Position numbers and translations under genes: made by a program. A DNA stretch of 64,000 bases from NCBI GenBank assembly GCA_016177705.1, contig JACOUT010000005.1, positions 286,374-350,373 on the forward strand, written 5' to 3'. The notes under the pieces were generated by a model. It was given only the letters and a program-made list of their open reading frames with translations. It made no database searches and was not told the origin of the DNA. This document shows positions 1-64,000 of the stretch, in pieces (the first letter of the stretch is position 1; every line of letters starts with the position of its first letter). The DNA is from Deltaproteobacteria bacterium. Its GTDB lineage: Bacteria; Myxococcota; UBA727; VGSZ01.

Positions 1-704
1 TGATCGTGGTCAACTCGCCGCACAACCCCACCGGCCGCGTGCTCTCGGTCGAAGAGCTCGACGTCATCGCACGCGTCTGCGTCGAGCGAGACCTGGTAGC
101 ACTCACCGACGAGGTCTACGAGCACCTGGTGTTCGCTGGCGCGCGCCATGTGCCGCTCGCCACGCGGCCGGGCATGCGCGAGCGCACGGTGGCGCTGTCG
201 TCGACAGGCAAGACCTTCTCCTTCACCGGCTGGAAGGTCGGCTGGGCGACCGGGCCGGCGCCACTCATCGCCGGCGTGCAGCGCGCGCACCAATTCCTCA
301 CCTTCTGCGCGGCCACGCCGCTGCATGCGGCCATGGCCACGGCGCTCGAGCGCTTCCAGCAGTCGTTCTTCACGTCGCTGCTCGCGGAGTACACGGCGCG
401 GCGCGACTTCCTGGTGGACGCGCTGCGCGCGGCCGGCTTCTCGCCCATCGTCCCCGAGGGCACCTACTTCGTGCTGTGCGACCTGTGCGGCCTCACCGAC
501 GAGGACGACGTGACCTTCGCGCGCCGGCTGATCGACGAGGCGGGCGTGGCCGCCATCCCGCCGAGCGTGTTCTACACGCACGCCAAGGAGGAAGGGCGGC
601 GTCTGCTGCGCTTCGCCTTCTGCAAGCGCGAGCAGACGCTCGACGAGGCGGCGCGGCGCCTTCGCGCCTGGCACGCTTCGCGACCGCGGGAGCGCGCCAC
701 ATGA
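1..704 (+). CDS. Class I/II (PLP-dependent) aminotransferase, C-terminal part; 5' end lies outside the window
   Basis: ORF 6..704 reads ...NSPHNPTGRVLSVEELDVIARVC...KTFSFTGWKVGWATGP..., i.e. the aminotransferase fold-type I C-terminal region (aspartate/methionine aminotransferase-like). No upstream start in window; GC3-rich. Confidence 0.8.
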   Translation, partial: IVVNSPHNPTGRVLSVEELDVIARVCVERDLVALTDEVYEHLVFAGARHVPLATRPGMRERTVALSSTGKTFSFTGWKVGWATGPAPLIAGVQRAHQFLTFCAATPLHAAMATALERFQQSFFTSLLAEYTARRDFLVDALRAAGFSPIVPEGTYFVLCDLCGLTDEDDVTFARRLIDEAGVAAIPPSVFYTHAKEEGRRLLRFAFCKREQTLDEAARRLRAWHASRPRERAT

Positions 705-1444
705 CGCCCGAGACGCTGCGCGCGCTGCTTGCGGGCGTGGTCGACGGCACCGTCGCCGTCGACGAGGCGGTGCGGCGCTTGACGCACGCGCCGTACCAAG
801 ACCTCGGCTTTGCCAAGGTCGACACGCACCGCGTGCTGGTGCAGGGCATGGCCGAGGTGGTGTTCGGCGAAGGCAAGCGGCCCGAGGAGATCGCCGGCAT
901 CGCGCGCGCCTTGCTCGAGGGCGGTCACGACGTGCTGGTGACGCGCGCCGACCCGGAGGCCTTCGCGGCGGTGCAGCAGATCGCGGCAGACGCGCGCTAC
1001 CAAGAGCGCGGCCGCGTCATCAGCGTGGTGCGCACGACGCCCGCGCGGCTTGGCCGGGCAGCGCTCGTGTGCGCGGGGACGAGCGACCTGCCTGTGGTCG
1101 AGGAGTGCGCGGCGGCGTGCGCGGCCTGGGGCATAGAGGTCGCGCGCTTCGTCGACGTGGGCGTGGCCGGCCTGCATCGGCTGTTGGCCGTGCGCGAGGC
1201 CATCGACGCCAACGACGTCGTCATCGTGGTGGCAGGCATGGAGGGCGCGCTGGCCTCGGTGGTGGCCGGCCTCACCAAGAGGCCCGTCATCGCGGTGCCG
1301 ACCTCGGTGGGCTACGGCGCCAACCTGGGCGGCTTGACCGCGCTGTTCGCCATGCTGGGCTCGTGCGCGAGCGGCGTGGTGGTGGTCAACGTCGACAACG
1401 GCTTCGGCGCGGCGGCGGCGGCGCGGCGCCTGCTCGCACGCTGA
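701..1444 (+). CDS. larB: LarB / PurE-like (AIR-carboxylase family) nickel-pincer cofactor biosynthesis-type protein
   Basis: The ATG at 701 overlaps the upstream stop (ATGA). N-terminal ...QDLGFAKVDTHRVLVQGMAEVVFGEGK... followed by a PurE-like fold (VVIVVAGMEGALASVVAGLT.PVIAVPTSVGYG) is typical of LarB-type proteins (COG1691). No larC/larE neighbour. Confidence 0.6.
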   Translation: MTPETLRALLAGVVDGTVAVDEAVRRLTHAPYQDLGFAKVDTHRVLVQGMAEVVFGEGKRPEEIAGIARALLEGGHDVLVTRADPEAFAAVQQIAADARYQERGRVISVVRTTPARLGRAALVCAGTSDLPVVEECAAACAAWGIEVARFVDVGVAGLHRLLAVREAIDANDVVIVVAGMEGALASVVAGLTKRPVIAVPTSVGYGANLGGLTALFAMLGSCASGVVVVNVDNGFGAAAAARRLLAR

Positions 1445-1447
1445 GCG

Positions 1448-2104
1448 TCAGTTGGGTCCGGACTTCGGCATGGGCAGCCCGTGCAGCAGCAAGGAAGCAA
1501 GCGCCTCGTTGGCGCAGCGTAGGCGGCGCACCACCGAGGGCTCCTCGAGTGCAGCCTGGCGCGCGTGCAGGTCTTGCAGCAGGCAGGCGCAGGCGACGTC
1601 GGCGAGCACGCATGGCTCACACATGCACAAGGGCAGCTCGCCGAGCATGTGACCCGCGTCGGGGCAGCACTGCAGCAGACGCGCGTAACAGGAGCGCAAG
1701 GCGCGCACCTCGTCGGTGGCGCGGTCGGCGTCGTCGGGCACCAGGCGCTCGGCGAAGGCCCGGCGATAGAGAAGGCCGCCGGCCGGCAACTCCTCGTGGA
1801 TGGCAGCGCGCGCCACGCCCTGCACCAGCAAGTGGAAGCGCCCGTCGGCCAGGCGCTCGTGGTGCACCACCCGCCCGACGCACGCCACGGCAGCCAGATC
1901 CGCCAACGGGCCGCCCGTGTGCCCGGGCGCGCGCCAGACGATGCCGAGGTGGCCGTGGCCCTCGAGCACGTGCTCGGTGAGTTGGCGGTAGCGCGGCTCG
2001 AAGACGTGCAGCGGCAGCAGCGTGTGCGGGAAGAACACCGTCGACTGCAACGGGAACAGCGGCAGCTCCCGCAGCGCGGCTTGCAGGCGTTCATCGACGA
2101 TCAT
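1448..2104 (-). CDS. LON N-terminal (substrate-binding) domain protein
   Basis: LPLFPLQSTVFFPHTLLPLHVFEPRYRQL is the classic Lon N-domain opening motif. 218 aa; the ATG at 2104 follows a stop. Confidence 0.7.
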   Translation of the reverse strand: MIVDERLQAALRELPLFPLQSTVFFPHTLLPLHVFEPRYRQLTEHVLEGHGHLGIVWRAPGHTGGPLADLAAVACVGRVVHHERLADGRFHLLVQGVARAAIHEELPAGGLLYRRAFAERLVPDDADRATDEVRALRSCYARLLQCCPDAGHMLGELPLCMCEPCVLADVACACLLQDLHARQAALEEPSVVRRLRCANEALASLLLHGLPMPKSGPN

Positions 2105-2142
2105 GGCCCTTCCGCCCCGCGCATCGCCCCCCTACTGTAGCG

Positions 2143-2793
2143 ATGGTGAGCGCCGGGCACGAGCCGCAGGGCACCAGTGAGGCAGGCAGCGGGATCAGGG
2201 CGACGCGCCCCTTCGACGGGGCCGCCTTCGAGGCGGCGGTGCGCGCGCTGCTCGCCGCCTGCGGTGTCGACGACACCAAGCACATGGGCCAGACGCCCGA
2301 GCGCGTGCGCGCGCTCTGGGCCGAGCGCATGCTCGACGGTTACGGTCAGGACGCAGCGACCGCGCTCGGTGAGGGCTTCGCCGATCCTCGCACCGACGTG
2401 GTGGTGGTGCGCGGCATCGCGGTGCACGGCGTCTGCCCGCACCACCTGCTGCCGTTTCGTGGCAAGGCGCACGTCGCGTATCTGCCGGGCGGCCGGCTGC
2501 ATGGCTTCGGCCGCATCGTGCGCCTGGTCGACGCGCTCGCGCACCGCTTCACCTACCAGGAGTGGTTGACCCGCGACGTCGCCGACGCGCTGTGCACCGT
2601 TGGCATGGCGCAAGGCGCCGCTGTCGTCGTCGAGACCGAGCAGCTCTGCCTGTCGCTCGGCGAGCAGGGCCGCAGCGACGAGCGCGTCGTCACCCAGGCC
2701 TTCGCCGGCGTGTTCCGCGATGACGCAGTCCGCCGCGCTGAGATCCAGCGTTTGGTGCTGCCGGGAAGTGATCCCGATCGCACCGCGCGTTGA
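2143..2793 (+). CDS. folE: GTP cyclohydrolase I
   Basis: HMGQTPERV... and zinc-site motif CPHHLLPFRGKAHVAYLP (CEHHLVPF-type); 216 aa. Confidence 0.85.
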   Translation: MVSAGHEPQGTSEAGSGIRATRPFDGAAFEAAVRALLAACGVDDTKHMGQTPERVRALWAERMLDGYGQDAATALGEGFADPRTDVVVVRGIAVHGVCPHHLLPFRGKAHVAYLPGGRLHGFGRIVRLVDALAHRFTYQEWLTRDVADALCTVGMAQGAAVVVETEQLCLSLGEQGRSDERVVTQAFAGVFRDDAVRRAEIQRLVLPGSDPDRTAR

Positions 2794-2808
2794 CGACCTC
2801 ATGACGCG

Positions 2809-4494
2809 GTGCGTAAGCTGCGGATCGTGGCGCGCACCGACGACGACAACGACCCGCTGATCGGCCGCGTCATCGACGGGCGCTTCACAGTCCAAAGCGT
2901 GCTCGGCCGCGGCGGCATGGGGGTGGTGTACCGCGCGCACCAGGCGAGCCTCGAGCGCAGCGTCGCGCTCAAGGTGATGGCGGCAGCACCCCACGACGAG
3001 GAGAGCGGCTCGCGCGAGGCGGAGTTCCAGCGGCGCTTCTTCTTGGAGGCCGCCACGGTGGCGCGCCTCAAGCACCCGAACACCATCACCGTCTTCGACT
3101 ACGGCAGCAGCGTGGTCGACGACCAGCGCATCTTCTTCATCGCCATGGAGCTGCTCGACGGCACGCCGCTGTCGAAGCTCGTCTCGCAGGGGCGCGCGCT
3201 CGAGCCGATCCGCGCGGTGCACATCGCGCTGCAGATCTGCCGCGCGCTGCGCGAGGCGCACCGCGCCGGCATCGTGCACCGCGATCTCAAGCCCGGCAAC
3301 GTCATGATCCTGCGCCCGGAGCAGGGCGACGACGACGACGAGGGCGACGGCGACTTCGTCAAGGTGCTCGACTTTGGCCTGGCCAAGACGCGCACCTTCG
3401 ACGGCGCCAAGCCGATCGCAGGCCTGACCAAGTCGGGCTCCTTCATGGGCTCGCCGCGCTACTCGGCGCCCGAGCAGGTGGAGGGCCGGCCCGTCGACGC
3501 GCGCGCCGACATCTACTCGATGGGCTGCCTGCTCTACCGGCTGGTGTCGGGCAAGACGCCCTTCGACGGTCAGACGCCGGTCGAGATCATGCTCAAGCAC
3601 CTGCACGACGGCGTGCCCCCGCTCGACGTCGACGGCCTGCCCGAGACGCTCGAGCGCTTGGTGATGGAGTGCCTCGAGAAGGACCCGGCCGAGCGCCCGC
3701 AGAGCATGGACGTGGTCATCCAGCGCCTGAAGCTCGCGCGCGCCGAGCTCGGTGGCCCGTCGTCGGGCGTGGTGGTGCTCTCGGACGAGCGCACCTCGTT
3801 GCCGCCGCAGTTGCCCGTCAGCTCGCTCGTCGACGGCGGGCCCCTCGTCGACCCGAGCTTCTCCGCCGACGAGCTGCCGCCGCCCGAGCCCGAGCTGCTC
3901 GAGACCGCGCTGGCCAGACCCGTCGCGCGCCCTGTCACGGCGTGGCCGACGCCGGCGCGCGAACAGACCGCGCCCTCGACGGTCTCGCCCGGCGCGCTGC
4001 GGCTGGAAGACCACACGCCGTCGTCGCGCGGCGGCTCGCGCCTGTCGGTGATCGCGCGGCCGCCGCGCCGGCCGTGGGCTGCCATCGCTGCCGGCATCGT
4101 GCTCGGCCTGGCCATCTGCGTCGGCTTGATCGCGTGGCGCCTCGGCAGCCTCGATCCGTTGATCGTGCGGCTGTGGGCCGGCGAGACCGGCGCCAGCACC
4201 CCCCATGAACCGCCGCCGCAACACGGGCCCTTCGCCGAGCTCGCGCGCGTGCGCATCAAGACCACGCCGCCCGGCGCCGACGTGCTCGAGGTGCAAGGCG
4301 GCCTGCCGCGCCTGCTCGGCGTGACGCCGCTGACCTTGACCTGGGACGTCGCCAAGGAGCCGCGCCGCCGCGAGCTGGTGCTGCGGCAAAGCGGCTATCG
4401 CGCCGCGCGCGCCACGCTCGATCCGCCGGCGCCGCGCGGCCTGCCGAGCGAGCCCGTCTGGCTCGACGTCGAAGCGACGTTGCGCCGCGAGTGA
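2809..4494 (+). CDS. Eukaryotic-like Ser/Thr protein kinase with Pro-rich linker, one TM helix and a C-terminal PEGA-like domain
   Basis: GRGGMGVVYRA (Gly-loop), ALKVM (VAIK-type Lys), HRDLKPGNVM (catalytic loop), DFGLAK, SPRYSAPE. TM WAAIAAGIVLGLAICVGLIAW, then ...VRIKTTPPGADVLEV...TPLTLTW (PEGA-like). GTG start at 2809. Confidence 0.85.
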   Translation: MRKLRIVARTDDDNDPLIGRVIDGRFTVQSVLGRGGMGVVYRAHQASLERSVALKVMAAAPHDEESGSREAEFQRRFFLEAATVARLKHPNTITVFDYGSSVVDDQRIFFIAMELLDGTPLSKLVSQGRALEPIRAVHIALQICRALREAHRAGIVHRDLKPGNVMILRPEQGDDDDEGDGDFVKVLDFGLAKTRTFDGAKPIAGLTKSGSFMGSPRYSAPEQVEGRPVDARADIYSMGCLLYRLVSGKTPFDGQTPVEIMLKHLHDGVPPLDVDGLPETLERLVMECLEKDPAERPQSMDVVIQRLKLARAELGGPSSGVVVLSDERTSLPPQLPVSSLVDGGPLVDPSFSADELPPPEPELLETALARPVARPVTAWPTPAREQTAPSTVSPGALRLEDHTPSSRGGSRLSVIARPPRRPWAAIAAGIVLGLAICVGLIAWRLGSLDPLIVRLWAGETGASTPHEPPPQHGPFAELARVRIKTTPPGADVLEVQGGLPRLLGVTPLTLTWDVAKEPRRRELVLRQSGYRAARATLDPPAPRGLPSEPVWLDVEATLRRE

Positions 4495-4955
4495 CCTGCA
4501 GCGGCATGCTCATTCGGGACGCCACCGCCGCCGACGTGCCCCGCGTGGTCGAGCTGTTGATGCAGATGACCATCGCGCCCGAGCCGGCGCGCGAGCGCGA
4601 CCCGCACGATCCCGCCTACGTGCGCGCGCTCGCCGACATCCAGGCCGACGCACGGCAGCGCGTGCTGGTCGTCGAGGAGACCGGCCGCGTCATCGCCACG
4701 GCCACGCTCATGCTGCTGCCGAACCTGTCGCACGGCGGCCGAAAGGTGGCGCAGCTCGAGAGCGTGGTGGTCGACGAGCGCGAGCGCGGTCGTGGCGTGG
4801 GCGAGCGTCTGGTGCGCTACTGCGTCGAGCAGGCACGCGGCGCAGGTTGCTTTCGTGTGCAGCTCACGTCGAACGCGTCGCGTGAGGCGGCCCACCGCTT
4901 CTACCGCCGCCTCGGCTTTGGCGACTCCCACGTCGGCTTCAAGCTGCTGCTGTGA
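4491..4955 (+). CDS. GNAT family N-acetyltransferase
   Basis: The GTG at 4491 overlaps the kinase stop (GTGA); alternative ATG at 4506. Motif A-like RERGRGVGERLV and ...RRLGF. Confidence 0.7.
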   Translation: MTCSGMLIRDATAADVPRVVELLMQMTIAPEPARERDPHDPAYVRALADIQADARQRVLVVEETGRVIATATLMLLPNLSHGGRKVAQLESVVVDERERGRGVGERLVRYCVEQARGAGCFRVQLTSNASREAAHRFYRRLGFGDSHVGFKLLL

Positions 4956-5021
4956 ACAGCGACGCGCCGCCGCGCCCCTGGCGGGACACGGCGGCGCCGT
5001 CGACACGGGTTGCAGCGTCGA

Positions 5022-6227
5022 TCAGTTCGCCACGCACTGCGGCAGCGGCGGGCAGGGCGCGCGGATGCACATCACCTGCACCAGCTCGCAGTGCTCACCC
5101 TCGGCGCAGGCGAAGTCCCAGCAGCGGTCGCGCTCGAGCACGCGGTCGACGTCGAGCTCGGTGGTGGTCAGGCGTACCTCGCCTTCGCAGGTGGTCTCGA
5201 TGCCGAAGCTCTGCGCGAGCTCCTCGGGGATCGGGTAGCCCAACGGGTCCTGCACCGGGTAGAGCTGCACCGCGAATCCCTGGTGCTCCCAGGTGCCGTG
5301 CATCGACAAGAGCCGGCTCGCCATACGGCAGTAGGGCGGCGTCAGCGTGCACAGCGGATCCCACACCTGCTCGTAGGTGAAGCTGCCGTCGGCGAGCAGC
5401 ACCAGGCGGGAGGAGATGCGGTAGGTCTCGTCCTGTCCGCCGCCGATCCAGGCGCCCACGACGTCGACGAAGCCGTCGGGCTTGGCCCACACCATCGGGT
5501 CGCACACGCAAGCGGTGGCGTAGTCGACGTTGACGCCGGCGCTGGACGCGGCGCAGGAGCCGCCGTAGGTCTTGCCGTCGCAGCCGCACACCTCGGGGCC
5601 GTAGACGGCCGGGCAGATCTCGGCGGGACGCGCGCAGGCGCCGCCGCGGTCGTCGCGGCCGCAGCCCTCCTCGATGGCGCAGTACAGGCCGTCGTCGCAC
5701 AGCTTGCTGGCGCCGAGCGTGCCGCAGATCTCGCCGGGCTGCGCCAACGGCGCGCAGTTGCCGTCGTTGCGCGCGCAGCTCACCTGCCACGTGAGCGACA
5801 GCGGCGACGCGTTGCCGGCGGCCTCGACGACGTAGGTGCCGCCGTTCTTCGAGCGCAGCCGGGTCCAGGCCCAACCGTCTCGGCCGTCGACGCTGCCGAG
5901 CAGCGTCAGCGTGCCGTCGGCCTTGACCCGGTAGACCTTGAAGCCGACGCCGGTGTCCGAGCCGTCGGCGGTCCACACGTCGATCCAGACCTTGCCGCCG
6001 GCGACCAGCTCGAAGGCGCCGTACTGCCAGGGCAGCTCGTCGGTCAGCGTGAAGCTGCGCTCCTCGCCGAGGTAGATGCGCACCGTCTCGACGTCGATGG
6101 GCGTGGTGAAGGCGCCGGTCGTGTCGCTGTCGATCAGCTCGACGCCGTCGTCCTGCGAGACCTCGTTGCTGCAGCCGAGCGCCACCAGCGCAGCGCCGAC
6201 CGCCAAGAGCGAAAGATTACGTTGCAT
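5022..6227 (-). CDS. Cys-rich secreted lipoprotein with Kazal-type inhibitor-like domain
   Basis: Signal peptide plus lipobox (LAVGAALVALGCS); Kazal signature PEVCGCDGKTYGGSCAA...VDYATAC; more than 30 Cys. Confidence 0.6.
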   Translation of the reverse strand: MQRNLSLLAVGAALVALGCSNEVSQDDGVELIDSDTTGAFTTPIDVETVRIYLGEERSFTLTDELPWQYGAFELVAGGKVWIDVWTADGSDTGVGFKVYRVKADGTLTLLGSVDGRDGWAWTRLRSKNGGTYVVEAAGNASPLSLTWQVSCARNDGNCAPLAQPGEICGTLGASKLCDDGLYCAIEEGCGRDDRGGACARPAEICPAVYGPEVCGCDGKTYGGSCAASSAGVNVDYATACVCDPMVWAKPDGFVDVVGAWIGGGQDETYRISSRLVLLADGSFTYEQVWDPLCTLTPPYCRMASRLLSMHGTWEHQGFAVQLYPVQDPLGYPIPEELAQSFGIETTCEGEVRLTTTELDVDRVLERDRCWDFACAEGEHCELVQVMCIRAPCPPLPQCVAN

Positions 6228-6364
6228 GGGACCCCTCCTCGAAAGTGATGCCCAGTCATCCTCCCTTCGACGCGGTGCGCAAGAGGGGGGATATCGACCT
6301 ACATCACAACTTCGCGGCAGGGCCTGACGTCGTCACCGGCCCTTGTGACGGCCGGCGCAAGGGC

Positions 6365-7390
6365 TCAGAGCAGGAGCGCTCGGTAGGTAGGCAGGTTCTC
6401 GAGCACGGTGCCGACGCCGTCGACCACGGCATGCAGCGGGTTTTCCGCCACGAACACGGGGAGCTGGCACTCCTCGGACAAGAGCGCGTCGAGGTTCTTG
6501 ATCATGGCGCCGCCGCCGCACAGCACGATGCCGCGGTCGATGATGTCGGCCGACAGCTCGGGCGGTGTCTTCTCGAGCGTCGCCTTCACCGCCGCCACGA
6601 TCTGCCGGATGCAGTCGCTCATCGCCTCGCGGATCTCGATGGAGGTGAGCGTGATCTGGCGCGGCACGCCGGTGATCAGATCGCGGCCCTTGACGTCGAT
6701 GTCGAGCTCTTCGTCGAGCGGGTAGGCCGAGCCGATCTTCATCTTGATCAGCTCGGCGGTGCGCTCGCCGATCAGGATGTTGTGGCGCTTGCGGACGAAA
6801 TTGACGATGGAGTCGTCGAGCTTGTCGCCGGCGACGCGCAAGGTCTGCGACGACACCAGGCCGCCGAGCGAGATGACCGCGACGTCGGTGGTGCCGCCGC
6901 CGATGTCGATGATCATGCTGCCGCGCGCGTCCTGCACCGGCAGGCCCGCGCCCACGGCCGCCGCCATCGGCTGCTCGATCAGGTGCACCTCGCGCACGCC
7001 GGCGCCGAGCGCGGCCTCGCGCACGGCCTTCTGCTCGATGCTGGTGATGCCTGCGGGCACCGAGATGATCAGCCGGCTCCGCGCGAAGTACTTCTTCTCG
7101 TTCGCCTTCTCGATGAACGACTTGATCATCGCCTCGGTGACGGTGAAGTCGGCGATGACGCCGTCTCTCATCGGTCGAATGGCGGTGATGTTGCCCGGCG
7201 TCTTGCCGAGCATCTCTTTGGCGTCGCGTCCGACGGCGAGCACCTTGGTGGTGTTGCCGTTCTTCGAGATGGCGACGACCGACGGCTCGTTCAGCACCAC
7301 GCCCTTGCCGCGCACGTGCACCAGTGTGTTGGCGGTGCCGAGATCGATCGCGAGGTCGGTGGAGAACAGATTGGTGAACTTCTCGAACAC
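6365..7390 (-). CDS. mreB: Rod-shape determining actin homolog MreB
   Basis: MFEKFTNLFSTDLAIDLGTANTLVHV..., full-length MreB/Mbl with phosphate-1 motif DLGTANT; 341 aa. Confidence 0.9.
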   Translation of the reverse strand: MFEKFTNLFSTDLAIDLGTANTLVHVRGKGVVLNEPSVVAISKNGNTTKVLAVGRDAKEMLGKTPGNITAIRPMRDGVIADFTVTEAMIKSFIEKANEKKYFARSRLIISVPAGITSIEQKAVREAALGAGVREVHLIEQPMAAAVGAGLPVQDARGSMIIDIGGGTTDVAVISLGGLVSSQTLRVAGDKLDDSIVNFVRKRHNILIGERTAELIKMKIGSAYPLDEELDIDVKGRDLITGVPRQITLTSIEIREAMSDCIRQIVAAVKATLEKTPPELSADIIDRGIVLCGGGAMIKNLDALLSEECQLPVFVAENPLHAVVDGVGTVLENLPTYRALLL

Positions 7391-7532
7391 GGCGCTGGGT
7401 CCCGCGTGCCGCGGTGCGGCACGGACGGGACAGTTTCACGATTCCGCGCCGGTTGTCACGCCCGGAGGAGGACGAAACGCCGCTGGCAGCCGGCGCGCGC
7501 CGTCGCCGGCATGGTGGCGCCCCGGTCCATGC

Positions 7533-9344
7533 TCAACGGTCGCCCGAGAAGCGGGCGTCGACCACGCTGCCGTCGTCGGCCGGCGCGTTGCCGGGGACGT
7601 CGGTCGACGACGTAGGCGGCAGCGTCACGGCGCGCACGCGGCCGGGGCCGTCGGCGGGCCGAGGGCGCTGGCTCTCGGCGCGCGGCGGCGTGGTCGGCGC
7701 GGGCGGCGCCGTGCGCGGGGTCCAGGTCCAGGTGGTCGTCGACGGCGAGAAGCCGTCGAGCAGCTCGCCCGCGCGCGCCGCGAACGGCTCGCCGAAGGCA
7801 CGCGCGGCCTCGAGCGCGGCCTGCGCCTCGGCGGTGTCGTGGCGGCGCAACGCCTCCAAGCACAAGAGCGCGAGCGTCTGCTCGCCGCGGCGAAAGGCGG
7901 CCATCAGCCGCGCCACGGCGCCGCTCATGCCCGGCGGCAGGTGGGCGCGCGTAAACGACGCCGCGACCACGCGCACTTCGGGGTGGTCGTCCTCCAGGCG
8001 GCCGAGCACGTCGTCGACCAGCAGGATCGGCGGCGGGTCGTCGTCGGCGAACATGCCCTCGAGCAGCGCGATGGCGGCCTTGCGGGTGCTGGCGGTGGCG
8101 CCGTTCACCTCGGGTCGCACGCGATGGCGCACGCGCACGCGCAGGGGCGGCGGCGTGATGGTGACGCGCGAGAGCGCGATCAGGATCGCCTCGCGCACCG
8201 CGGGACGTGGCGAGCGTCGCTCGAGCGCCGACAAGAGCGGGCGCACCAGCTCCACGTCGTCCTCGCGCGCGCCCTCCGCCAGCGCCACGGCGGCGCTCTC
8301 GACGACGAAGGGGTCGTCCTCGACGATGGCCTGCACGACCACGCGCATGCCGGCGCGGTCGGCGAGGCGGCCCAGGCACAGGAGCGCGGCGGCGCGCACG
8401 AAGCGGTCCTCGTCCCTGGCGAGCGGCACGATGGACGCCGCCAGGCCGTCCTCGATGCCGGTCAGGCAGTTGGCGAGCGCGCGCAGCGCCACCGCGCGTA
8501 GCTCACGCTCGTCGTCGGTGGCGGCGGGCGCGGTGGCGGCGATCAGGAGCGGCACGGCGGCGTCGGTGGCCTGCAGGCGGCCGAGCACCAAGGCGGCGCC
8601 GATGCGCGAGCGCGGCTGCGGCTGGTTCAGCTTGTCGATCAGGAAGGGCACCGCGCCCTTGCCGGCGCCGACCAGCGCAGCCGCCGCAGCGTCGCGCACG
8701 GCGCGGCGGGCGTCGCCGAGGTCGTCGAGCCATGGCTTGAGCGCGCCGCCGTCGGCGTTGGCCTGCGCCACCAGCGCGGCGAAGTCGCCGGCGCCCGTGT
8801 CCGAAGCCGCGAGGGCTTCGGTCTCGGCGAGGCGCGCGAGCACCGCTTGCGCCTGGTCGCGCACCCAGGGATCGGGGTCGCGTGCCAGCGCCTGCACGCG
8901 CGCCTTGCTGCGCAGGTCACCGAGCGCGCCAAAGGCCTGCGCGGCGAAGGCGCGCGTGGTGCGCTCAGGGTCGGCCGCGAGCGCCTCGACGGCGGCGCGC
9001 GCACGATCGTCGAACGCATCTTGGCCGTCGAGCAGCCCGGCGAGCGCGCGCGCGACGAAGGGGCGCTGCTCGGGCGTGAGATCGCGCGCCTCGATGCGCG
9101 CGAACAGCGCGGGCAGCGCCTCGCGCGCGCGTAAGGCGCACAGCAGCAGCGCGGCCCGCGTGACCGGCGATGGTGAGCCGGTGCGCGCAACCGCCTCGAC
9201 CAGGTGCGGTACGGCCGCGGCGCCGGCGCCGAGCAGCGTCCCTTCGCCGGCGTCGCGCTCGGCACGGTCGGGCGCGCCGAGCGCGGCGGCAGCGGCGCGC
9301 AACCGCGCTGCTTGCGCCGAATCCAAGAAGGGCTCGCCCGGCAT
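7533..9344 (-). CDS. HEAT/PBS-lyase-type repeat protein
   Basis: 603 aa of Ala/Leu/Arg-rich helical repeats (...DPWVRDQAQAVLARL..., ...DRFVRAAALLCLGRL...); HEAT-like periodicity; no catalytic motifs seen. Confidence 0.6.
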   Translation of the reverse strand: MPGEPFLDSAQAARLRAAAAALGAPDRAERDAGEGTLLGAGAAAVPHLVEAVARTGSPSPVTRAALLLCALRAREALPALFARIEARDLTPEQRPFVARALAGLLDGQDAFDDRARAAVEALAADPERTTRAFAAQAFGALGDLRSKARVQALARDPDPWVRDQAQAVLARLAETEALAASDTGAGDFAALVAQANADGGALKPWLDDLGDARRAVRDAAAAALVGAGKGAVPFLIDKLNQPQPRSRIGAALVLGRLQATDAAVPLLIAATAPAATDDERELRAVALRALANCLTGIEDGLAASIVPLARDEDRFVRAAALLCLGRLADRAGMRVVVQAIVEDDPFVVESAAVALAEGAREDDVELVRPLLSALERRSPRPAVREAILIALSRVTITPPPLRVRVRHRVRPEVNGATASTRKAAIALLEGMFADDDPPPILLVDDVLGRLEDDHPEVRVVAASFTRAHLPPGMSGAVARLMAAFRRGEQTLALLCLEALRRHDTAEAQAALEAARAFGEPFAARAGELLDGFSPSTTTWTWTPRTAPPAPTTPPRAESQRPRPADGPGRVRAVTLPPTSSTDVPGNAPADDGSVVDARFSGDR

Positions 9345-9457
9345 CGCTCGACTCTGGTATTGGCGTGCCCATGACGCAACCAGGCGTCAGCCCACGTTCG
9401 GACGCCAAGTGCAGATCCAGCTTGCGTTTCGCCCACCGGAGTGAGTAAACACTAACC

Positions 9458-10681
9458 ATGCTGTCGTTGCTCGGCCTCGCGGTTCGCAACCTGGCGCGGC
9501 ACCGGCGCCGAACGGCGATGATCCTGGCCGCCATCGCCCTCGGCGTTACCGCGGTGGTCGGCGTGCGGGGCTTCTTGAACGGGCTGCAGTCGACGCTGGT
9601 GCGCGGCTTCGCCGAGGGCACGGTCGGCGCCATGCAGGTGCATGCGCAGGGCTTCATGCAGTCGAACGAGGCAGCGCCGCTCACGCCCAACCTCGATGTC
9701 TCGGGCGAGCTGCTCACGAAGATCGAGGCGGTGCCGGGCGTCAAGGCGGCGGCCCCGCGCATCACGTTTCCCAGCATGCTGTCGATCGGCGACTCGACCG
9801 CGTTCGTGCTCGCGGTGGGCGTCGACCCCGCGCGCGAGCAGGGCTGCTGCCCGCGCCGCCTCGACCTGGTCGAGCAAGGGCGCTTCCTCGCCGGTGCGAG
9901 CGAGAGCCTGGTGGGGCTCGAGGTGTTGCGCGGCCTTGGCGGCAAGGTCGGCGGCAAGGCGGCGCTGCTCACCGGCGACGTCGACGGCGTGATGAACGCG
10001 GTCGACACCGACGTGGTCGGCCAGGTCGCCGCGCCCACCCAGGGAGAGAAGAAGCTGGTGCTGCTCTCGCTTGCCGCTGCGCAGGAGTTGGTGCGCCTGC
10101 CCGGCCGCGCCACCGAGATCGCCGTGGCCGTCGACGACCTCGACCACGTGCATCAGGTGGCCGACCGTGTACGCGTGGCGCTCGGGCCCACCTACGATGT
10201 GCGCACCTGGGACGAGCTGGCCACGGTCGCGCGCGACGCCGTCGCCATCCAGAACCGCGCGCTCGGCGTCGTCACCGGCGCCTTCCTCATCGTCATCTTG
10301 GTGGGCGTCACCAACGCGCTCCTGACCAGCGTGCTCGAGCGCGTGCGCGAGATCGGCACCTTGATGGCCGTTGGCGCCCGGCGGCGGCAGGTGCTGTTCT
10401 TGTTCCTGTTCGAGGCCGCGGCGCTCGGCGTGGTCGGCGCCGCCATCGGCTGTGCCGCGGGCAGCGCGATCGTCGCCGTGCTCGGCGTCAAAGGCGTCAC
10501 GCTGACCACGCCCGGCGCGTCGCTGCCGCAGACGCTGTACCCCTTCATCAGGCTCGACTTCCTGCTGCGCATGGTGGCGCTCTCGACGGTGGGCGCGACG
10601 CTCGCGTCCTTGTGGCCCGCGTGGAAGGCGAGCCGGCTGCGGCCGGTGGAGGCGCTTGCCGGCGTCGGGGGTGGCGGATGA
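9458..10681 (+). CDS. ABC transporter permease, FtsX/LolC/LolE/MacB family
   Basis: N-terminal TM (RTAMILAAIALGVTAVVGV), large periplasmic domain, then C-terminal 3-TM FtsX core (LGVVTGAFLIVILVGVTNALL..., ...FLFEAAALGVVGAAIG...). Low-GC leader with GGAGTGAG about 12 nt upstream of the ATG. Confidence 0.8.
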   Translation: MLSLLGLAVRNLARHRRRTAMILAAIALGVTAVVGVRGFLNGLQSTLVRGFAEGTVGAMQVHAQGFMQSNEAAPLTPNLDVSGELLTKIEAVPGVKAAAPRITFPSMLSIGDSTAFVLAVGVDPAREQGCCPRRLDLVEQGRFLAGASESLVGLEVLRGLGGKVGGKAALLTGDVDGVMNAVDTDVVGQVAAPTQGEKKLVLLSLAAAQELVRLPGRATEIAVAVDDLDHVHQVADRVRVALGPTYDVRTWDELATVARDAVAIQNRALGVVTGAFLIVILVGVTNALLTSVLERVREIGTLMAVGARRRQVLFLFLFEAAALGVVGAAIGCAAGSAIVAVLGVKGVTLTTPGASLPQTLYPFIRLDFLLRMVALSTVGATLASLWPAWKASRLRPVEALAGVGGGG

Positions 10682-11919
10682 GGCGCCGCATCGCCGACGT
10701 GCTGCGCATCGCGCTGCGCTCGCTGCGCAGAAACCGCCGCAGGAGCGCGCTCACGTTGGCGGCGGTCATCATCGGCGTCACCGTGGTGGTGTTCGCCTTC
10801 GGCTTCGGCGAAGGATTGACCACGTCGCTGGTGCGAACGCTGGTCGACGCGCGTATCGGCGCGCTGCAGGTGCACGCCATCGGCTACCTCGACGCCGTCG
10901 AGGCCCAGCCGCTCAAGAAGGACTTCGCGCTCGACGACGAGCTGCTCGCCAAGGTCAAGGGCACGCCCGGCGTCGCCTCGGTGGCGCCGCGCCTGCGCTT
11001 CGGCGCGCTGCTCGGCGACGGTGCCACCGCGACCATCGTCATGGTCGACGCGGTCGACCCAAGAAACGAGTTGCTGGTGTGTCCGGCGCGCAAGCAGGAG
11101 GTGCCCGCTAATCACGGCGCCTTCGTCGACGACGCGCAGCCGCATGGCGGCGTGCTCGGCGCCGAGCTGGCGTCCGGCCTCAAGAGCAAGCTCGGCGCCA
11201 CGCTGACCCTGCAGGCGGCGGGCAAGGAGGGGCAGTTGAATGCGCTCGACCTCGAGGTGCGCGGCATCTCGCGCGGCGCCGCCAGCTTCCTCGAGTCCAA
11301 GCGCTCGGTGACGGTGCCGCTCGCCTATGGCCAGGAGCTGTTGCAGATGCAGGGCCGCGCTACCGAGCTGGCGCTCCAGCTGGACGACGTGCGGCGCGTC
11401 GACGAGGTCAAAGCCGCGCTGCAAGCGCGCCTCGGGCCCGGCTTCGAGGTCTCCACCTGGGCGGAGGTCATGCCGTTCCTGCGCGACGCCACTTCGCGAG
11501 TGCAGATCATCTTGCGCGGCGTCTCGGTCGTGCTGTTCTTCCTGGTCGTGTTCAGTGTGGTCAACACCATGCTGATGAACGTCTACGAGCGCGTGCGCGA
11601 GATCGGCACCCTGCTCGCCATCGGCTGGAAGCGCCGCACCATCCTCGCGCTGTTCGTGCTCGAGGCGGCGGTGCTCGGCCTGCTCGGCGGCGCCATCGGC
11701 GCCTCTCTCGGTCTCTTGCTGACGCGCTTCACCTACGAGGTTGGCATCCCGCTGACGCCGCCTGGGGCCGGCTTCGAACAGATCATCCGGCCGGTGCCCG
11801 ACGTGAACATCGCGTTGCTCGCGTTCGCGGCGGCGGCGCTCGGCGCCGTGCTCGCCGCGCTCGGCCCCGCCAAGCGCGCGTCCGACTTGAACCCCGTCGA
11901 CGCGCTACGGTCGACCTGA
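10678..11919 (+). CDS. ABC transporter permease, FtsX/LolC/LolE family (second copy)
   Basis: The ATG at 10678 overlaps the upstream stop (ATGA). Same 1+3 TM FtsX architecture (ALTLAAVIIGVTVVVFAFG...; ...FVLEAAVLGLLGGAIGASLG...). Confidence 0.8.
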   Translation: MRRRIADVLRIALRSLRRNRRRSALTLAAVIIGVTVVVFAFGFGEGLTTSLVRTLVDARIGALQVHAIGYLDAVEAQPLKKDFALDDELLAKVKGTPGVASVAPRLRFGALLGDGATATIVMVDAVDPRNELLVCPARKQEVPANHGAFVDDAQPHGGVLGAELASGLKSKLGATLTLQAAGKEGQLNALDLEVRGISRGAASFLESKRSVTVPLAYGQELLQMQGRATELALQLDDVRRVDEVKAALQARLGPGFEVSTWAEVMPFLRDATSRVQIILRGVSVVLFFLVVFSVVNTMLMNVYERVREIGTLLAIGWKRRTILALFVLEAAVLGLLGGAIGASLGLLLTRFTYEVGIPLTPPGAGFEQIIRPVPDVNIALLAFAAAALGAVLAALGPAKRASDLNPVDALRST

Positions 11920-11937
11920 TCGATCGAGGAGGCTTCC

Positions 11938-12651
11938 ATGCTCGCGTTCGCGCTCACCCTCTCGCTCGCCGCTGCCCCACCGTCCTCACCCGACGCGCTC
12001 GCGCTGGTGCGCCGCTACGACGCGGTCATGAGCCCCGCGAACTTCGAGGCGCAGACCAAGATGGTGGCCACGCGCGAAGACGGCACGACGCGCACCTACA
12101 AGATGAAGACGCAGAAGAGCGGCAAGGACAAGCTGCGCGCGCAGTTCCTCGAGCCGGCCTCGGCCAAGGGGCAGGAGATGCTGAGAAACGGCGAGAACCT
12201 CTGGCTGTGGATGCCGAACCTGAAGCGCGCCGTGCGCGTCGCCTCGCGCGACAGCTTCATGGGTGGCGACTTCAACAACGCCGACGTGCTGCGCGTCAAT
12301 TACGAGGCCGACTATCAGCCGAGCATCGAGACCGGCGATCCCGCCGGCGACGTCCTGGTGCTCAAGGCCAAAGCGCAGAGCGCCGCCTACGACGCAATCA
12401 AGCTGTGGATGACGCGCGACAAGGATCCGCAGCCGATCAAGGCCGAGTTCTACGCGGCCAGCGGCAAGATCCTGCGCAAGGCCGAGTTCTTCGACGTCAA
12501 AGACTTCGGCGGCGGCCTGGTGCGGCCCTCGCGCATCAAGATGACCAACGAGATCTCGGCGGGCCGTTCGAGCGAGATGAGCTGGGAGGCGATCACGCTG
12601 AAGGACGAGATCCCGGCGCAGCGCTTCGTGCTCGACGACCTGGGGCGGTGA
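11938..12651 (+). CDS. LolA-like outer-membrane lipoprotein carrier/sorting protein (COG2834-type)
   Basis: Signal peptide MLAFALTLSLAAA; about 215-aa mature protein. ...RTYKMKTQKSGKDKLRAQFLEPASAKGQEMLRNGENLWLWMP... resembles the LolA/LppX-like half-barrel family; start lies 19 nt after the permease stop. Confidence 0.55.
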   Translation: MLAFALTLSLAAAPPSSPDALALVRRYDAVMSPANFEAQTKMVATREDGTTRTYKMKTQKSGKDKLRAQFLEPASAKGQEMLRNGENLWLWMPNLKRAVRVASRDSFMGGDFNNADVLRVNYEADYQPSIETGDPAGDVLVLKAKAQSAAYDAIKLWMTRDKDPQPIKAEFYAASGKILRKAEFFDVKDFGGGLVRPSRIKMTNEISAGRSSEMSWEAITLKDEIPAQRFVLDDLGR

Positions 12652-12655
12652 TGAG

Positions 12656-14128
12656 GTGCTGGCGCTCGCGCTGCTCCTGCCGTGCGATCTCGAGCTGCAA
12701 GGCTCGGTGGCGGAGCGCGTGCAGGCGACGGTGCCGAACGAGGACAGCCTGCTGTCGACGCGCGACGTACCCGAGCTGTTGTCGCTCTCCGAGGTGAACG
12801 CGCAGGTGCGTGGCGGGCTGCTCGACGATCATCTGCGGCTCGGCGTCGACGCCTCCGCTTTCCTGCCCGTGCAAGGTGGCTACGCCGATCGCGACGTCGA
12901 CACCGGCCAGCTCGTCGAGGTCGACCCCGACGTCGTGACGCCGCCCGATCCCCGGATCGCGCTCTCCGAGTGGTGGCTGTCGGCCGAGCCGGTGCCGCAC
13001 CTGCTGCTGACCGCGGGGAAGAAACGCTCGACCTGGGGCTCGGGGCAGATGGCCTCGCCGAGCGACGTGCTCAACCCGCCGCGCGACCCAACCGATCCGG
13101 CGCTGCAGCGCGCCGGCTTCTTGCATCTGCGCGCCGACGCCGCCTTCGAGTCGTGGACGGTGAGCGCGCTGTTCGCGCCCGGCGTGCTGCGCACCGCGAA
13201 CAGCCTGCCTGCGGAGCTGCTGCTCGACGACGACGACGAGCTCCACTACGCGGCCGCGCTGCGCGGCTACGCGCTGCTGTTCGATACCGACGTCAACGCC
13301 TGGGTCGTTTGGTCGAACCGCTACGGTGACGCCTTCGAGAACCACCTGCGCTACGCCTTCTCGCTGTCGCGCACCATCTTCCTCGAGCACGAGGTCCACG
13401 CCGATGTGCTGGTCGAGCAGGGCAGCACGCGGCTCTACGTCGAGCCCGATTGTGTCGGCGGCCCGCGGGCGATCCTGGCGTGCGCGCTCGCCGGCACGCC
13501 CATCGCCGACGACGCGCTGCTCGACTCCGAGCGCGTGTTGCCGAAGATCCTGGTCGGCTGGCGCTGGATGCCGCCCGACGGCAGCATGGTCACCGCCGAG
13601 TACCTTTATCAGGCCGACGGCATGGTCAAGGCCGAGTACGACGACCTGAAGGAGATCGCCGTGCTCGCCGGCACGGCGCAGCGCTCCGGCGCTCCCGGCG
13701 CGGTGGCGTTGCCGGGCGCGCCCGCCGACGGCGGCGACGAGACGCCGGTGCGCGTCTCGTTTGCGCCGCAGCGTCGCCACTACCTCTTGCTCTCCTGGCT
13801 CAAGCCCCAGGTGGCCGACGACTTCACCTTGCAGGCCTCGGCCATCGTGCCGGTCGAGGATCTGTCGATGTTGGTGAGCGGCTCGGTCGCCTGGCAGGCC
13901 CAGCAGTGGCTGACGCTGTCCGTGCTCGGCTTCTTGCCGGTGCCGTCGCCGGCGATGCTGTCCTACCGCACCGACGACGACCCGCTCGGCGCGTTCTATC
14001 AAGACCTGCCGCAGGACTGGCGCGGCTGGTTCCCGCGCGGCGCCACCGTCGAGGGCGGGCCGCACGGCGACTTCGACGGCGGACCCTTTCACGCGCGCAT
14101 CATGATCGAAGCGCGCGCCTACTTTTGA
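12656..14128 (+). CDS. Putative outer-membrane beta-barrel protein (uncharacterised family)
   Basis: GTG start 5 nt after the LolA-like stop. 490 aa; C-terminus ...HARIMIEARAYF has alternating hydrophobics and a terminal Phe (OMP beta-signal). No recognisable enzymatic motifs; signal peptide weak or start uncertain. Confidence 0.4.
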   Translation: MLALALLLPCDLELQGSVAERVQATVPNEDSLLSTRDVPELLSLSEVNAQVRGGLLDDHLRLGVDASAFLPVQGGYADRDVDTGQLVEVDPDVVTPPDPRIALSEWWLSAEPVPHLLLTAGKKRSTWGSGQMASPSDVLNPPRDPTDPALQRAGFLHLRADAAFESWTVSALFAPGVLRTANSLPAELLLDDDDELHYAAALRGYALLFDTDVNAWVVWSNRYGDAFENHLRYAFSLSRTIFLEHEVHADVLVEQGSTRLYVEPDCVGGPRAILACALAGTPIADDALLDSERVLPKILVGWRWMPPDGSMVTAEYLYQADGMVKAEYDDLKEIAVLAGTAQRSGAPGAVALPGAPADGGDETPVRVSFAPQRRHYLLLSWLKPQVADDFTLQASAIVPVEDLSMLVSGSVAWQAQQWLTLSVLGFLPVPSPAMLSYRTDDDPLGAFYQDLPQDWRGWFPRGATVEGGPHGDFDGGPFHARIMIEARAYF

Positions 14129-14141
14129 TGCCGAGGTTCCC

Positions 14142-14828
14142 ATGAGCGCCATCATCGAGCTCGTCGACGTGAAGAAGGACTACCGGCTCGGCGGCATCGT
14201 GGTGCCGGCCTTGAAAGGCGTGAACCTGGTAGTGCAGCCGGGCGAGCTGACGGCGGTGATGGGGCCGTCGGGCAGCGGCAAGAGCACGCTGCTCAACATC
14301 CTCGGTTGCCTCGATCGGGTGACCGCGGGCAGCTACAAGCTCGAGGGCGTCGAGGTGGGTCAGACCGACTTCGACCAGCTCGCCGAGGTCAGGAACGAGA
14401 AGATCGGCTTCATCTTCCAGTCGTTCAACCTGATCCCGGTGCTCGACGTGCTCGAGAACATCGAGCTGCCCTGCCTGTTGCGCGCGCGGCCGGAGTCGCG
14501 TGTCGCGCTGCGGGCGCGCGCCAAGAAGATCGCCGACGAGGTGGGCCTCACCTCGGTGGTGCATCATCGGCCCGACGAGCTCTCCGGTGGGCAGCGCCAG
14601 CGGGTCGCCATCGCGCGCGCGTTGGTGACCACGCCGAAGCTGGTGCTGGCCGACGAGCCGACCGCGAACCTCGACAGCGAGACCAGCGCACAGATCCTCA
14701 AGCTGATGCTGGCACTCAACCGCGATCACGGTGTCACCTTCCTGTTCTCGACCCACGATCCGCGCGTGGAGAAGCATGCGCGACGTCGCCTCGAGATCAG
14801 CGATGGCGTGCTGCGCGAAGCTGCGTGA
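14142..14828 (+). CDS. ABC transporter ATP-binding protein (LolD/MacB-type)
   Basis: Walker A GPSGSGKST, Q-loop, signature LSGGQRQRVAIARAL, Walker B LVLADEPT, H-loop STHD. Confidence 0.85.
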   Translation: MSAIIELVDVKKDYRLGGIVVPALKGVNLVVQPGELTAVMGPSGSGKSTLLNILGCLDRVTAGSYKLEGVEVGQTDFDQLAEVRNEKIGFIFQSFNLIPVLDVLENIELPCLLRARPESRVALRARAKKIADEVGLTSVVHHRPDELSGGQRQRVAIARALVTTPKLVLADEPTANLDSETSAQILKLMLALNRDHGVTFLFSTHDPRVEKHARRRLEISDGVLREAA

Positions 14829-14853
14829 TGCTCCGCGAGGTGGCGGGGTGATC

Positions 14854-15141
14854 ATGGCGGCCGAGCAATTGCTGGTGAGCGGCGTGGTGCAGATGGTCGG
14901 CTACCGGGCCTGGACGCTGCGCACGGCGCGTTCGCTCGGAGTGACAGGCTTCGTGCGCAACCTGGCGGACGGGCGCGTCGAGATCTTCGTCGAGGGAGAC
15001 GCGCGCGCCATCGACGAGCTGGCGACTGCGTGCCGGCGCGGGCCGACGCATGCCCATGTCGACGGCGTCACGCGTGCGCCGAGGCCGGCGCGCGGCTCGA
15101 GCACCTTCGCGCTGCTCGACGACGCCGCCGCGCCCGACTGA
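14854..15141 (+). CDS. acyP: Acylphosphatase
   Basis: 95 aa; VSGVVQMVGYRAWT and GFVRNLADGRVEIFVEG are acylphosphatase signatures 1 and 2. The ATG at 14854 is internal to track ORF 14731..15141. Confidence 0.75.
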   Translation: MAAEQLLVSGVVQMVGYRAWTLRTARSLGVTGFVRNLADGRVEIFVEGDARAIDELATACRRGPTHAHVDGVTRAPRPARGSSTFALLDDAAAPD

Positions 15142-15235
15142 TGGGCGGCTGCTCTGCGCGCGGGAGTACACTCGTCCGACGCAACTGATCCCGCACACGG
15201 AACCGAAGTGTTGCGCGTGCGGTCCCGAGGTGCAC

Positions 15236-17677
15236 ATGAACCGTCGCGGTCGCTTCCTGATCGTGGGCCTGGCGGGCGCTGCTGCTGCGGCCATCGTCGT
15301 CGCGTGGTCGCTCGCGGGTGGTGCCGCCGCCGAGACGCCGACCCAGGCGCGCGACCGGCGTGAACGCAAGATCGAGGAGCTGCAAGAGCGCGCCCAAGAG
15401 CTGCTGCGCGACCCAAAGCGTCAGCAGGAGGCCTACGCGTTGTTCGAGGAGGCCGCGCGCCTGTTGGAACAGCCCACGGAAGGCGAGCCCGCCCTCACCC
15501 TCAAGGCGATCCCGCAGGGCGACGTGTTCGGCTTCCAGGCGGCTTTCGACAAGGCGCTCAAGGCGCGGACCGGCGCCACGTCGGCGATGTTGGCGGCCCG
15601 AGCACCCGCCTTCGCGACGGCGGCGCCCAAGGTGCAGGGCGCGAAGTACCTCGATCGCATGCTGACGCCGAAGACGCACGACCACCCAAACCCGGCTCGC
15701 GCGCTCGATGCGGCCGAGCGCGCCGTGCTCGATCAGCAGGGCTTCGTCGTCAGCGCACGCCTCGGCGCGGCCAGCGCCGCAGGCCTGATGCACACCATCT
15801 ACGAGCACGATCAGCCGTTGTTCGTCTCCGCGGACGCCGTGCTGCACGCCTGGCACATGAGCTACGACGCCATGCTGGAGGAGCTCGAGAGCACCTGGCT
15901 GCTCGGCGCCCTCGAGCAGCTCTTGGCCGAGATGGCGGGCGCCATCCCCATCGTCGCCAAGGAGTCGCGGTCGAGCGCGCTCGGGCAGGGCGTCAAGGAC
16001 GCGGACCTGTACCTCGCGGTCGGGCGCTCGCTGCTCGCGGACAAGCCGGTGAAGCCTATGCTCGGCGGCGCCAGTGAGGTCGAGGAGCTGGTGCGCGCCA
16101 TCCAGGACGAGCAGGTCAAAAAGGTACAGCTCTTCGGACGGACGCGCACCGAGGACTTCTCGCAGATGCGTCCACGTGGCCACTACGACAAGAGCGAAGC
16201 GCTGCGTCGCTACTTCCGCGCCATGATGTGGCTCGGCCGCACGGAGTTGAAGGTCGCCGGCCCGGACAGCGCGCCAGCAGAGCTTGCGGCCGCCGTGGTG
16301 CTGCACGACCTGCTGACGACGTCGAAGCAGCTCGATGCGTGGCGACAGATCGATCGCGTGCTGCAGACCTTCGTCGGACGCTCCGACTCGATGGGTCCGC
16401 CCGACATCAGTGCCTTGCTCACGCTCGGCCGCTTCTCCTCGGCTCGCGCCGTCGCGACCGACGCCGATCTCGAGGTGCTGCGCCGGCTGGTGCTCGACAC
16501 CCGCATGGGCGCGCAGCAGGTGAACGCTCAGATCGCCTTGTCCGATCCCGAACGCGCCGAGCGTGTCGAGCTGCCGCGCGCCTTCTGCCTGCTCGGGCAA
16601 CGCTTCACCATCGACTCATGGGTGACGGGGCAGGTGGTGTACGACCGCATCCTCGTCGACGGCCGCAAGGTCGAGCGCGTGCTGCCGAGCGGCGTCGACA
16701 TCGCGTTCGCCGCGCTCGCCAACGACAACGTCGCCGACCTGCTGGCATCGCGCATCGAGCGCGGCCCGCTCGGGGGCCGCGATCGCCTGCCGTTCCAGGC
16801 CAACCTGCTGGCGGCGCGCGACGCGGTCGACGCAAGGAGCGTGCACGCTTGGGACGGTAACCTCTATGACCTCTGGCTGTCGGCGCTGCGCGGGCTGTCC
16901 GCGCCGACCACGTCGCCCGAGTTCCCGGCGGTGATGCGCACGCGCGCGTGGTCTCGGCGGGTGCTGCAAGCACAGCTCGCGTCCTGGGCGGAGCTGCGCC
17001 ACGACACGATCCTCTACGTCAAGCAGAGCTACGGCATGGGCATCACCTGCGAGCACCCGAGCGGCTTCGTCGAGCTGGCGCCGCAGTTCTGGGCGCGCAT
17101 GGAGGCGGGCGCCTCGCTCGCCACCACGCTGCTCGGCAAGACGCCGTACCCGCCGGCGCTGGCCGGCACCAAGGAGCGGCAGGTAACGTTCGCAAGGAGC
17201 TTCGCGGCCACCATGGGTACGCTGCGCGGCATCGTCGAGCGCGAGCGGACCTCCCAGCCGCTCGACGCCGCGCAGGAGGCGTTCCTCAAGGACGCCGTCG
17301 AGATCACGCACGGCGGCATGTGTGGCGCGCCGCCCCGATGGGACGGCTGGTACCTGGACCTCTACTACCGAGGCCAAGCGGACGCGCTTAAGACCGACGC
17401 GCTGGTCGCCGACGTCTACACGCACCCGCAAGCCGGCATCCTGCACGCCGCCACCGGCCCGTTCAGTCTGATGGTGGTGGTGATCGACCGCGGCGGCGAC
17501 CGCATGGCGTTCGCGGGGCCGGTGTCGAGCTACTACGAGTGGGTGCCGGCGGGCGGCAAGCGCCTGACCGACCACGAGTGGAAGGTGCAGCTCTCCGAGG
17601 GCAAGGCGCCAGCACCGCCGGAGTGGATCGAGGGCTGGCAGGTGGGCAAGCCGGTCCAGATCCGGGCCGACGAGTAG
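15236..17677 (+). CDS. Large (813 aa) hypothetical protein with N-terminal signal/anchor; possibly DUF3160-like
   Basis: The ATG at 15236 is internal to ORF 15050..17677. MNRRGRFLIVGLAGAAAAAIVVAWSLAGG, then a long mixed alpha/beta region with no catalytic motifs I recognise. Family call is weak. Confidence 0.5.
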   Translation: MNRRGRFLIVGLAGAAAAAIVVAWSLAGGAAAETPTQARDRRERKIEELQERAQELLRDPKRQQEAYALFEEAARLLEQPTEGEPALTLKAIPQGDVFGFQAAFDKALKARTGATSAMLAARAPAFATAAPKVQGAKYLDRMLTPKTHDHPNPARALDAAERAVLDQQGFVVSARLGAASAAGLMHTIYEHDQPLFVSADAVLHAWHMSYDAMLEELESTWLLGALEQLLAEMAGAIPIVAKESRSSALGQGVKDADLYLAVGRSLLADKPVKPMLGGASEVEELVRAIQDEQVKKVQLFGRTRTEDFSQMRPRGHYDKSEALRRYFRAMMWLGRTELKVAGPDSAPAELAAAVVLHDLLTTSKQLDAWRQIDRVLQTFVGRSDSMGPPDISALLTLGRFSSARAVATDADLEVLRRLVLDTRMGAQQVNAQIALSDPERAERVELPRAFCLLGQRFTIDSWVTGQVVYDRILVDGRKVERVLPSGVDIAFAALANDNVADLLASRIERGPLGGRDRLPFQANLLAARDAVDARSVHAWDGNLYDLWLSALRGLSAPTTSPEFPAVMRTRAWSRRVLQAQLASWAELRHDTILYVKQSYGMGITCEHPSGFVELAPQFWARMEAGASLATTLLGKTPYPPALAGTKERQVTFARSFAATMGTLRGIVERERTSQPLDAAQEAFLKDAVEITHGGMCGAPPRWDGWYLDLYYRGQADALKTDALVADVYTHPQAGILHAATGPFSLMVVVIDRGGDRMAFAGPVSSYYEWVPAGGKRLTDHEWKVQLSEGKAPAPPEWIEGWQVGKPVQIRADE

Positions 17678-17752
17678 GCGCCGGCCCGGCCGCGGTCCAC
17701 ACCGAGCGGATCGCGGTGAATGGGCAGGCGGCGGCGCTCGTCGCAGCCTTCC

Positions 17753-18598
17753 ATGGTGCCGCTCCTGCTCGCCGTGCTGGCGTCCGCAGCCCCTGTGACG
17801 CCCCCGGCCAACGTCGACGTCGACCAAGCGCGGCGCCCGCAGGCGCGCGACACGGGCGCCACGCTGCGGCGCGTCGACGCGTTGCGCGACGTGGGCGACT
17901 ACCAGGCAGCGGCCGATGAGCTGCACGGCTACTTCGAGCGCTGGCGCGCCGCCGGCCTCGGCCGCCCCGAGGTCATGGCGGAGCTCGCGCGCATGGACGA
18001 GCTGCTGCGCCACATGCTCGAGCTGCGCGACCTCTACCAGCGCGCGCCCAACGACGCGTCCGCCGCGGGCCGCTACCTGCGCGCGCTGGTCGACCCGGCC
18101 AAGCCATCGTCGATCACGGCGGAGCGCGCGCGCGGCATTCGGCTGTTGGCGCGGCACGACGAGCGCCTGCGCGCGTTGCTCGAGCGCTCGTTCCCCGCTC
18201 GTCTGTCGGTCACCGTCAACAACCACGCGGACGCCGAGCTGACCGACGCGGTCGCCATCCCGCTGCAAAACGCGCTGGTCGAGATGTCGCGCGAGACCGG
18301 GCTGCCGGTCTCGCTCGACGAGGGACCGGCGGCGCTGCGCCTCGACGTGGCGGTGCGCGAGAACGAACGCGCCAACTCGCTGCTCGCGGGCACCGCCATG
18401 CGGTCGTACGCGTTTCACCTGAGCGCGCGCTTCGTCGACCGCGATGGGGTGCGGCTGCTCGAGGCGGCGCACAGCACCAGCGGCCTCGGCATCAACCCCG
18501 GCAACGCGGTCCGGTGGAACATGGAGCGCGTCGCGCGGCAGTTGTTCGAGCGCATCGTCGACGAGCTGGCGAAGCGCATCGAGCGCGGCGATCTGTGA
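17753..18598 (+). CDS. Hypothetical secreted protein
   Basis: Signal-like MVPLLLAVLASAAPV; 281 aa; no known motifs. Co-directional, 76 nt after the preceding gene. Confidence 0.4.
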   Translation: MVPLLLAVLASAAPVTPPANVDVDQARRPQARDTGATLRRVDALRDVGDYQAAADELHGYFERWRAAGLGRPEVMAELARMDELLRHMLELRDLYQRAPNDASAAGRYLRALVDPAKPSSITAERARGIRLLARHDERLRALLERSFPARLSVTVNNHADAELTDAVAIPLQNALVEMSRETGLPVSLDEGPAALRLDVAVRENERANSLLAGTAMRSYAFHLSARFVDRDGVRLLEAAHSTSGLGINPGNAVRWNMERVARQLFERIVDELAKRIERGDL

Positions 18599-18628
18599 CA
18601 CGCCGGATCGGCGTGTGTTCGCGGTCGA

Positions 18629-20533
<1,905 letters not shown>

Positions 20534-20557
20534 GGCGCGATGGTACTCCCGGTCACC

Positions 20558-20593
20558 TGCACGGGCACGGGCACGGGCACGGGCACGGGCACG
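20558..20593. repeat. (GCACGG)5-6 perfect hexanucleotide tandem repeat in the divergent intergenic/5' region
   Basis: ...cctgcacgggcacgggcacgggcacgggcacgggcacgttgacg... Would encode (Arg-Ala)n if the minus-strand kinase started upstream. Coordinates +/-2. Confidence 0.8.
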
Positions 20594-20637
20594 TTGACGC
20601 CTGCCGTTGTTCGGCATCCTGCTAGAGTCCCCCACCC

Positions 20638-21444
20638 ATGGCGTCCGCGCTCGTCACCGACATCAAAGCCCGCGTCGACCGTCTCGAGATCGCCTTCAAC
20701 CGCGACGGCTACGACAAGTTCGGCACTTCGAAGAAGCACCTTGCGATCTTCTTCACGGCGCTTGGCTGGCTCTATCGCTCGTATTTCCGCGTCAAGGTCA
20801 CCGGCATCGAGCACGTGCCCAAGCGCGGCCGCGCCATGCTGGTCGGCAATCACAGCGGCGGCTACGCCGTCGACGGCGCCATGGTGCTCGCCTCCGCGCT
20901 GCTCGACATGGAGCCGCCGCGTCTGGCGCACGGCATGGCCGAGAAGTTCCTGAACGCCATGCCGGTCGCGTCGCTGTGGACCAACCGCGTCGGGCAGCTC
21001 ACGGGCCTGCCCGAGCACGCCGTGCAACTGCTCGAGGACGAGCGCCTGCTGATGGTCTTCCCAGAGGGCGCGCGCGGCACCGCCAAGCTCTACAAGGAGC
21101 GCTGGTCGCTGGTCGGCTTCGGGCAGGGCTTCGTGCGCCTCGCGCTGCAGACCAAGACCCCGATCGTGCCGCTCGCCTTCATCGGTGGCGGCGACGTGAT
21201 GCCGACGGTGATGAACCTCTACAAGCTCGGCAAGCTGCTCGGCGCACCCTACATCCCGCTCACGCCCTATCTGCTGCCGGTGCCGTTGCCGCGGCCCTGC
21301 GAGATCATCTACGGCGAGCCGATGCGCCTGCCCGGCACCGGCAACGAGGACGACGAGCACATCGAGAAGCTGGTCGCGCAGGTAAAGGAGCGGGTGCACG
21401 AGCTGATGGACGAAGGCCGCCGACGTCGAGGGGAACGGCCGTGA
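20638..21444 (+). CDS. Lysophospholipid/1-acylglycerol-3-phosphate acyltransferase family (PlsC-like)
   Basis: [13 protein letters not shown] (H..D acyltransferase block), FPEGARGT (block III), [10 protein letters not shown] (block IV). Confidence 0.75.
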
Positions 21445-22358
21445 GGGTGCTGATCACCGGCATCGCCGGCCACATCGGCCGCAAGGTGGCGCAGTACCTT
21501 TTGGCCCGGGGTCACACCGTGGCCGGCATCGATCGACGTCCGTGGCCGGACGCACCCAAGGCGATCGAGATCGTCGCCGTCGACGTGCGCAAGCGCGCCG
21601 CCGAGGAGGTGTTTCGCCGCCGCCGGCCGGAGGCGCTGATCCACCTCGCCACCGTGACGCACTTTCAGACCGATCTGGAGGAGCGCTACCGGGTCAACCT
21701 CGGCGGCACGCGCGCGGTCTTCGAGCACTGCCACTCGTGGGGCGTCAAGGAGGCGGTGTTCGTCGGTCGCCACACCTTCTACGGCGCCGCGCCCGACACG
21801 CCGCTCTACCACACCGAGGCCGATCCGCCGCTCGCGGTGTCGACGTTCCCCGAGCTGGCCGACCTGGTGGCCTCCGATCTGTTCGCCTCGAGCGCGCTCT
21901 GGCGCTGGCCGGAGATGAGCACCGTGGTGCTGCGCACTTGCTACACGCTCGGACCGAGCCTGACCGGCACGCTGGCGAGCTTCCTGCGGCCGCGTCGCGT
22001 GCCGACCGTGCTCGGCTTCGACCCGCTCTTTCAGTTCATGCATGAAGACGACTGCGCGCGCGCTATCGCCGAGACCGTCGGTCGCGGCATGCGCGGCACG
22101 TTCAACGTCGCCGGGCCGCAGGCCATCCCGCTGTCGCTGCTCATCAAGATGGCAGGGCGGCGCAACGTGCCGTTGCCGGAGCCGCTGTTGACGGGCTTGC
22201 TCGGCCGCTTCGGCTTCGCGTCGCTGCCTCGCGGTGCCGTCAACCACATCAAGTACCCGTGCGTCGTCGACGACGCGGTGTTCCGCAGCACCACGGGCTT
22301 CGCGCCGGAGTTCGACGAGGCGCAGACGGTGGGTTCGTTCCGCTGGGCGGCAAGCTGA
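21441..22358 (+). CDS. NAD-dependent epimerase/dehydratase (SDR extended family)
   Basis: The GTG at 21441 overlaps the upstream stop (GTGA); Rossmann [25 protein letters not shown]; about 305 aa. Confidence 0.7.
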
Positions 22359-22364
22359 CGATCG

Positions 22365-23243
22365 CTACTTGCAGCCCTTGGGCAACTGCTTCTGGGCCTC
22401 GCCCACGCCCTTGATCTCGAAGGTGACGGCGGTGCTGCCCTTGGCGCCGGGCACGGCCAGCGTCACGCGTGACGCCGCGGCCATCGCCTTGGCCGCTGCC
22501 TTGGCGTCGACGAGGAACAGCGCCTTTCCGTCGGTCGACGGTTTGATCTTCCACTTCGCCGCCTTGCCGCCGTCGAGCTTGGCGTCGATCACTTTCGTGC
22601 CCTTCTTGGCCGGCGCCGCGCCCTGCACGTAGACGTCGAGCTTGGCGGACGCGCAGCGGTAGGTGAGCTTGGCGCCGTCGTCGTTCTCGAGCCGCAGGAA
22701 CGACGGTCCGCGCTTGGGCCCGGCCACCGACGCGATCTCGATCTGCCAGCGCCCCGTGGGCAGCTCGTCCACCTTGGGCGCGGGGGGGCACTTCCACGAC
22801 CGCTCGTTGGCCTCGGCGATGCGGTTACGCTCGGGCTCCTTCACCGGCAGCGCGGCGGTCAGCTTTTCGCAGATGGCCGCGCGCACGGCCTCGTCGTCCT
22901 TGCCCGCGATGTCGATGCCGAGCTCGCGCGCCTTGGCGCCCTGCGCCTCGCGGATACCGGCGATGCGCTTCTTCTCCTCGTCCTTGGCCTCGCAGGCGGT
23001 GACGATCTTCTTCACCACGGCTGCGATCTTGTCGGTCTTCGCCATGCCCATGAAGTTCAGCTCGAGCTCGGCGACGGGCACCTCGACCTTGTCCCCTTGA
23101 GCGCAGCTCGCGCTGATCTTGGTCTCGTCGACCGTCACCTCCTTGATGCCCTGGCCGTCCAGGGGCTTCTGCAGGCGCGGCGCGAGATCGCCGCCGCAGC
23201 CGGCCAGGCCGAGACCAAGGAGCACCAGCAACCACCGACGCAT
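22365..23243 (-). CDS. Lys/Ala-rich lipoprotein, hypothetical
   Basis: MRRWLLVLLGLGLAGCGG (lipobox LAGC). Start chosen at M12 of track ORF 22365..23276. Confidence 0.5.
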   Translation of the reverse strand: MRRWLLVLLGLGLAGCGGDLAPRLQKPLDGQGIKEVTVDETKISASCAQGDKVEVPVAELELNFMGMAKTDKIAAVVKKIVTACEAKDEEKKRIAGIREAQGAKARELGIDIAGKDDEAVRAAICEKLTAALPVKEPERNRIAEANERSWKCPPAPKVDELPTGRWQIEIASVAGPKRGPSFLRLENDDGAKLTYRCASAKLDVYVQGAAPAKKGTKVIDAKLDGGKAAKWKIKPSTDGKALFLVDAKAAAKAMAAASRVTLAVPGAKGSTAVTFEIKGVGEAQKQLPKGCK

Positions 23244-23323
23244 GCGTCCTCCGAGCAGGGCGCGAGAATGCCCCAACTGGCCGGTCGATCGCCAATGGCC
23301 GGGAAGCCCGACACAACCGTGCC

Positions 23324-23950
23324 GTGTGCCGCATCGGCCAGGGCGCGGCGGTGGCGGCTGCCGCCGGGCCGTGCTCTGCTTTGGTCATGGACGAGGAAAG
23401 CGCGCTTGCGATCCGCCTGTTGTCGGAGCAGCGCGCCCGCATCGCGGCGGGCGTGTGTCGGCTCGGCGCCAAGCTCGAGCCGCGCTTCGAGAGCATCCCC
23501 GCCGAGGTCACGGAGGCCTCGATCGCGACCTTCCTCCGCGACCTCGAGCACTTCCTCGCCACCGGCGACGCGGGTCCGCTAGCAAGCACGGTGCGCGCCA
23601 CCATCCGGCTGAGGCGCCACGTCGGCTTCACGGCGGCGCACTTCGCCGTGTATTCGCACGCCTACCTGCCCATCATCCGCAAGGTGTTCTTGCAGTCCGG
23701 CGAGCTGCCCATCCCGGTGCTGCGCGCCTACGACAAGGTGGAGAACGCCGTGCTGCCGGTGATGGCCCGCTTGCTCGCCGACTTCGCGCTGGCGGGCGAG
23801 GGCGTTTCTGACGACGAGTTCGACGACACGCAGCCGTCGCTGGCCTCGCCGCGCGGCGATCGGGCGCTCAACCCCTTCCTCAGCCTGTCGGTCGACGAGG
23901 AGCTGACGGACCCGGGCCGCGCCACGCCGGTGAAGCGCTCCCTGCCCTGA
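23324..23950 (+). CDS. Hypothetical protein
   Basis: 208-aa ORF with good GC3 bias; no motifs recognised; alternative start at 23387 (MDEESALAIR). Confidence 0.35.
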   Translation: MCRIGQGAAVAAAAGPCSALVMDEESALAIRLLSEQRARIAAGVCRLGAKLEPRFESIPAEVTEASIATFLRDLEHFLATGDAGPLASTVRATIRLRRHVGFTAAHFAVYSHAYLPIIRKVFLQSGELPIPVLRAYDKVENAVLPVMARLLADFALAGEGVSDDEFDDTQPSLASPRGDRALNPFLSLSVDEELTDPGRATPVKRSLP

Positions 23951-24037
23951 CGGTCTCGCCCGGTGACGGCGCGCACACGGATCCGCGGCCCCGCCGCCAA
24001 TACCTCGGCGAGCCCTGCCGGCTCCCTGAGGTGCCCC

Positions 24038-24616
24038 ATGAACCCGCTCGGATCCTCGTCGCGCCCCGCTTCGGCCGCGGCCGTCGCCCTCCCCCTGGTG
24101 CTCGCCGCCGTGGCGACCAGCCTGGCGGTCTTGCCGGGCTGCATCATCGTCTCGACCGGCGGCGAGGAGCGCCACGAGGACTGCATCAACCCGTTCGACG
24201 ACAGCTGCTTCAACTGCATGGACGGCTGCGACGACATCGTCGACTCGGACGGCGATGGGCTGGGCGACGACGCCGAGGGCCCCTGCAACACCGATCCGTT
24301 CAACGCCGACTCGGACGCGGACGGCGTGCAGGACGCCGACGAGGACCTCGACGGCGACGGCTTCAGCACCGGCGACGAGGTCGCCTTCGGCTCCGACTGC
24401 GCCGACGCGGGCGACTTCCCGGGCAGCGCGGGGGAGGGCGAAGGTGAAGAGCCGCCGCCGCCCGCCGACAGCGACGGCGACGGCCTGACCGATGACGCCG
24501 AGGCAGAGCGCGGCACCGACGCCGCCGACGCCGACACCGACGACGACGGCCAGACCGACGGCGAGGAGGTCGAGTGCAACTCGTCGCCGCTCGATCCCTT
24601 CTTCACCTGCTGCTGA
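24038..24616 (+). CDS. Secreted lipoprotein with thrombospondin type-3-like Asp-rich Ca-binding repeats
   Basis: Signal MNPLGSSSRPASAAAVALPLVLAAVATSLAVLPGC; repeats DSDGDGLGDDAEGPC, DSDADGVQDADED, DGDGFSTGDE, DSDGDGLTDDAE, DTDDDGQTDGEE. Confidence 0.6.
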   Translation: MNPLGSSSRPASAAAVALPLVLAAVATSLAVLPGCIIVSTGGEERHEDCINPFDDSCFNCMDGCDDIVDSDGDGLGDDAEGPCNTDPFNADSDADGVQDADEDLDGDGFSTGDEVAFGSDCADAGDFPGSAGEGEGEEPPPPADSDGDGLTDDAEAERGTDAADADTDDDGQTDGEEVECNSSPLDPFFTCC

Positions 24617-24667
24617 AGGTCCATCGCAATATCGGCTGCGGCTGCGTTGGCCGGCTTCGGCGCTCGC

Positions 24668-25597
24668 TCACATACGGGCAGTATGCTCGCTTCGCGCCTC
24701 GCCGGCCGCCTTGCCTCGCTCGATGTTGCGATGTCCCTCAAGCGCCCGCCGCCACAGCGCCTCGGCGCGGTAGGACGAGCGCACGCGCGGACCCGCGGCG
24801 ACCGCCAGGAAGCCGAGGGTCCGCGCGTCGTCCGCGAGGGCGGCGAACTGCTCGGGATCGACGAGGCGCCGCACCGGCGCGTGCCGGCGGGTGGGGCGCA
24901 GGTACTGACCGAGCGTGAGTACGTCGACGGCGACGCCGCGCAGCTCGATCATGGCGTCGAGCACCTCGTCGTCGGACTCACCAAGGCCGAGCAGCAGGCC
25001 GGACTTGGTGACGAGCTCCGGCCGCCGTCGCTTGGCGGCGTCGAGCAGCGCGAGCGAGCGATCCGTCGAGGCGCGCCGGTCGCGCACCGACGGTGCCAGG
25101 CGCCGGACGGTTTCGAGGTTGTGCGCCAGCACGTCGACGCCCGCGTCGACCACGGTGCCGAGCGCGCGCGCATCGCCGCCGAAGTCCGGCGCCAACAGCT
25201 CGACCGTGCGCTGGTCGTCCTTGAGCGCGCGCACACAGCGGGCGAGCTGGCGCGCGCCGCCGTCGTCGAGATCGTCGCGGTCGACGCAGGTGAGCACCAC
25301 GTGGGCGAGGTCGAGCGCGCGCACGGCGTCGAGCAGGCGCGCGGGCTCGTCGGCGTGAAGCGGAGCTGGCCGACCGCTCTTGACCGCGCAGAAGCGGCAC
25401 GAGCGCGTGCAGACGTCGCCGAGCAGCAGGAAGGTGGCCATCCCGTCCGCCCAGCACTCGCCCTGGTTGGGACAGCGCGCCGCCTCGCAGATGGTGGCGA
25501 GCGCACCGAGCTGCTCGCGCACTGACGCGGTGCGCTCAGGCGCGGGTGCGGGTGCCGCCAGCCAGCGCGCGTCCGACAGCACCGGCAGCGAGGTCAC
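24668..25597 (-). CDS. lipA: Lipoyl synthase
   Basis: CEAARCPNQGECW (auxiliary cluster) and CTRSCRFCAV (radical-SAM CX3CX2C). Confidence 0.9.
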   Translation of the reverse strand: MTSLPVLSDARWLAAPAPAPERTASVREQLGALATICEAARCPNQGECWADGMATFLLLGDVCTRSCRFCAVKSGRPAPLHADEPARLLDAVRALDLAHVVLTCVDRDDLDDGGARQLARCVRALKDDQRTVELLAPDFGGDARALGTVVDAGVDVLAHNLETVRRLAPSVRDRRASTDRSLALLDAAKRRRPELVTKSGLLLGLGESDDEVLDAMIELRGVAVDVLTLGQYLRPTRRHAPVRRLVDPEQFAALADDARTLGFLAVAAGPRVRSSYRAEALWRRALEGHRNIERGKAAGEARSEHTARM

Positions 25598-25848
25598 GGT
25601 GCGAGCCGCCCGCGCAGGTAGGCGACCGCGCCGTCGAGGGTGACCAGGTGCTGTGCGTCCACTTCGGGCACGTCGACACCCAGGCGCTCCTTGAGCCCCA
25701 CCAGCACGCGCAAGAAGTCCATGCTGTCGAGGTCGAGGTGCTCGCGCACGTCGACGTCGCCTGGGATGGACGCGCCGCGGCTCTCGGGCGCGACCGCGGC
25801 GATGGCCTCGAGCAGCGCGCGCCGCAGCTCCTCGTCAGTGACGCTCAT
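25594..25848 (-). CDS. Acyl carrier protein-like (phosphopantetheine-binding) protein
   Basis: 84 aa. ...VDVREHLDLDSMDFLRVLVGL... has the DS(M/L) Ser attachment context. GGAGG is 6 nt upstream of the ATG; the ATG overlaps the E2 stop and the lipA ATG overlaps its own stop. Confidence 0.65.
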   Translation of the reverse strand: MSVTDEELRRALLEAIAAVAPESRGASIPGDVDVREHLDLDSMDFLRVLVGLKERLGVDVPEVDAQHLVTLDGAVAYLRGRLAP

Positions 25849-27059
25849 GGTGCCTCCGGGTGCAGCAGGTGCCGCTCGACTGCTTGCAGGAAGCGCGCGC
25901 CGCCGTGGCCGTCGCTGGTGCGGTGATCGGCGGCGAGACTCAGCGTGAGGACGGAGCGCGGCGTGACGGCGCCGCCGTGCATCCATGGCCGCTCAGCCAC
26001 GCGGCCCGCGCCGACGATGGCGAGCTGCGGCCACTGGATGACGGGCAACAGGCCATCGACGCCATGATCGCCGAGCGAGGTGAGCGTGATGGTGCCGGCG
26101 CTCATCTCGCGCCCGCGCAGTCCGCCGCTGCGCACGCGCTGCACCAGGTCGCCGATGGCGCGCATCATGGCGTCGATGTCGAGCGTGTGCGCGTCGAGGA
26201 TGGCGGGTGCGATCAGCCCGCCGCCGCGCTGCGCGGTGGCGAAGCCGAGGTGCACGGCCGCCGAGGCGTGCACTCCCTGTTCATCGTAGGTGCCGTTCAG
26301 ATCCGGCGCGGCGGCGGCGGCGCGCGCCACGGCGCGCGCGAGCACCGCGGCGAACAACACCCGCTCGGTGACCGGGCGGGCCTCGTTGTGGCGCACGAGC
26401 CAGCCGAGCGCGTCGGTGACGTCGACGGCCTGCCACAGGTAGTAGTGCGGGATCTCGCGCTTGCTTCTCGCCATGGCGGCGGCGACAGCGCGCCGCATCG
26501 CCTCCTTGGCGTCGCGCGGAGGCGGCGGGGTCGACGGTTGTGTTGTCGCGGGCGCGCGCGCCGCGCGCTCGACGTCCTCGGCGGCGATGCGGCCCTCGTG
26601 CCCTGCCGGCACCGTCGCGAGGTCGACGCCGAGCTCGGCGGCCCGCCGTTTCGCGAGCGGCGAGGCCAGGATGCGATCGCCGGGAAAGGCCCCCTCCTTG
26701 TCTCCGCCCATGGCACGAGACCGCTCCCCCAAACTGGGGGAGCCCAGACGGGGCGTAGCTGGCGCTTCGGCGATGTCCGTGGGGGCTCCCCCGATTCGGG
26801 GGAGCGGTCGAGCGTCGTGCGTGCCCTCGGGGAGGGGGCCTGCCACGTCGAGCCGCGCGATCACCGCGCCGACAGCCAGCTCGGCTCCCTCGTTGGCGAG
26901 CAGCTCGAGCACCTTGCCCTCGTGAAAGCACTCGACGTCGATCAGTCCCTTGTCGGTCTCAATCTCGACGATCACCTGACCACGGTGCACGGCGTCGCCT
27001 TGCTTGACGCGCCAGCGCACGATGCGGCCGCGCTCCATGTCGGCGCCGAGCGAGGGCAT
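25845..27059 (-). CDS. Dihydrolipoamide acyltransferase (E2) of a 2-oxoacid/acetoin dehydrogenase complex
   Basis: Lipoyl domain with EIETDKGLIDVE, PSBD ILASPLAKRRAAELGVDL, catalytic DHRTSDG. Start ATG at 27059 (alternative GTG at 27080). Confidence 0.85.
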   Translation of the reverse strand: MPSLGADMERGRIVRWRVKQGDAVHRGQVIVEIETDKGLIDVECFHEGKVLELLANEGAELAVGAVIARLDVAGPLPEGTHDARPLPRIGGAPTDIAEAPATPRLGSPSLGERSRAMGGDKEGAFPGDRILASPLAKRRAAELGVDLATVPAGHEGRIAAEDVERAARAPATTQPSTPPPPRDAKEAMRRAVAAAMARSKREIPHYYLWQAVDVTDALGWLVRHNEARPVTERVLFAAVLARAVARAAAAAPDLNGTYDEQGVHASAAVHLGFATAQRGGGLIAPAILDAHTLDIDAMMRAIGDLVQRVRSGGLRGREMSAGTITLTSLGDHGVDGLLPVIQWPQLAIVGAGRVAERPWMHGGAVTPRSVLTLSLAADHRTSDGHGGARFLQAVERHLLHPEAP

Positions 27060-27072
27060 GACGAAGCGAAGC

Positions 27073-28050
27073 TCAGCCACGGCCGCACACCCGGCGCGCC
27101 GCCGCCGCGATGGTCGCGGGCTGCGGCAGCGCCGCGTCCTCGAGGTGCTTGGGGTAGGGGATGGGCACCTCGGCGGTGCACAGCCGGGCGGGCGGCGCGT
27201 CCAGCTCGTCGAAGCACAGCTCGCACACACGCGTCACCAGCTCGGCGGACAGGCCGCCGCTCCGCCAGCCCTCGTCGACCACCAGCACCCGGTGCGTGCG
27301 CTTGACGGTGTCGATGAGCGCGGCGTCGTCGAGCGGGCGCAGCACGCGCAGGTCGATCACCTCGACGTCGAGACCCTCGGCCGCCAGCGCCTCGGCGGCG
27401 GTGAGCGACTTCTGCACGCCCGCGCCGTAGGTGAGGATCGACAAGTGAGCGCCGCGGCGCCGCACGGCGGCGCGCTCGAGGTCGACCGCGGTGACCTTGG
27501 CGTCGAGCTCGCCCTCCTGGTTGTAGAGGAAGATGTGCTCGAAGATCATCACGGGGTCCTGCTCGCGCAGCGCCGCCGGCAGCATGAAGCGCGCGTCCTC
27601 GAGCGTGGCCGGCGCCAGGATGCGCAGGCCCGGGATGTGCGCATACCAGCCTTCGAAGCTGTGGCTGTGCTGCGCCGCCAACTGCCGGCCGGCGCCGGTC
27701 GCCATGCGGATTACCACGGGCGCGCCGAGCTGGCCGCCGCTCATGTGCCGCAGCGTGGCGGCGTTGTTGATGATCTGATCGAGCGCCAACAAGGAGAAGT
27801 TGCAGGTCATGACCTCGACGATCGGTCGCATGCCACCCATGGCTGCGCCGATGCCGACGCCGACGAAGGCGCTCTCGGACAAGGGCGTGTCGCGGATGCG
27901 TTCGGGCCCGTAGAGGTCGAGCAGGCCCTTGCTGACGGCGTAGCAGCCGCCGTAGGCGGCCACGTCCTCGCCCATCAGGAAGGCGCGCGGCTCCTGGTCG
28001 AGGCACTGGCGCAGCGCGAGCTTGCAGCACTCGCGGTAGCTGACGGTCAT
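27073..28050 (-). CDS. 2-oxoacid dehydrogenase E1 component, beta subunit
   Basis: [35 protein letters not shown]... transketolase-like Pyr and C-terminal domains; 325 aa; the ATG overlaps the E1 alpha stop (ATGA). Confidence 0.9.
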
Positions 28051-29035
28051 GCGCGCCTCCCCGGATCGCGCGGCGCGGTCACGTGGCGCGTCAGGTGCTC
28101 GGGCGGCTCGAGCGTGCCGCGCTCGGCGAACGCGACCGCGTCGTCGACCTCGCGCTGCACCGCCACTTCGGCGGCCGCGAGCGCGGCGTCGTCGAGCAGG
28201 CCGTGCGCCTTGCCCGTGTGTGCCAGCGCGGTCAGTGGATCGCGCGCGCGCCAGCGCTCGATCTCGGCTTTGTCGCGGTACCCCTGCGAGTCGAACATGG
28301 AGTGCGCGCGGAAGCGGTAGGTGCGCATCTCGAGCAAACAGGGCGCGCCTTTGCGCGCGATCTCGACGGCGCGCCGCGCCGCCGCCAGCACCGCCACCAC
28401 GTCCATGCCATCGACGCGCTCCGCGGCCATGCGGTAGCCGCGCGCCTTGGCGGCGACGTCGGTCTCGGCCTCGTCGACGTCGAGCGCCGACCCCATGGCG
28501 TACAGGTTGTTCTCGCAAACGAACACCACCGGCAACCGCCACAGCGAGGCCAGGTTGAGCGACTCGTGGAATTCGCCCTCGGCCACCGCTCCCTCACCGA
28601 AGAAGCAGACGGTCACGTTGGGGCGCGCGAGCAGCTTGTCGGCGAGCGCCAAGCCGACGGCGATGGGGATGCCGCCGCCGACGATGGCGTTGCCGCCGTA
28701 GAAGCGCCGCTTGGCGTCGAACACGTGCATCGAACCGCCCCGGCCGCCGCTCGAGCCCTCGCGCTTGCCGAACAGCTCGGCCATCACCTCGCCGGCAGGC
28801 AGGCCGCGCGCCAGCGCCTGGCCGTGCTCGCGGTAGGTGGCGACCACGGCGTCGTGGTGCGCGAGCGCGCGCAGCACGCCCACCGCCACTGCCTCCTCGC
28901 CGTCGTACAGGTGCAAGAAGCCGCGGATCTTGCCCGCGCCGTACAGCTCGACGCAGCGCTCCTCGAAGCGCCGGATCAGCAGCATCTCGCGGTACAGCTC
29001 GAGCGCCGTGGGGCCGTCGAGCGCGGGCAGCGCGG

Positions 29036-29039
<4 letters not shown>
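28047..29039 (-). CDS. 2-oxoacid dehydrogenase E1 component, alpha subunit (TPP-binding)
   Basis: TPP motif [20 protein letters not shown], ...[10 protein letters not shown]... The GTG at 29039 has GAGGGGG 8 nt upstream and overlaps the ligase stop (GTGA). Confidence 0.85.
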
Positions 29040-30826
<1,787 letters not shown>

Positions 30827-30948
30827 GCCACGCGCGCGCTGCGAGTCCGCGCCGCGCTGCGGCAGCCAGCGCCTTCACGGAGCGTCGAGCACGTGCAAAA
30901 GCACCCGCAACGCGGTGCCATTGGACACGCGTGCGGACGGAGGACGTG

Positions 30949-31998
30949 ATGAGCTTCCTGCTGTACGGCGCCACCGGCTACACCGGGGAGCTGGTCGCCG
31001 AGGCCTGCGTGGCGCGTGGTCTGCGCCCGACGCTGGCGGGCCGGAACGCGGCGCCGCTCGCGGCGTTGGCGAGCCGCCTCGGGCTGCCCCACGTGGTGGT
31101 GGCGCTCGACGACCCGACCGCTCTCGACCGCGCGCTCGCGGACGCGCCGCTGGTGCTGCATTGCGCCGGCCCCTTCGCCGAGACCTCGCGGCCGATGCTG
31201 GACGCGTGCCTGCGCACCGGCCGGCACTACCTCGACATCACGGGTGAGATCCCGGTGTTCGAGGCGGCGCAGGCAAAGGGCGCCGAGGCCAAGACGCGCG
31301 GCGTGCTGCTTCTGCCCGGCGTCGGCTTCGACGTGGTCCCGTCGGACTGCTTGGCGCTGCACGCGAGCCGGTTGTTGCCGGGCGCCACCAGCCTCGAGCT
31401 GTGCGTAGCTTCCTTCGGCTCGGTGTCGCACGGCACGGCGGCGACCGCGATCACGCTGTTTCGCGGTGAGAGCGTCGAGCGCGTTGGTGGTCGGCTGGTG
31501 CCCGTCCGCTTCGGCAAGCGACGCCGCGCCTTCGATCTCGGTGACGGCAGGGAGCAGATCGGCGTGGGAGCGCCGCTCGCGGATGTCTTCACCGCGTCGA
31601 TCTCGACGGGCGTGCAGAACATCCGCGCCTACCTCGTGCTCGGCGCCAAGCTCCGACGCGCGCTCATGCTGGCACCGCTCTTTGGGCCGCTGCTCGGCGT
31701 CGGCCCAATCGCGCGCGCGCTTCGCTCCTCCTTGCCGCCGGGCGGGCCCGATGAAGCAGCCCGCGCGCGCGGCCGCACCGTGGTGGTAGCCGAGGTGACG
31801 GACGCGGCCGGGCGGCGCGCCGCCGCACGCCTCAACGGGCCCGACGCCTACACGCTGACGGTCGAGTGCGCGCTCCTGTGCGTGCGGCGCGTGCTCGGCG
31901 GCGCCGCGCCGCCGGGCTTTCACACGCCGGCGTCGGCGTTTGGTGCCGACCTCGTGCTCGAGGCACCGGGTGTCACGCGCGTCGACCTGGCGCAGTGA
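30949..31998 (+). CDS. Saccharopine-dehydrogenase-like NAD(P)-binding protein
   Basis: MSFLLYGATGYTGELVAEACVARG... Rossmann-type; start at M7 of track ORF 30931..31998. Confidence 0.6.
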   Translation: MSFLLYGATGYTGELVAEACVARGLRPTLAGRNAAPLAALASRLGLPHVVVALDDPTALDRALADAPLVLHCAGPFAETSRPMLDACLRTGRHYLDITGEIPVFEAAQAKGAEAKTRGVLLLPGVGFDVVPSDCLALHASRLLPGATSLELCVASFGSVSHGTAATAITLFRGESVERVGGRLVPVRFGKRRRAFDLGDGREQIGVGAPLADVFTASISTGVQNIRAYLVLGAKLRRALMLAPLFGPLLGVGPIARALRSSLPPGGPDEAARARGRTVVVAEVTDAAGRRAAARLNGPDAYTLTVECALLCVRRVLGGAAPPGFHTPASAFGADLVLEAPGVTRVDLAQ

Positions 31999-32029
31999 CG
32001 CTCGCCCGCGGGCTTGCTAGAGGGCGCGG

Positions 32030-32965
32030 GTGACTGCGAATCGGCTCCTGCTCGTGCTCGGCCTGCTCATCGTCGCGCTCGCCGGTGTCGCGTGGTGGTG
32101 GGCGACCATGCACCGCCCGCCGCCGCCGCCGCCGGCGATGCTCGATGCCGGCGCACCGCCAGCGAGCAAGCCCATCCCAACCGTGACCGTCGCCAAGGCC
32201 GAGGGCCTGGTGGAGGTGCGGCGCCAGGGCAGCGACCGATGGGAAGCGGTGACGTTGGGCGCCGTGCTGGCGCAGGCCGACGCCATCCGCACGGGCGCCG
32301 CCGGCACCGTCGAGCTGGAAGCGGGGGGCAACACCGTGTCGCTGCTGTCCGGCACCGACGTGAAGGTTGCCGAGCTGACAGCCGACCTCACGCGCTACCT
32401 GCTCGGCAGCGGCCTGGTGGCGGGCGCCGCGCCGGGCGCCGCTGGGCGCACGCTGCAGGTCGACGTCGACGGCACCGACGTCGCAGTGAGTGCGAGCGTC
32501 GGCGCCTTCCGCATGTCGAGCAACGGCGCCGGCACTGTCGCGGTCGCAGCACAGGAGGGCGACGTGCGCGTGGCGGCCAAGGGGAAGGTAGTGGTGCTGC
32601 GGCGTGGCGAGCGCAGCCTGGTTCTGCCCGGGGGCGCGCCGTCCGATGCTACGCCCATCGCCACCTCGCTGTTGTTGAAGGTCGCTTGGCCCAAGCAGCG
32701 CGAGACCAACAAGCGCGTCGTCACCATCACCGGTCGCACCGAGGCAGGTGCGCTGGTGTTTGCGCTCGGCCGCCCGGTCGCCGTCGGCGCGGACGGCGCC
32801 TTCACACAGAGCGTGACCCTGCCCGAGGGCGAATCGCGGCTCGATGTGGCCGCCGTCGACGTGTCGGGCAACGATCGGCGTGAGGCCGGGCCGGCCATCA
32901 TGGTCGACAGCAAGGGCGCCTCGAGCCGCTTCGACACCGACGATCTGTGGAAAACGAAGCCGTAG
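32030..32965 (+). CDS. FecR-domain membrane protein (anti-sigma-like), no adjacent ECF sigma
   Basis: GTG start; TM LLLVLGLLIVALAGVAWWWA; FecR-like core ...AVLAQADAIRTGAAGTVELEAGGNTVSLLSGTDVKV.... Confidence 0.55.
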   Translation: MTANRLLLVLGLLIVALAGVAWWWATMHRPPPPPPAMLDAGAPPASKPIPTVTVAKAEGLVEVRRQGSDRWEAVTLGAVLAQADAIRTGAAGTVELEAGGNTVSLLSGTDVKVAELTADLTRYLLGSGLVAGAAPGAAGRTLQVDVDGTDVAVSASVGAFRMSSNGAGTVAVAAQEGDVRVAAKGKVVVLRRGERSLVLPGGAPSDATPIATSLLLKVAWPKQRETNKRVVTITGRTEAGALVFALGRPVAVGADGAFTQSVTLPEGESRLDVAAVDVSGNDRREAGPAIMVDSKGASSRFDTDDLWKTKP

Positions 32966-33018
32966 TCCGCAGCAGGTGTGCGCGCGCCGCCCACGCGAGC
33001 GTTGTCCGGCCTACCTCG

Positions 33019-33037
33019 CTGTCTCCACGTGAGACAG
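33019..33037. promoter_or_regulatory. Perfect 7-bp inverted repeat CTGTCTC-N5-GAGACAG between the FecR-like gene and the beta-propeller-like gene
   Basis: ctgtctccacgtgagacag, 54 nt after the FecR stop and about 62 nt before the ATG at 33099; coordinates +/-2. Confidence 0.3.
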
Positions 33038-33098
33038 CAATCGACCGACTCGAGACACCTCGCGGACCACCGTCCGAGCGCGCCGTACGCTGATCGAC

Positions 33099-34544
33099 AT
33101 GTCGCACGCACGATCCTCGACGATCACCGCGGGCCTCGTCCTCCTCCTGACCGCCCTGTCGTCGCCGGCGCGTGCGCAGTTGACCGGCACTACCACGCAG
33201 CTCACCACCGACGCCTCGTCGCAGCTCGACCCGGCCATCTCCGGCGACCTGGTGGTGTTCACCGACCTCCGCAACGGCAACGAGGACGTCTATTACGTCG
33301 ACGTCTCGACCATGAGCGAGGTGCAGGTCACCGCCAGCAGCGCCAACCAGCGCCTCAACGACGTCAACGGCACCACCATCGTCTTCACCGACCTGTCGCC
33401 GCCCGGCGCGCACATCAACGCCTTCGACGTCACTAGCGCGGCGATTACCACGCTCACCGGCGCCGCCGTCGATCAGAACCCGCGCATTGACGGCGCCACC
33501 GTGGTGTTCGAGCGCGGACCCAGCAGCGCTCTCGACGTGTACGCGGTCGACACCGCCACGCTCGCGGTCACGGCGCTGGCCGCGACCTCGGCGCAGGAGC
33601 AGGCGCCGGTGGTGTCGGGGACGCGCGTCGTCTACGAGCGCCACGCGACCGCTGCCGCACCGGGCGAGATCGTGCTGCTCGACCTGAGCACCATGACCGA
33701 GACGGTGCTCGGCGACCCACTGCTCGACGATAGACGCCCCGACATCGACGGCGACCTGGTGGTGTGGGACGTGCGCACGGCCGCGGGAGACATCGACGTC
33801 GCACTCCACGACCTGTCGACCGGCGTCGGCACCACGTTGGCGGCGACGGGCAATCAGCGGGCTGCGCACGTGTCCGGACGCGTGGTCGCATTCGACGACG
33901 ACTCGACCGGGACCTCCGACGTGCTGCTGCACCACGTCGACTGGCTGGTGACCACACCGATCGCCGCCAGCACCGCCACCGAGTTTTTGAACGACATCGA
34001 CGGTGGCCGTGTGGTCTACACCTCCAACAGCTCCGGCAACTTCGACATCTGGATGTTCGAGTTCGTCATCGAGCCGCCCACCTGTGAGGTGTCGGACGAC
34101 CTGTGCGTCGACACCACCGGCTCCAGCTCGGCCCATGAGTCGAGTCACCAACGCGGCACCGACGGCGGCCGGCCGCACACCGACGTCGAGGCCTTCGCCG
34201 CCACGCCCGGCCCCGCGGTGTTGGTGGTGCACAACAGCGGCTGCTCCTCGGCGGTCGCCACGCTCAACGGTGAGCGCGTGATCTTCCCGAGCGACCTGAA
34301 CCAGCGGGTCACGTGCTTCACGCGCGACGTGACGCTGGCGGCCGACAACACCCTCGAGGTGCAGGTGCGCAGCCGGCCGGGTTGCTCGATCGACGTCTCG
34401 ATCCTGACCGAGGACGAGTGCACCGACGCCGCGCCGACCACGACCGAGAGCTGCGAGGCCTCCACCTTCGGCGGTCCGCCGAGCGCGCTCGCCGGTCTGG
34501 CGCTGGCGGTGCTCGTGCAGGTTCGCCGGCGCAGCAGGCACTAG
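33099..34544 (+). CDS. Secreted 7-repeat beta-propeller-like protein with MYXO-CTERM-type tail
   Basis: Signal peptide; seven ~45-aa repeats (SGDLVVFTDLRNGNEDVYYVDVS / NGTTIVFTDLSPPGAHINAFDV / DGATVVFERG...DVYAVD / SGTRVVYERH...IVLLDLS / DGDLVVWDVR...DVALHDLS / SGRVVAFDDD...DVLLHHV / DGGRVVYTSN...DIWMFE). C-terminus ...CEASTFGGPPSALAGLALAVLVQVRRRSRH. Confidence 0.55.
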   Translation: MSHARSSTITAGLVLLLTALSSPARAQLTGTTTQLTTDASSQLDPAISGDLVVFTDLRNGNEDVYYVDVSTMSEVQVTASSANQRLNDVNGTTIVFTDLSPPGAHINAFDVTSAAITTLTGAAVDQNPRIDGATVVFERGPSSALDVYAVDTATLAVTALAATSAQEQAPVVSGTRVVYERHATAAAPGEIVLLDLSTMTETVLGDPLLDDRRPDIDGDLVVWDVRTAAGDIDVALHDLSTGVGTTLAATGNQRAAHVSGRVVAFDDDSTGTSDVLLHHVDWLVTTPIAASTATEFLNDIDGGRVVYTSNSSGNFDIWMFEFVIEPPTCEVSDDLCVDTTGSSSAHESSHQRGTDGGRPHTDVEAFAATPGPAVLVVHNSGCSSAVATLNGERVIFPSDLNQRVTCFTRDVTLAADNTLEVQVRSRPGCSIDVSILTEDECTDAAPTTTESCEASTFGGPPSALAGLALAVLVQVRRRSRH

Positions 34545-34600
34545 TGGGGGCCGCTGTCGGTTAGTGGAGCGCGCGACGGCGCGCCCGTAGCATCGCCCCC

Positions 34601-36487
34601 ATGGGACACCGAGCGCTCGCCGCGTGCGCGTGCGCCGTCGCGCTGTGCGCGCCGGCGGCGACGGCCGCGCCGCTGTCGTGGCTCTGCTCGGTCGAGGACG
34701 GCGGCACCGTCGCGCCCGGCGCGGTCTTCGACGCGGCAGTGGTGCGCAAGGATGGCGACCGGCTGCTGCCGGTTGGCGCAGTCACCGTCACGGGCGCCAC
34801 GGTGCGTCCATCATCCGACGCGCTGGTGGTGCCGGTGCGTGTGCGCGCGCCGCTCGCCGGCACGCACACGCTCGTGGCCAGCGGCGCGGGCGAGGAGGTG
34901 CGCCGCTCGTTCGTCGTCGCGCCGCTCGCCGATCTCGGGGTCACGGTGGAGCCGGCGCAGGCAGCCAAGACCGACGGCCAGACGCCGCCGGTGACGGTGC
35001 GCGTGGCGGGCGGCGCGGCGGGGGTCACGCCGCACCTGACGGCGAGCAGCGGCTCGCTCGGGGCGCTGGTCGACGATGGGCCGGGCCGCTGGCACGCACC
35101 GTATCGATCGTCGGGCGCGCGCTTCCCCGAGGTCATCGTCATCACCGCGGCGCGCCCCTGGCCCGACGAGGGCAGCCCCGCCTTCGCGCTCGCGCACGCG
35201 GTGCTGCCGCTCGCCGCCGCCATCGTGCTGCCCGGCGAGACCCGCCCCGCCGTCGAGGTCCGAGTGCGCATCGGCGGCGTGGACTTCGGCCCGGTTCGCT
35301 CCGACGAGCGCGGGCGCTTCGATATCCCGGTGGTGGTGCCGCCGGGCGTCGGCACCGCCACCGGCACGAGCGTCGATCGTCTGGGCACCCGGCGCGTCAC
35401 ACCCATCGACCTGCGCCTACCGCCGACCAACCGCATCGCGGTGGCGGCGTTCCCGGCGGAGCTGGTGGCCGGTGAGGACGCCGAGGCCGTCATCGCCGTT
35501 GTCGTCGTCGACAAGACGGGCGCTCCGGGGCGCGACACGCCGGTGGTGAAGGCGCGGCGTGGCAAGGTGAGCGAGTTGCGCGCGCAGCAGCATGGCCGCT
35601 TCGTCGCGCGCTACACGCCGCCGGCCACGCCGGGACCCGACGTCGTCGAGGCGCGGCTCGCCGATCGATCGCTCGCTGAGGCCCTGCTCACGGTGCGCGC
35701 CGGTCCACCTGCGGTCGTCACCGCGACGGCCGCTCCCGCGCTCTTGCCTGCGCCCTCGAGCGCTCACGCGGACGTCACGGTGGAGGTGCGCGACGCGCGC
35801 GGGCTGGTGGTGCCGGACGCCGTGGTGACCGCGCGGGCCGCGCGCGGCGGCACCGTCGTGCAGCGCGGCGCGCTGGGCCTGGCAGCGCGCTACACGCCGC
35901 CCGCACGCGCGAGCCCCTGGACCGACGCCGTGCAGGTGGGCGCGCGCGCCGCCGCAGGGACGCTCGCCGCCGCGGTGGCGCTGGCGCCGAAGGGCGACGG
36001 CACCGTCGGCCTGCTCGCCGTCGACGCCGTGGGACGCCCGGTGCCGCACGCGCGGTTACGCGTCGCCACCGGCGGGCTGTTGCGCGCCGACGTGGACGGC
36101 TTCCTGCCGGTGCCGGTGGCGCCCGGGCGTTTTGCCTTCCACGTCGAGGGCAGTGCGTTGCCGGCGACCGTGCTGATCGGGCGCGCGCCCGACGGCAGCC
36201 TGCGCGGCTGGCCGAGCCACCCGGGCGTGCGCGGCGCCGAGGTGGCCATCGACCTGATGGAGCCCACGCCCGTCGATGTGCGCGTGGCGCGCACGCCCGA
36301 CGGCGCGCTCGAGTGGCGCGTGCTCGGCGGCGGCGAAGGTGAACGGACCGTCGCGCTGTCGCGGCCGGGCCGGGCGCCGCTCTTGGTGGGTCGCAGCGGC
36401 ACGCTGCCCATCGCGGCCGACGAGCGGCTGCTGCCCGTCACCGCCACCGACGTCGACAGCGGCGTCTCCGCGGTGCTGGCGCCGTGA
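34601..36487 (+). CDS. Large secreted protein with Ig-like repeat character, hypothetical
   Basis: Signal MGHRALAACACAVALCAPAATA; 628 aa, Val/Ala/Pro/Thr-rich beta-type segments; strong GC3; stop overlaps the next start. Confidence 0.45.
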   Translation: MGHRALAACACAVALCAPAATAAPLSWLCSVEDGGTVAPGAVFDAAVVRKDGDRLLPVGAVTVTGATVRPSSDALVVPVRVRAPLAGTHTLVASGAGEEVRRSFVVAPLADLGVTVEPAQAAKTDGQTPPVTVRVAGGAAGVTPHLTASSGSLGALVDDGPGRWHAPYRSSGARFPEVIVITAARPWPDEGSPAFALAHAVLPLAAAIVLPGETRPAVEVRVRIGGVDFGPVRSDERGRFDIPVVVPPGVGTATGTSVDRLGTRRVTPIDLRLPPTNRIAVAAFPAELVAGEDAEAVIAVVVVDKTGAPGRDTPVVKARRGKVSELRAQQHGRFVARYTPPATPGPDVVEARLADRSLAEALLTVRAGPPAVVTATAAPALLPAPSSAHADVTVEVRDARGLVVPDAVVTARAARGGTVVQRGALGLAARYTPPARASPWTDAVQVGARAAAGTLAAAVALAPKGDGTVGLLAVDAVGRPVPHARLRVATGGLLRADVDGFLPVPVAPGRFAFHVEGSALPATVLIGRAPDGSLRGWPSHPGVRGAEVAIDLMEPTPVDVRVARTPDGALEWRVLGGGEGERTVALSRPGRAPLLVGRSGTLPIAADERLLPVTATDVDSGVSAVLAP

Positions 36488-39400
36488 GCGTGCCGGCGCG
36501 CCTTCCCACGGTGGCGGCGGTGCTGCTGCTCGCGGCCGCCGCACAGGCGCAGAGCGCCGCCGACGCTCCCACGGCTGCGGTGGTGGGCGTTGCCTGCGTC
36601 GACGTCGACGAAGATGGCGCCTGCGGCGCGCGCGACCTGCCGCTCGCCGACACGCCCGTGCGCACGGCGGGCGGGCTTGCGACTCGCACCGACGCCGCCG
36701 GGCGCTTCCACGTGGCCGCGCTCGGCGCCGAGCGGACTACAGGGCTCGGCGACGCGCTGCTGCCGCGGCCGAAGAGCGCTACCCTCTTTCTCGATGTCGA
36801 GCGGCTCGGCCCCGACGCGCGTGCGCCCGCGCCCGCCACGGTGGCGCTCGCGCCCGGCGTCATCGCCCCCGTGGTGTTGGCGGCGCGCCTGCCTGCGCGC
36901 GTCGACGCACCGGCGCCGCGGCTCGCCGGCTCACCTACCGTGCGCATCGACGGCAGCGCGTGGTTCGTCGAGCTGCCGCTCGCGCTCGCCCCCGGGCATG
37001 CGCTCGCGGCCGACGGCGCCCCCGTCGTCGTCGACGCGGCGGGCGCTGCGCGCGTGCCGGTGGCCATCGCCGATCGCGAGGCCGTGCTCACGCTGCTCGA
37101 CTCGGCGCCCGACGGCCGCGTCACGCTGGCGCGGCTGCGCGTGCTGCGCGTGCCGCGCCGTGAAGGCGGCGATCTGGTGGTGACTGCGCCGCTCGAGGTG
37201 CTGGCGCGTGTCGATGTGCCGCCGCGCGCGCGCGCCACCGCGCCGGGGCCGCTGCTGGTGCCGGTGCACGCGGCGCCGGGCGTCGTCGTCGAGCTGGGCG
37301 ACGCGCACGCCGTGGTCGGCGCCGGCGGCGTGGCCTGGCTGTGGACGCGCGCGGCCGAGAGCCTCGACGTGCGTGTGCGCGAGGGCGAGGTGACGTTGAC
37401 GGCGGCACTGCCGCTGGCCGTCGACCCGTTGGCGGCGATGAGCGCGCGCCTGGCCGGTGAGCTGCGCGCCGGCGCCGCGGGCGTGACGCCGTTCGCGCAG
37501 GGCCGCCTGGACGCGCAGCTTCGCGTGCCGTTCGATGCCACCACGGTCGCGGTCGGCGCCAGCGTCGACGATGAGCTGGCCGGTGCCGCGCTCACGGGGC
37601 GGCTGCGCTTGCAGTCGGCGCACACCGGCTATGCGCCGCGCCTCGCCGATGCCGAGACCGACCTCGCTGTTTGGGGCGACGCCTCGACGACCATGCACGA
37701 CAACCCCGGCGGACTCGCGCTCTGGGCGAACGCGCAAGGCCCCTGGGGTGTGGCCGGGCTCGGCGTCGCGCGCACGCCGCTCGACGAGGGCGAGGTCGGC
37801 CGCTTCGATCGTGCGGTGGTCGGTCCCTTCGTCGACGCGGCGGTGGAGCTGGCGAGCGTGCGCGTGGGCGTGGAGGCGGCGGGCGACGCCACCGCCGCGC
37901 CGTTCGTCGACGGCGCCGTGGTGCGCAAGGCGCACGACATCCTCGAGGGCAGCGGCGGGCGCGTCTCTTGGCTGTCGCACCGCGACGTCGTGCCCGGCAC
38001 CGAGCGCGTCGCCATCGAGCTGGTCGATCCGCAAAGTGGGCTCGTGGTCGAGCGCCGCGTGCTGCGCGCCGGCGCGGACTACGACGTCGATCGCGCGAGC
38101 GGTCGGCTGTTGTTGGCCGCGCCGCTCGGCCTCACCACCGGCGTCGACGGCACGCGCGCCGCGGCCTTTGGCTTCGCTTGGCGCTCGCGCCTGGTGGTCG
38201 ACTACGCCTACCTGCCGGCGGCAGGCGAGCCCGTCTCGCACGACGGCGCCGCGCGCGTCTTCGTCCAGGCCGGTGACCATGTCGCCGCCGGGGTGAGCGC
38301 GGCGGTGGCCGGCAGCGCGAGCGAGGCGGCGACCCTGCTCGGCACCGACGTGAGCGCGCGGCCGCTGCCCTGGCTCGCCCTGTCCGCGAGCGCGGCGCAC
38401 AGCGCGGGCGATCCCTTCGCCGCGGCCGACCTCGCGCGCACGCCCGACGCGGGCCTGTCGTATCGCGCGCACGTGCACGACGCCGCGGCCGGTCCCCTCG
38501 ACGGCGACGCCGTGGCACTGCGCGCGCGCCTGGGCGGCGACCGTTCCTTCGCCGCCGTCTGGGGCAGCTACCGCGCGCCCGGCTTCGTCGACGGCGTCGA
38601 CGCCGATCCCTTGGGCGCCTCGCGTGCAGGCGCTGAAGGGCGCGTCGAGCTGTTCAACGTGCTCGCCACGGACGGCCTCGCGGCCGGCACCATCGTCGAC
38701 GCTCGCTCGGGCGCCGACCCGACGAACCTCGCGGCCGGCGCGCGCCTGTCGTCGCTCGACGTGGGCGCGCGGCTCGAAGGCCGCCTCGGCGCCTTTCGCC
38801 TCGCGCTCGACGGCCTGCACCGCCGCGCCGAGCGCACGCTCGGCGAGGGCGTTCAGGTCGGTGAGGCGAGCGCCGCTGGGCTCGAGCTCGGCGTGCAGCT
38901 CGCGACCGACGTCGAAGTGTTCGGCGGCCACCTGCAGCGCGTGGCGGGCGGCGGCGAGGGGCCGGGCGCGGTCGATCCGACGCTCAGCTACCTTGGCGCG
39001 CGCCTGCCGCTGGGCGAACGCGCGCACCTCGAGGGCAGGGTGGGTATCCACCCCGACCTACGCCCGGAGGCGGCGATCACGGCGGACGTCAACGAGGGCG
39101 ACGGACGCACGCGCTACGGCACGGTGGCCGCGGCGAGCGACGCGCCCTGGGGCGGCCGCGGCACCACGCTGGTGAGCGGCGCGCGCGAGCGGCTCGGGGC
39201 CGACGCCGAGGTCTACGTCGAGGATCGGCTGGCGCGGGCGGGGGAGCTGTCGACTGCACCGTGGCGCGGCGCGCGCGTAGTGGGCGCGCGCGTGCGGCCG
39301 GGGCCGCTGTTCGCGGGCGTCTCCGTCGAGAGCGAGGTTGCCCAGGCGGAGCAGCCCGTCGGTTGGCGCGGCGCGATCGCCGCCGACGCGGGCGTCGCGT

Positions 39401-40074
39401 TGCCGTCGGCCATGGTGTCGGCCTTCACCGAGATTGGCGCCGACGACGCGGTGGGCGCGCCGGCGCTGCGTCGCTACGCGCTCGGCGCGCAAGCGCAGGC
39501 CCGCCCGCTCGACGACGTCACCATTGGTGCGCGCGCCCTGCTCGCGCGCGGCGCGCCGCTCGACGGCGCCCCCGAGCGTCCGTTCGCCGAGCTGTTCGTC
39601 GGTGGTGCCTGGCGACCGGCTGCCTTGCCGGACGTGTTCGCACACTACGCGTTGCGGGAAGATCGCCGCGTCGACCTGCTGGTGGAGCGACTGCACCTCG
39701 CGCGCCTCGCGCTCGGGCTCGGTGAGCTGCCCGGCGCGCAACTGTTGCTCGCGGCACAGGGGGCCCAGCACGAGCTGGCCGAGCGCGCGTCGTCGCTCGG
39801 CGTCACGCAGGCGCTGCTCGGCACCGCGCGCATCACGACGCCGATCTGGCTGGTAGAGCCGGCGCTCGAGCTGGGCGCGCGCGGTGTGTTCGGCGCTGGC
39901 CTCGACGCCCAACTCGCGGGTTCGGCGCGGGTCGAGGCAGCGCTCCGCGTTGGCCCCGCCGCTGTCGGTGTCGGCGTGGTGGTGGTCGGCTACACCGGCA
40001 CCGGCCTCGAGCCGATCACGCTCGATCCCGCGGCGCCGCCGATCTACCTGGTCGTGCGCGGGGCGCTACCATGA
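36484..40074 (+). CDS. Giant (1196 aa) secreted protein, possibly outer-membrane associated
   Basis: GTG start overlapping the upstream stop; signal ...VAAVLLLAAAAQAQ; N-terminal carboxypeptidase-regulatory-like segment (VGVACVDVDEDGACGARDL...DAAGRFHV); C-terminal ~450 aa with alternating-polarity strands. Confidence 0.45.
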   Translation: MSVPARLPTVAAVLLLAAAAQAQSAADAPTAAVVGVACVDVDEDGACGARDLPLADTPVRTAGGLATRTDAAGRFHVAALGAERTTGLGDALLPRPKSATLFLDVERLGPDARAPAPATVALAPGVIAPVVLAARLPARVDAPAPRLAGSPTVRIDGSAWFVELPLALAPGHALAADGAPVVVDAAGAARVPVAIADREAVLTLLDSAPDGRVTLARLRVLRVPRREGGDLVVTAPLEVLARVDVPPRARATAPGPLLVPVHAAPGVVVELGDAHAVVGAGGVAWLWTRAAESLDVRVREGEVTLTAALPLAVDPLAAMSARLAGELRAGAAGVTPFAQGRLDAQLRVPFDATTVAVGASVDDELAGAALTGRLRLQSAHTGYAPRLADAETDLAVWGDASTTMHDNPGGLALWANAQGPWGVAGLGVARTPLDEGEVGRFDRAVVGPFVDAAVELASVRVGVEAAGDATAAPFVDGAVVRKAHDILEGSGGRVSWLSHRDVVPGTERVAIELVDPQSGLVVERRVLRAGADYDVDRASGRLLLAAPLGLTTGVDGTRAAAFGFAWRSRLVVDYAYLPAAGEPVSHDGAARVFVQAGDHVAAGVSAAVAGSASEAATLLGTDVSARPLPWLALSASAAHSAGDPFAAADLARTPDAGLSYRAHVHDAAAGPLDGDAVALRARLGGDRSFAAVWGSYRAPGFVDGVDADPLGASRAGAEGRVELFNVLATDGLAAGTIVDARSGADPTNLAAGARLSSLDVGARLEGRLGAFRLALDGLHRRAERTLGEGVQVGEASAAGLELGVQLATDVEVFGGHLQRVAGGGEGPGAVDPTLSYLGARLPLGERAHLEGRVGIHPDLRPEAAITADVNEGDGRTRYGTVAAASDAPWGGRGTTLVSGARERLGADAEVYVEDRLARAGELSTAPWRGARVVGARVRPGPLFAGVSVESEVAQAEQPVGWRGAIAADAGVALPSAMVSAFTEIGADDAVGAPALRRYALGAQAQARPLDDVTIGARALLARGAPLDGAPERPFAELFVGGAWRPAALPDVFAHYALREDRRVDLLVERLHLARLALGLGELPGAQLLLAAQGAQHELAERASSLGVTQALLGTARITTPIWLVEPALELGARGVFGAGLDAQLAGSARVEAALRVGPAAVGVGVVVVGYTGTGLEPITLDPAAPPIYLVVRGALP

Positions 40075-42866
40075 GCGTGGTGCGCGCCCTGGCCCTCGTC
40101 GTCGTCGTGCTCAGCGCCGGTGCGGTGCGCGCGGGTCCCTGGCACGCGCGCGCCGCCGTTGCCATGGGCGTCGCGGCCACCGACGAGATCTCGGCGGTGG
40201 GCCTCACTGTGCTCGAGGGCGATGGCTTCCTGGTCGGGTCATCGCTCGGGCAGATGCACATCCATCCGTTGGCCCACACGCTGGTCGCCGGCCCCACCGT
40301 CGATTCGTTCCTCGTCGCCTCGCCGAGCTTCAGCGTGCGACCTACCATGGCGTTCAGCGCCGGCTACTTCCTGATCACCGGCGACGGCGCGTTGGTTACC
40401 CGCGTGCGGGTCGGCTCGACCGCCGTGAGCCAATTCTCCGGCACCGCCAACTCACCCGACCTGCTCGGCATCGCAGCGGACCCGACCATCAGCGGTCGCG
40501 TGCTCGCCACCTGGTCCGTCGCCTCCTTCGAGAACCTGACGCTGTCGAACAACGCCTTCGCGAGCGCAGCAGCTCCTGCCGACTACCAGGGTCTCGGCTC
40601 CTTCTCGCCGCTGTCGCCGGCGTTGGCGAGCCGAGCGGGCACCGCGGTGGTCATCGGCGACGACACCGGCGCCGCGATCTGGCTCACGACCGACGTCACC
40701 ACGCCGACCAACTGGGTCCAGACGGCGGTGGTGCCGGCCGAGGTCGACGCCAGCGCGGTCGTCGCGGTCAACGACGCGGGCCTCTATCTGATCGCCTCCC
40801 GAGCCAGCACCCTGGTCGTCGTCGACGACCTGACGGCCCTCACCGATCCGCAGGACTGCGTGTCGGCGACCACCGCGGACTTCACCGCAGTGGCAGCGTT
40901 CGGGACCGACTTCGTCTTGGCGGACGCCAACGGCTTCTTTCATCGCCTCGCCATCGACGGCTCTTGCATCCAGGCGTGGCAGGCGTCGCTCGACACCGGC
41001 GTCGGCGGACCGATCCACGCGATCTCGATGCGCAGCCCGCGCGAGATCCTGGTGGTCGGTGAGGATGGCGCGGGCGCGCCGCGCGTCGCGTGGCGCAACC
41101 GGCCGCCGCTGGTGCCGACCATCACGGGCGGCGGCGCGGTCGACGACGACGACGTGGTGGTTGCGTCCGCCACCAGCGACGATCCCGACGCCAACGCGGG
41201 CGTCGCCGACCCGCAGAGCTTCACGTGGACCTGCGATGCCGGCCTGGTCGTGACCGGCACCGACACCGACACCATCACCGTCACGACGCCGCACTTGTGC
41301 GTCGACGCCGCCGTTCCGGGAGCTCGCACCGACTTCGTCTGCACCGTCGTCACCGCCGACGACGAGGGCCTGGCGAGCCCGCCCGCCGCCACCACCTTCT
41401 CCGTCTTGCCCGTCGACGTCGACGCGCCGACCGGCGTCGGCGTCAGCGGCCTGGTCGACGGCGCCGTCGTGCTGACCGGCACCGCGCTGTCGCTGTCGGC
41501 CACCGCCAGCGACGACTGCCTGTACCAAGCGAGCTGGGTGGTGCGCGACGAGGTGGGCGGCCTCGTGCAAGAGCAGGCCGGCCCGGCGTCGTGGAATTCG
41601 CCCTTCACCTTCACCGCCACCACGCTCGGCACCGATCAGCTCACCTGGTACACGCTCGAGCTCTCCGTCACGGACACGGCGGGCAATACCGGCACGCTGC
41701 CGCCGTTCCGCTTCGGCGTCGGCGTGCCGCAGCCGCCGGTGGCGGTCGACCTGTCGTGCCCGACCGACCTCGAGGCCGGCATGCTCGGTGCTGCCGTCGC
41801 CACGCCGCGGCGCGACAGCGGCGTGGTGCTCGACTACCGCTGGCAGCTCGGCGGCGCCGCCGTCATCGCCGACGCGACACCGACCGACGCGACCTTCAGC
41901 TTCCAGACCGATGCGTGCGACGGCGGCGACCGCGCGGTGGTGCGCATGGTGCCGCGCGGCCTGTTCGAGGACGGCGCGCAGCAGGTGTGCACCATCGAGC
42001 TGCTCGATCCAGCCGATCCCGCTCCGCCTGCGCTGTCGCTCGCCGAGGCGCCCGAGCAGGCGGTGGTGCTCGGCGAGCGCGCGGCCGAGGTCGCGCTGCA
42101 CCCGGCGGTCGTGGCGTGCGCGTCCCACGCCGTCCGCGTGGACTGGGACGTGAGCGCGCTGCCCGCGGCGCTCCGCCCCGTCGCGGCGGACGCGTCAGGC
42201 GTCCTCGCGCTCGCGCGCGACCAGGCGCTCGTGCTGTCGGTGCCCCCTGAGCTGCTCGCCACGCTGCAGGGCATGGCGCTGCCGGTGCGCGCCGCCGCCG
42301 TCGACGAGCGCACGGGGCTCGCCTCTGGCACGGCCGAGGTGCTGCTGCGCTTCGCGGTCGACCCGGAGCTTGCCGCCGTCGCAGGTGTCGACGTGCGCCT
42401 CGGCGTGACAGCTACCGGGCCGGTCGACGACGGCGAGCTGGTCGCGGTGGCGGGCACCATCGGCACCGACGTCGCGGTGGCGCTCCCCGCGCTGACCGTG
42501 GCGATCGTCGGCAGCGGCCTGGTGCCGGTGCCCGGCAGCGTCGTGACGGCGAGCAGCTGCGGCGCACGCGCCGTCGTCACCGAGCAAAGCGACGACCTCG
42601 TGTTCACCCTCGATGGCCTGACCTCGAGCTGCCCGCTCGAGCTGCGCCTGCTGGCGCGGCGCGGCTTCGGCGGGGGAGGCCTGGCAGCACAGGGCTGTAC
42701 CTGGGGCGCCGAGCGCGTGCCGTTGTCGCGCTGCGACGGCGGGCTCGCGCTCGAGGCGCCGCCGGCGCTCTCCTGCGGCGCAGGTGGTGTGCCGTCGGCC
42801 TTGCTGCTCGGCCTGGCGGTGCTCGCGGGCGTGCGCTTGCGCCCGTCGAGGTCACGGCGCCGCTGA
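40071..42866 (+). CDS. Giant (931 aa) secreted protein with MYXO-CTERM-type tail
   Basis: The ATG overlaps the upstream stop (ATGA); signal MSVVRALALVVVVLSAGAVRA; C-terminus ...LSCGAGGVPSALLLGLAVLAGVRLRPSRSRRR. Confidence 0.5.
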   Translation: MSVVRALALVVVVLSAGAVRAGPWHARAAVAMGVAATDEISAVGLTVLEGDGFLVGSSLGQMHIHPLAHTLVAGPTVDSFLVASPSFSVRPTMAFSAGYFLITGDGALVTRVRVGSTAVSQFSGTANSPDLLGIAADPTISGRVLATWSVASFENLTLSNNAFASAAAPADYQGLGSFSPLSPALASRAGTAVVIGDDTGAAIWLTTDVTTPTNWVQTAVVPAEVDASAVVAVNDAGLYLIASRASTLVVVDDLTALTDPQDCVSATTADFTAVAAFGTDFVLADANGFFHRLAIDGSCIQAWQASLDTGVGGPIHAISMRSPREILVVGEDGAGAPRVAWRNRPPLVPTITGGGAVDDDDVVVASATSDDPDANAGVADPQSFTWTCDAGLVVTGTDTDTITVTTPHLCVDAAVPGARTDFVCTVVTADDEGLASPPAATTFSVLPVDVDAPTGVGVSGLVDGAVVLTGTALSLSATASDDCLYQASWVVRDEVGGLVQEQAGPASWNSPFTFTATTLGTDQLTWYTLELSVTDTAGNTGTLPPFRFGVGVPQPPVAVDLSCPTDLEAGMLGAAVATPRRDSGVVLDYRWQLGGAAVIADATPTDATFSFQTDACDGGDRAVVRMVPRGLFEDGAQQVCTIELLDPADPAPPALSLAEAPEQAVVLGERAAEVALHPAVVACASHAVRVDWDVSALPAALRPVAADASGVLALARDQALVLSVPPELLATLQGMALPVRAAAVDERTGLASGTAEVLLRFAVDPELAAVAGVDVRLGVTATGPVDDGELVAVAGTIGTDVAVALPALTVAIVGSGLVPVPGSVVTASSCGARAVVTEQSDDLVFTLDGLTSSCPLELRLLARRGFGGGGLAAQGCTWGAERVPLSRCDGGLALEAPPALSCGAGGVPSALLLGLAVLAGVRLRPSRSRRR

Positions 42867-42889
42867 CGCCGATCGTGTAGCTTGTCGGC

Positions 42890-43525
42890 ATGGTGCGCGC
42901 CGATCTGCAGCAGTCGCCCGAGCCGCACGATGGCACCGAGCAGCAGCTCAACCCGGTCGCCATCCCCACGCCGTCGCTGCGCTCTGCCGATCAGCACGAG
43001 CGGGTCCCGCAGCCGGTGCGGCTCAAGATCGCGGCGGTGCAGGGCGGCTTGCGGACGCACACCTGCCTGCAGTGCGGCCTCAACCCGGTGAGCGCGCCCG
43101 TGCCGCGCAAGTTCCTCTATGTGCCGCCCTGGGTCTACATCGGGCTCGCACTCAACGTCGTCATCCTGCTGATCCTCTACTTCGCCGGCCGCCAGGTCGT
43201 GCAGGGCTCGCTCAGCCTCTGTCCCGACTGCGATCGCGCCGACAAGCGCGGCCGCTTCTGGCGCGCTCTGTCGGTGCTCGGGCTGATCGTGTTTCCCATC
43301 GCCGGCCTGCTGCTCGGCGTGCCCGTCTCGGACGCTGCCATGGGCTTCGGCGCCGCCAGCGGGCTGGTCGCCGGCATAGCCGGCATGGTGGCGGCGGCGC
43401 GCAAGACGCGCGCTGATGTCGTCGTCTGCAAGAAGATCGACAAGAAGGCCGGCACGTTGGAGCTGATGGCGGCGCCCGAATTCGGCGACGTCATCAACCG
43501 CGAGGCGCCCGAGGCCCGCGCCTGA
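42890..43525 (+). CDS. Membrane protein with split zinc-ribbon (CxxC ... CxxC) and 3 predicted TM helices
   Basis: ...HTCLQCG...(TM WVYIGLALNVVILLILYFAG)...LSLCPDCDRADKRG...(TM ALSVLGLIVFPIAGLLLGV)... Confidence 0.4.
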   Translation: MVRADLQQSPEPHDGTEQQLNPVAIPTPSLRSADQHERVPQPVRLKIAAVQGGLRTHTCLQCGLNPVSAPVPRKFLYVPPWVYIGLALNVVILLILYFAGRQVVQGSLSLCPDCDRADKRGRFWRALSVLGLIVFPIAGLLLGVPVSDAAMGFGAASGLVAGIAGMVAAARKTRADVVVCKKIDKKAGTLELMAAPEFGDVINREAPEARA

Positions 43526-43614
43526 GCCAGCGGCGCCCTGCGGTAACGGTTCGGTAACGGCGGAACGATCCGCGACGCTCGACTGTCGACCTCTGCACCA
43601 ACGCGGAGGTCCCC

Positions 43615-44577
43615 ATGCTCGTGCTCCTCGCCCTGCTCGCGTCCCTCGAGCCCACTGCCGCAGCCGCCGGCGATCTCGCCTTCGGTGCGCCGCTCGTCTA
43701 CCAGAACATGACGCTGGTGCCCGTGACGACGGCGAGCCCAGGGCCGTTTCCGTCCTACACGCTGCTCGAGGAGGGGATCGCCGCCAAGACGATCCGGGTG
43801 CGCGAGCTGGCCGGTAGCGACCAGGGCGCGTCGGTCAACGAGGTGGAGATCAAGAACACCGGTCGGGAGCCGGTGTTTCTCTTGTCCGGTGAGATGATCC
43901 TCGGCGGCAAGCAGGACCGCATCCTGCAGAGCGACGCCATCATCCCGTCGAACGGTACGTGGACGCGCGTGCCCGTCTTCTGCGTCGAGCACGGGCGCTG
44001 GGCAGGGCAGCGCATGGAGTTCTCCTCGGGCGGAGCGCTCGCACACGGGCGCCTCGCGGAAGCCGCGCTCACCGGCGATCAATCGAAGGTGTGGGCCGAG
44101 GTGGCGCGCAAGAACGGCGTCGAGGGCACCGAGAACGCGACCGGCACCTATCGGCGCACGGTGCAAGACGCGAAGCTGCGCGAGCGCATCGCCCGGCACC
44201 GGAGCGCCATCAAGGCCATGCTGCCGCGCGGTCGCCTCGCGGGTTTCGTCTTCGCGATCAACGGCGAGGTGCGGGTCGCCGACCTGTTCGGCAACCCGGT
44301 GCTGCTCGACGAGCTGGCCGACAAGTTGATCTCGGCCTACGTGCTCGAGGCGCTCGAGGAGCACACCGACGCGTCGGCGCCGCCGATGTCCACCGCGGCG
44401 GCGGCGCAGTTCGTCTCCTCGGGGCAGAAGGCCGCCACCAAGCGCGAGGTCACGGTGGGCGCCTCCGCCAACACCGTCAAAGAGAGCGACGAGATCATCG
44501 CCAACGAGTCGAAGGACCTCGGCAACGGCGGCCTCGGCACGCGCAGCACCTACGTCGCCAAGAAGAAGAAGAAGTAG
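43615..44577 (+). CDS. Secreted hypothetical protein with poly-Lys C-terminus
   Basis: Signal MLVLLALLASLEPTAAAAG; conserved-looking core ...VFLLSGEMILGGKQDRILQSD...VPVFCVEHGRW...; ends ...TYVAKKKKK. AGGTCC 5 nt before the ATG. Confidence 0.45.
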   Translation: MLVLLALLASLEPTAAAAGDLAFGAPLVYQNMTLVPVTTASPGPFPSYTLLEEGIAAKTIRVRELAGSDQGASVNEVEIKNTGREPVFLLSGEMILGGKQDRILQSDAIIPSNGTWTRVPVFCVEHGRWAGQRMEFSSGGALAHGRLAEAALTGDQSKVWAEVARKNGVEGTENATGTYRRTVQDAKLRERIARHRSAIKAMLPRGRLAGFVFAINGEVRVADLFGNPVLLDELADKLISAYVLEALEEHTDASAPPMSTAAAAQFVSSGQKAATKREVTVGASANTVKESDEIIANESKDLGNGGLGTRSTYVAKKKKK

Positions 44578-44666
44578 CGGCGGCGCGGGCGGCGTCCATG
44601 TAGGCGCCGCTCGCTCCACCGCTCGCCTGACGGCCGGCCGCGTCGGCGCCGGCGATACTGCTGTCG

Positions 44667-46007
44667 ATGAGCCGACCTCCCCGCACTACGCTCGCCGCCG
44701 CTGCGCTCGCGGGCGTCGGAGTCGCAGCGGGACTGGTCGTCGGCTGCGCGCCGGATGTCTTCACGCCCTGCAACAGCGACGACGACTGCACGCGCCGCGA
44801 GCTGTGCGTCGACGGCTTGTGCGGCGCGATCGGTGAATCGCCCCGGCCCGGCGGCGCGCTCGCGCGTCGCCCGTCCGCGCGCGGCGACCTGGTGGTCGAG
44901 GTAGTCGATCCGGTCGGAGAACAGGAGCCGCCCGCCGAGCCGCCACAAGCGCCCAACCCCGATCCCGAGCCCGACCCGACGGGCGACTGGATCGATCCGG
45001 GCTTGCTGCACCGCGCCGTCGTCACCATCCAGGGCATCGCGGGCGTGCAGCAGGACAGCGTCGTCGATCTGCCGGTGTTGGTCGCGCTCGACGCCGCCGA
45101 CGTTGGGGCCGACTTCCTGGCAGCCGCGCGCCAGCGCGTGCTGTTCACCACGCTCGACGGCACGCCGCTCGCGGCCGAGCTCGACAGCGACCGCGGCTAC
45201 CAGCTCTTTTATTGGGTGAAGCACACCTTCGATCCGCGCGCCGAACTGGCGGTACCCGAGCGCTTCTACGTGTACGCGGGAGGCGAGACGGCGCTACCGA
45301 CACCGGAGTCCCCCACGGTCTGGTCGACGTACTTCGGCGTCTACCACATGGGAGCCGCTCGCAACTTGCTGCAGCCCGACAGCGTCGGCGCGCGCGCCGG
45401 TGACAACGAGGGCGCCGAGGCGGAGACGGTGCCGTGCACCGTCGGCGACTGCCTATTCTTCGATGGCCTCGACGATCGCATGGTGGTGCCGAGCGCGTTC
45501 CCCGAGCTGGCGGGCGCTGCTGCGGCGACCCTGTCGGCGACGGTGCGGCTCACCGAGATCAGCGACTCCTTCATCGCCGTGTGGAGCACGCCCGACCGGA
45601 ACCGCAGCCGCTTCTTCCTCGGCACCGACGGCAACGGCGTGCCGCAGGCGGCGGTGCGCACCAACGACCTCGCGCCCACGCTGCAAGTCGCGGACGGCGG
45701 GCCGCCGCTCGCGGTCGGCGTGGAGCACCGGCTCGACGCCGTGCTCGACATGGTCGCCGGCACCGTCGCGCTCTTCGTCGACGGCCAGCACCGCGCCACC
45801 GACGCCTTCGCCACCACGGGAGCGTTGCCGGCTACCGTGAGCGCGGAGGCGGCGGTGGGTGCGGCGTCGGGGCTGGCGGTGGTCGACGAGCTCGACGGGC
45901 GAGTGGACGAGGTGCGCATCGCGACGGTGGCGCGCAGCGCCGACTACCTCAAGGTCGACGCCGCCTCCCGCGCCGGACAGCTCACGGTGGTCATGCCCGA
46001 GCCGTGA
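44667..46007 (+). CDS. Lipoprotein with Cys-rich N-terminus and concanavalin/LamG-like C-terminal domain (tentative)
   Basis: ...LAGVGVAAGLVVGCAP (lipobox), CNSDDDCTRRELCVDGLCG, then a ~250-aa beta-rich region (...GRVDEVRIATVARSADY...) resembling LamG/DUF2341-type jelly rolls; domain call is tentative. Confidence 0.4.
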   Translation: MSRPPRTTLAAAALAGVGVAAGLVVGCAPDVFTPCNSDDDCTRRELCVDGLCGAIGESPRPGGALARRPSARGDLVVEVVDPVGEQEPPAEPPQAPNPDPEPDPTGDWIDPGLLHRAVVTIQGIAGVQQDSVVDLPVLVALDAADVGADFLAAARQRVLFTTLDGTPLAAELDSDRGYQLFYWVKHTFDPRAELAVPERFYVYAGGETALPTPESPTVWSTYFGVYHMGAARNLLQPDSVGARAGDNEGAEAETVPCTVGDCLFFDGLDDRMVVPSAFPELAGAAAATLSATVRLTEISDSFIAVWSTPDRNRSRFFLGTDGNGVPQAAVRTNDLAPTLQVADGGPPLAVGVEHRLDAVLDMVAGTVALFVDGQHRATDAFATTGALPATVSAEAAVGAASGLAVVDELDGRVDEVRIATVARSADYLKVDAASRAGQLTVVMPEP

Positions 46008-46153
46008 CGCGTCGAGTCGAGCATCTTTCCTGAGCGGGTTCGCGGTGATCCGTCGAAAAGAACGCCGGTGCGCACCTACGCGACATCTGCTCCGAAAACC
46101 TACACATCGGTGGGGCAACACCGGTGCCGTCGAGCACCTCGGAGGATCACGCC

Positions 46154-46285
46154 GTGGACGAGACGCTCACGACCGACGAAGTGTGGCGCATGGTGAACGA
46201 GATCCTGGCCGAGTTCGGCCTGCCCGCCGCGCGGCGCCCGAAGGACCGCTCCATCGAAGCGGAGCCCGTGGTCGAGGTCGGCTGA
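46154..46285 (+). CDS. Possible small ORF (43 aa), hypothetical
   Basis: GGAGG 8 nt upstream of a GTG; VDETLTTDEVWRMVNEILAEFGLPAARRPKDRSIEAEPVVEVG; sits in a 290-nt gap; not in the ORF track. Confidence 0.2.
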   Translation: MDETLTTDEVWRMVNEILAEFGLPAARRPKDRSIEAEPVVEVG

Positions 46286-46297
46286 CGCCGCGCTCTG

Positions 46298-47287
46298 CTA
46301 GCGGCCGCGCGCGGCCAGTGCTCGCGGCCGCGCCTCGTAGCTGACGATGACGTCGGCGCCCGCGCGGCGGATCGAGAGCAGCGTCTCCTCCATGGCGCGC
46401 GCGTAGTCGAGCAAACCGTTCTCCGCCGCCGCCACCAACATGGCCCGTTCGCCCGACACCTGGTACGCGAAGATCGGCAGGTCGCTCGCCTCGCGGACGT
46501 CGCGGATAACGTCGAGGTTGGTGAGCGCGGGCTTGACCAGCAACGCATCGGCGCCCTCGGCCTCGTCGAGCACCCACTCACGGCGCGCCTCGCGGCGGTT
46601 GCCGGCCGGCATCTGGTAGCTCTTGCGATCGCCAAACTGCGGCGCCGAGTGCGCGGCGTCGCGGAACGGGCCGTAGAAAGCGCTCGCCATCTTGACCGCG
46701 TAGGACAGCACGCCGACGTCGTGGAGGCGCGCCTCGTCGAGAGCGCCGCGGATGGCGGCGACACGGCCGTCCATCATGTCGCTCGGCGACACGAAGTCGA
46801 TACCGTAGCTGCCGAGCAGCACCGCCATCTTGGCGAGCACCGCCAGGCTCTCGTCGTTGGCGATGACCTGGTCGCGCACGATGCCGCAGTGGCCGTGCGC
46901 GGTGAACGAGCACAGGCAGACGTCGGCGAACAGCACCAGCTCGGGGAAGCGCTGGCGCAGGGCCTCAGTGGCCTTGCGCGTGGGCACGAGCTGCGCCTCG
47001 AGCTTGCTGCCGTCGTCGCACTTCTCGTCGGGCACGCCGAACAGCATGACGCCGCCCACACCCGCGTCGACCAGGAGCGCCACCTCGTCGGCCAGCCGAT
47101 CGGCGGTCACCTGCCACAGGCCGGAGTTGGGCGCGCTTTCGCGCAGGACGCCGCTGCCCGGCACTATGAAGTAGGGCATCACCAGGTTGCGCAGCTCGAC
47201 GGTGGTCTCGGCAAACAGGCGGCGCACCTGCGCGTTCCTGCGCAGGCGACGCATGCGAATGGCGGGACCGGTGATGGGCGTCTTCAT
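46298..47287 (-). CDS. hemB: Porphobilinogen synthase (delta-aminolevulinate dehydratase)
   Basis: ...SPSDMMDGRVAAIR..., ...VKPALTNLDVIRDV...; the ATG at 47287 (M198 of track ORF 46298..47878) has GGAGG upstream. Confidence 0.9.
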   Translation of the reverse strand: MKTPITGPAIRMRRLRRNAQVRRLFAETTVELRNLVMPYFIVPGSGVLRESAPNSGLWQVTADRLADEVALLVDAGVGGVMLFGVPDEKCDDGSKLEAQLVPTRKATEALRQRFPELVLFADVCLCSFTAHGHCGIVRDQVIANDESLAVLAKMAVLLGSYGIDFVSPSDMMDGRVAAIRGALDEARLHDVGVLSYAVKMASAFYGPFRDAAHSAPQFGDRKSYQMPAGNRREARREWVLDEAEGADALLVKPALTNLDVIRDVREASDLPIFAYQVSGERAMLVAAAENGLLDYARAMEETLLSIRRAGADVIVSYEARPRALAARGR

Positions 47288-48042
47288 GGTGGAGCCTCCG
47301 GCAGCGAGGGGGTCAAGGTGGACAAGAACTCGGCGAGATCGGCGCCGCGCGGCACCAGCGTCGCCGAGCGACGCGCGACGTGCTCGAGGGCGTGCGCCGT
47401 CGAGGCGCCGACGCAGACCATGGTCGCGGGCAACGCTACACCGGTCCGGCCGGCGGCGGCGACCAGCGCGTTGACCGCCGACGGCGAGAAAAACAACAGC
47501 GCCGCGTCGGGTTCGAGATCGCGCAGCGCGTCGTCGAGCCCGGTGGGGGCACGGGTGGCGTAGGCCACCGCGGGTTTCACGTCGGCCACGCGCGCGAGCG
47601 TCGCGAGCGCGGCGGCGTGCTCGTCGCTCTCGTCGCCGACGTCGCTGGTGGGGTAGAGCACCCAAGGCCGTGGGCCCGCGCGCACAGCGTCCGCCACGGC
47701 CGCAGCGAGCGCGACGACGCCACCGGTGGCGCGCACCGCGACGGGCACGCCCGCATCGTCGAGCAGGCGCGCGGTGGCGGGCGCGGTCGCTGCGCACGAG
47801 AGCGCGGCCGATGCTGCGGCTGCTCGCAGCGCCGGCCACCGCTCGATCACCAGACGGGCTGCGAAGGGGCTGGTGCATAGAAGCAGCGTGGCGCGGTCCC
47901 CGGGAGGCGTCAGCTCGGCAGGCCAGGCCAGGGCCTCGCGCGCGATGCAGGGCAGCGCGCGCGCGCGCAGCCCACGCTCGCGCAGCGCCTGCACGGTTTG
48001 CTCGGCGTCACGTTGCTCGCGTGTCACGATCCACGTGGCCAC
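47284..48042 (-). CDS. hemD: Uroporphyrinogen-III synthase (tentative)
   Basis: 252 aa, two-lobe alpha/beta HemD-like size; the ATGA overlap places it immediately upstream of hemB in the heme cluster. Sequence motifs are weak; context-based call. Confidence 0.5.
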   Translation of the reverse strand: MATWIVTREQRDAEQTVQALRERGLRARALPCIAREALAWPAELTPPGDRATLLLCTSPFAARLVIERWPALRAAAASAALSCAATAPATARLLDDAGVPVAVRATGGVVALAAAVADAVRAGPRPWVLYPTSDVGDESDEHAAALATLARVADVKPAVAYATRAPTGLDDALRDLEPDAALLFFSPSAVNALVAAAGRTGVALPATMVCVGASTAHALEHVARRSATLVPRGADLAEFLSTLTPSLPEAPP

Positions 48043-48131
48043 GCGGGCAGCGTGCCTCCTTGAGCGCCAGAGGGGAACGTGTATGACACAACTGTGACCG
48101 ACGGGGCGGCCCTTCGCGGCACGATGTTGGC
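48043..48131. promoter_or_regulatory. Divergent promoter region between hemD-hemB (-) and hemE-hemA-hemC-hemL (+)
   Basis: 89-nt gap with a locally lower-GC patch (aacgtgtatgacacaactgtgaccg); no consensus elements confidently assigned. Confidence 0.3.
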
Positions 48132-49193
48132 ATGGCTTCGCTGATGACCTCGCGCGACCGTTTCCTTGCTGCTTTCGCGGGTGCGCCGCTCGATCGGCCG
48201 CCCCTGTGGCTGATGCGCCAAGCGGGGCGCTACCTGCCCGACTACCGCGCGGTGCGCGCGCAGCACGGCTTCTGGGAGGTGTGCAAGACGCCAGCGCTGG
48301 CGACGCGCGTGGCGCTCGAGCCGCTCGCGCTGTTCCCGCTCGACGCCGCCATCGTGTTCTCGGACATCCTGACGGTGCCGGACGCGCTCGGCCTCGACGT
48401 CACCTTCGGCACCGGCGATGGGCCGCGCGTCGGGCGCCCGCTCAAGAGCGCCGCCGACCTCGAGCAGTGGGACGTCGCGGGCGCGCCCGCCAAGCTCGCC
48501 TTCGCCGCCGACGCCGTCACCGACCTGCGGCGCGCCATCGGCGAGCGCGCGCTGCTCGGCTTCTGCGGCTCGCCCTGGACGCTCTTGTGCTACGCCGCCG
48601 AGGGGCAGGGCTCCGACGACTTCCGCGCCGCGCGCACCTTGCTGCTCAAGGACCCCGCGCTCGCGCGCCGCGCCATGGAGGCGTTCGCCGACGTCGCTGC
48701 CGGCCTGTTGCGCGCGCAGCTCGCCGCCGGCGCCGACGCGGTGCAGATCTTCGACACCTGGGGCGGCCTGTTGCCCCGTGAGCTCTATCGCGCGCACGTG
48801 GTGCCGATGATCCGGCGCATCGTCGAGCAGTTGCCGTCGTCGTCGGCCGGGCCCGCGCGCTCCATCCTGTTCGTGCGCGGCGGCCAGCACCTCTTGCCCG
48901 TGCTCGGCGAGTCCGGCGTCGCCGGCCTGTCGCTCGACTGGCGCACGCCCTGGCGCGAGGCGCGCGCGCTGTATCCGCGCTTGGTGCTGCAAGGCAACGT
49001 CGACCCGATCACGCTGCTCGCCGGCCCCGACGCCGCCGCCGCCGAGGCGCGCGCGCTGGTCGCCGACATGCGCGCCGACGACGGTGGGCGCCGCTGCATC
49101 GCCAACCTGGGCCACGGCATCCTGCCCCCGACCACCGTCGAGTCGGTGGCGGCGCTGTGCCGCGCGGTGACGGAGGTGCAGTGGTCGTCGTGA
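48132..49193 (+). CDS. hemE: Uroporphyrinogen decarboxylase
   Basis: ...RPPLWLMRQAGRYLPDYRAVR... (URO-D signature 1), ...GSPWTLLCY... Confidence 0.9.
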   Translation: MASLMTSRDRFLAAFAGAPLDRPPLWLMRQAGRYLPDYRAVRAQHGFWEVCKTPALATRVALEPLALFPLDAAIVFSDILTVPDALGLDVTFGTGDGPRVGRPLKSAADLEQWDVAGAPAKLAFAADAVTDLRRAIGERALLGFCGSPWTLLCYAAEGQGSDDFRAARTLLLKDPALARRAMEAFADVAAGLLRAQLAAGADAVQIFDTWGGLLPRELYRAHVVPMIRRIVEQLPSSSAGPARSILFVRGGQHLLPVLGESGVAGLSLDWRTPWREARALYPRLVLQGNVDPITLLAGPDAAAAEARALVADMRADDGGRRCIANLGHGILPPTTVESVAALCRAVTEVQWSS

Positions 49194-50269
49194 ACCAGGA
49201 GCGCGGCGCGCTCGCGGTGCTCGGTGCCAGCTACCGCGACGCCACCACCGAGCAGCGCGCGGCGCTGGCGGCGCTCGAGCGCGGCGACGACGCGCCCTCG
49301 CGCGCGCTGGTGCGCGGCGGCTACGCCGACGGCGTGGTGGTGCTGCAGACCTGCTCACGCGTCGAGTGGATCATCTCGACCACGCGGCCGCGCTGGGTGG
49401 CCGATCTGCTCAGGGGGCAGGTGATGGGCAGGGCACCAGCCACGCGCCTGCATCAACGCACCAACGCGGCGGCCGTGCACTACCTGTTGCGCGTCGCCAT
49501 GGGGCTCGATTCCGTCGCCGAGGGTGAGCCGGCGGTGGGCCGGCAGATGGTGATCGCGCTCGAGCGCGCGCACAAGGACGGCACCGCCGATCGCACGCTG
49601 CGCTTGTTGTGGCGCGCCGTGCAGCGCCTGGTGGGCGAGCGCCGACGCCGCGGCATCGTGCAGCAGGGGCTCGGCGTGCAGACGCTGGTGGTCGAGGAGC
49701 TGGCCGCGCGCGGCGTCGACCAGGGCGCCTCGGTCGTGCTCATCGGACAAGGTGAGATCGGGCGCGCCACGCTGGCCGCGCTGCACGAGGCCGGCTACCG
49801 CGCCGCGCTCGCGTTCGGCCGCATCGGCTACGGCGAGGCGATGGGGCGCGCCAAGGAGGCGCGCGCGGTGGTGGTGTGCACCGGCGCGCCCGCGCCCTGG
49901 GTGACGCTGCCCGAACGAAGCGACGAACCGTTGGTGGTCGACGTTGGCGTGCCCGCACAGCTCGCCGGCGCGACAGGTTGGCGCTCGGTCGGCCTCGAGG
50001 ACCTGTTGAGTCGCCCGCGCCGCCTGCTCGACGACGAGGCGCGCTCGTGGCTGGTGGAGCTGGTGCGCGACGGTGCGGCGCGCTTCGGCCACGATCACGA
50101 CGGCCGCGCGCTCTCGGCCATCGATGAGGAGCGGCGCGTGTTCCTGCATCAGACCTTGCCGCCGCTGCTCGAACGCTTGTCGCCCGGCGACGCCGAGGAG
50201 CTGCGCCGCGCCTGCTCGCTGTTTGCGCACACCATCATCGAGCGTGTGCGCGGTGAGGAGGGCGGATGA
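49190..50269 (+). CDS. hemA: Glutamyl-tRNA reductase
   Basis: ...LGASYRDATTEQRAAL..., ...DSVAEGEPAVGRQM..., NAD(P) Rossmann VVLIGQGEIGRA. GTG start at 49181-49190 overlapping the hemE stop, with GGAGG at 49172-49176. Confidence 0.75.
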   Translation: MNQERGALAVLGASYRDATTEQRAALAALERGDDAPSRALVRGGYADGVVVLQTCSRVEWIISTTRPRWVADLLRGQVMGRAPATRLHQRTNAAAVHYLLRVAMGLDSVAEGEPAVGRQMVIALERAHKDGTADRTLRLLWRAVQRLVGERRRRGIVQQGLGVQTLVVEELAARGVDQGASVVLIGQGEIGRATLAALHEAGYRAALAFGRIGYGEAMGRAKEARAVVVCTGAPAPWVTLPERSDEPLVVDVGVPAQLAGATGWRSVGLEDLLSRPRRLLDDEARSWLVELVRDGAARFGHDHDGRALSAIDEERRVFLHQTLPPLLERLSPGDAEELRRACSLFAHTIIERVRGEEGG

Positions 50270-51216
50270 GTCGGCGCTTCGTGGTGGGCACGCGCGGCAG
50301 CGCGCTGGCGCGCTGGCAGACCGATCACGTGAACCAGCGGCTGCGCGAGAGCGCCGTGGGCGAGGTGCCGGACGTCGAGGTGAGGGTCATCACGACGCAA
50401 GGCGACGTCAACCTGGCCGACCGCCTGGCGGGCACCCTCGAGAAGGGCTTCTTCACCGCCGAGCTCGAAGCCGCGCTGCACGCGCGCGAGATCGACTGGG
50501 CGGTGCATTCGCTCAAGGACCTGCCGACGCGCATGCCGGCCGGCTTGACGTTGGTGGCCGTGCTGACACGCGCCTCGCCCGCCGACCTGCTCGTGGTCGC
50601 GGAGGCTGCCTTCGACGCCGCCGCCACCCGCCCCGATCGCTTGCCGCTGAAGGCCGGTGCCAAGGTCGGCACCTCGTCGTTGCGGCGCGACGCCATGCTC
50701 AAGACCTTCGCGCCCGAGTGCTCGTCCTTGCCGTTGCGCGGCAACGTGCCCACGCGCGTCGACAAGCTGCGCGCCGGCAAGTACGACGCCATCGTGCTCG
50801 CCGAGGCGGGGCTCTCCCGGCTCGGTCTTTCGCTCGACGGGCTGCACGTGGTGCGGCTCGATCCGCGGGCGTGGCAACCGGCGCCCGGTCAGGGGGCGGT
50901 GGCGGTGCAAGCGCGCGCGGGCGACGACGCCGTGCGTGCATTGTTCGCGCCCATCGACCACGAAGAGACGCGCGCCGCCACCGCGCTCGAGCGGGCCTTC
51001 TTGCGCGAGCTCGAGGGCGGCTGCACCACGCCCTTTGGCGCCTTCGCCGACGCCAATCGCGTCCACCTCGGCATCGTGCGCCCCAAGGGTTGGGTGTCGC
51101 TGGTCGCCCAGGTCGACGGCGAGCACCAGATCGCGGACGTGCTCGTTGAGCTCAACGGACAACAGGAGCCTCGCCATGACCTCACCCCCAACCACCCCCT
51201 CTGGCGCGCGCTCTGA
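50266..51216 (+). CDS. hemC: Hydroxymethylbilane synthase (porphobilinogen deaminase)
   Basis: VVGTRGSALARWQTDHV..., ...VHSLKDLP...; the ATG overlaps the hemA stop (ATGA). Confidence 0.85.
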   Translation: MSRRFVVGTRGSALARWQTDHVNQRLRESAVGEVPDVEVRVITTQGDVNLADRLAGTLEKGFFTAELEAALHAREIDWAVHSLKDLPTRMPAGLTLVAVLTRASPADLLVVAEAAFDAAATRPDRLPLKAGAKVGTSSLRRDAMLKTFAPECSSLPLRGNVPTRVDKLRAGKYDAIVLAEAGLSRLGLSLDGLHVVRLDPRAWQPAPGQGAVAVQARAGDDAVRALFAPIDHEETRAATALERAFLRELEGGCTTPFGAFADANRVHLGIVRPKGWVSLVAQVDGEHQIADVLVELNGQQEPRHDLTPNHPLWRAL

Positions 51217-52489
51217 GGCGCGCACCGGCGCCGCCTCGGCGTCGCTGTTCGCGCGCGCGCAGCGCGTCATCCCGGGAGGTGTCTCGAGCCCGGTGCGCGC
51301 CTTCAAGTCGGTCGGCGGCACGCCCGTGTTCTTCAAGCGCGGCGAGGGCGCCGAGGTCGTCGACGAGGACGGCAACCGCTACGTTGACTACTGCCTGGCG
51401 TGGGGCCCGCTCATCCTCGGCCACGCGCACCCCGCGGTGATCGAGGCGACGATCGCGGCCGCCAAGGACGGGCTCGCCTTCGGCACCTGCCATCGCCGCG
51501 AGGCGGAGCTGGCCGAGCTGGTGCTCGAGGCCTTCCCGTGGGCCGAGCGCGCCCGCTTCGTCGTCTCGGGCACGGAGGCGGTGCTGACGGCGGTGCGGCT
51601 AGCGCGCGCCCACACCGGCCGACGCCTACTGCTCAAGTTCTCCGGCTGCTACCACGGCCACGTCGATGCCTTGATGGTCAAGGCCGGCAGCGGCGTTGCC
51701 ACGCTCGGGCTCGCCGAAAGCGCGGGCGTCACTGAGACGGTGGCGCACGACACCGTGGTGGCGCCGCTCGCCGACGAGGGTGCGCTGCGCGAGGTCTTCG
51801 CCAAGTACGGCGCGCAGATCGCCGCGGCCATCCTCGAACCCTTGCCGGCCAATAACGGGCTGCTCGAGCAGACGACTAGCTGGCTTCGAACGCTGCGCGA
51901 GCTGACCAAAGCCTCGGGCAGCGTCCTTATCTTCGACGAGGTCATCACCGGCTTCCGCTTCGGTTTCCACGGCTACGGCAAGGTGGTCGACGTCGTCCCC
52001 GACTTGACCACGCTCGGAAAGATCATCGGTGGCGGCCTGCCGGTGGGCGGCGTCGTCGGTCCTGCGGCCATCCTCGACCAGCTCGCGCCGCTCGGGCCCG
52101 TGTATCAGGCGGGCACCATGGCCGGGAATCCGGTGGCGCTCGCAGCCGGCGTGGCGACATTGCGCGAGCTGCGCTCGGGCGCCGTGCACGCCCACGTCGC
52201 CGCGCTCGGTGAGCGCCTGTCATCGCGTGCCAAGGCGCGCGGCGTCACCGTGGCGCACGTCGGCAGCGTGTTTTGGCCCGTGCTCGACGGCGGCGCGGTG
52301 CCGAACCGCGCCGAGGACATCCGAGACGCGGCCGTGCAGGCGTTCAAGAGCCGCTATCGCGGCTGGCTCGATCGCGGCATCTACTTGCCGCCCTCGGCCT
52401 ACGAGGTCGGCTTCTTGTCGGCCGCACACAAGCCCGAGCACGTGGACGCGCTCGCGGACGCGCTCGGCGGTGTCGAGGGCAGGGGCTGA
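51176..52489 (+). CDS. hemL: Glutamate-1-semialdehyde 2,1-aminomutase
   Basis: ...RAQRVIPGGVSSPVRAFKSVGGTPVF..., class-III aminotransferase fold. The ATG at 51176 has AGGAGC upstream; it is M174 of track ORF 50657..52489, which overlaps hemC by 41 nt. Confidence 0.9.
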   Translation: MTSPPTTPSGARSEARTGAASASLFARAQRVIPGGVSSPVRAFKSVGGTPVFFKRGEGAEVVDEDGNRYVDYCLAWGPLILGHAHPAVIEATIAAAKDGLAFGTCHRREAELAELVLEAFPWAERARFVVSGTEAVLTAVRLARAHTGRRLLLKFSGCYHGHVDALMVKAGSGVATLGLAESAGVTETVAHDTVVAPLADEGALREVFAKYGAQIAAAILEPLPANNGLLEQTTSWLRTLRELTKASGSVLIFDEVITGFRFGFHGYGKVVDVVPDLTTLGKIIGGGLPVGGVVGPAAILDQLAPLGPVYQAGTMAGNPVALAAGVATLRELRSGAVHAHVAALGERLSSRAKARGVTVAHVGSVFWPVLDGGAVPNRAEDIRDAAVQAFKSRYRGWLDRGIYLPPSAYEVGFLSAAHKPEHVDALADALGGVEGRG

Positions 52490-52506
52490 CGGCCGGCGGA
52501 GGACGC

Positions 52507-53488
52507 ATGGCGGCAGTGCGGCGCGCGCTCATCGACAACGCGGAGGCGTTGGTCTTCATGGTTGCCACGCTGGTGGTGGCGACGCTGCTCGTGTGGTGGA
52601 GCATGTTCTCGAGCGGCCTGGTGGGCGAGGTGCAGCAGCTCTCCACCACGCTCGCGAACCTCGAGAGCGACGACGTGGTGCGCACGCAAGCGCTGGCCGA
52701 CGCCACTGCGCGCGCGAGGCGTCAGCAGGTGATGCTGCTCGGCGAGGGCTCGGTGTTCGCCGCCATGCTGCTGGTCTGCACTGGCGCGCTCTTCCTGGTG
52801 GCGCGCGCGCGCCGCGACGCCGGGCGGCGCATGGTCCGCTTGCTGCAGTTCACCACCCACGAGCTGAAGACACCGATCGCCGGCGTGCGCGTGCTGCTGC
52901 AGAGCCTGCAGCTCGGCTCCATCCCCGAGGAGCAGCGCGCGCGCCTGCTCGCGCAGGGCGTGCTCGAGACCGAGCGGCTCGCGCACCTGGCCGAGACCAT
53001 CCTCGCCTTCCAACGCGCCACCTCGAAGGCGCGCCTCAAGCCCGCTCCCACCGCCAGCGAGCCGCTGCTGCGTGAGCTGCTCGAGGTACGCCAGAAGACC
53101 TTCGGGCACGATGAAGTTGCGCTCGGCGCCGTCGGCAACGCCGAGGTCAAGGTCGATCGCGATGCCTTCCGGGTCGTGCTCGAGAACCTGCTCGACAACG
53201 CGCGCAAGTACGGCGGCGGGCACGTCGCGATGTCGGCGCGCACCGTCGATCACCGCTGGCAGCTCGAGGTCAAGGACCAGGGCGTCGGCTTCTCCCCCGG
53301 CGAAGCCGAGCGGCTGTTCGCCCCCTTCGAGCGCGATGACCGCAGCGGCATGCAGGCTGGCTCCGGTCTCGGCCTGTACATCTCCCGCCAGCTCATGCGC
53401 GACATGGGCGGCGACCTGACCGCGACCAGCGAGGGACCTGGAAAAGGCGCTACCTTCACCGTGACGCTGAGCGTGGCGGGAGGCGATC

Positions 53489-53496
<8 letters not shown>
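52507..53496 (+). CDS. Two-TM sensor histidine kinase (HisKA + HATPase_c)
   Basis: GGAGG before the ATG at 52507; TM1 VFMVATLVVATLLVWW, TM2 SVFAAMLLVCTGALFLV; H-box FTTHELKTPIAG; N/G boxes LDNARKYG, GSGLGLYISRQL. Confidence 0.75.
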
Positions 53497-54214
<718 letters not shown>

Positions 54215-54230
54215 CCCGTGGACCGGCGGG

Positions 54231-55325
54231 ATGAGCACGCTCGCTGCCGTCGTCGACGAGCAGGCGCGTGCCACCGTGGTGTTGATCAACGTCGGCACGC
54301 CGGACGCGCCCACGACGCCCGCAGTGCGCCGCTACCTGCGCGAATTTCTTTCCGACCCGCGCGTCGTCGACCTGCCGCCGCTCGGCCGCTGGGCGCTGCT
54401 CAACTTCGTCATCCTGCCGTTTCGCCCGAAGAAGAGCGCGGCGCTGTATCGAGCGATCTGGACGGAGCAGGGCTCGCCCTTGTTGGTGCACGGGCGGGCG
54501 CTCGCCGCCGCGCTGCAGCAGCAGTTGCCGCACGCGCGCGTGGTGCTCGCCATGCGCTACGGCTCACCCTCGCTGGCCGAGGCGCTGGCGCACGCCGACG
54601 AGCGCGTGGTGCTGGTACCGCTGTTCCCCCAATACGCGTCGGCGACCACCGGCAGCGCGTTGGCCGAGGTGAGGCGGCTGCTCGGCGCCGCCGGCCAGCA
54701 GTCGGTCGTCGAGGTGCCGCCGTTCTTCGACGACGACGGCTTCCTCGATGTCGCCGTTGCTACGATCATGGAAGCGACGAAGGCAGAGGCTGACGCGCTG
54801 CTGCTCAGCTACCACGGCGTGCCGGTCTCCCAGGTGCAGGCGACCGTCTCGTCCGGGCACGTGTGCGGCGCCGACGAGTGCTGGGGCTGCTGCGCCGCCC
54901 TCGGTGACGCCAACGCCCGCTGCTACCGGGCGCAGTGCCTGGCAACCAGCCGCGCGCTCGAGCAGCGGCTGCGCGCGGTCGGCTTCGACGCACCGGTGAC
55001 GACGTCGTTTCAGTCGCGGCTCGGGCGCGCTCGCTGGATCGGGCCATCGACCGTCGACACCGTCGACCGGCTGGCGCAGCAAGGCGTCAAGCGGCTGGCG
55101 GTGGCCTGTCCCTCGTTCGTCGCCGACTGCCTGGAGACGCTCGAGGAGATCGGCGTGCACCTGCGCGCGCGCTTCCTGGCGGCGGGCGGGGAGCGCTTCA
55201 CGCTGGTGCCGTGCCTGAACGACGACGCGCGCTTCGTCGCCGCGCTGGCGCGGTTGATCGAGCGCGCGCTCGCCCCAAGCCCGGCGGTCAAGGACACAGG
55301 GACATCGTCGCGTTCACCGGCGTGA
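54231..55325 (+). CDS. hemH: Ferrochelatase
   Basis: VVLINVGTPDAPT..., ...LLLSYHGVP..., ...CPSFVADCLETLEEI... Confidence 0.8.
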   Translation: MSTLAAVVDEQARATVVLINVGTPDAPTTPAVRRYLREFLSDPRVVDLPPLGRWALLNFVILPFRPKKSAALYRAIWTEQGSPLLVHGRALAAALQQQLPHARVVLAMRYGSPSLAEALAHADERVVLVPLFPQYASATTGSALAEVRRLLGAAGQQSVVEVPPFFDDDGFLDVAVATIMEATKAEADALLLSYHGVPVSQVQATVSSGHVCGADECWGCCAALGDANARCYRAQCLATSRALEQRLRAVGFDAPVTTSFQSRLGRARWIGPSTVDTVDRLAQQGVKRLAVACPSFVADCLETLEEIGVHLRARFLAAGGERFTLVPCLNDDARFVAALARLIERALAPSPAVKDTGTSSRSPA

Positions 55326-56769
55326 CCGTGCCCGAAGGGAACGTCACGTCGCTGACGTGCCAGAGCGCGCACGACGCGGGCAGCGCGCCGGTGGCGCTGA
55401 AGCTCGCCGGCAGCGTGTCGTCGAGCACGACCTCGAGCGTCGCATCGACGGCGCCAAGGCCGGCATCGTCGAAGAGCTGCAGCCACAGCTCCCAGGTACC
55501 TCCGGCAGGCAACGGCCCGGCGATCTCCTCCTCGCCGGGGCCGCTTTCCGCGTCGTCGAGCAGCAAGAAGGCGTCGACGGCCCGGTTGTCGTAGCGCACG
55601 TCTCGCGCGGAGAAGAGCGCGCTGCCGCTCTCGACCAGGTGCAGATCGACATCGCCGCCGGAGCCCCAGCGGGCGCGCGCCCGGAGCGAATAGCGCGCCA
55701 CCGCGTCGACGGTGACGGTGCAGGGCACGCTCGGTTGACCGAGCGAGTCGCGCACCACCAGCGTCACCACGAAGGTGCCGCGCGCATCGGGGGTGAACAG
55801 CGCGCTCCGCGCCGCGCCGTCGACGATGGTGGCGCTGGAGCCGGCGGGCGCGGTCAGCGCCCACTGGAAGACCAACGGATCCCCCTCAGGATCGCTCGAG
55901 GCGGTGCCGTCGATGCCGACGAGGTCATCGACGCGGGCGGAGCTGGTGGTGCCGCCGGTGACGCTGTCCTGGCACGCGGCGGTCGGCGGCTGGTCGTCGC
56001 CCCCGGTGCCGCGCAGGTTGACCGTGGCCGCCGGCGTGTCGCGGTCGTTGCTGTCGACGGTGAGGATGGCGGCATCGTCGCCGTCACCGGCCGGTGCATA
56101 GATGACGACGACGGCCGCGCTCTCCCCCGGGGCCAAGCGCGCGCCTTGGCTTGAGGAGCCGAGCGAGAAGTCGCTCGAGCCCGACAGGCGCACGCGCTCG
56201 ACGTCCAGCGGATCCTCGCCGACGCTCCTGATGGTGACGATGCGGCTGGTCGCCTGCGTCGGGCGCACCCTGCCGAGGTCGACGTCGAGCGGCACCGCGC
56301 ACGGCGCACCCTCGCCCTCGCCGTCGCACAGCAGGATGCCCGGCTGCGGCGGCGGCACGCCGACCCAGGTGAGCTGCACGCTCGCCGGCGAATGCGCTCG
56401 ATCGGAGGACACCACCGACAGCTCGGCGCTGCCGGGTCCGAGCGCGTCGGCGCCGAGCGCGGTGGCGATGGACAGGGGCTTGCCGCTGCGCGGCGCCACG
56501 TCCTCGGGCAAGAGCTCGACCGTGAGCGCGGGGTGGTCGAGCGCGTAGCCGTCGACGGCGAGGCGGCCGTCGCCACGGTTGACGACGGCGACCTCGATGA
56601 TGGCGGCAATCTCGACCGGCAACTCGCCCGCGTCGATGACGCCGTCGCACTGCTCCGGCGCGGCATCGACGGCGGGGCACAGCGAGATCCACGGCACCAA
56701 CTCGCGCAGCTCTTCGTCGGCGCACGACGTCGTGCCGAGCGCCAGCAGCGAGAGCGCGAGTACCCTCAC
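55288..56769 (-). CDS. Secreted lipoprotein with PKD-like domain
   Basis: The GTG at 56769 overlaps the upstream stop (GTGA); VRVLALSLLALGTTSC lipobox; PKD-like block ...DGTASSDPEGDPLVFQWAL... Confidence 0.5.
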   Translation of the reverse strand: MRVLALSLLALGTTSCADEELRELVPWISLCPAVDAAPEQCDGVIDAGELPVEIAAIIEVAVVNRGDGRLAVDGYALDHPALTVELLPEDVAPRSGKPLSIATALGADALGPGSAELSVVSSDRAHSPASVQLTWVGVPPPQPGILLCDGEGEGAPCAVPLDVDLGRVRPTQATSRIVTIRSVGEDPLDVERVRLSGSSDFSLGSSSQGARLAPGESAAVVVIYAPAGDGDDAAILTVDSNDRDTPAATVNLRGTGGDDQPPTAACQDSVTGGTTSSARVDDLVGIDGTASSDPEGDPLVFQWALTAPAGSSATIVDGAARSALFTPDARGTFVVTLVVRDSLGQPSVPCTVTVDAVARYSLRARARWGSGGDVDLHLVESGSALFSARDVRYDNRAVDAFLLLDDAESGPGEEEIAGPLPAGGTWELWLQLFDDAGLGAVDATLEVVLDDTLPASFSATGALPASCALWHVSDVTFPSGTVTPVNATMSLCP

Positions 56770-59396
56770 AGGGCCTCCAGGGGATCGGAGGGCGTGACGT
56801 TCAAGCACATGCGCGCGAACGTCTGGCTGCCGGAGGGCAGCTCGAAGAGCGCGCTCTCACAGATCAAGCCGGTCGGGCACATGGCGTCGAAGCAGCAGGG
56901 CTCGATGCAGACGCGCAGGTCGCTGTCACACAGCTCGCTCTCGCACTGGAGGTTCGCGCTGCATGCGGCTCCGGCCGGCCGACCACCGTTGCCCGCCGTG
57001 TCGGGTGAGCACAGGGCGACGGTGTCGACGCCGCCGTTTGGCCCCGGCACCGCGGGACCGACCAACGCGCAACGCTCAGATCCCGCGCAGTCGGCATCTC
57101 CGCAGCAGATCTCGCGGCAGCGACGCTGGCCGGCGACATCCGCGCACGAGGCGGAGCCGTTGACGCAGCGGGCGGCGTTGGTGGTGGTGCAGGTGGCGCC
57201 CAGCGCGAGATCCTGCTGGCTGAGCACCTTCATGCAGCGCCCGTAGCTTGGAGCAGCCGCGCTCGCCTGGCAGTTGAGCGCGCCGGGGCAGCTATCCTCG
57301 TGGGTGCACAGGTCGGTGCAGTACTTGTCGGGCGGGCCGGTCAGGCGCTGGTCGGAGAGGCACGTGCCGGAGCGGCAATCCGAGTCACGGCTGCATGCCT
57401 GGCCGACGGCGCGCGCGCCGAAGCCCGTGGTGACCGCGCAGCCGTGCAGGTTGACGGTCGGCGTCAGCGCGGAGGCGCAGGTCTCGTCGACGTCGCACGA
57501 GTCGCCGAGGCCGAGCCCCGGGCTCGTCAGGTTGCAGAAGGAGGTGCAGGTGAAATCACCTGTGCCGCCGCCGCCCGCGTTCAGCGACTCGACGCAGATC
57601 AGCCGGTCGCGGCACTCGTCCGTGTTTGCCGCGAAGTTGCACGGATCGCCGACGTCACAGTTCTCGGTGGTGTTGCGGTTGCAGTCGGTGTCCTTGCCGT
57701 CGCACACCTCGGCAGCACCCGGGTGCACGTTGCGGTCGGCGTTGTTGCAGTCGCCCTGACAGCCGGTGACGCCGTCGTTGTCGCCGTCGCCGGCGTCGCA
57801 CGGGGAGCAGGTCTCGTCGACGAAGCCGTCGCAGTCCTCGTCCACGCCGGTGCCGCGGTCGTTCGGCTGGTTGCAGGTGGCAGCACCCGCCGCGCCCATC
57901 TTGCACAGCTCGCAGGAGGCAGGACCCGGGTGCACGAGCTGGTCGACGTCGTTGCAGTCGACCAGCGAGGCGTCGAGGCCGCCGCCGGGCAGGATGGTGC
58001 CGCAGGTGGTGTAGCCGTCGCCGTCGCCGTCGAAGCCCTCGTCGATGTAGGCGTCGCAATCCTGATTGAGGCCGTCACAGCGCTCCGGCGCGCCCGGGAA
58101 GACGGCGCCATTGGTCTCGTCGCAGTCGTTGCACTGGTTGCTGCCATCGAAGTCGGCGTCGATGCCAGGATTGCAGGCCGCGCAGCCGTTCGTGAGGCTA
58201 CCGTCGCAGTCCTCGTCGACGCTGTTGTTGCAGATCTCGGTGTCGCCCGGGCTGACCGCTGCGTTGGCGTCGTTGCAGTCGAGGGTCGAGGGCCCCGACA
58301 GCGGGCACGCGCCGATCGACCCGGCGGCGCCGACGAAGGTGATGGCGCCGTCGCAGTAGTCGTCGCCGTCGTCGTCGCAGCCGTTATCGATCACGGTGTT
58401 GCAGTCGTCGTCGACGTTGTCGCAGCGCTCCGCCTGCGGCGTGCCCGGCGTGGCGTTGCACTGCACGCCGTCGCCGGCGCCGTTGCAGACCGTGACACCG
58501 CTGGTGGCGCAGGCGCCGGCGCCCGCCGTGCAAGGACTGCCGAGGTCGAACCCTTCGTCGACACAGCTATTGCCGTTGTTGTCCGAGCCGTCGCAGGCCT
58601 CCACGCTTGGGTCGATCGACACGGAGCACTCGAGGCCGCGATCGTCGGCGGTGCAGGCCCACGTTCCGCTCACGGGGCAGGTGGTCCCCACGGTGCAGCC
58701 GGTGCCGAGCGGCGCGAACCCCTCGTCGATCTCGCCGTCGCAGTCGTCGTCCGGCTCGTTGCCGCACAGCTCGACGCGCCCGCTCGCGTCTAGGCCTTGC
58801 GCGGTGCAGACGGTGGCGAGCCCGTCGGCGGTGCACACCGTGACGCCATCTTGTTGGCAGGCGCCGAGCCCATCCGAGCACGCCGCGCCCGCGATGAAAC
58901 CCTCGTCGCTGTCCGTGTCGCAGTCGTCGTCGACGCCGTTGCACACCTCGTCGCCCGGCCCCACACCGCCCAGGCACACGCCCGACCAGGTACCGCTCTC
59001 GCAGCGCTCGACGCCGTACTCGCAGACGCCGACCTTCAGGCCACAGGTGCGCTGGTCGCCGGTGGTGCATGGTCCCGGCGGTCCGGTCGGCACGTCGGGC
59101 GTGGGCGCGTCGAGCACGCAGCGACCGGTGGCGAGCGCGCACAGCTCGTCGGCCGCGCAGTCGCCGTCCTCTGTGCAGCCGGTGTCGCCGACGTCGGCGG
59201 CGGCGGGGACGCACATGCCGTCGACGCATTGCTGCCCGAGCGGACAGTCGTCGTCGCGCGCGCAGCTCGGGCCGGCATCGACGTCGGCGGGAGCGCCGCC
59301 ATCGGCGCCGATCAGGCCGGGCGGCACCGTGCACGCGTCGCACGCGGCAGCCAGCACCATGAGCAGCAGGGCTATGACGGCCCGCGACCAGCGCAT
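56766..59396 (-). CDS. Cys-rich secreted repeat protein with MopE-like putative metal-binding motifs
   Basis: Start M164 of track ORF (MRWSRAVIALLLMVLAAAC); at least 8 repeats of C-x-G-x-D-D-D-C-D-x(3)-D-E-G-F/C type (CNGVDDDCDTDSDEGF, CGNEPDDDCDGEIDEGF, CDNVDDDCNTVIDNGC, CDGLNQDCDAYIDEGF...). Confidence 0.65.
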   Translation of the reverse strand: MRWSRAVIALLLMVLAAACDACTVPPGLIGADGGAPADVDAGPSCARDDDCPLGQQCVDGMCVPAAADVGDTGCTEDGDCAADELCALATGRCVLDAPTPDVPTGPPGPCTTGDQRTCGLKVGVCEYGVERCESGTWSGVCLGGVGPGDEVCNGVDDDCDTDSDEGFIAGAACSDGLGACQQDGVTVCTADGLATVCTAQGLDASGRVELCGNEPDDDCDGEIDEGFAPLGTGCTVGTTCPVSGTWACTADDRGLECSVSIDPSVEACDGSDNNGNSCVDEGFDLGSPCTAGAGACATSGVTVCNGAGDGVQCNATPGTPQAERCDNVDDDCNTVIDNGCDDDGDDYCDGAITFVGAAGSIGACPLSGPSTLDCNDANAAVSPGDTEICNNSVDEDCDGSLTNGCAACNPGIDADFDGSNQCNDCDETNGAVFPGAPERCDGLNQDCDAYIDEGFDGDGDGYTTCGTILPGGGLDASLVDCNDVDQLVHPGPASCELCKMGAAGAATCNQPNDRGTGVDEDCDGFVDETCSPCDAGDGDNDGVTGCQGDCNNADRNVHPGAAEVCDGKDTDCNRNTTENCDVGDPCNFAANTDECRDRLICVESLNAGGGGTGDFTCTSFCNLTSPGLGLGDSCDVDETCASALTPTVNLHGCAVTTGFGARAVGQACSRDSDCRSGTCLSDQRLTGPPDKYCTDLCTHEDSCPGALNCQASAAAPSYGRCMKVLSQQDLALGATCTTTNAARCVNGSASCADVAGQRRCREICCGDADCAGSERCALVGPAVPGPNGGVDTVALCSPDTAGNGGRPAGAACSANLQCESELCDSDLRVCIEPCCFDAMCPTGLICESALFELPSGSQTFARMCLNVTPSDPLEAL

Positions 59397-59473
59397 CTCG
59401 TCGAAGGTACCACACGCCGCCGCCACTGCCCGCGGCGCAAGACGCTCGGCCGGATGGTTACGCAGGAGCGCGC

Positions 59474-61414
59474 GTGCGCTATGGCGTCGATGTGGGAGCG
59501 ATGCTGCTCGTCGCCTGCTGGGGTGCGGCCGTCGTCGTGGCTCGAGGGGCGTTGCTGCGAGCGGGGGAGGCGCGCGCCTCGCTGGTCGCGTGCCTGGCGT
59601 GCGCGCTCGTTGCCGTCCTCCCCGGGCAGCTCTGCCGCGCCACCGGCGGCCTGCCGTTGGCGATGGGCCTGTCGGCCGTGCTCTTCGCCGTTGGCGCGTT
59701 TGCGCTGCGGCGGACAGCTCGTGAGCTGCCGCCGCTCGGCGCCGTCGATGCGCGCCCGGCCTGGCCCGCCTGGATCGTCGGCGGGGCGGCGCTCGTGTGC
59801 GTGGTGCATGGCGCGCTGTTCCGCAACTTCTTCGACGACGAGCACCACGTGCCGATGGCGATGGCGCTGGTGCGCGGCGTGGCACCGCCCGAGCACCCGC
59901 TCTTGCCCGGACAGGTGCTGCCGTACCACTGGGGGGTCGATGCGCTCTACGCCCAGCTGGTCGTCGCGGGCGTGCCCATCGACCGCGCCATCGACCTCGT
60001 CACCATCGGCTCGTTCGCCCTCTTGCTGTGGACGGCCGCCACGTTCGGCGCGCTCGCCGCCGGCCGCGTCGGCGCCACGCTCGTGCCCATGCTGGCGCCG
60101 CTCGCGGGCAGCGTGCTCGCGCAGCCGCTGCACGACGACCTCGGGCCGTTCGCGATCGCGTCGCGCTACCCGCCGGCGTGGCGCGAGTGGACCCGCCGGC
60201 CGCCGCCCATCACCGCCGACTTCTTCCAGCACCCCCAGGGGCTCGCGCTGCCGCTGGTGCTGGCGGTGCTGGCGCTCGTCGCCGTCGAGCGTGAGCACGA
60301 CGACGAGCGGCGGCGCGTCTGGCGGTGCGCGCTCGGCGCCGCCCTGCTCTCGGCCCTGTCGATGGTGCAGGCGGTGCACTTCCTGGTGCTCGGCTTCGGG
60401 CTCGGCGCCGCGGCGCTCTGCGTGTTCGTGCGCACGCGCGATCGCCGCCGCCTCGCCATCGACCTCGGTCTGCTCGCGGCGGCCGGGCTGCTTGCTCCTG
60501 TGCTCGGCGGCTTTTTCTCGCCGAGCGCGGGCACCGGCGGCACGCTGGTGTGGGGGCTCGACTTCTTCCGCGCGACCTCGGTGGCCGACTCGCTGGCGCA
60601 CCACCTGGTCGCCTTCGGTGTGCCGCTCTTGTTGTTGCCGCTCGCGGCGGTCGCGGGCGGCCGGCTGCGCCTCGCGTTGGTGTTCGGCGCGGCCATCGGC
60701 CTGCTGCTGCCAAACGTCGTCGTCTATCGCCACACCTGGGACATCGTGAAGCTCTACAGCGCCGGCGGATTCCTCGCGAGCGTGGCGCTGGCCGATACGC
60801 TGGCGCGCGGTTGGCGGACGCGCGGCGTCGTCGGACGGGCGCTCGTGGTGCTGCTGGTCGTCTTCACCATCGAGTTTCCGCTCGCCTGGCTCGCGTCGCG
60901 CACGGTGTTGCAGGGGCGGCTTGCCATCCCCGCCAAGGTCGACTGGCGGCCGCGCCGGGAGCTGACGGCGCTCGGCGACCAGGTGAGGCCGCTCGTGCCC
61001 ACGCGCGATCTCGTCTTAGTGCACGAGGTCGACGTGGCGCGAGTCACCGGGCTGTTCGCCCCCGGCTTCGACGCGCGGCACTACGCGAGCGGGCACATCG
61101 TCGACTTCACCAAGGCGCGCGCGCTGACGGCGGCGCAACGGCGAGCGTGGCAGGACATGGATCCGGCTGCGCTCGAGCTGTTGCAGGTGCGCTGGGTGTT
61201 GGTGAGCGAGGGAGAGCTTGCGCGCCTCGGTGAGCAGGCGCGCGCTGCGCTCGCCGACCCTCAGCGCTTCGAGGTGGTGCGCCGCGATCTGCCGGGGCGG
61301 TTCACGCTGTGGCGGCGCCGGGGTCGCCGTTGCCGGCACCGGGGGCGCGCTCGGCGTGCAGCGCCCGCTCGGCGCGCGCCACCAGGTCGTCGATGTGCTG
61401 GTCGCCGTCGATGA
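59474..61414 (+). CDS. Polytopic membrane protein, GT-C/PMT-like glycosyltransferase candidate
   Basis: At least 10 hydrophobic helices; loop ...FRNFFDDEHHVPMAMALVRG...; the 3' tail is Arg-rich and overlaps the convergent GGDEF gene by about 110 nt, so the true stop may be a frameshift or sequencing artefact. Confidence 0.45.
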   Translation: MRYGVDVGAMLLVACWGAAVVVARGALLRAGEARASLVACLACALVAVLPGQLCRATGGLPLAMGLSAVLFAVGAFALRRTARELPPLGAVDARPAWPAWIVGGAALVCVVHGALFRNFFDDEHHVPMAMALVRGVAPPEHPLLPGQVLPYHWGVDALYAQLVVAGVPIDRAIDLVTIGSFALLLWTAATFGALAAGRVGATLVPMLAPLAGSVLAQPLHDDLGPFAIASRYPPAWREWTRRPPPITADFFQHPQGLALPLVLAVLALVAVEREHDDERRRVWRCALGAALLSALSMVQAVHFLVLGFGLGAAALCVFVRTRDRRRLAIDLGLLAAAGLLAPVLGGFFSPSAGTGGTLVWGLDFFRATSVADSLAHHLVAFGVPLLLLPLAAVAGGRLRLALVFGAAIGLLLPNVVVYRHTWDIVKLYSAGGFLASVALADTLARGWRTRGVVGRALVVLLVVFTIEFPLAWLASRTVLQGRLAIPAKVDWRPRRELTALGDQVRPLVPTRDLVLVHEVDVARVTGLFAPGFDARHYASGHIVDFTKARALTAAQRRAWQDMDPAALELLQVRWVLVSEGELARLGEQARAALADPQRFEVVRRDLPGRFTLWRRRGRRCRHRGRARRAAPARRAPPGRRCAGRRR

Positions 61415-62357
61415 GCGTGGCTGCGCCGACGCTGACGTTGACCTCGATCAGCTTGTCGCCCGCCAACAGCGGCGCGTTCTTGAGCTTGAGGCGCAGGCGC
61501 TCGCACAGCGCGGCGGCGCCCGCGCCATCGGCATCCATCACGAGCGCGACGAACTGATCGGCGGCGATGCGCGCGATCATGTCGGTCTCGCGCAGCGCGC
61601 CTTGGCACATCGACGCCACCGCGCGCAGCACCTCGTCGCCGGCGGAGCGCCCGTGGCTCTGCCGAATGCCCTCAAGCCCCTCGACGTCGAGCTTGATGAC
61701 CGACAACGCCACGCCGCGGCGGCGCGCCAGCGCCAGCTCGCGGCGCGCCAGGCGCTCCATTTGCTTCTTGTCGGGGACGCCGGTGAGCTCGTCGGTGCGG
61801 CCGAAGCGCTCGAGGTCGTGACGCAGGCGGTCGAGCTCGTCCTCGCGGTCGCGCCGCCGCCGCGCGCGCAGGCCGGCGGCGGCACCTGCTGCGACGGCGG
61901 CGCCGAACGCTGGCAGCCCCACGAACGCGAGCGGGAAGATGAACCAGCGAGACGCGCCTGCGGCCACCAGCACCACCGCGGCGCCGACCACAGCGGCAGC
62001 GGCTGCGGCGGCTGCGGCCCGCCCACCGGGTGCAGCCACCGCCACGAACATCGCCACCAGCGCAAGGCCGCCCATGCCGTAGCCGAAGCCCGACGGCAGG
62101 ATGTGGGCGCTGCCGCAGACCGCCGCGGCGGCGACGCTGGCCGCGCCCGCGAGCCACCAAGTTCGTTTGCCGGGCACCAGGTAGGCGCCGGCCAACATGG
62201 CGAGCAGGCCGGCGCCGCCAAGCAGGCGCCATGGCAGCAGGCGATCGACATGCTCGGGAGCTACCACCAGGTCGTAGCCGGAGGACGCCACCGCGCCCGC
62301 GGCGAGGAAGCCGATGCCGGTCAACAGCGCCAGGCGCGCCACTGCCTCGTCATTCAT
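61302..62357 (-). CDS. Membrane-anchored GGDEF-domain protein with degenerate active site (AADQF)
   Basis: Start M199 of track ORF (MNDEAVARL); 5-6 N-terminal TM helices; GGDEF fold ...DELTGVPDKK...LDVEGLEGIRQSHGRSAGDEVL...RIAADQFVAL..., with AADQF in place of GG(D/E)EF. Confidence 0.7.
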   Translation of the reverse strand: MNDEAVARLALLTGIGFLAAGAVASSGYDLVVAPEHVDRLLPWRLLGGAGLLAMLAGAYLVPGKRTWWLAGAASVAAAAVCGSAHILPSGFGYGMGGLALVAMFVAVAAPGGRAAAAAAAAAVVGAAVVLVAAGASRWFIFPLAFVGLPAFGAAVAAGAAAGLRARRRRDREDELDRLRHDLERFGRTDELTGVPDKKQMERLARRELALARRRGVALSVIKLDVEGLEGIRQSHGRSAGDEVLRAVASMCQGALRETDMIARIAADQFVALVMDADGAGAAALCERLRLKLKNAPLLAGDKLIEVNVSVGAATLIDGDQHIDDLVARAERALHAERAPGAGNGDPGAATA

Positions 62358-63438
62358 GCCGCGGTCCCCCTCGTCGAGCCCTGCGGACCACCAGCAACAG
62401 CACGGCGAAGCCGGCGGACCACCCGCCACCGGACGCGCACGAGCCACAGCCGCCCGCGATGACGGTGAAGCCGCTCGGGAACACGAACGACTCTGCGTCG
62501 AGCTGTGCGATGACGTCGTACGTGCCCGGCTCGAGCGAGCCCGGCACGGTGGCGAGCGCGGCGCCGTCGTTTTGCACCTCGACGGCCTCGGCGACGACGG
62601 AGCCGACGCGGAACGCCACGCCGTCGACGAAGCCGCCGCCGGTGATGGTGACCCGCGTCTCCACCCCCGCCACCGCCTCGGCCGGGTTGACGCTCGAGAT
62701 GAACAGCTCGCTCTCTCCCTCGCCCTCGCTCTCACCTTCGCCCTCGCCCTCCCCTTCACCTTCACCTTCACCCTCGCCTTCGCCTTCGCCTTCACCCTCG
62801 CCGGAGGCGGCGAACACGCAGAGCGGGTTGGTCGAGCTGGACGGCGTGGTGACGACGGCGCGCACGATCCAGTCCCCCTCGAGGCCGAAGTCCGACGAGT
62901 CAGCCCAGCCCGGACCGGAGAAGAGCGCGTTCTTGCCCGCCTGGATGCCACCCTCGTCGCGCGCGATGCCGGGCGCGCCCGCGTGGGTGAAGAACAGCGC
63001 GACCCACACGCTGCCGTCGGTGACCGTCACCGGCGTCGAGAGCGGGATCTCGCTGACGTTGTCGGGCGACGACAGCACCGAGGCGTTCGGCTCCTCGCCG
63101 AGCTGCGTGCCGGGGTAGCCCGGATCGGTCAGCACGCTCTCGCCGTCGTCGTCGTAGACGCGCGCCGTGACGGTGTAGCCCTCGCCCGCGGTGCCGCCGT
63201 CGTCGCCGAACAGGAACTGCACGGCGGTGATCGTGAAAGGGTAGCCGTCGACGGGCGGCGCCAGCTTGACGGCGGCGCCCTCGCCGGCGGTGAAGCCGGA
63301 TTGAAAGACGGCGTTGCCGCCGTCCTGAAACGCGTCGTTGCACAAGGTCGCCTGCGCGACCGCCGGCGCGGACAGCACCGAGAGGGCGCACAGGGCGATC
63401 GCCGATGCGGCGGTGGGCGGGGGCATCGGCTCGAGCAT
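62350..63438 (-). CDS. Secreted protein with (Gly-Glu)n low-complexity linker, IPT/TIG-like domain and MYXO-CTERM-type tail
   Basis: Signal MLEPMPPPTAASAIALCALSVLSAPAVAQA; ...SGEGEGEGEGEGEGEGEGEGEGESEGEGESE...; ...TRVTITGGGFVDGVAF...; C-terminus GGCGSCASGGGWSAGFAVLLLVVRRARRGGPRHE. Confidence 0.55.
   Translation of the reverse strand: MLEPMPPPTAASAIALCALSVLSAPAVAQATLCNDAFQDGGNAVFQSGFTAGEGAAVKLAPPVDGYPFTITAVQFLFGDDGGTAGEGYTVTARVYDDDGESVLTDPGYPGTQLGEEPNASVLSSPDNVSEIPLSTPVTVTDGSVWVALFFTHAGAPGIARDEGGIQAGKNALFSGPGWADSSDFGLEGDWIVRAVVTTPSSSTNPLCVFAASGEGEGEGEGEGEGEGEGEGEGEGESEGEGESELFISSVNPAEAVAGVETRVTITGGGFVDGVAFRVGSVVAEAVEVQNDGAALATVPGSLEPGTYDVIAQLDAESFVFPSGFTVIAGGCGSCASGGGWSAGFAVLLLVVRRARRGGPRHE
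62708..62800. repeat. Imperfect hexanucleotide (CCYTCR)n coding repeat, about 15 units
   Basis: ctctccctcgccctcgctctcaccttcgccctcgccctccccttcaccttcaccttcaccctcgccttcgccttcgccttcaccctcgcc encodes the (GE)n tract on the minus strand. Confidence 0.7.
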
Positions 63439-63479
63439 ACCCCGTCGACGCCCCGGGCTCCCCATGCTCGTCTCGCCTC

Positions 63480-64000
63480 ATGCCCGCGACGCCCACCGAC
63501 CTGTTCGATCTCGACGCCCAACTGACCGGCGAGGAGCGCGCCGTGCGCGACACGGTGCGCCGCTTCGTCGACGACAAGGTGCTGCCCTACGCGGCGGAGT
63601 GGTACCGCAGGGCCGAGTTCCCCTGGCAGCTCGTGCCCGCCTTCGCCGAGCTCGGGCTGCTCGGGGCGCCCATCGCTACGCACGGCTGCGCCGGCATGAA
63701 CCCGACCGCCTATTGGCTGGCGCTGCGCGAGCTCGAGCGCGCCGACTCGGGCATCCGCTCCTTCGTCAGCGTGCAGACCTCGCTCGTGATGGTGCCGATC
63801 TCGCTGTTCGGCAGCGCTGCGCAGCAAGACCGTTGGCTGCCGGCGCTGCAGCAGGGCAAGGCCATCGGTTGCTTCGGCCTCACCGAGCCCGACGCCGGCA
63901 GCGACCCGGCCGCGATGCGCACGCGCGCCACCAAGACCGCCGACGGCTGGCTGCTCTCGGGCGCGAAGCGCTGGATCACCAACGGCACCAGGGCCGACGT
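63480..64000 (+). CDS. Acyl-CoA dehydrogenase (glutaryl-CoA dehydrogenase-like), 3' end outside the window
   Basis: ATG at 63480: MPATPTDLFDLDAQLTGEERAVRDTVRRFVDDKVLPYAAEWYRRAEFPWQ...CFGLTEPDAGSDPAAMRTRATKTADGWLLSGAKRWITNG (ACAD N-terminal and middle domains). Confidence 0.8.
   Translation, partial: MPATPTDLFDLDAQLTGEERAVRDTVRRFVDDKVLPYAAEWYRRAEFPWQLVPAFAELGLLGAPIATHGCAGMNPTAYWLALRELERADSGIRSFVSVQTSLVMVPISLFGSAAQQDRWLPALQQGKAIGCFGLTEPDAGSDPAAMRTRATKTADGWLLSGAKRWITNGTRAD

Follow-up and report, generated by a model that had tools for sequence, protein, structure and literature searches.

Does a Lol-like ABC cassette that encodes its own outer-membrane β-barrel provide the missing acceptor of general lipoprotein sorting, or does it serve some other trans-envelope export? 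An earlier note on this DNA raised both possibilities for five adjacent genes of a Deltaproteobacteria bacterium (Myxococcota), located in a stretch of 64,000 nucleotides (hereafter the window). The five genes are the following.

permA, 9458..10681, + strand: type VII (MacB/LolC-like) ABC permease, 407 aa, with four TM helices and a periplasmic MacB_PCD domain
permB, 10678..11919, + strand: second type VII ABC permease, 413 aa
carrier, 11938..12651, + strand: soluble periplasmic protein of the LolA3/TP_0789 type (PF17131), 237 aa, with no lipobox cysteine
barrel, 12656..14128, + strand: predicted 18-stranded outer-membrane β-barrel, 490 aa, of a family without annotation
ATPase, 14142..14828, + strand: ABC ATPase of the LolD/MacB/YbbA group, 228 aa

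All five open reading frames were found at these coordinates. The stop codon of permA and the start codon of permB overlap in an ATGA read directly at positions 10678-10681, and the remaining gaps are of 18 nt between permB and the carrier gene (11919 to 11938), 4 nt between the carrier and barrel genes (12651 to 12656) and 13 nt between the barrel and ATPase genes (14128 to 14142), confirming the compact, co-directional layout that had been described. GC3 lies between 0.91 and 0.94 in all five genes (0.94 for permA), and each displays the order GC3 > GC1 > GC2 typical of real genes, in a genome of 72% GC. Products of 407, 413, 237 and 490 aa were reproduced by independent gene calls in other assemblies, and the dN/dS values of the five genes, calculated against the two closest relatives (0.12-0.33), indicate purifying selection. 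The genes directly upstream are carried by the minus strand and encode a HEAT-repeat protein (7533-9344) and MreB (6365-7390). Three + strand open reading frames in the same region (5010-9444) were considered as members of the operon and rejected, since codon-position GC and Pfam both show the opposite strand to be the coding one. The operon therefore begins at 9458. A scan of positions 9200-15300 returned no promoter-like site, and terminator-like sites at background level only.

Both permeases contain the FtsX and MacB_PCD domains of Pfam above cut-off (4e-16 and 8e-13 for permA, 5e-18 and 1e-17 for permB), which correspond to the 4-TM module and the MacB-like periplasmic domain of type VII ABC transporters, and they are accompanied by a cognate ATPase (ABC_tran, 4e-33). 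The best solved relative of permA is E. coli LolC (7arh_C, E 3e-17), aligned over its full length, while those of permB are MacB (5nik, 3e-17) and LolE (7arh_E, 1e-15). With 39% identity between them, permB is likely to be the heterodimer partner of permA. Within the cassette, conservation is strongest for the ATPase (64-93% identity in the Myxococcota loci, 53-60% in the most distant ones), and its scores do not separate the subgroups of the family: LolD is the top NCBIfam match with 222.7 bits, followed by the MacB nucleotide-binding domain (211 bits) and YbbA (208.5 bits), in keeping with the loose LolD/MacB-type assignment made at first sight. None of the three components reaches a Lol equivalog, however. 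permA and permB score 100.5 and 84 bits with the lolCE model TIGR02212 (cut-off 362 bits) and 37-82 bits with the LolC and LolE exception models (cut-offs 439-540), and the ATPase remains below the cut-off of 307.75 bits of the LolD model TIGR02211. In LolC, a periplasmic hairpin called the ‘Hook’ recruits LolA. In this region the E. coli LolC segment around ‘TPMGRIPSQRLF’ is matched in permA by ‘DGVMNAVDTD’, with 2 + 4 residues deleted, according to a phmmer sequence alignment only.

The carrier matches the LolA_like family PF17131 (E 9e-36, above the gathering score), but not the LolA profile PF03548 above its own gathering score. Its predicted fold, the extended 13-strand half-barrel of 3buu and 9tp6 that goes with the TP_0789-like (‘LolA3’) class, resembles LolA3/DUF1329 twice as closely as it does LolA. 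A conserved segment, R-D-S-F-x-G-G-D-F-N-N-x-D (residues 104-116), lies at the predicted mouth of the cavity. Profile and fold searches thus agree on the LolA-like nature of the protein, and on the basis of the model we assign it with confidence to the LolA superfamily, as a half-barrel of the LolA3/NE2245/DUF1329 class. Inspection showed that the Arg-Pro motif, which closes the cavity of LolA from the β2-β3 loop, is replaced by S-G-K-D between predicted strands 51-61 and 65-72. Similarly, the exposed Leu of LolB is absent from the β3-β4 loop, which reads PASAKGQ in the sequence set against the predicted secondary structure. No conserved lipobox Cys is found in either the carrier or the barrel family. 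The putative signal peptides are unusually short in the clade of the window (approximately 13 aa for the carrier and 10 aa for the barrel) and have no basic n-region; those of more distant homologues of both proteins are canonical. Members of the LolA3/PF17131 class include P. gingivalis LolA3 (9tp6), N. europaea NE2245 (3buu), V. parahaemolyticus 3bk5 and F. johnsoniae Fjoh_0605. The P. gingivalis protein does not bind LolB and has neither the LolA Arg nor the LolB Leu hallmark (PMC13103446), and deletion of lolA3 in F. johnsoniae gives neither a gliding nor a T9SS phenotype (PMC11885536). A literature search for TP0789, after which PF17131 is named, retrieved proteome lists only. In Bacteroidota the partner operon of this class encodes an MMPL transporter and ABC ATP-binding proteins, unlike the two FtsX permeases found here, and such ABC/MMPL/PF17131 operons are linked to TetR (PMC10434189). 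Those of P. gingivalis (PG1175-81) and Prevotella also encode hypothetical proteins.

The 490-aa protein has an N-terminal signal peptide, a C-terminal aromatic β-signal (...IMIEARAYF) and the predicted fold of a closed antiparallel barrel. The modelled structure makes us confident that it is a porin-like outer-membrane barrel of 18 strands, which bears out the barrel prediction of the earlier note. Signal peptides and β-signal are seen across the family, and the terminal F or Y is retained in all relatives but one. Its closest structural relatives are Occ/OprD proteins and chitoporin, which are uptake channels, AlgE being the only exporter among them. Yet the 18-stranded monomeric barrels OprD/Occ, chitoporin, AlgE and Wzi share only 6-12% sequence identity with it and it matches none of their Pfam families; the resemblance to OprD/Occ is thus one of fold and not of profile. 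Moreover, none of these proteins is encoded alongside a type VII ABC transporter and a LolA-like protein. Pfam and NCBIfam assign no family to the 490-aa protein or to 10 distant relatives; among 30 family members scanned with Pfam at E<=10, the only match was one stray Porin_O_P, and DUF1302 gave no match to the family even at this threshold. Nor did the family profile retrieve any sequence from the PDB. The family nevertheless comprises >1000 clusters at 50% identity, all of them unannotated. Some longer relatives (P0115, P0046, P0044) have N-terminal extensions, and the idea that these might be fused LolA-like domains was discarded: Pfam gives no match for those of P0115 and P0046, and most of the extra sequence consists of low-complexity, Pro/Ala-rich linkers. 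Loops and turns of the barrel were assigned by applying the customary rule for outer-membrane proteins to the secondary-structure string, and not by reading coordinates. On this basis, loop ‘L3’ (residues 124-154) carries the conserved motif NPPRDPTDPxLQRAG and has an identity of 0.81, compared with 0.73-0.81 for the predicted periplasmic turns T1, T2, T6, T7 and T8 and 0.65 for the whole barrel; turns T3-T5 do not exceed the protein average.

A synteny survey, which the earlier note had called for, was carried out as a motif-seeded scan of 185,579 species genomes that can miss divergent copies, and it yielded 69 loci. The order permease-permease-LolA-like-barrel-ATPase is kept in about 60 of them, in unrelated flanks and with barrel identities down to 25%, a combination that goes beyond chance. 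The observations that might have undone the initial description of the locus, namely a non-barrel 490-aa protein, a failed LolA-like assignment or an unconserved gene order, were therefore not made. The loci include Archangium, Hyalangium, Vitiosangium and metagenome-assembled genomes; A. lansingense has two copies, and the cassette is present in myxobacteria that can be cultured (Archangium gephyra, A. lansingense, A. minus, Hyalangium versicolor and Vitiosangium). Complete genomes with the cassette include NZ_CP102578 of A. gephyra and NZ_CP043494 of A. minus. The same motif-seeded scan, with its blindness to divergent copies, returned no locus from the type strains of Myxococcus xanthus, Corallococcus, Stigmatella, Sorangium or Anaeromyxobacter. 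The cassette is thus conserved across myxobacteria but patchy among Myxococcota. Genes for FtsX permeases and ABC ATPases still accompany the distant relatives of the barrel (L005, L006, L077, L080 and L082; profile E 1e-19 to 1e-42), in most cases together with PF17131; in these loci the gene order is rearranged and there is a single permease. One of these loci, L077, adjoins KS/ACP/PPTase/3HCDH/ECH lipid-synthesis genes.

A gene for a cargo protein was sought among the recurrent flanking genes and none is conserved. Only a TetR regulator recurs, lying beside the cassette and in the same orientation in about 29 of the fetched loci, which belong to several lineages; the other flanking clusters are lineage-specific neighbours or artefacts of antisense open reading frames. 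The cassette of the window itself has no TetR neighbour and its flanks are uninformative. Finally, it should be noted that no gene for a membrane-fusion protein (MacA/HlyD) or a TolC-like protein is present in the cassette or beside it, which makes a shuttle more plausible than a continuous duct.

We lean towards a self-contained, specialised and often inducible Lol-like module for envelope export, distinct from the housekeeping Lol pathway, whose cargo would most likely be a small hydrophobic metabolite, a lipid or a toxic compound rather than bulk lipoproteins. The permA/permB heterodimer and two copies of the ATPase would form a type VII ABC machine of the MacB/LolCDE class that, as in characterized relatives, would not move its substrate across the inner membrane. 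It would deliver the cargo to the soluble PF17131 carrier, in whose hydrophobic half-barrel it would be shielded while crossing the periplasm. The carrier would then dock from the periplasmic side on the dedicated barrel of 18 strands, which may insert the cargo into the outer membrane or release it outside, with the conserved loop L3 as a possible gate or specificity element. In many relatives, a ligand-sensing repressor of the TetR type would control the module. The ‘novel trans-envelope lipid or lipoprotein exporter’ offered as the second option in the earlier note fits this evidence. Against this reading stand the structural neighbours of the barrel, which are uptake channels except for AlgE, the short signal peptides in the clade of the window, and the absence of a TetR neighbour and of informative flanks for the window's own cassette.

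Known systems resemble the cassette in part. The permease of MacAB-TolC is of the same family (FtsX and MacB_PCD) and its ATPase falls in the same subgroup; unlike this pump, the cassette has no fused nucleotide-binding domain, MacA/HlyD adaptor or TolC-type factor, and has a LolA-like carrier and a porin-like barrel instead. AmeABCD of Castellaniella defragrans, which confers monoterpene tolerance (PMC6394551), and the Pseudomonas DUF1302/DUF1329 modules likewise combine an inner-membrane pump, a LolA-like protein and an outer-membrane barrel, for hydrophobic compounds. Their pump, however, is an RND/HAE3 proton antiporter and not an ABC transporter, their barrel is of the DUF1302 family and an extra periplasmic protein (AmeC) is present, so that the cassette falls outside the AmeABCD type, which is defined by a DUF1302 barrel, a DUF1329 periplasmic protein and an HAE3 RND pump. 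Further precedents for modules of this make-up that handle hydrophobic compounds are TOL_3187/3188 of Thalassolituus, induced by an n-C28 alkane (PMC6304351), and the TetR-linked Bacteroidota operons mentioned above. Borrelia burgdorferi BBJ23-BBJ29 was proposed computationally in 2026 to combine an inner-membrane pump, a LolA-like protein and a barrel (PMC13078400): a single cluster encodes a MacB-like type VII ABC permease with its ATPase, together with a LolA-like carrier and a β-barrel of the outer membrane. There, in contrast, the barrel is an Omp85-superfamily domain (BamA/TamA-like), the permease is single and homodimeric, TPR proteins are added and the cluster is plasmid-borne, in spirochaetes. 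The statement that canonical lolCDE loci carry no barrel is therefore true, although Lol-like or LolA-like cassettes with a barrel had already been described.

The Borrelia system provides the model for a first alternative, in which a Lol paralogue would hand a subset of lipoproteins or lipidated proteins (surface-exposed ones, for example) to the barrel acting as insertase or translocon. By this analogy the same logic could apply here: acyl chains bind in the cavities of the LolA superfamily, the width of an 18-stranded barrel leaves room for a plug or gate, and L3 is conserved. We nevertheless consider such a route unlikely, as no lipoprotein or other cargo gene is conserved beside the cassette, the TetR linkage points to the sensing of small molecules, the barrel is porin/AlgE-like rather than Omp85- or Slam-like, and LolA3-class proteins have so far shown no role in lipoprotein trafficking. 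We give equally little credence to a broader version, in which the barrel would be a new type of outer-membrane receptor or translocon taking acylated cargo, lipoproteins or membrane lipid, straight from a LolA-superfamily carrier. ABC-driven trafficking would then end at a barrel without the need for LolB, by a route found widely among Myxococcota and Bdellovibrionota and, via the distant relatives, in other diderms.

Transport could also run in the opposite direction: a nutrient or lipid of hydrophobic nature would enter through the barrel, be ferried inwards by the LolA-like protein and be inserted into the inner membrane by the ABC machine. This would suit the substrate-specific uptake channels (Occ/OprD, chitoporin) that are structurally nearest to the barrel, as well as related modules that are induced during growth on alkanes or required for growth on terpenes. 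To our knowledge, however, the characterized type VII ABC transporters (MacB, LolCDE) all act outwards from the inner membrane. In addition, AmeABCD behaves as an efflux/tolerance system and TetR-regulated pumps are typically exporters, so that retrograde transport seems quite improbable.

It is very unlikely that the cassette is the LolCDE-LolA system of the organism, with the barrel as the missing equivalent of LolB. The overall architecture does parallel that of E. coli: two paralogous 4-TM permeases with periplasmic domains, here probably heterodimeric and aligning with LolC (over its full length) and LolE, a separate ATPase with LolD as its top match, and a soluble carrier of the LolA superfamily. 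Moreover, the outer-membrane step of lipoprotein transport is not yet worked out in Myxococcota. Against this stand the scores of all three ABC components, far under the LolC, LolE and LolD cut-offs, and a carrier that belongs to PF17131 and not to PF03548, is closer in fold to LolA3/DUF1329, has loops devoid of the Arg-Pro motif and the exposed Leu, and is of the type of LolA3, which does not bind LolB (P. gingivalis) and shows no lipoprotein-dependent phenotype on deletion (F. johnsoniae). The partner in E. coli, LolB, is a LolA-fold lipoprotein and not an integral 18-stranded barrel. Finally, the cassette is patchy, with only 69 loci in the motif-seeded scan, is duplicated in A. lansingense and is often linked to TetR, which is atypical for an essential pathway. 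The evidence thus does not support a role of the barrel as outer-membrane acceptor in general lipoprotein sorting. The premise of that proposal, that the acceptor outside LolB lineages is unknown, is itself partly outdated: LolB-less trafficking is already explained in some lineages by a bifunctional LolA (Caulobacter) or by LolB homologues (Bacteroidota). As for an ordinary porin fortuitously lodged in an ABC operon, which the generically porin-like fold would allow, the synteny survey effectively refutes it: the barrel gene, tightly enclosed between those of the carrier and the ATPase, keeps this position in about 60 genomes with divergent flanks, and even in distant relatives, where the gene order is rearranged, FtsX ABC genes are still linked to it.

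Two formats are known by which type VII ABC transporters span the envelope: a duct, as in MacAB-TolC, and a shuttle to a lipoprotein receptor, as in LolCDE-LolA-LolB. The specialized export module that we favour suggests a third, a shuttle to a dedicated integral barrel. Cassettes of a similar kind had been reported before (AmeABCD, Borrelia BBJ23-29 and Thalassolituus TOL_3187/88), and what is undescribed here is the barrel family. The cassette is unlikely to solve the general question of the ‘missing LolB’. It does bring together isolated findings on the orphan LolA3/PF17131 proteins, whose structures are solved but to which no function is assigned, and knowledge of its cargo would reveal by what means hydrophobic metabolites or lipids reach the outer membrane, or pass it, in some diderms.

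The cassette comprises five + strand genes at 9458-14828, exactly where the earlier note had placed them, and this observation is confirmed:

9458-10681, + strand, permA, type VII ABC permease, 407 aa
10678-11919, + strand, permB, type VII ABC permease, 413 aa; its own ATG overlaps the permA TGA as ATGA
11938-12651, + strand, carrier, LolA-like protein, 237 aa; GGAGG ribosome-binding site 6 nt upstream
12656-14128, + strand, barrel, outer-membrane protein, 490 aa; GTG start, 4 nt past the preceding stop
14142-14828, + strand, ATPase, 228 aa; 13-nt gap before its start

All five genes follow the GC3>GC1>GC2 pattern with a GC3 of 0.91-0.94, in a window of about 72% GC. Their product lengths are identical in independent gene calls from other assemblies of the same organism, and dN/dS with respect to the two closest relatives is 0.12-0.33. 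The + strand ORFs directly upstream were rejected as artefacts; the genuine genes on that side run on the minus strand, so the operon starts at 9458, preceded by a 113-bp divergent intergenic region. The immediate flanks are:

6365-7390, - strand, MreB, upstream
7533-9344, - strand, HEAT-repeat protein, upstream neighbour
14854-15141, + strand, acylphosphatase (PF00708, E 1e-21), starting 25 nt past the ATPase stop
15050-17677, + strand, long downstream ORF with DUF3160, its 5' end overlapped by the acylphosphatase gene

The DUF3160 match starts at residue 221, and the true start of this gene is therefore probably downstream of 15141. Neither downstream gene is kept beside the cassette in relatives, as judged by flank ORF clustering. 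The surroundings are of housekeeping and signalling type, with two Ser/Thr protein kinases, MreB, GTP cyclohydrolase I and a Lon substrate-binding-domain protein (2143-2793 and 2809-4494 on the + strand, 6365-7390 and 18629-20635 on the minus strand), together with an acyltransferase (20638-21444); there is no sign of a mobile element or biosynthetic cluster around the cassette. Elsewhere, three consecutive large + strand ORFs (34601-42866; 628, 1196 and 931 aa) lie where the GC content of the window is highest (0.76-0.78) and the AT skew strongly negative; they have no Pfam family except a weak Invasin_D3 match. An imperfect (CTCGCC)n hexanucleotide array at 62707-62802 (about 16 copies, 80% matches) probably codes for a low-complexity repeat on one of the strands.

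The cassette pairs a type VII ABC machine with a carrier of the LolA superfamily and a barrel of its own. Each permease carries FtsX and MacB_PCD, and the ATPase carries ABC_tran (Pfam). PermA aligns to Escherichia coli LolC over its full length (E 3e-17), permB aligns to MacB and LolE, and the two share 39% identity. The cassette contains no membrane-fusion adaptor and no TolC. The carrier is a clear member of PF17131 (LolA_like, now 'TP_0789-like'; 124 bits), with only a sub-threshold match to the LolA profile; among solved structures, NE2245 (3buu, E 4e-24) is nearest to it in sequence, and its AF2 model has a pLDDT of 86.6. It belongs to the LolA3 class, whose studied member fails to bind LolB and has neither the Arg hallmark of LolA nor the Leu hallmark of LolB (PMC13103446); by inspection of sequence and predicted secondary structure, both are missing from our carrier as well.

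The barrel represents a sizeable OMP family, unannotated and undescribed until now: an exhaustive profile search returned 1121 clusters at E<=1e-3, 94 of them at E<=1e-30, and ten distant members again matched no Pfam family. Most members have canonical signal peptides, and all but one have F or Y as the last residue, together with an alternating hydrophobic pattern. Conservation was mapped on predicted strands, with loops and turns inferred by the usual OMP rule from the secondary-structure string. Conservation peaks in L3, the long loop that follows strand 5 (residues 124-154; identity 0.81; core NPPRDPTDPxLQRAG). Of the eight predicted periplasmic turns, five (T1, T2, T6, T7 and T8) reach 0.73-0.81, compared with 0.65 overall, and most long external loops show 0.49-0.60. 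This pattern would fit a channel that is gated or plugged and that has a conserved docking face towards the periplasm. One relative, P0044, has an N-terminal extension (residues about 55-125: …VVLLITADGRTLLDG…VAIGADKSVPYDWVVARMAQAKAAGI…) which by eye resembles an ExbD/TolR-type periplasmic domain. Two distant members of the barrel superfamily, P0163 and P0140 (profile E 5e-20 and 6e-27), lack ABC gene linkage; an MltA lytic transglycosylase gene directly follows each of them (L078 7001-9948 and L079 5263-8042), which suggests a paralogous subfamily with a peptidoglycan-related partner.

In the clade of the window, the N-termini of carrier and barrel are signal-like segments that are very short and uncharged (MLAFALTLSLAAA/PP, 13 aa, at 11938-11980; MLALALLLPC/D, about 10 aa, at 12656-12690), and neither gene has an earlier in-frame start. 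Canonical SPI signal peptides of 20-25 aa occur in more distant homologues. These leaders may be export signals of unusually short length.

Three remote homologues (36-47% identity) keep the same five-gene order between unrelated flanks. A one-genome-per-species scan gave 69 loci, and tblastn recovered permA-permB-carrier-barrel-ATPase in nearly all of those long enough to judge. Among the carriers of the cassette are Archangium gephyra, A. lansingense (two copies), A. minus, Hyalangium versicolor and Vitiosangium, as well as many Myxococcota MAGs and a Silvanigrella MAG whose barrel is down to 25% identity. It is also present, on contigs of 64-71% GC, in two MAGs that bear the label 'uncultured Enterobacteriaceae bacterium' (L064 and L072); these contigs are probably Myxococcota sequence that was mislabelled or mis-binned. 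Even far more divergent relatives of the barrel stay linked with FtsX permeases and ABC ATPases, usually keeping PF17131, with a single permease and permuted orders (ATPase-FtsX-carrier-barrel in L006, FtsX-carrier-ATPase-barrel in L082, FtsX-barrel-ATPase in L077 and ATPase-barrel-FtsX in L005). The single-permease variant at L077 (929-9611) has no PF17131 gene beside it and follows directly downstream of genes for ketoacyl synthase, ACP, PPTase, 3-hydroxyacyl-CoA dehydrogenase and enoyl-CoA hydratase, a hint that the cargo in that lineage may be a lipid or polyketide. Flank ORF clustering across loci revealed no conserved cargo gene and a single recurrent neighbour: the gene of a TetR-family regulator, which lies immediately beside the cassette and in the same direction in about 29 loci; the cassette of the window has no such neighbour.

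Characterized type VII transporters (MacB and LolCDE) extract their substrate from the periplasmic side of the inner membrane. By analogy, the most economical mechanism would be that the ABC machine extracts the cargo, the carrier shuttles it and the barrel inserts or releases it. The evidence argues against a housekeeping Lol pathway. Lol models are the top-scoring NCBIfam models for permeases and ATPase, yet far under their own cut-offs (lolCE, 100 and 84 bits for the two permeases against 362; LolD, 223 bits against 308, level with MacB and YbbA). The carrier is of the LolA3 class, without the LolA and LolB hallmarks, and lolA3 deletion in F. johnsoniae gave no gliding or T9SS phenotype (PMC11885536). 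The distribution is patchy, absences being those of a motif-seeded scan, with paralogous copies, common TetR linkage and no conserved cargo gene. Taken together, this speaks for a cargo of the type of a small hydrophobic metabolite, lipid or toxin. The interpretation given in the earlier note is partly supported: a Lol-like exporter with its own barrel fits the evidence, and the cassette is unlikely to be the missing LolB. The accompanying premise, that the outer-membrane acceptor is unknown outside beta-/gamma-proteobacteria, is in part out of date, since Caulobacter has a bifunctional LolA and Bacteroidota have LolB homologues (PMC13103446 and PMC11885536 among the sources).

Cassettes combining an inner-membrane pump, a LolA-like protein and an outer-membrane barrel are already on record. 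AmeABCD comprises an RND/HAE3 pump, DUF1329 and a DUF1302 barrel, with a monoterpene-tolerance phenotype (PMC6394551); Thalassolituus TOL_3187 is an MMPL protein fused to a LolA-like domain, accompanied by the porin TOL_3188 and induced on n-C28 (PMC6304351); TetR-linked ABC/MMPL/PF17131 operons of Porphyromonas and Prevotella are strongly induced by iron limitation (PMC10434189). Closest in logic is Borrelia BBJ23-29, a 2026 computational proposal of a MacB-like ABC transporter, a LolA-like protein and an Omp85-type barrel (PMC13078400). Our cassette differs from each: its pump is ABC rather than RND as in AmeABCD, its barrel is 18-stranded and porin-like and comes from an unannotated family, not from DUF1302 (AmeABCD) or Omp85 (Borrelia), and its probably heterodimeric permeases also set it apart. 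It is a conserved, testable module with a proposed role in export.
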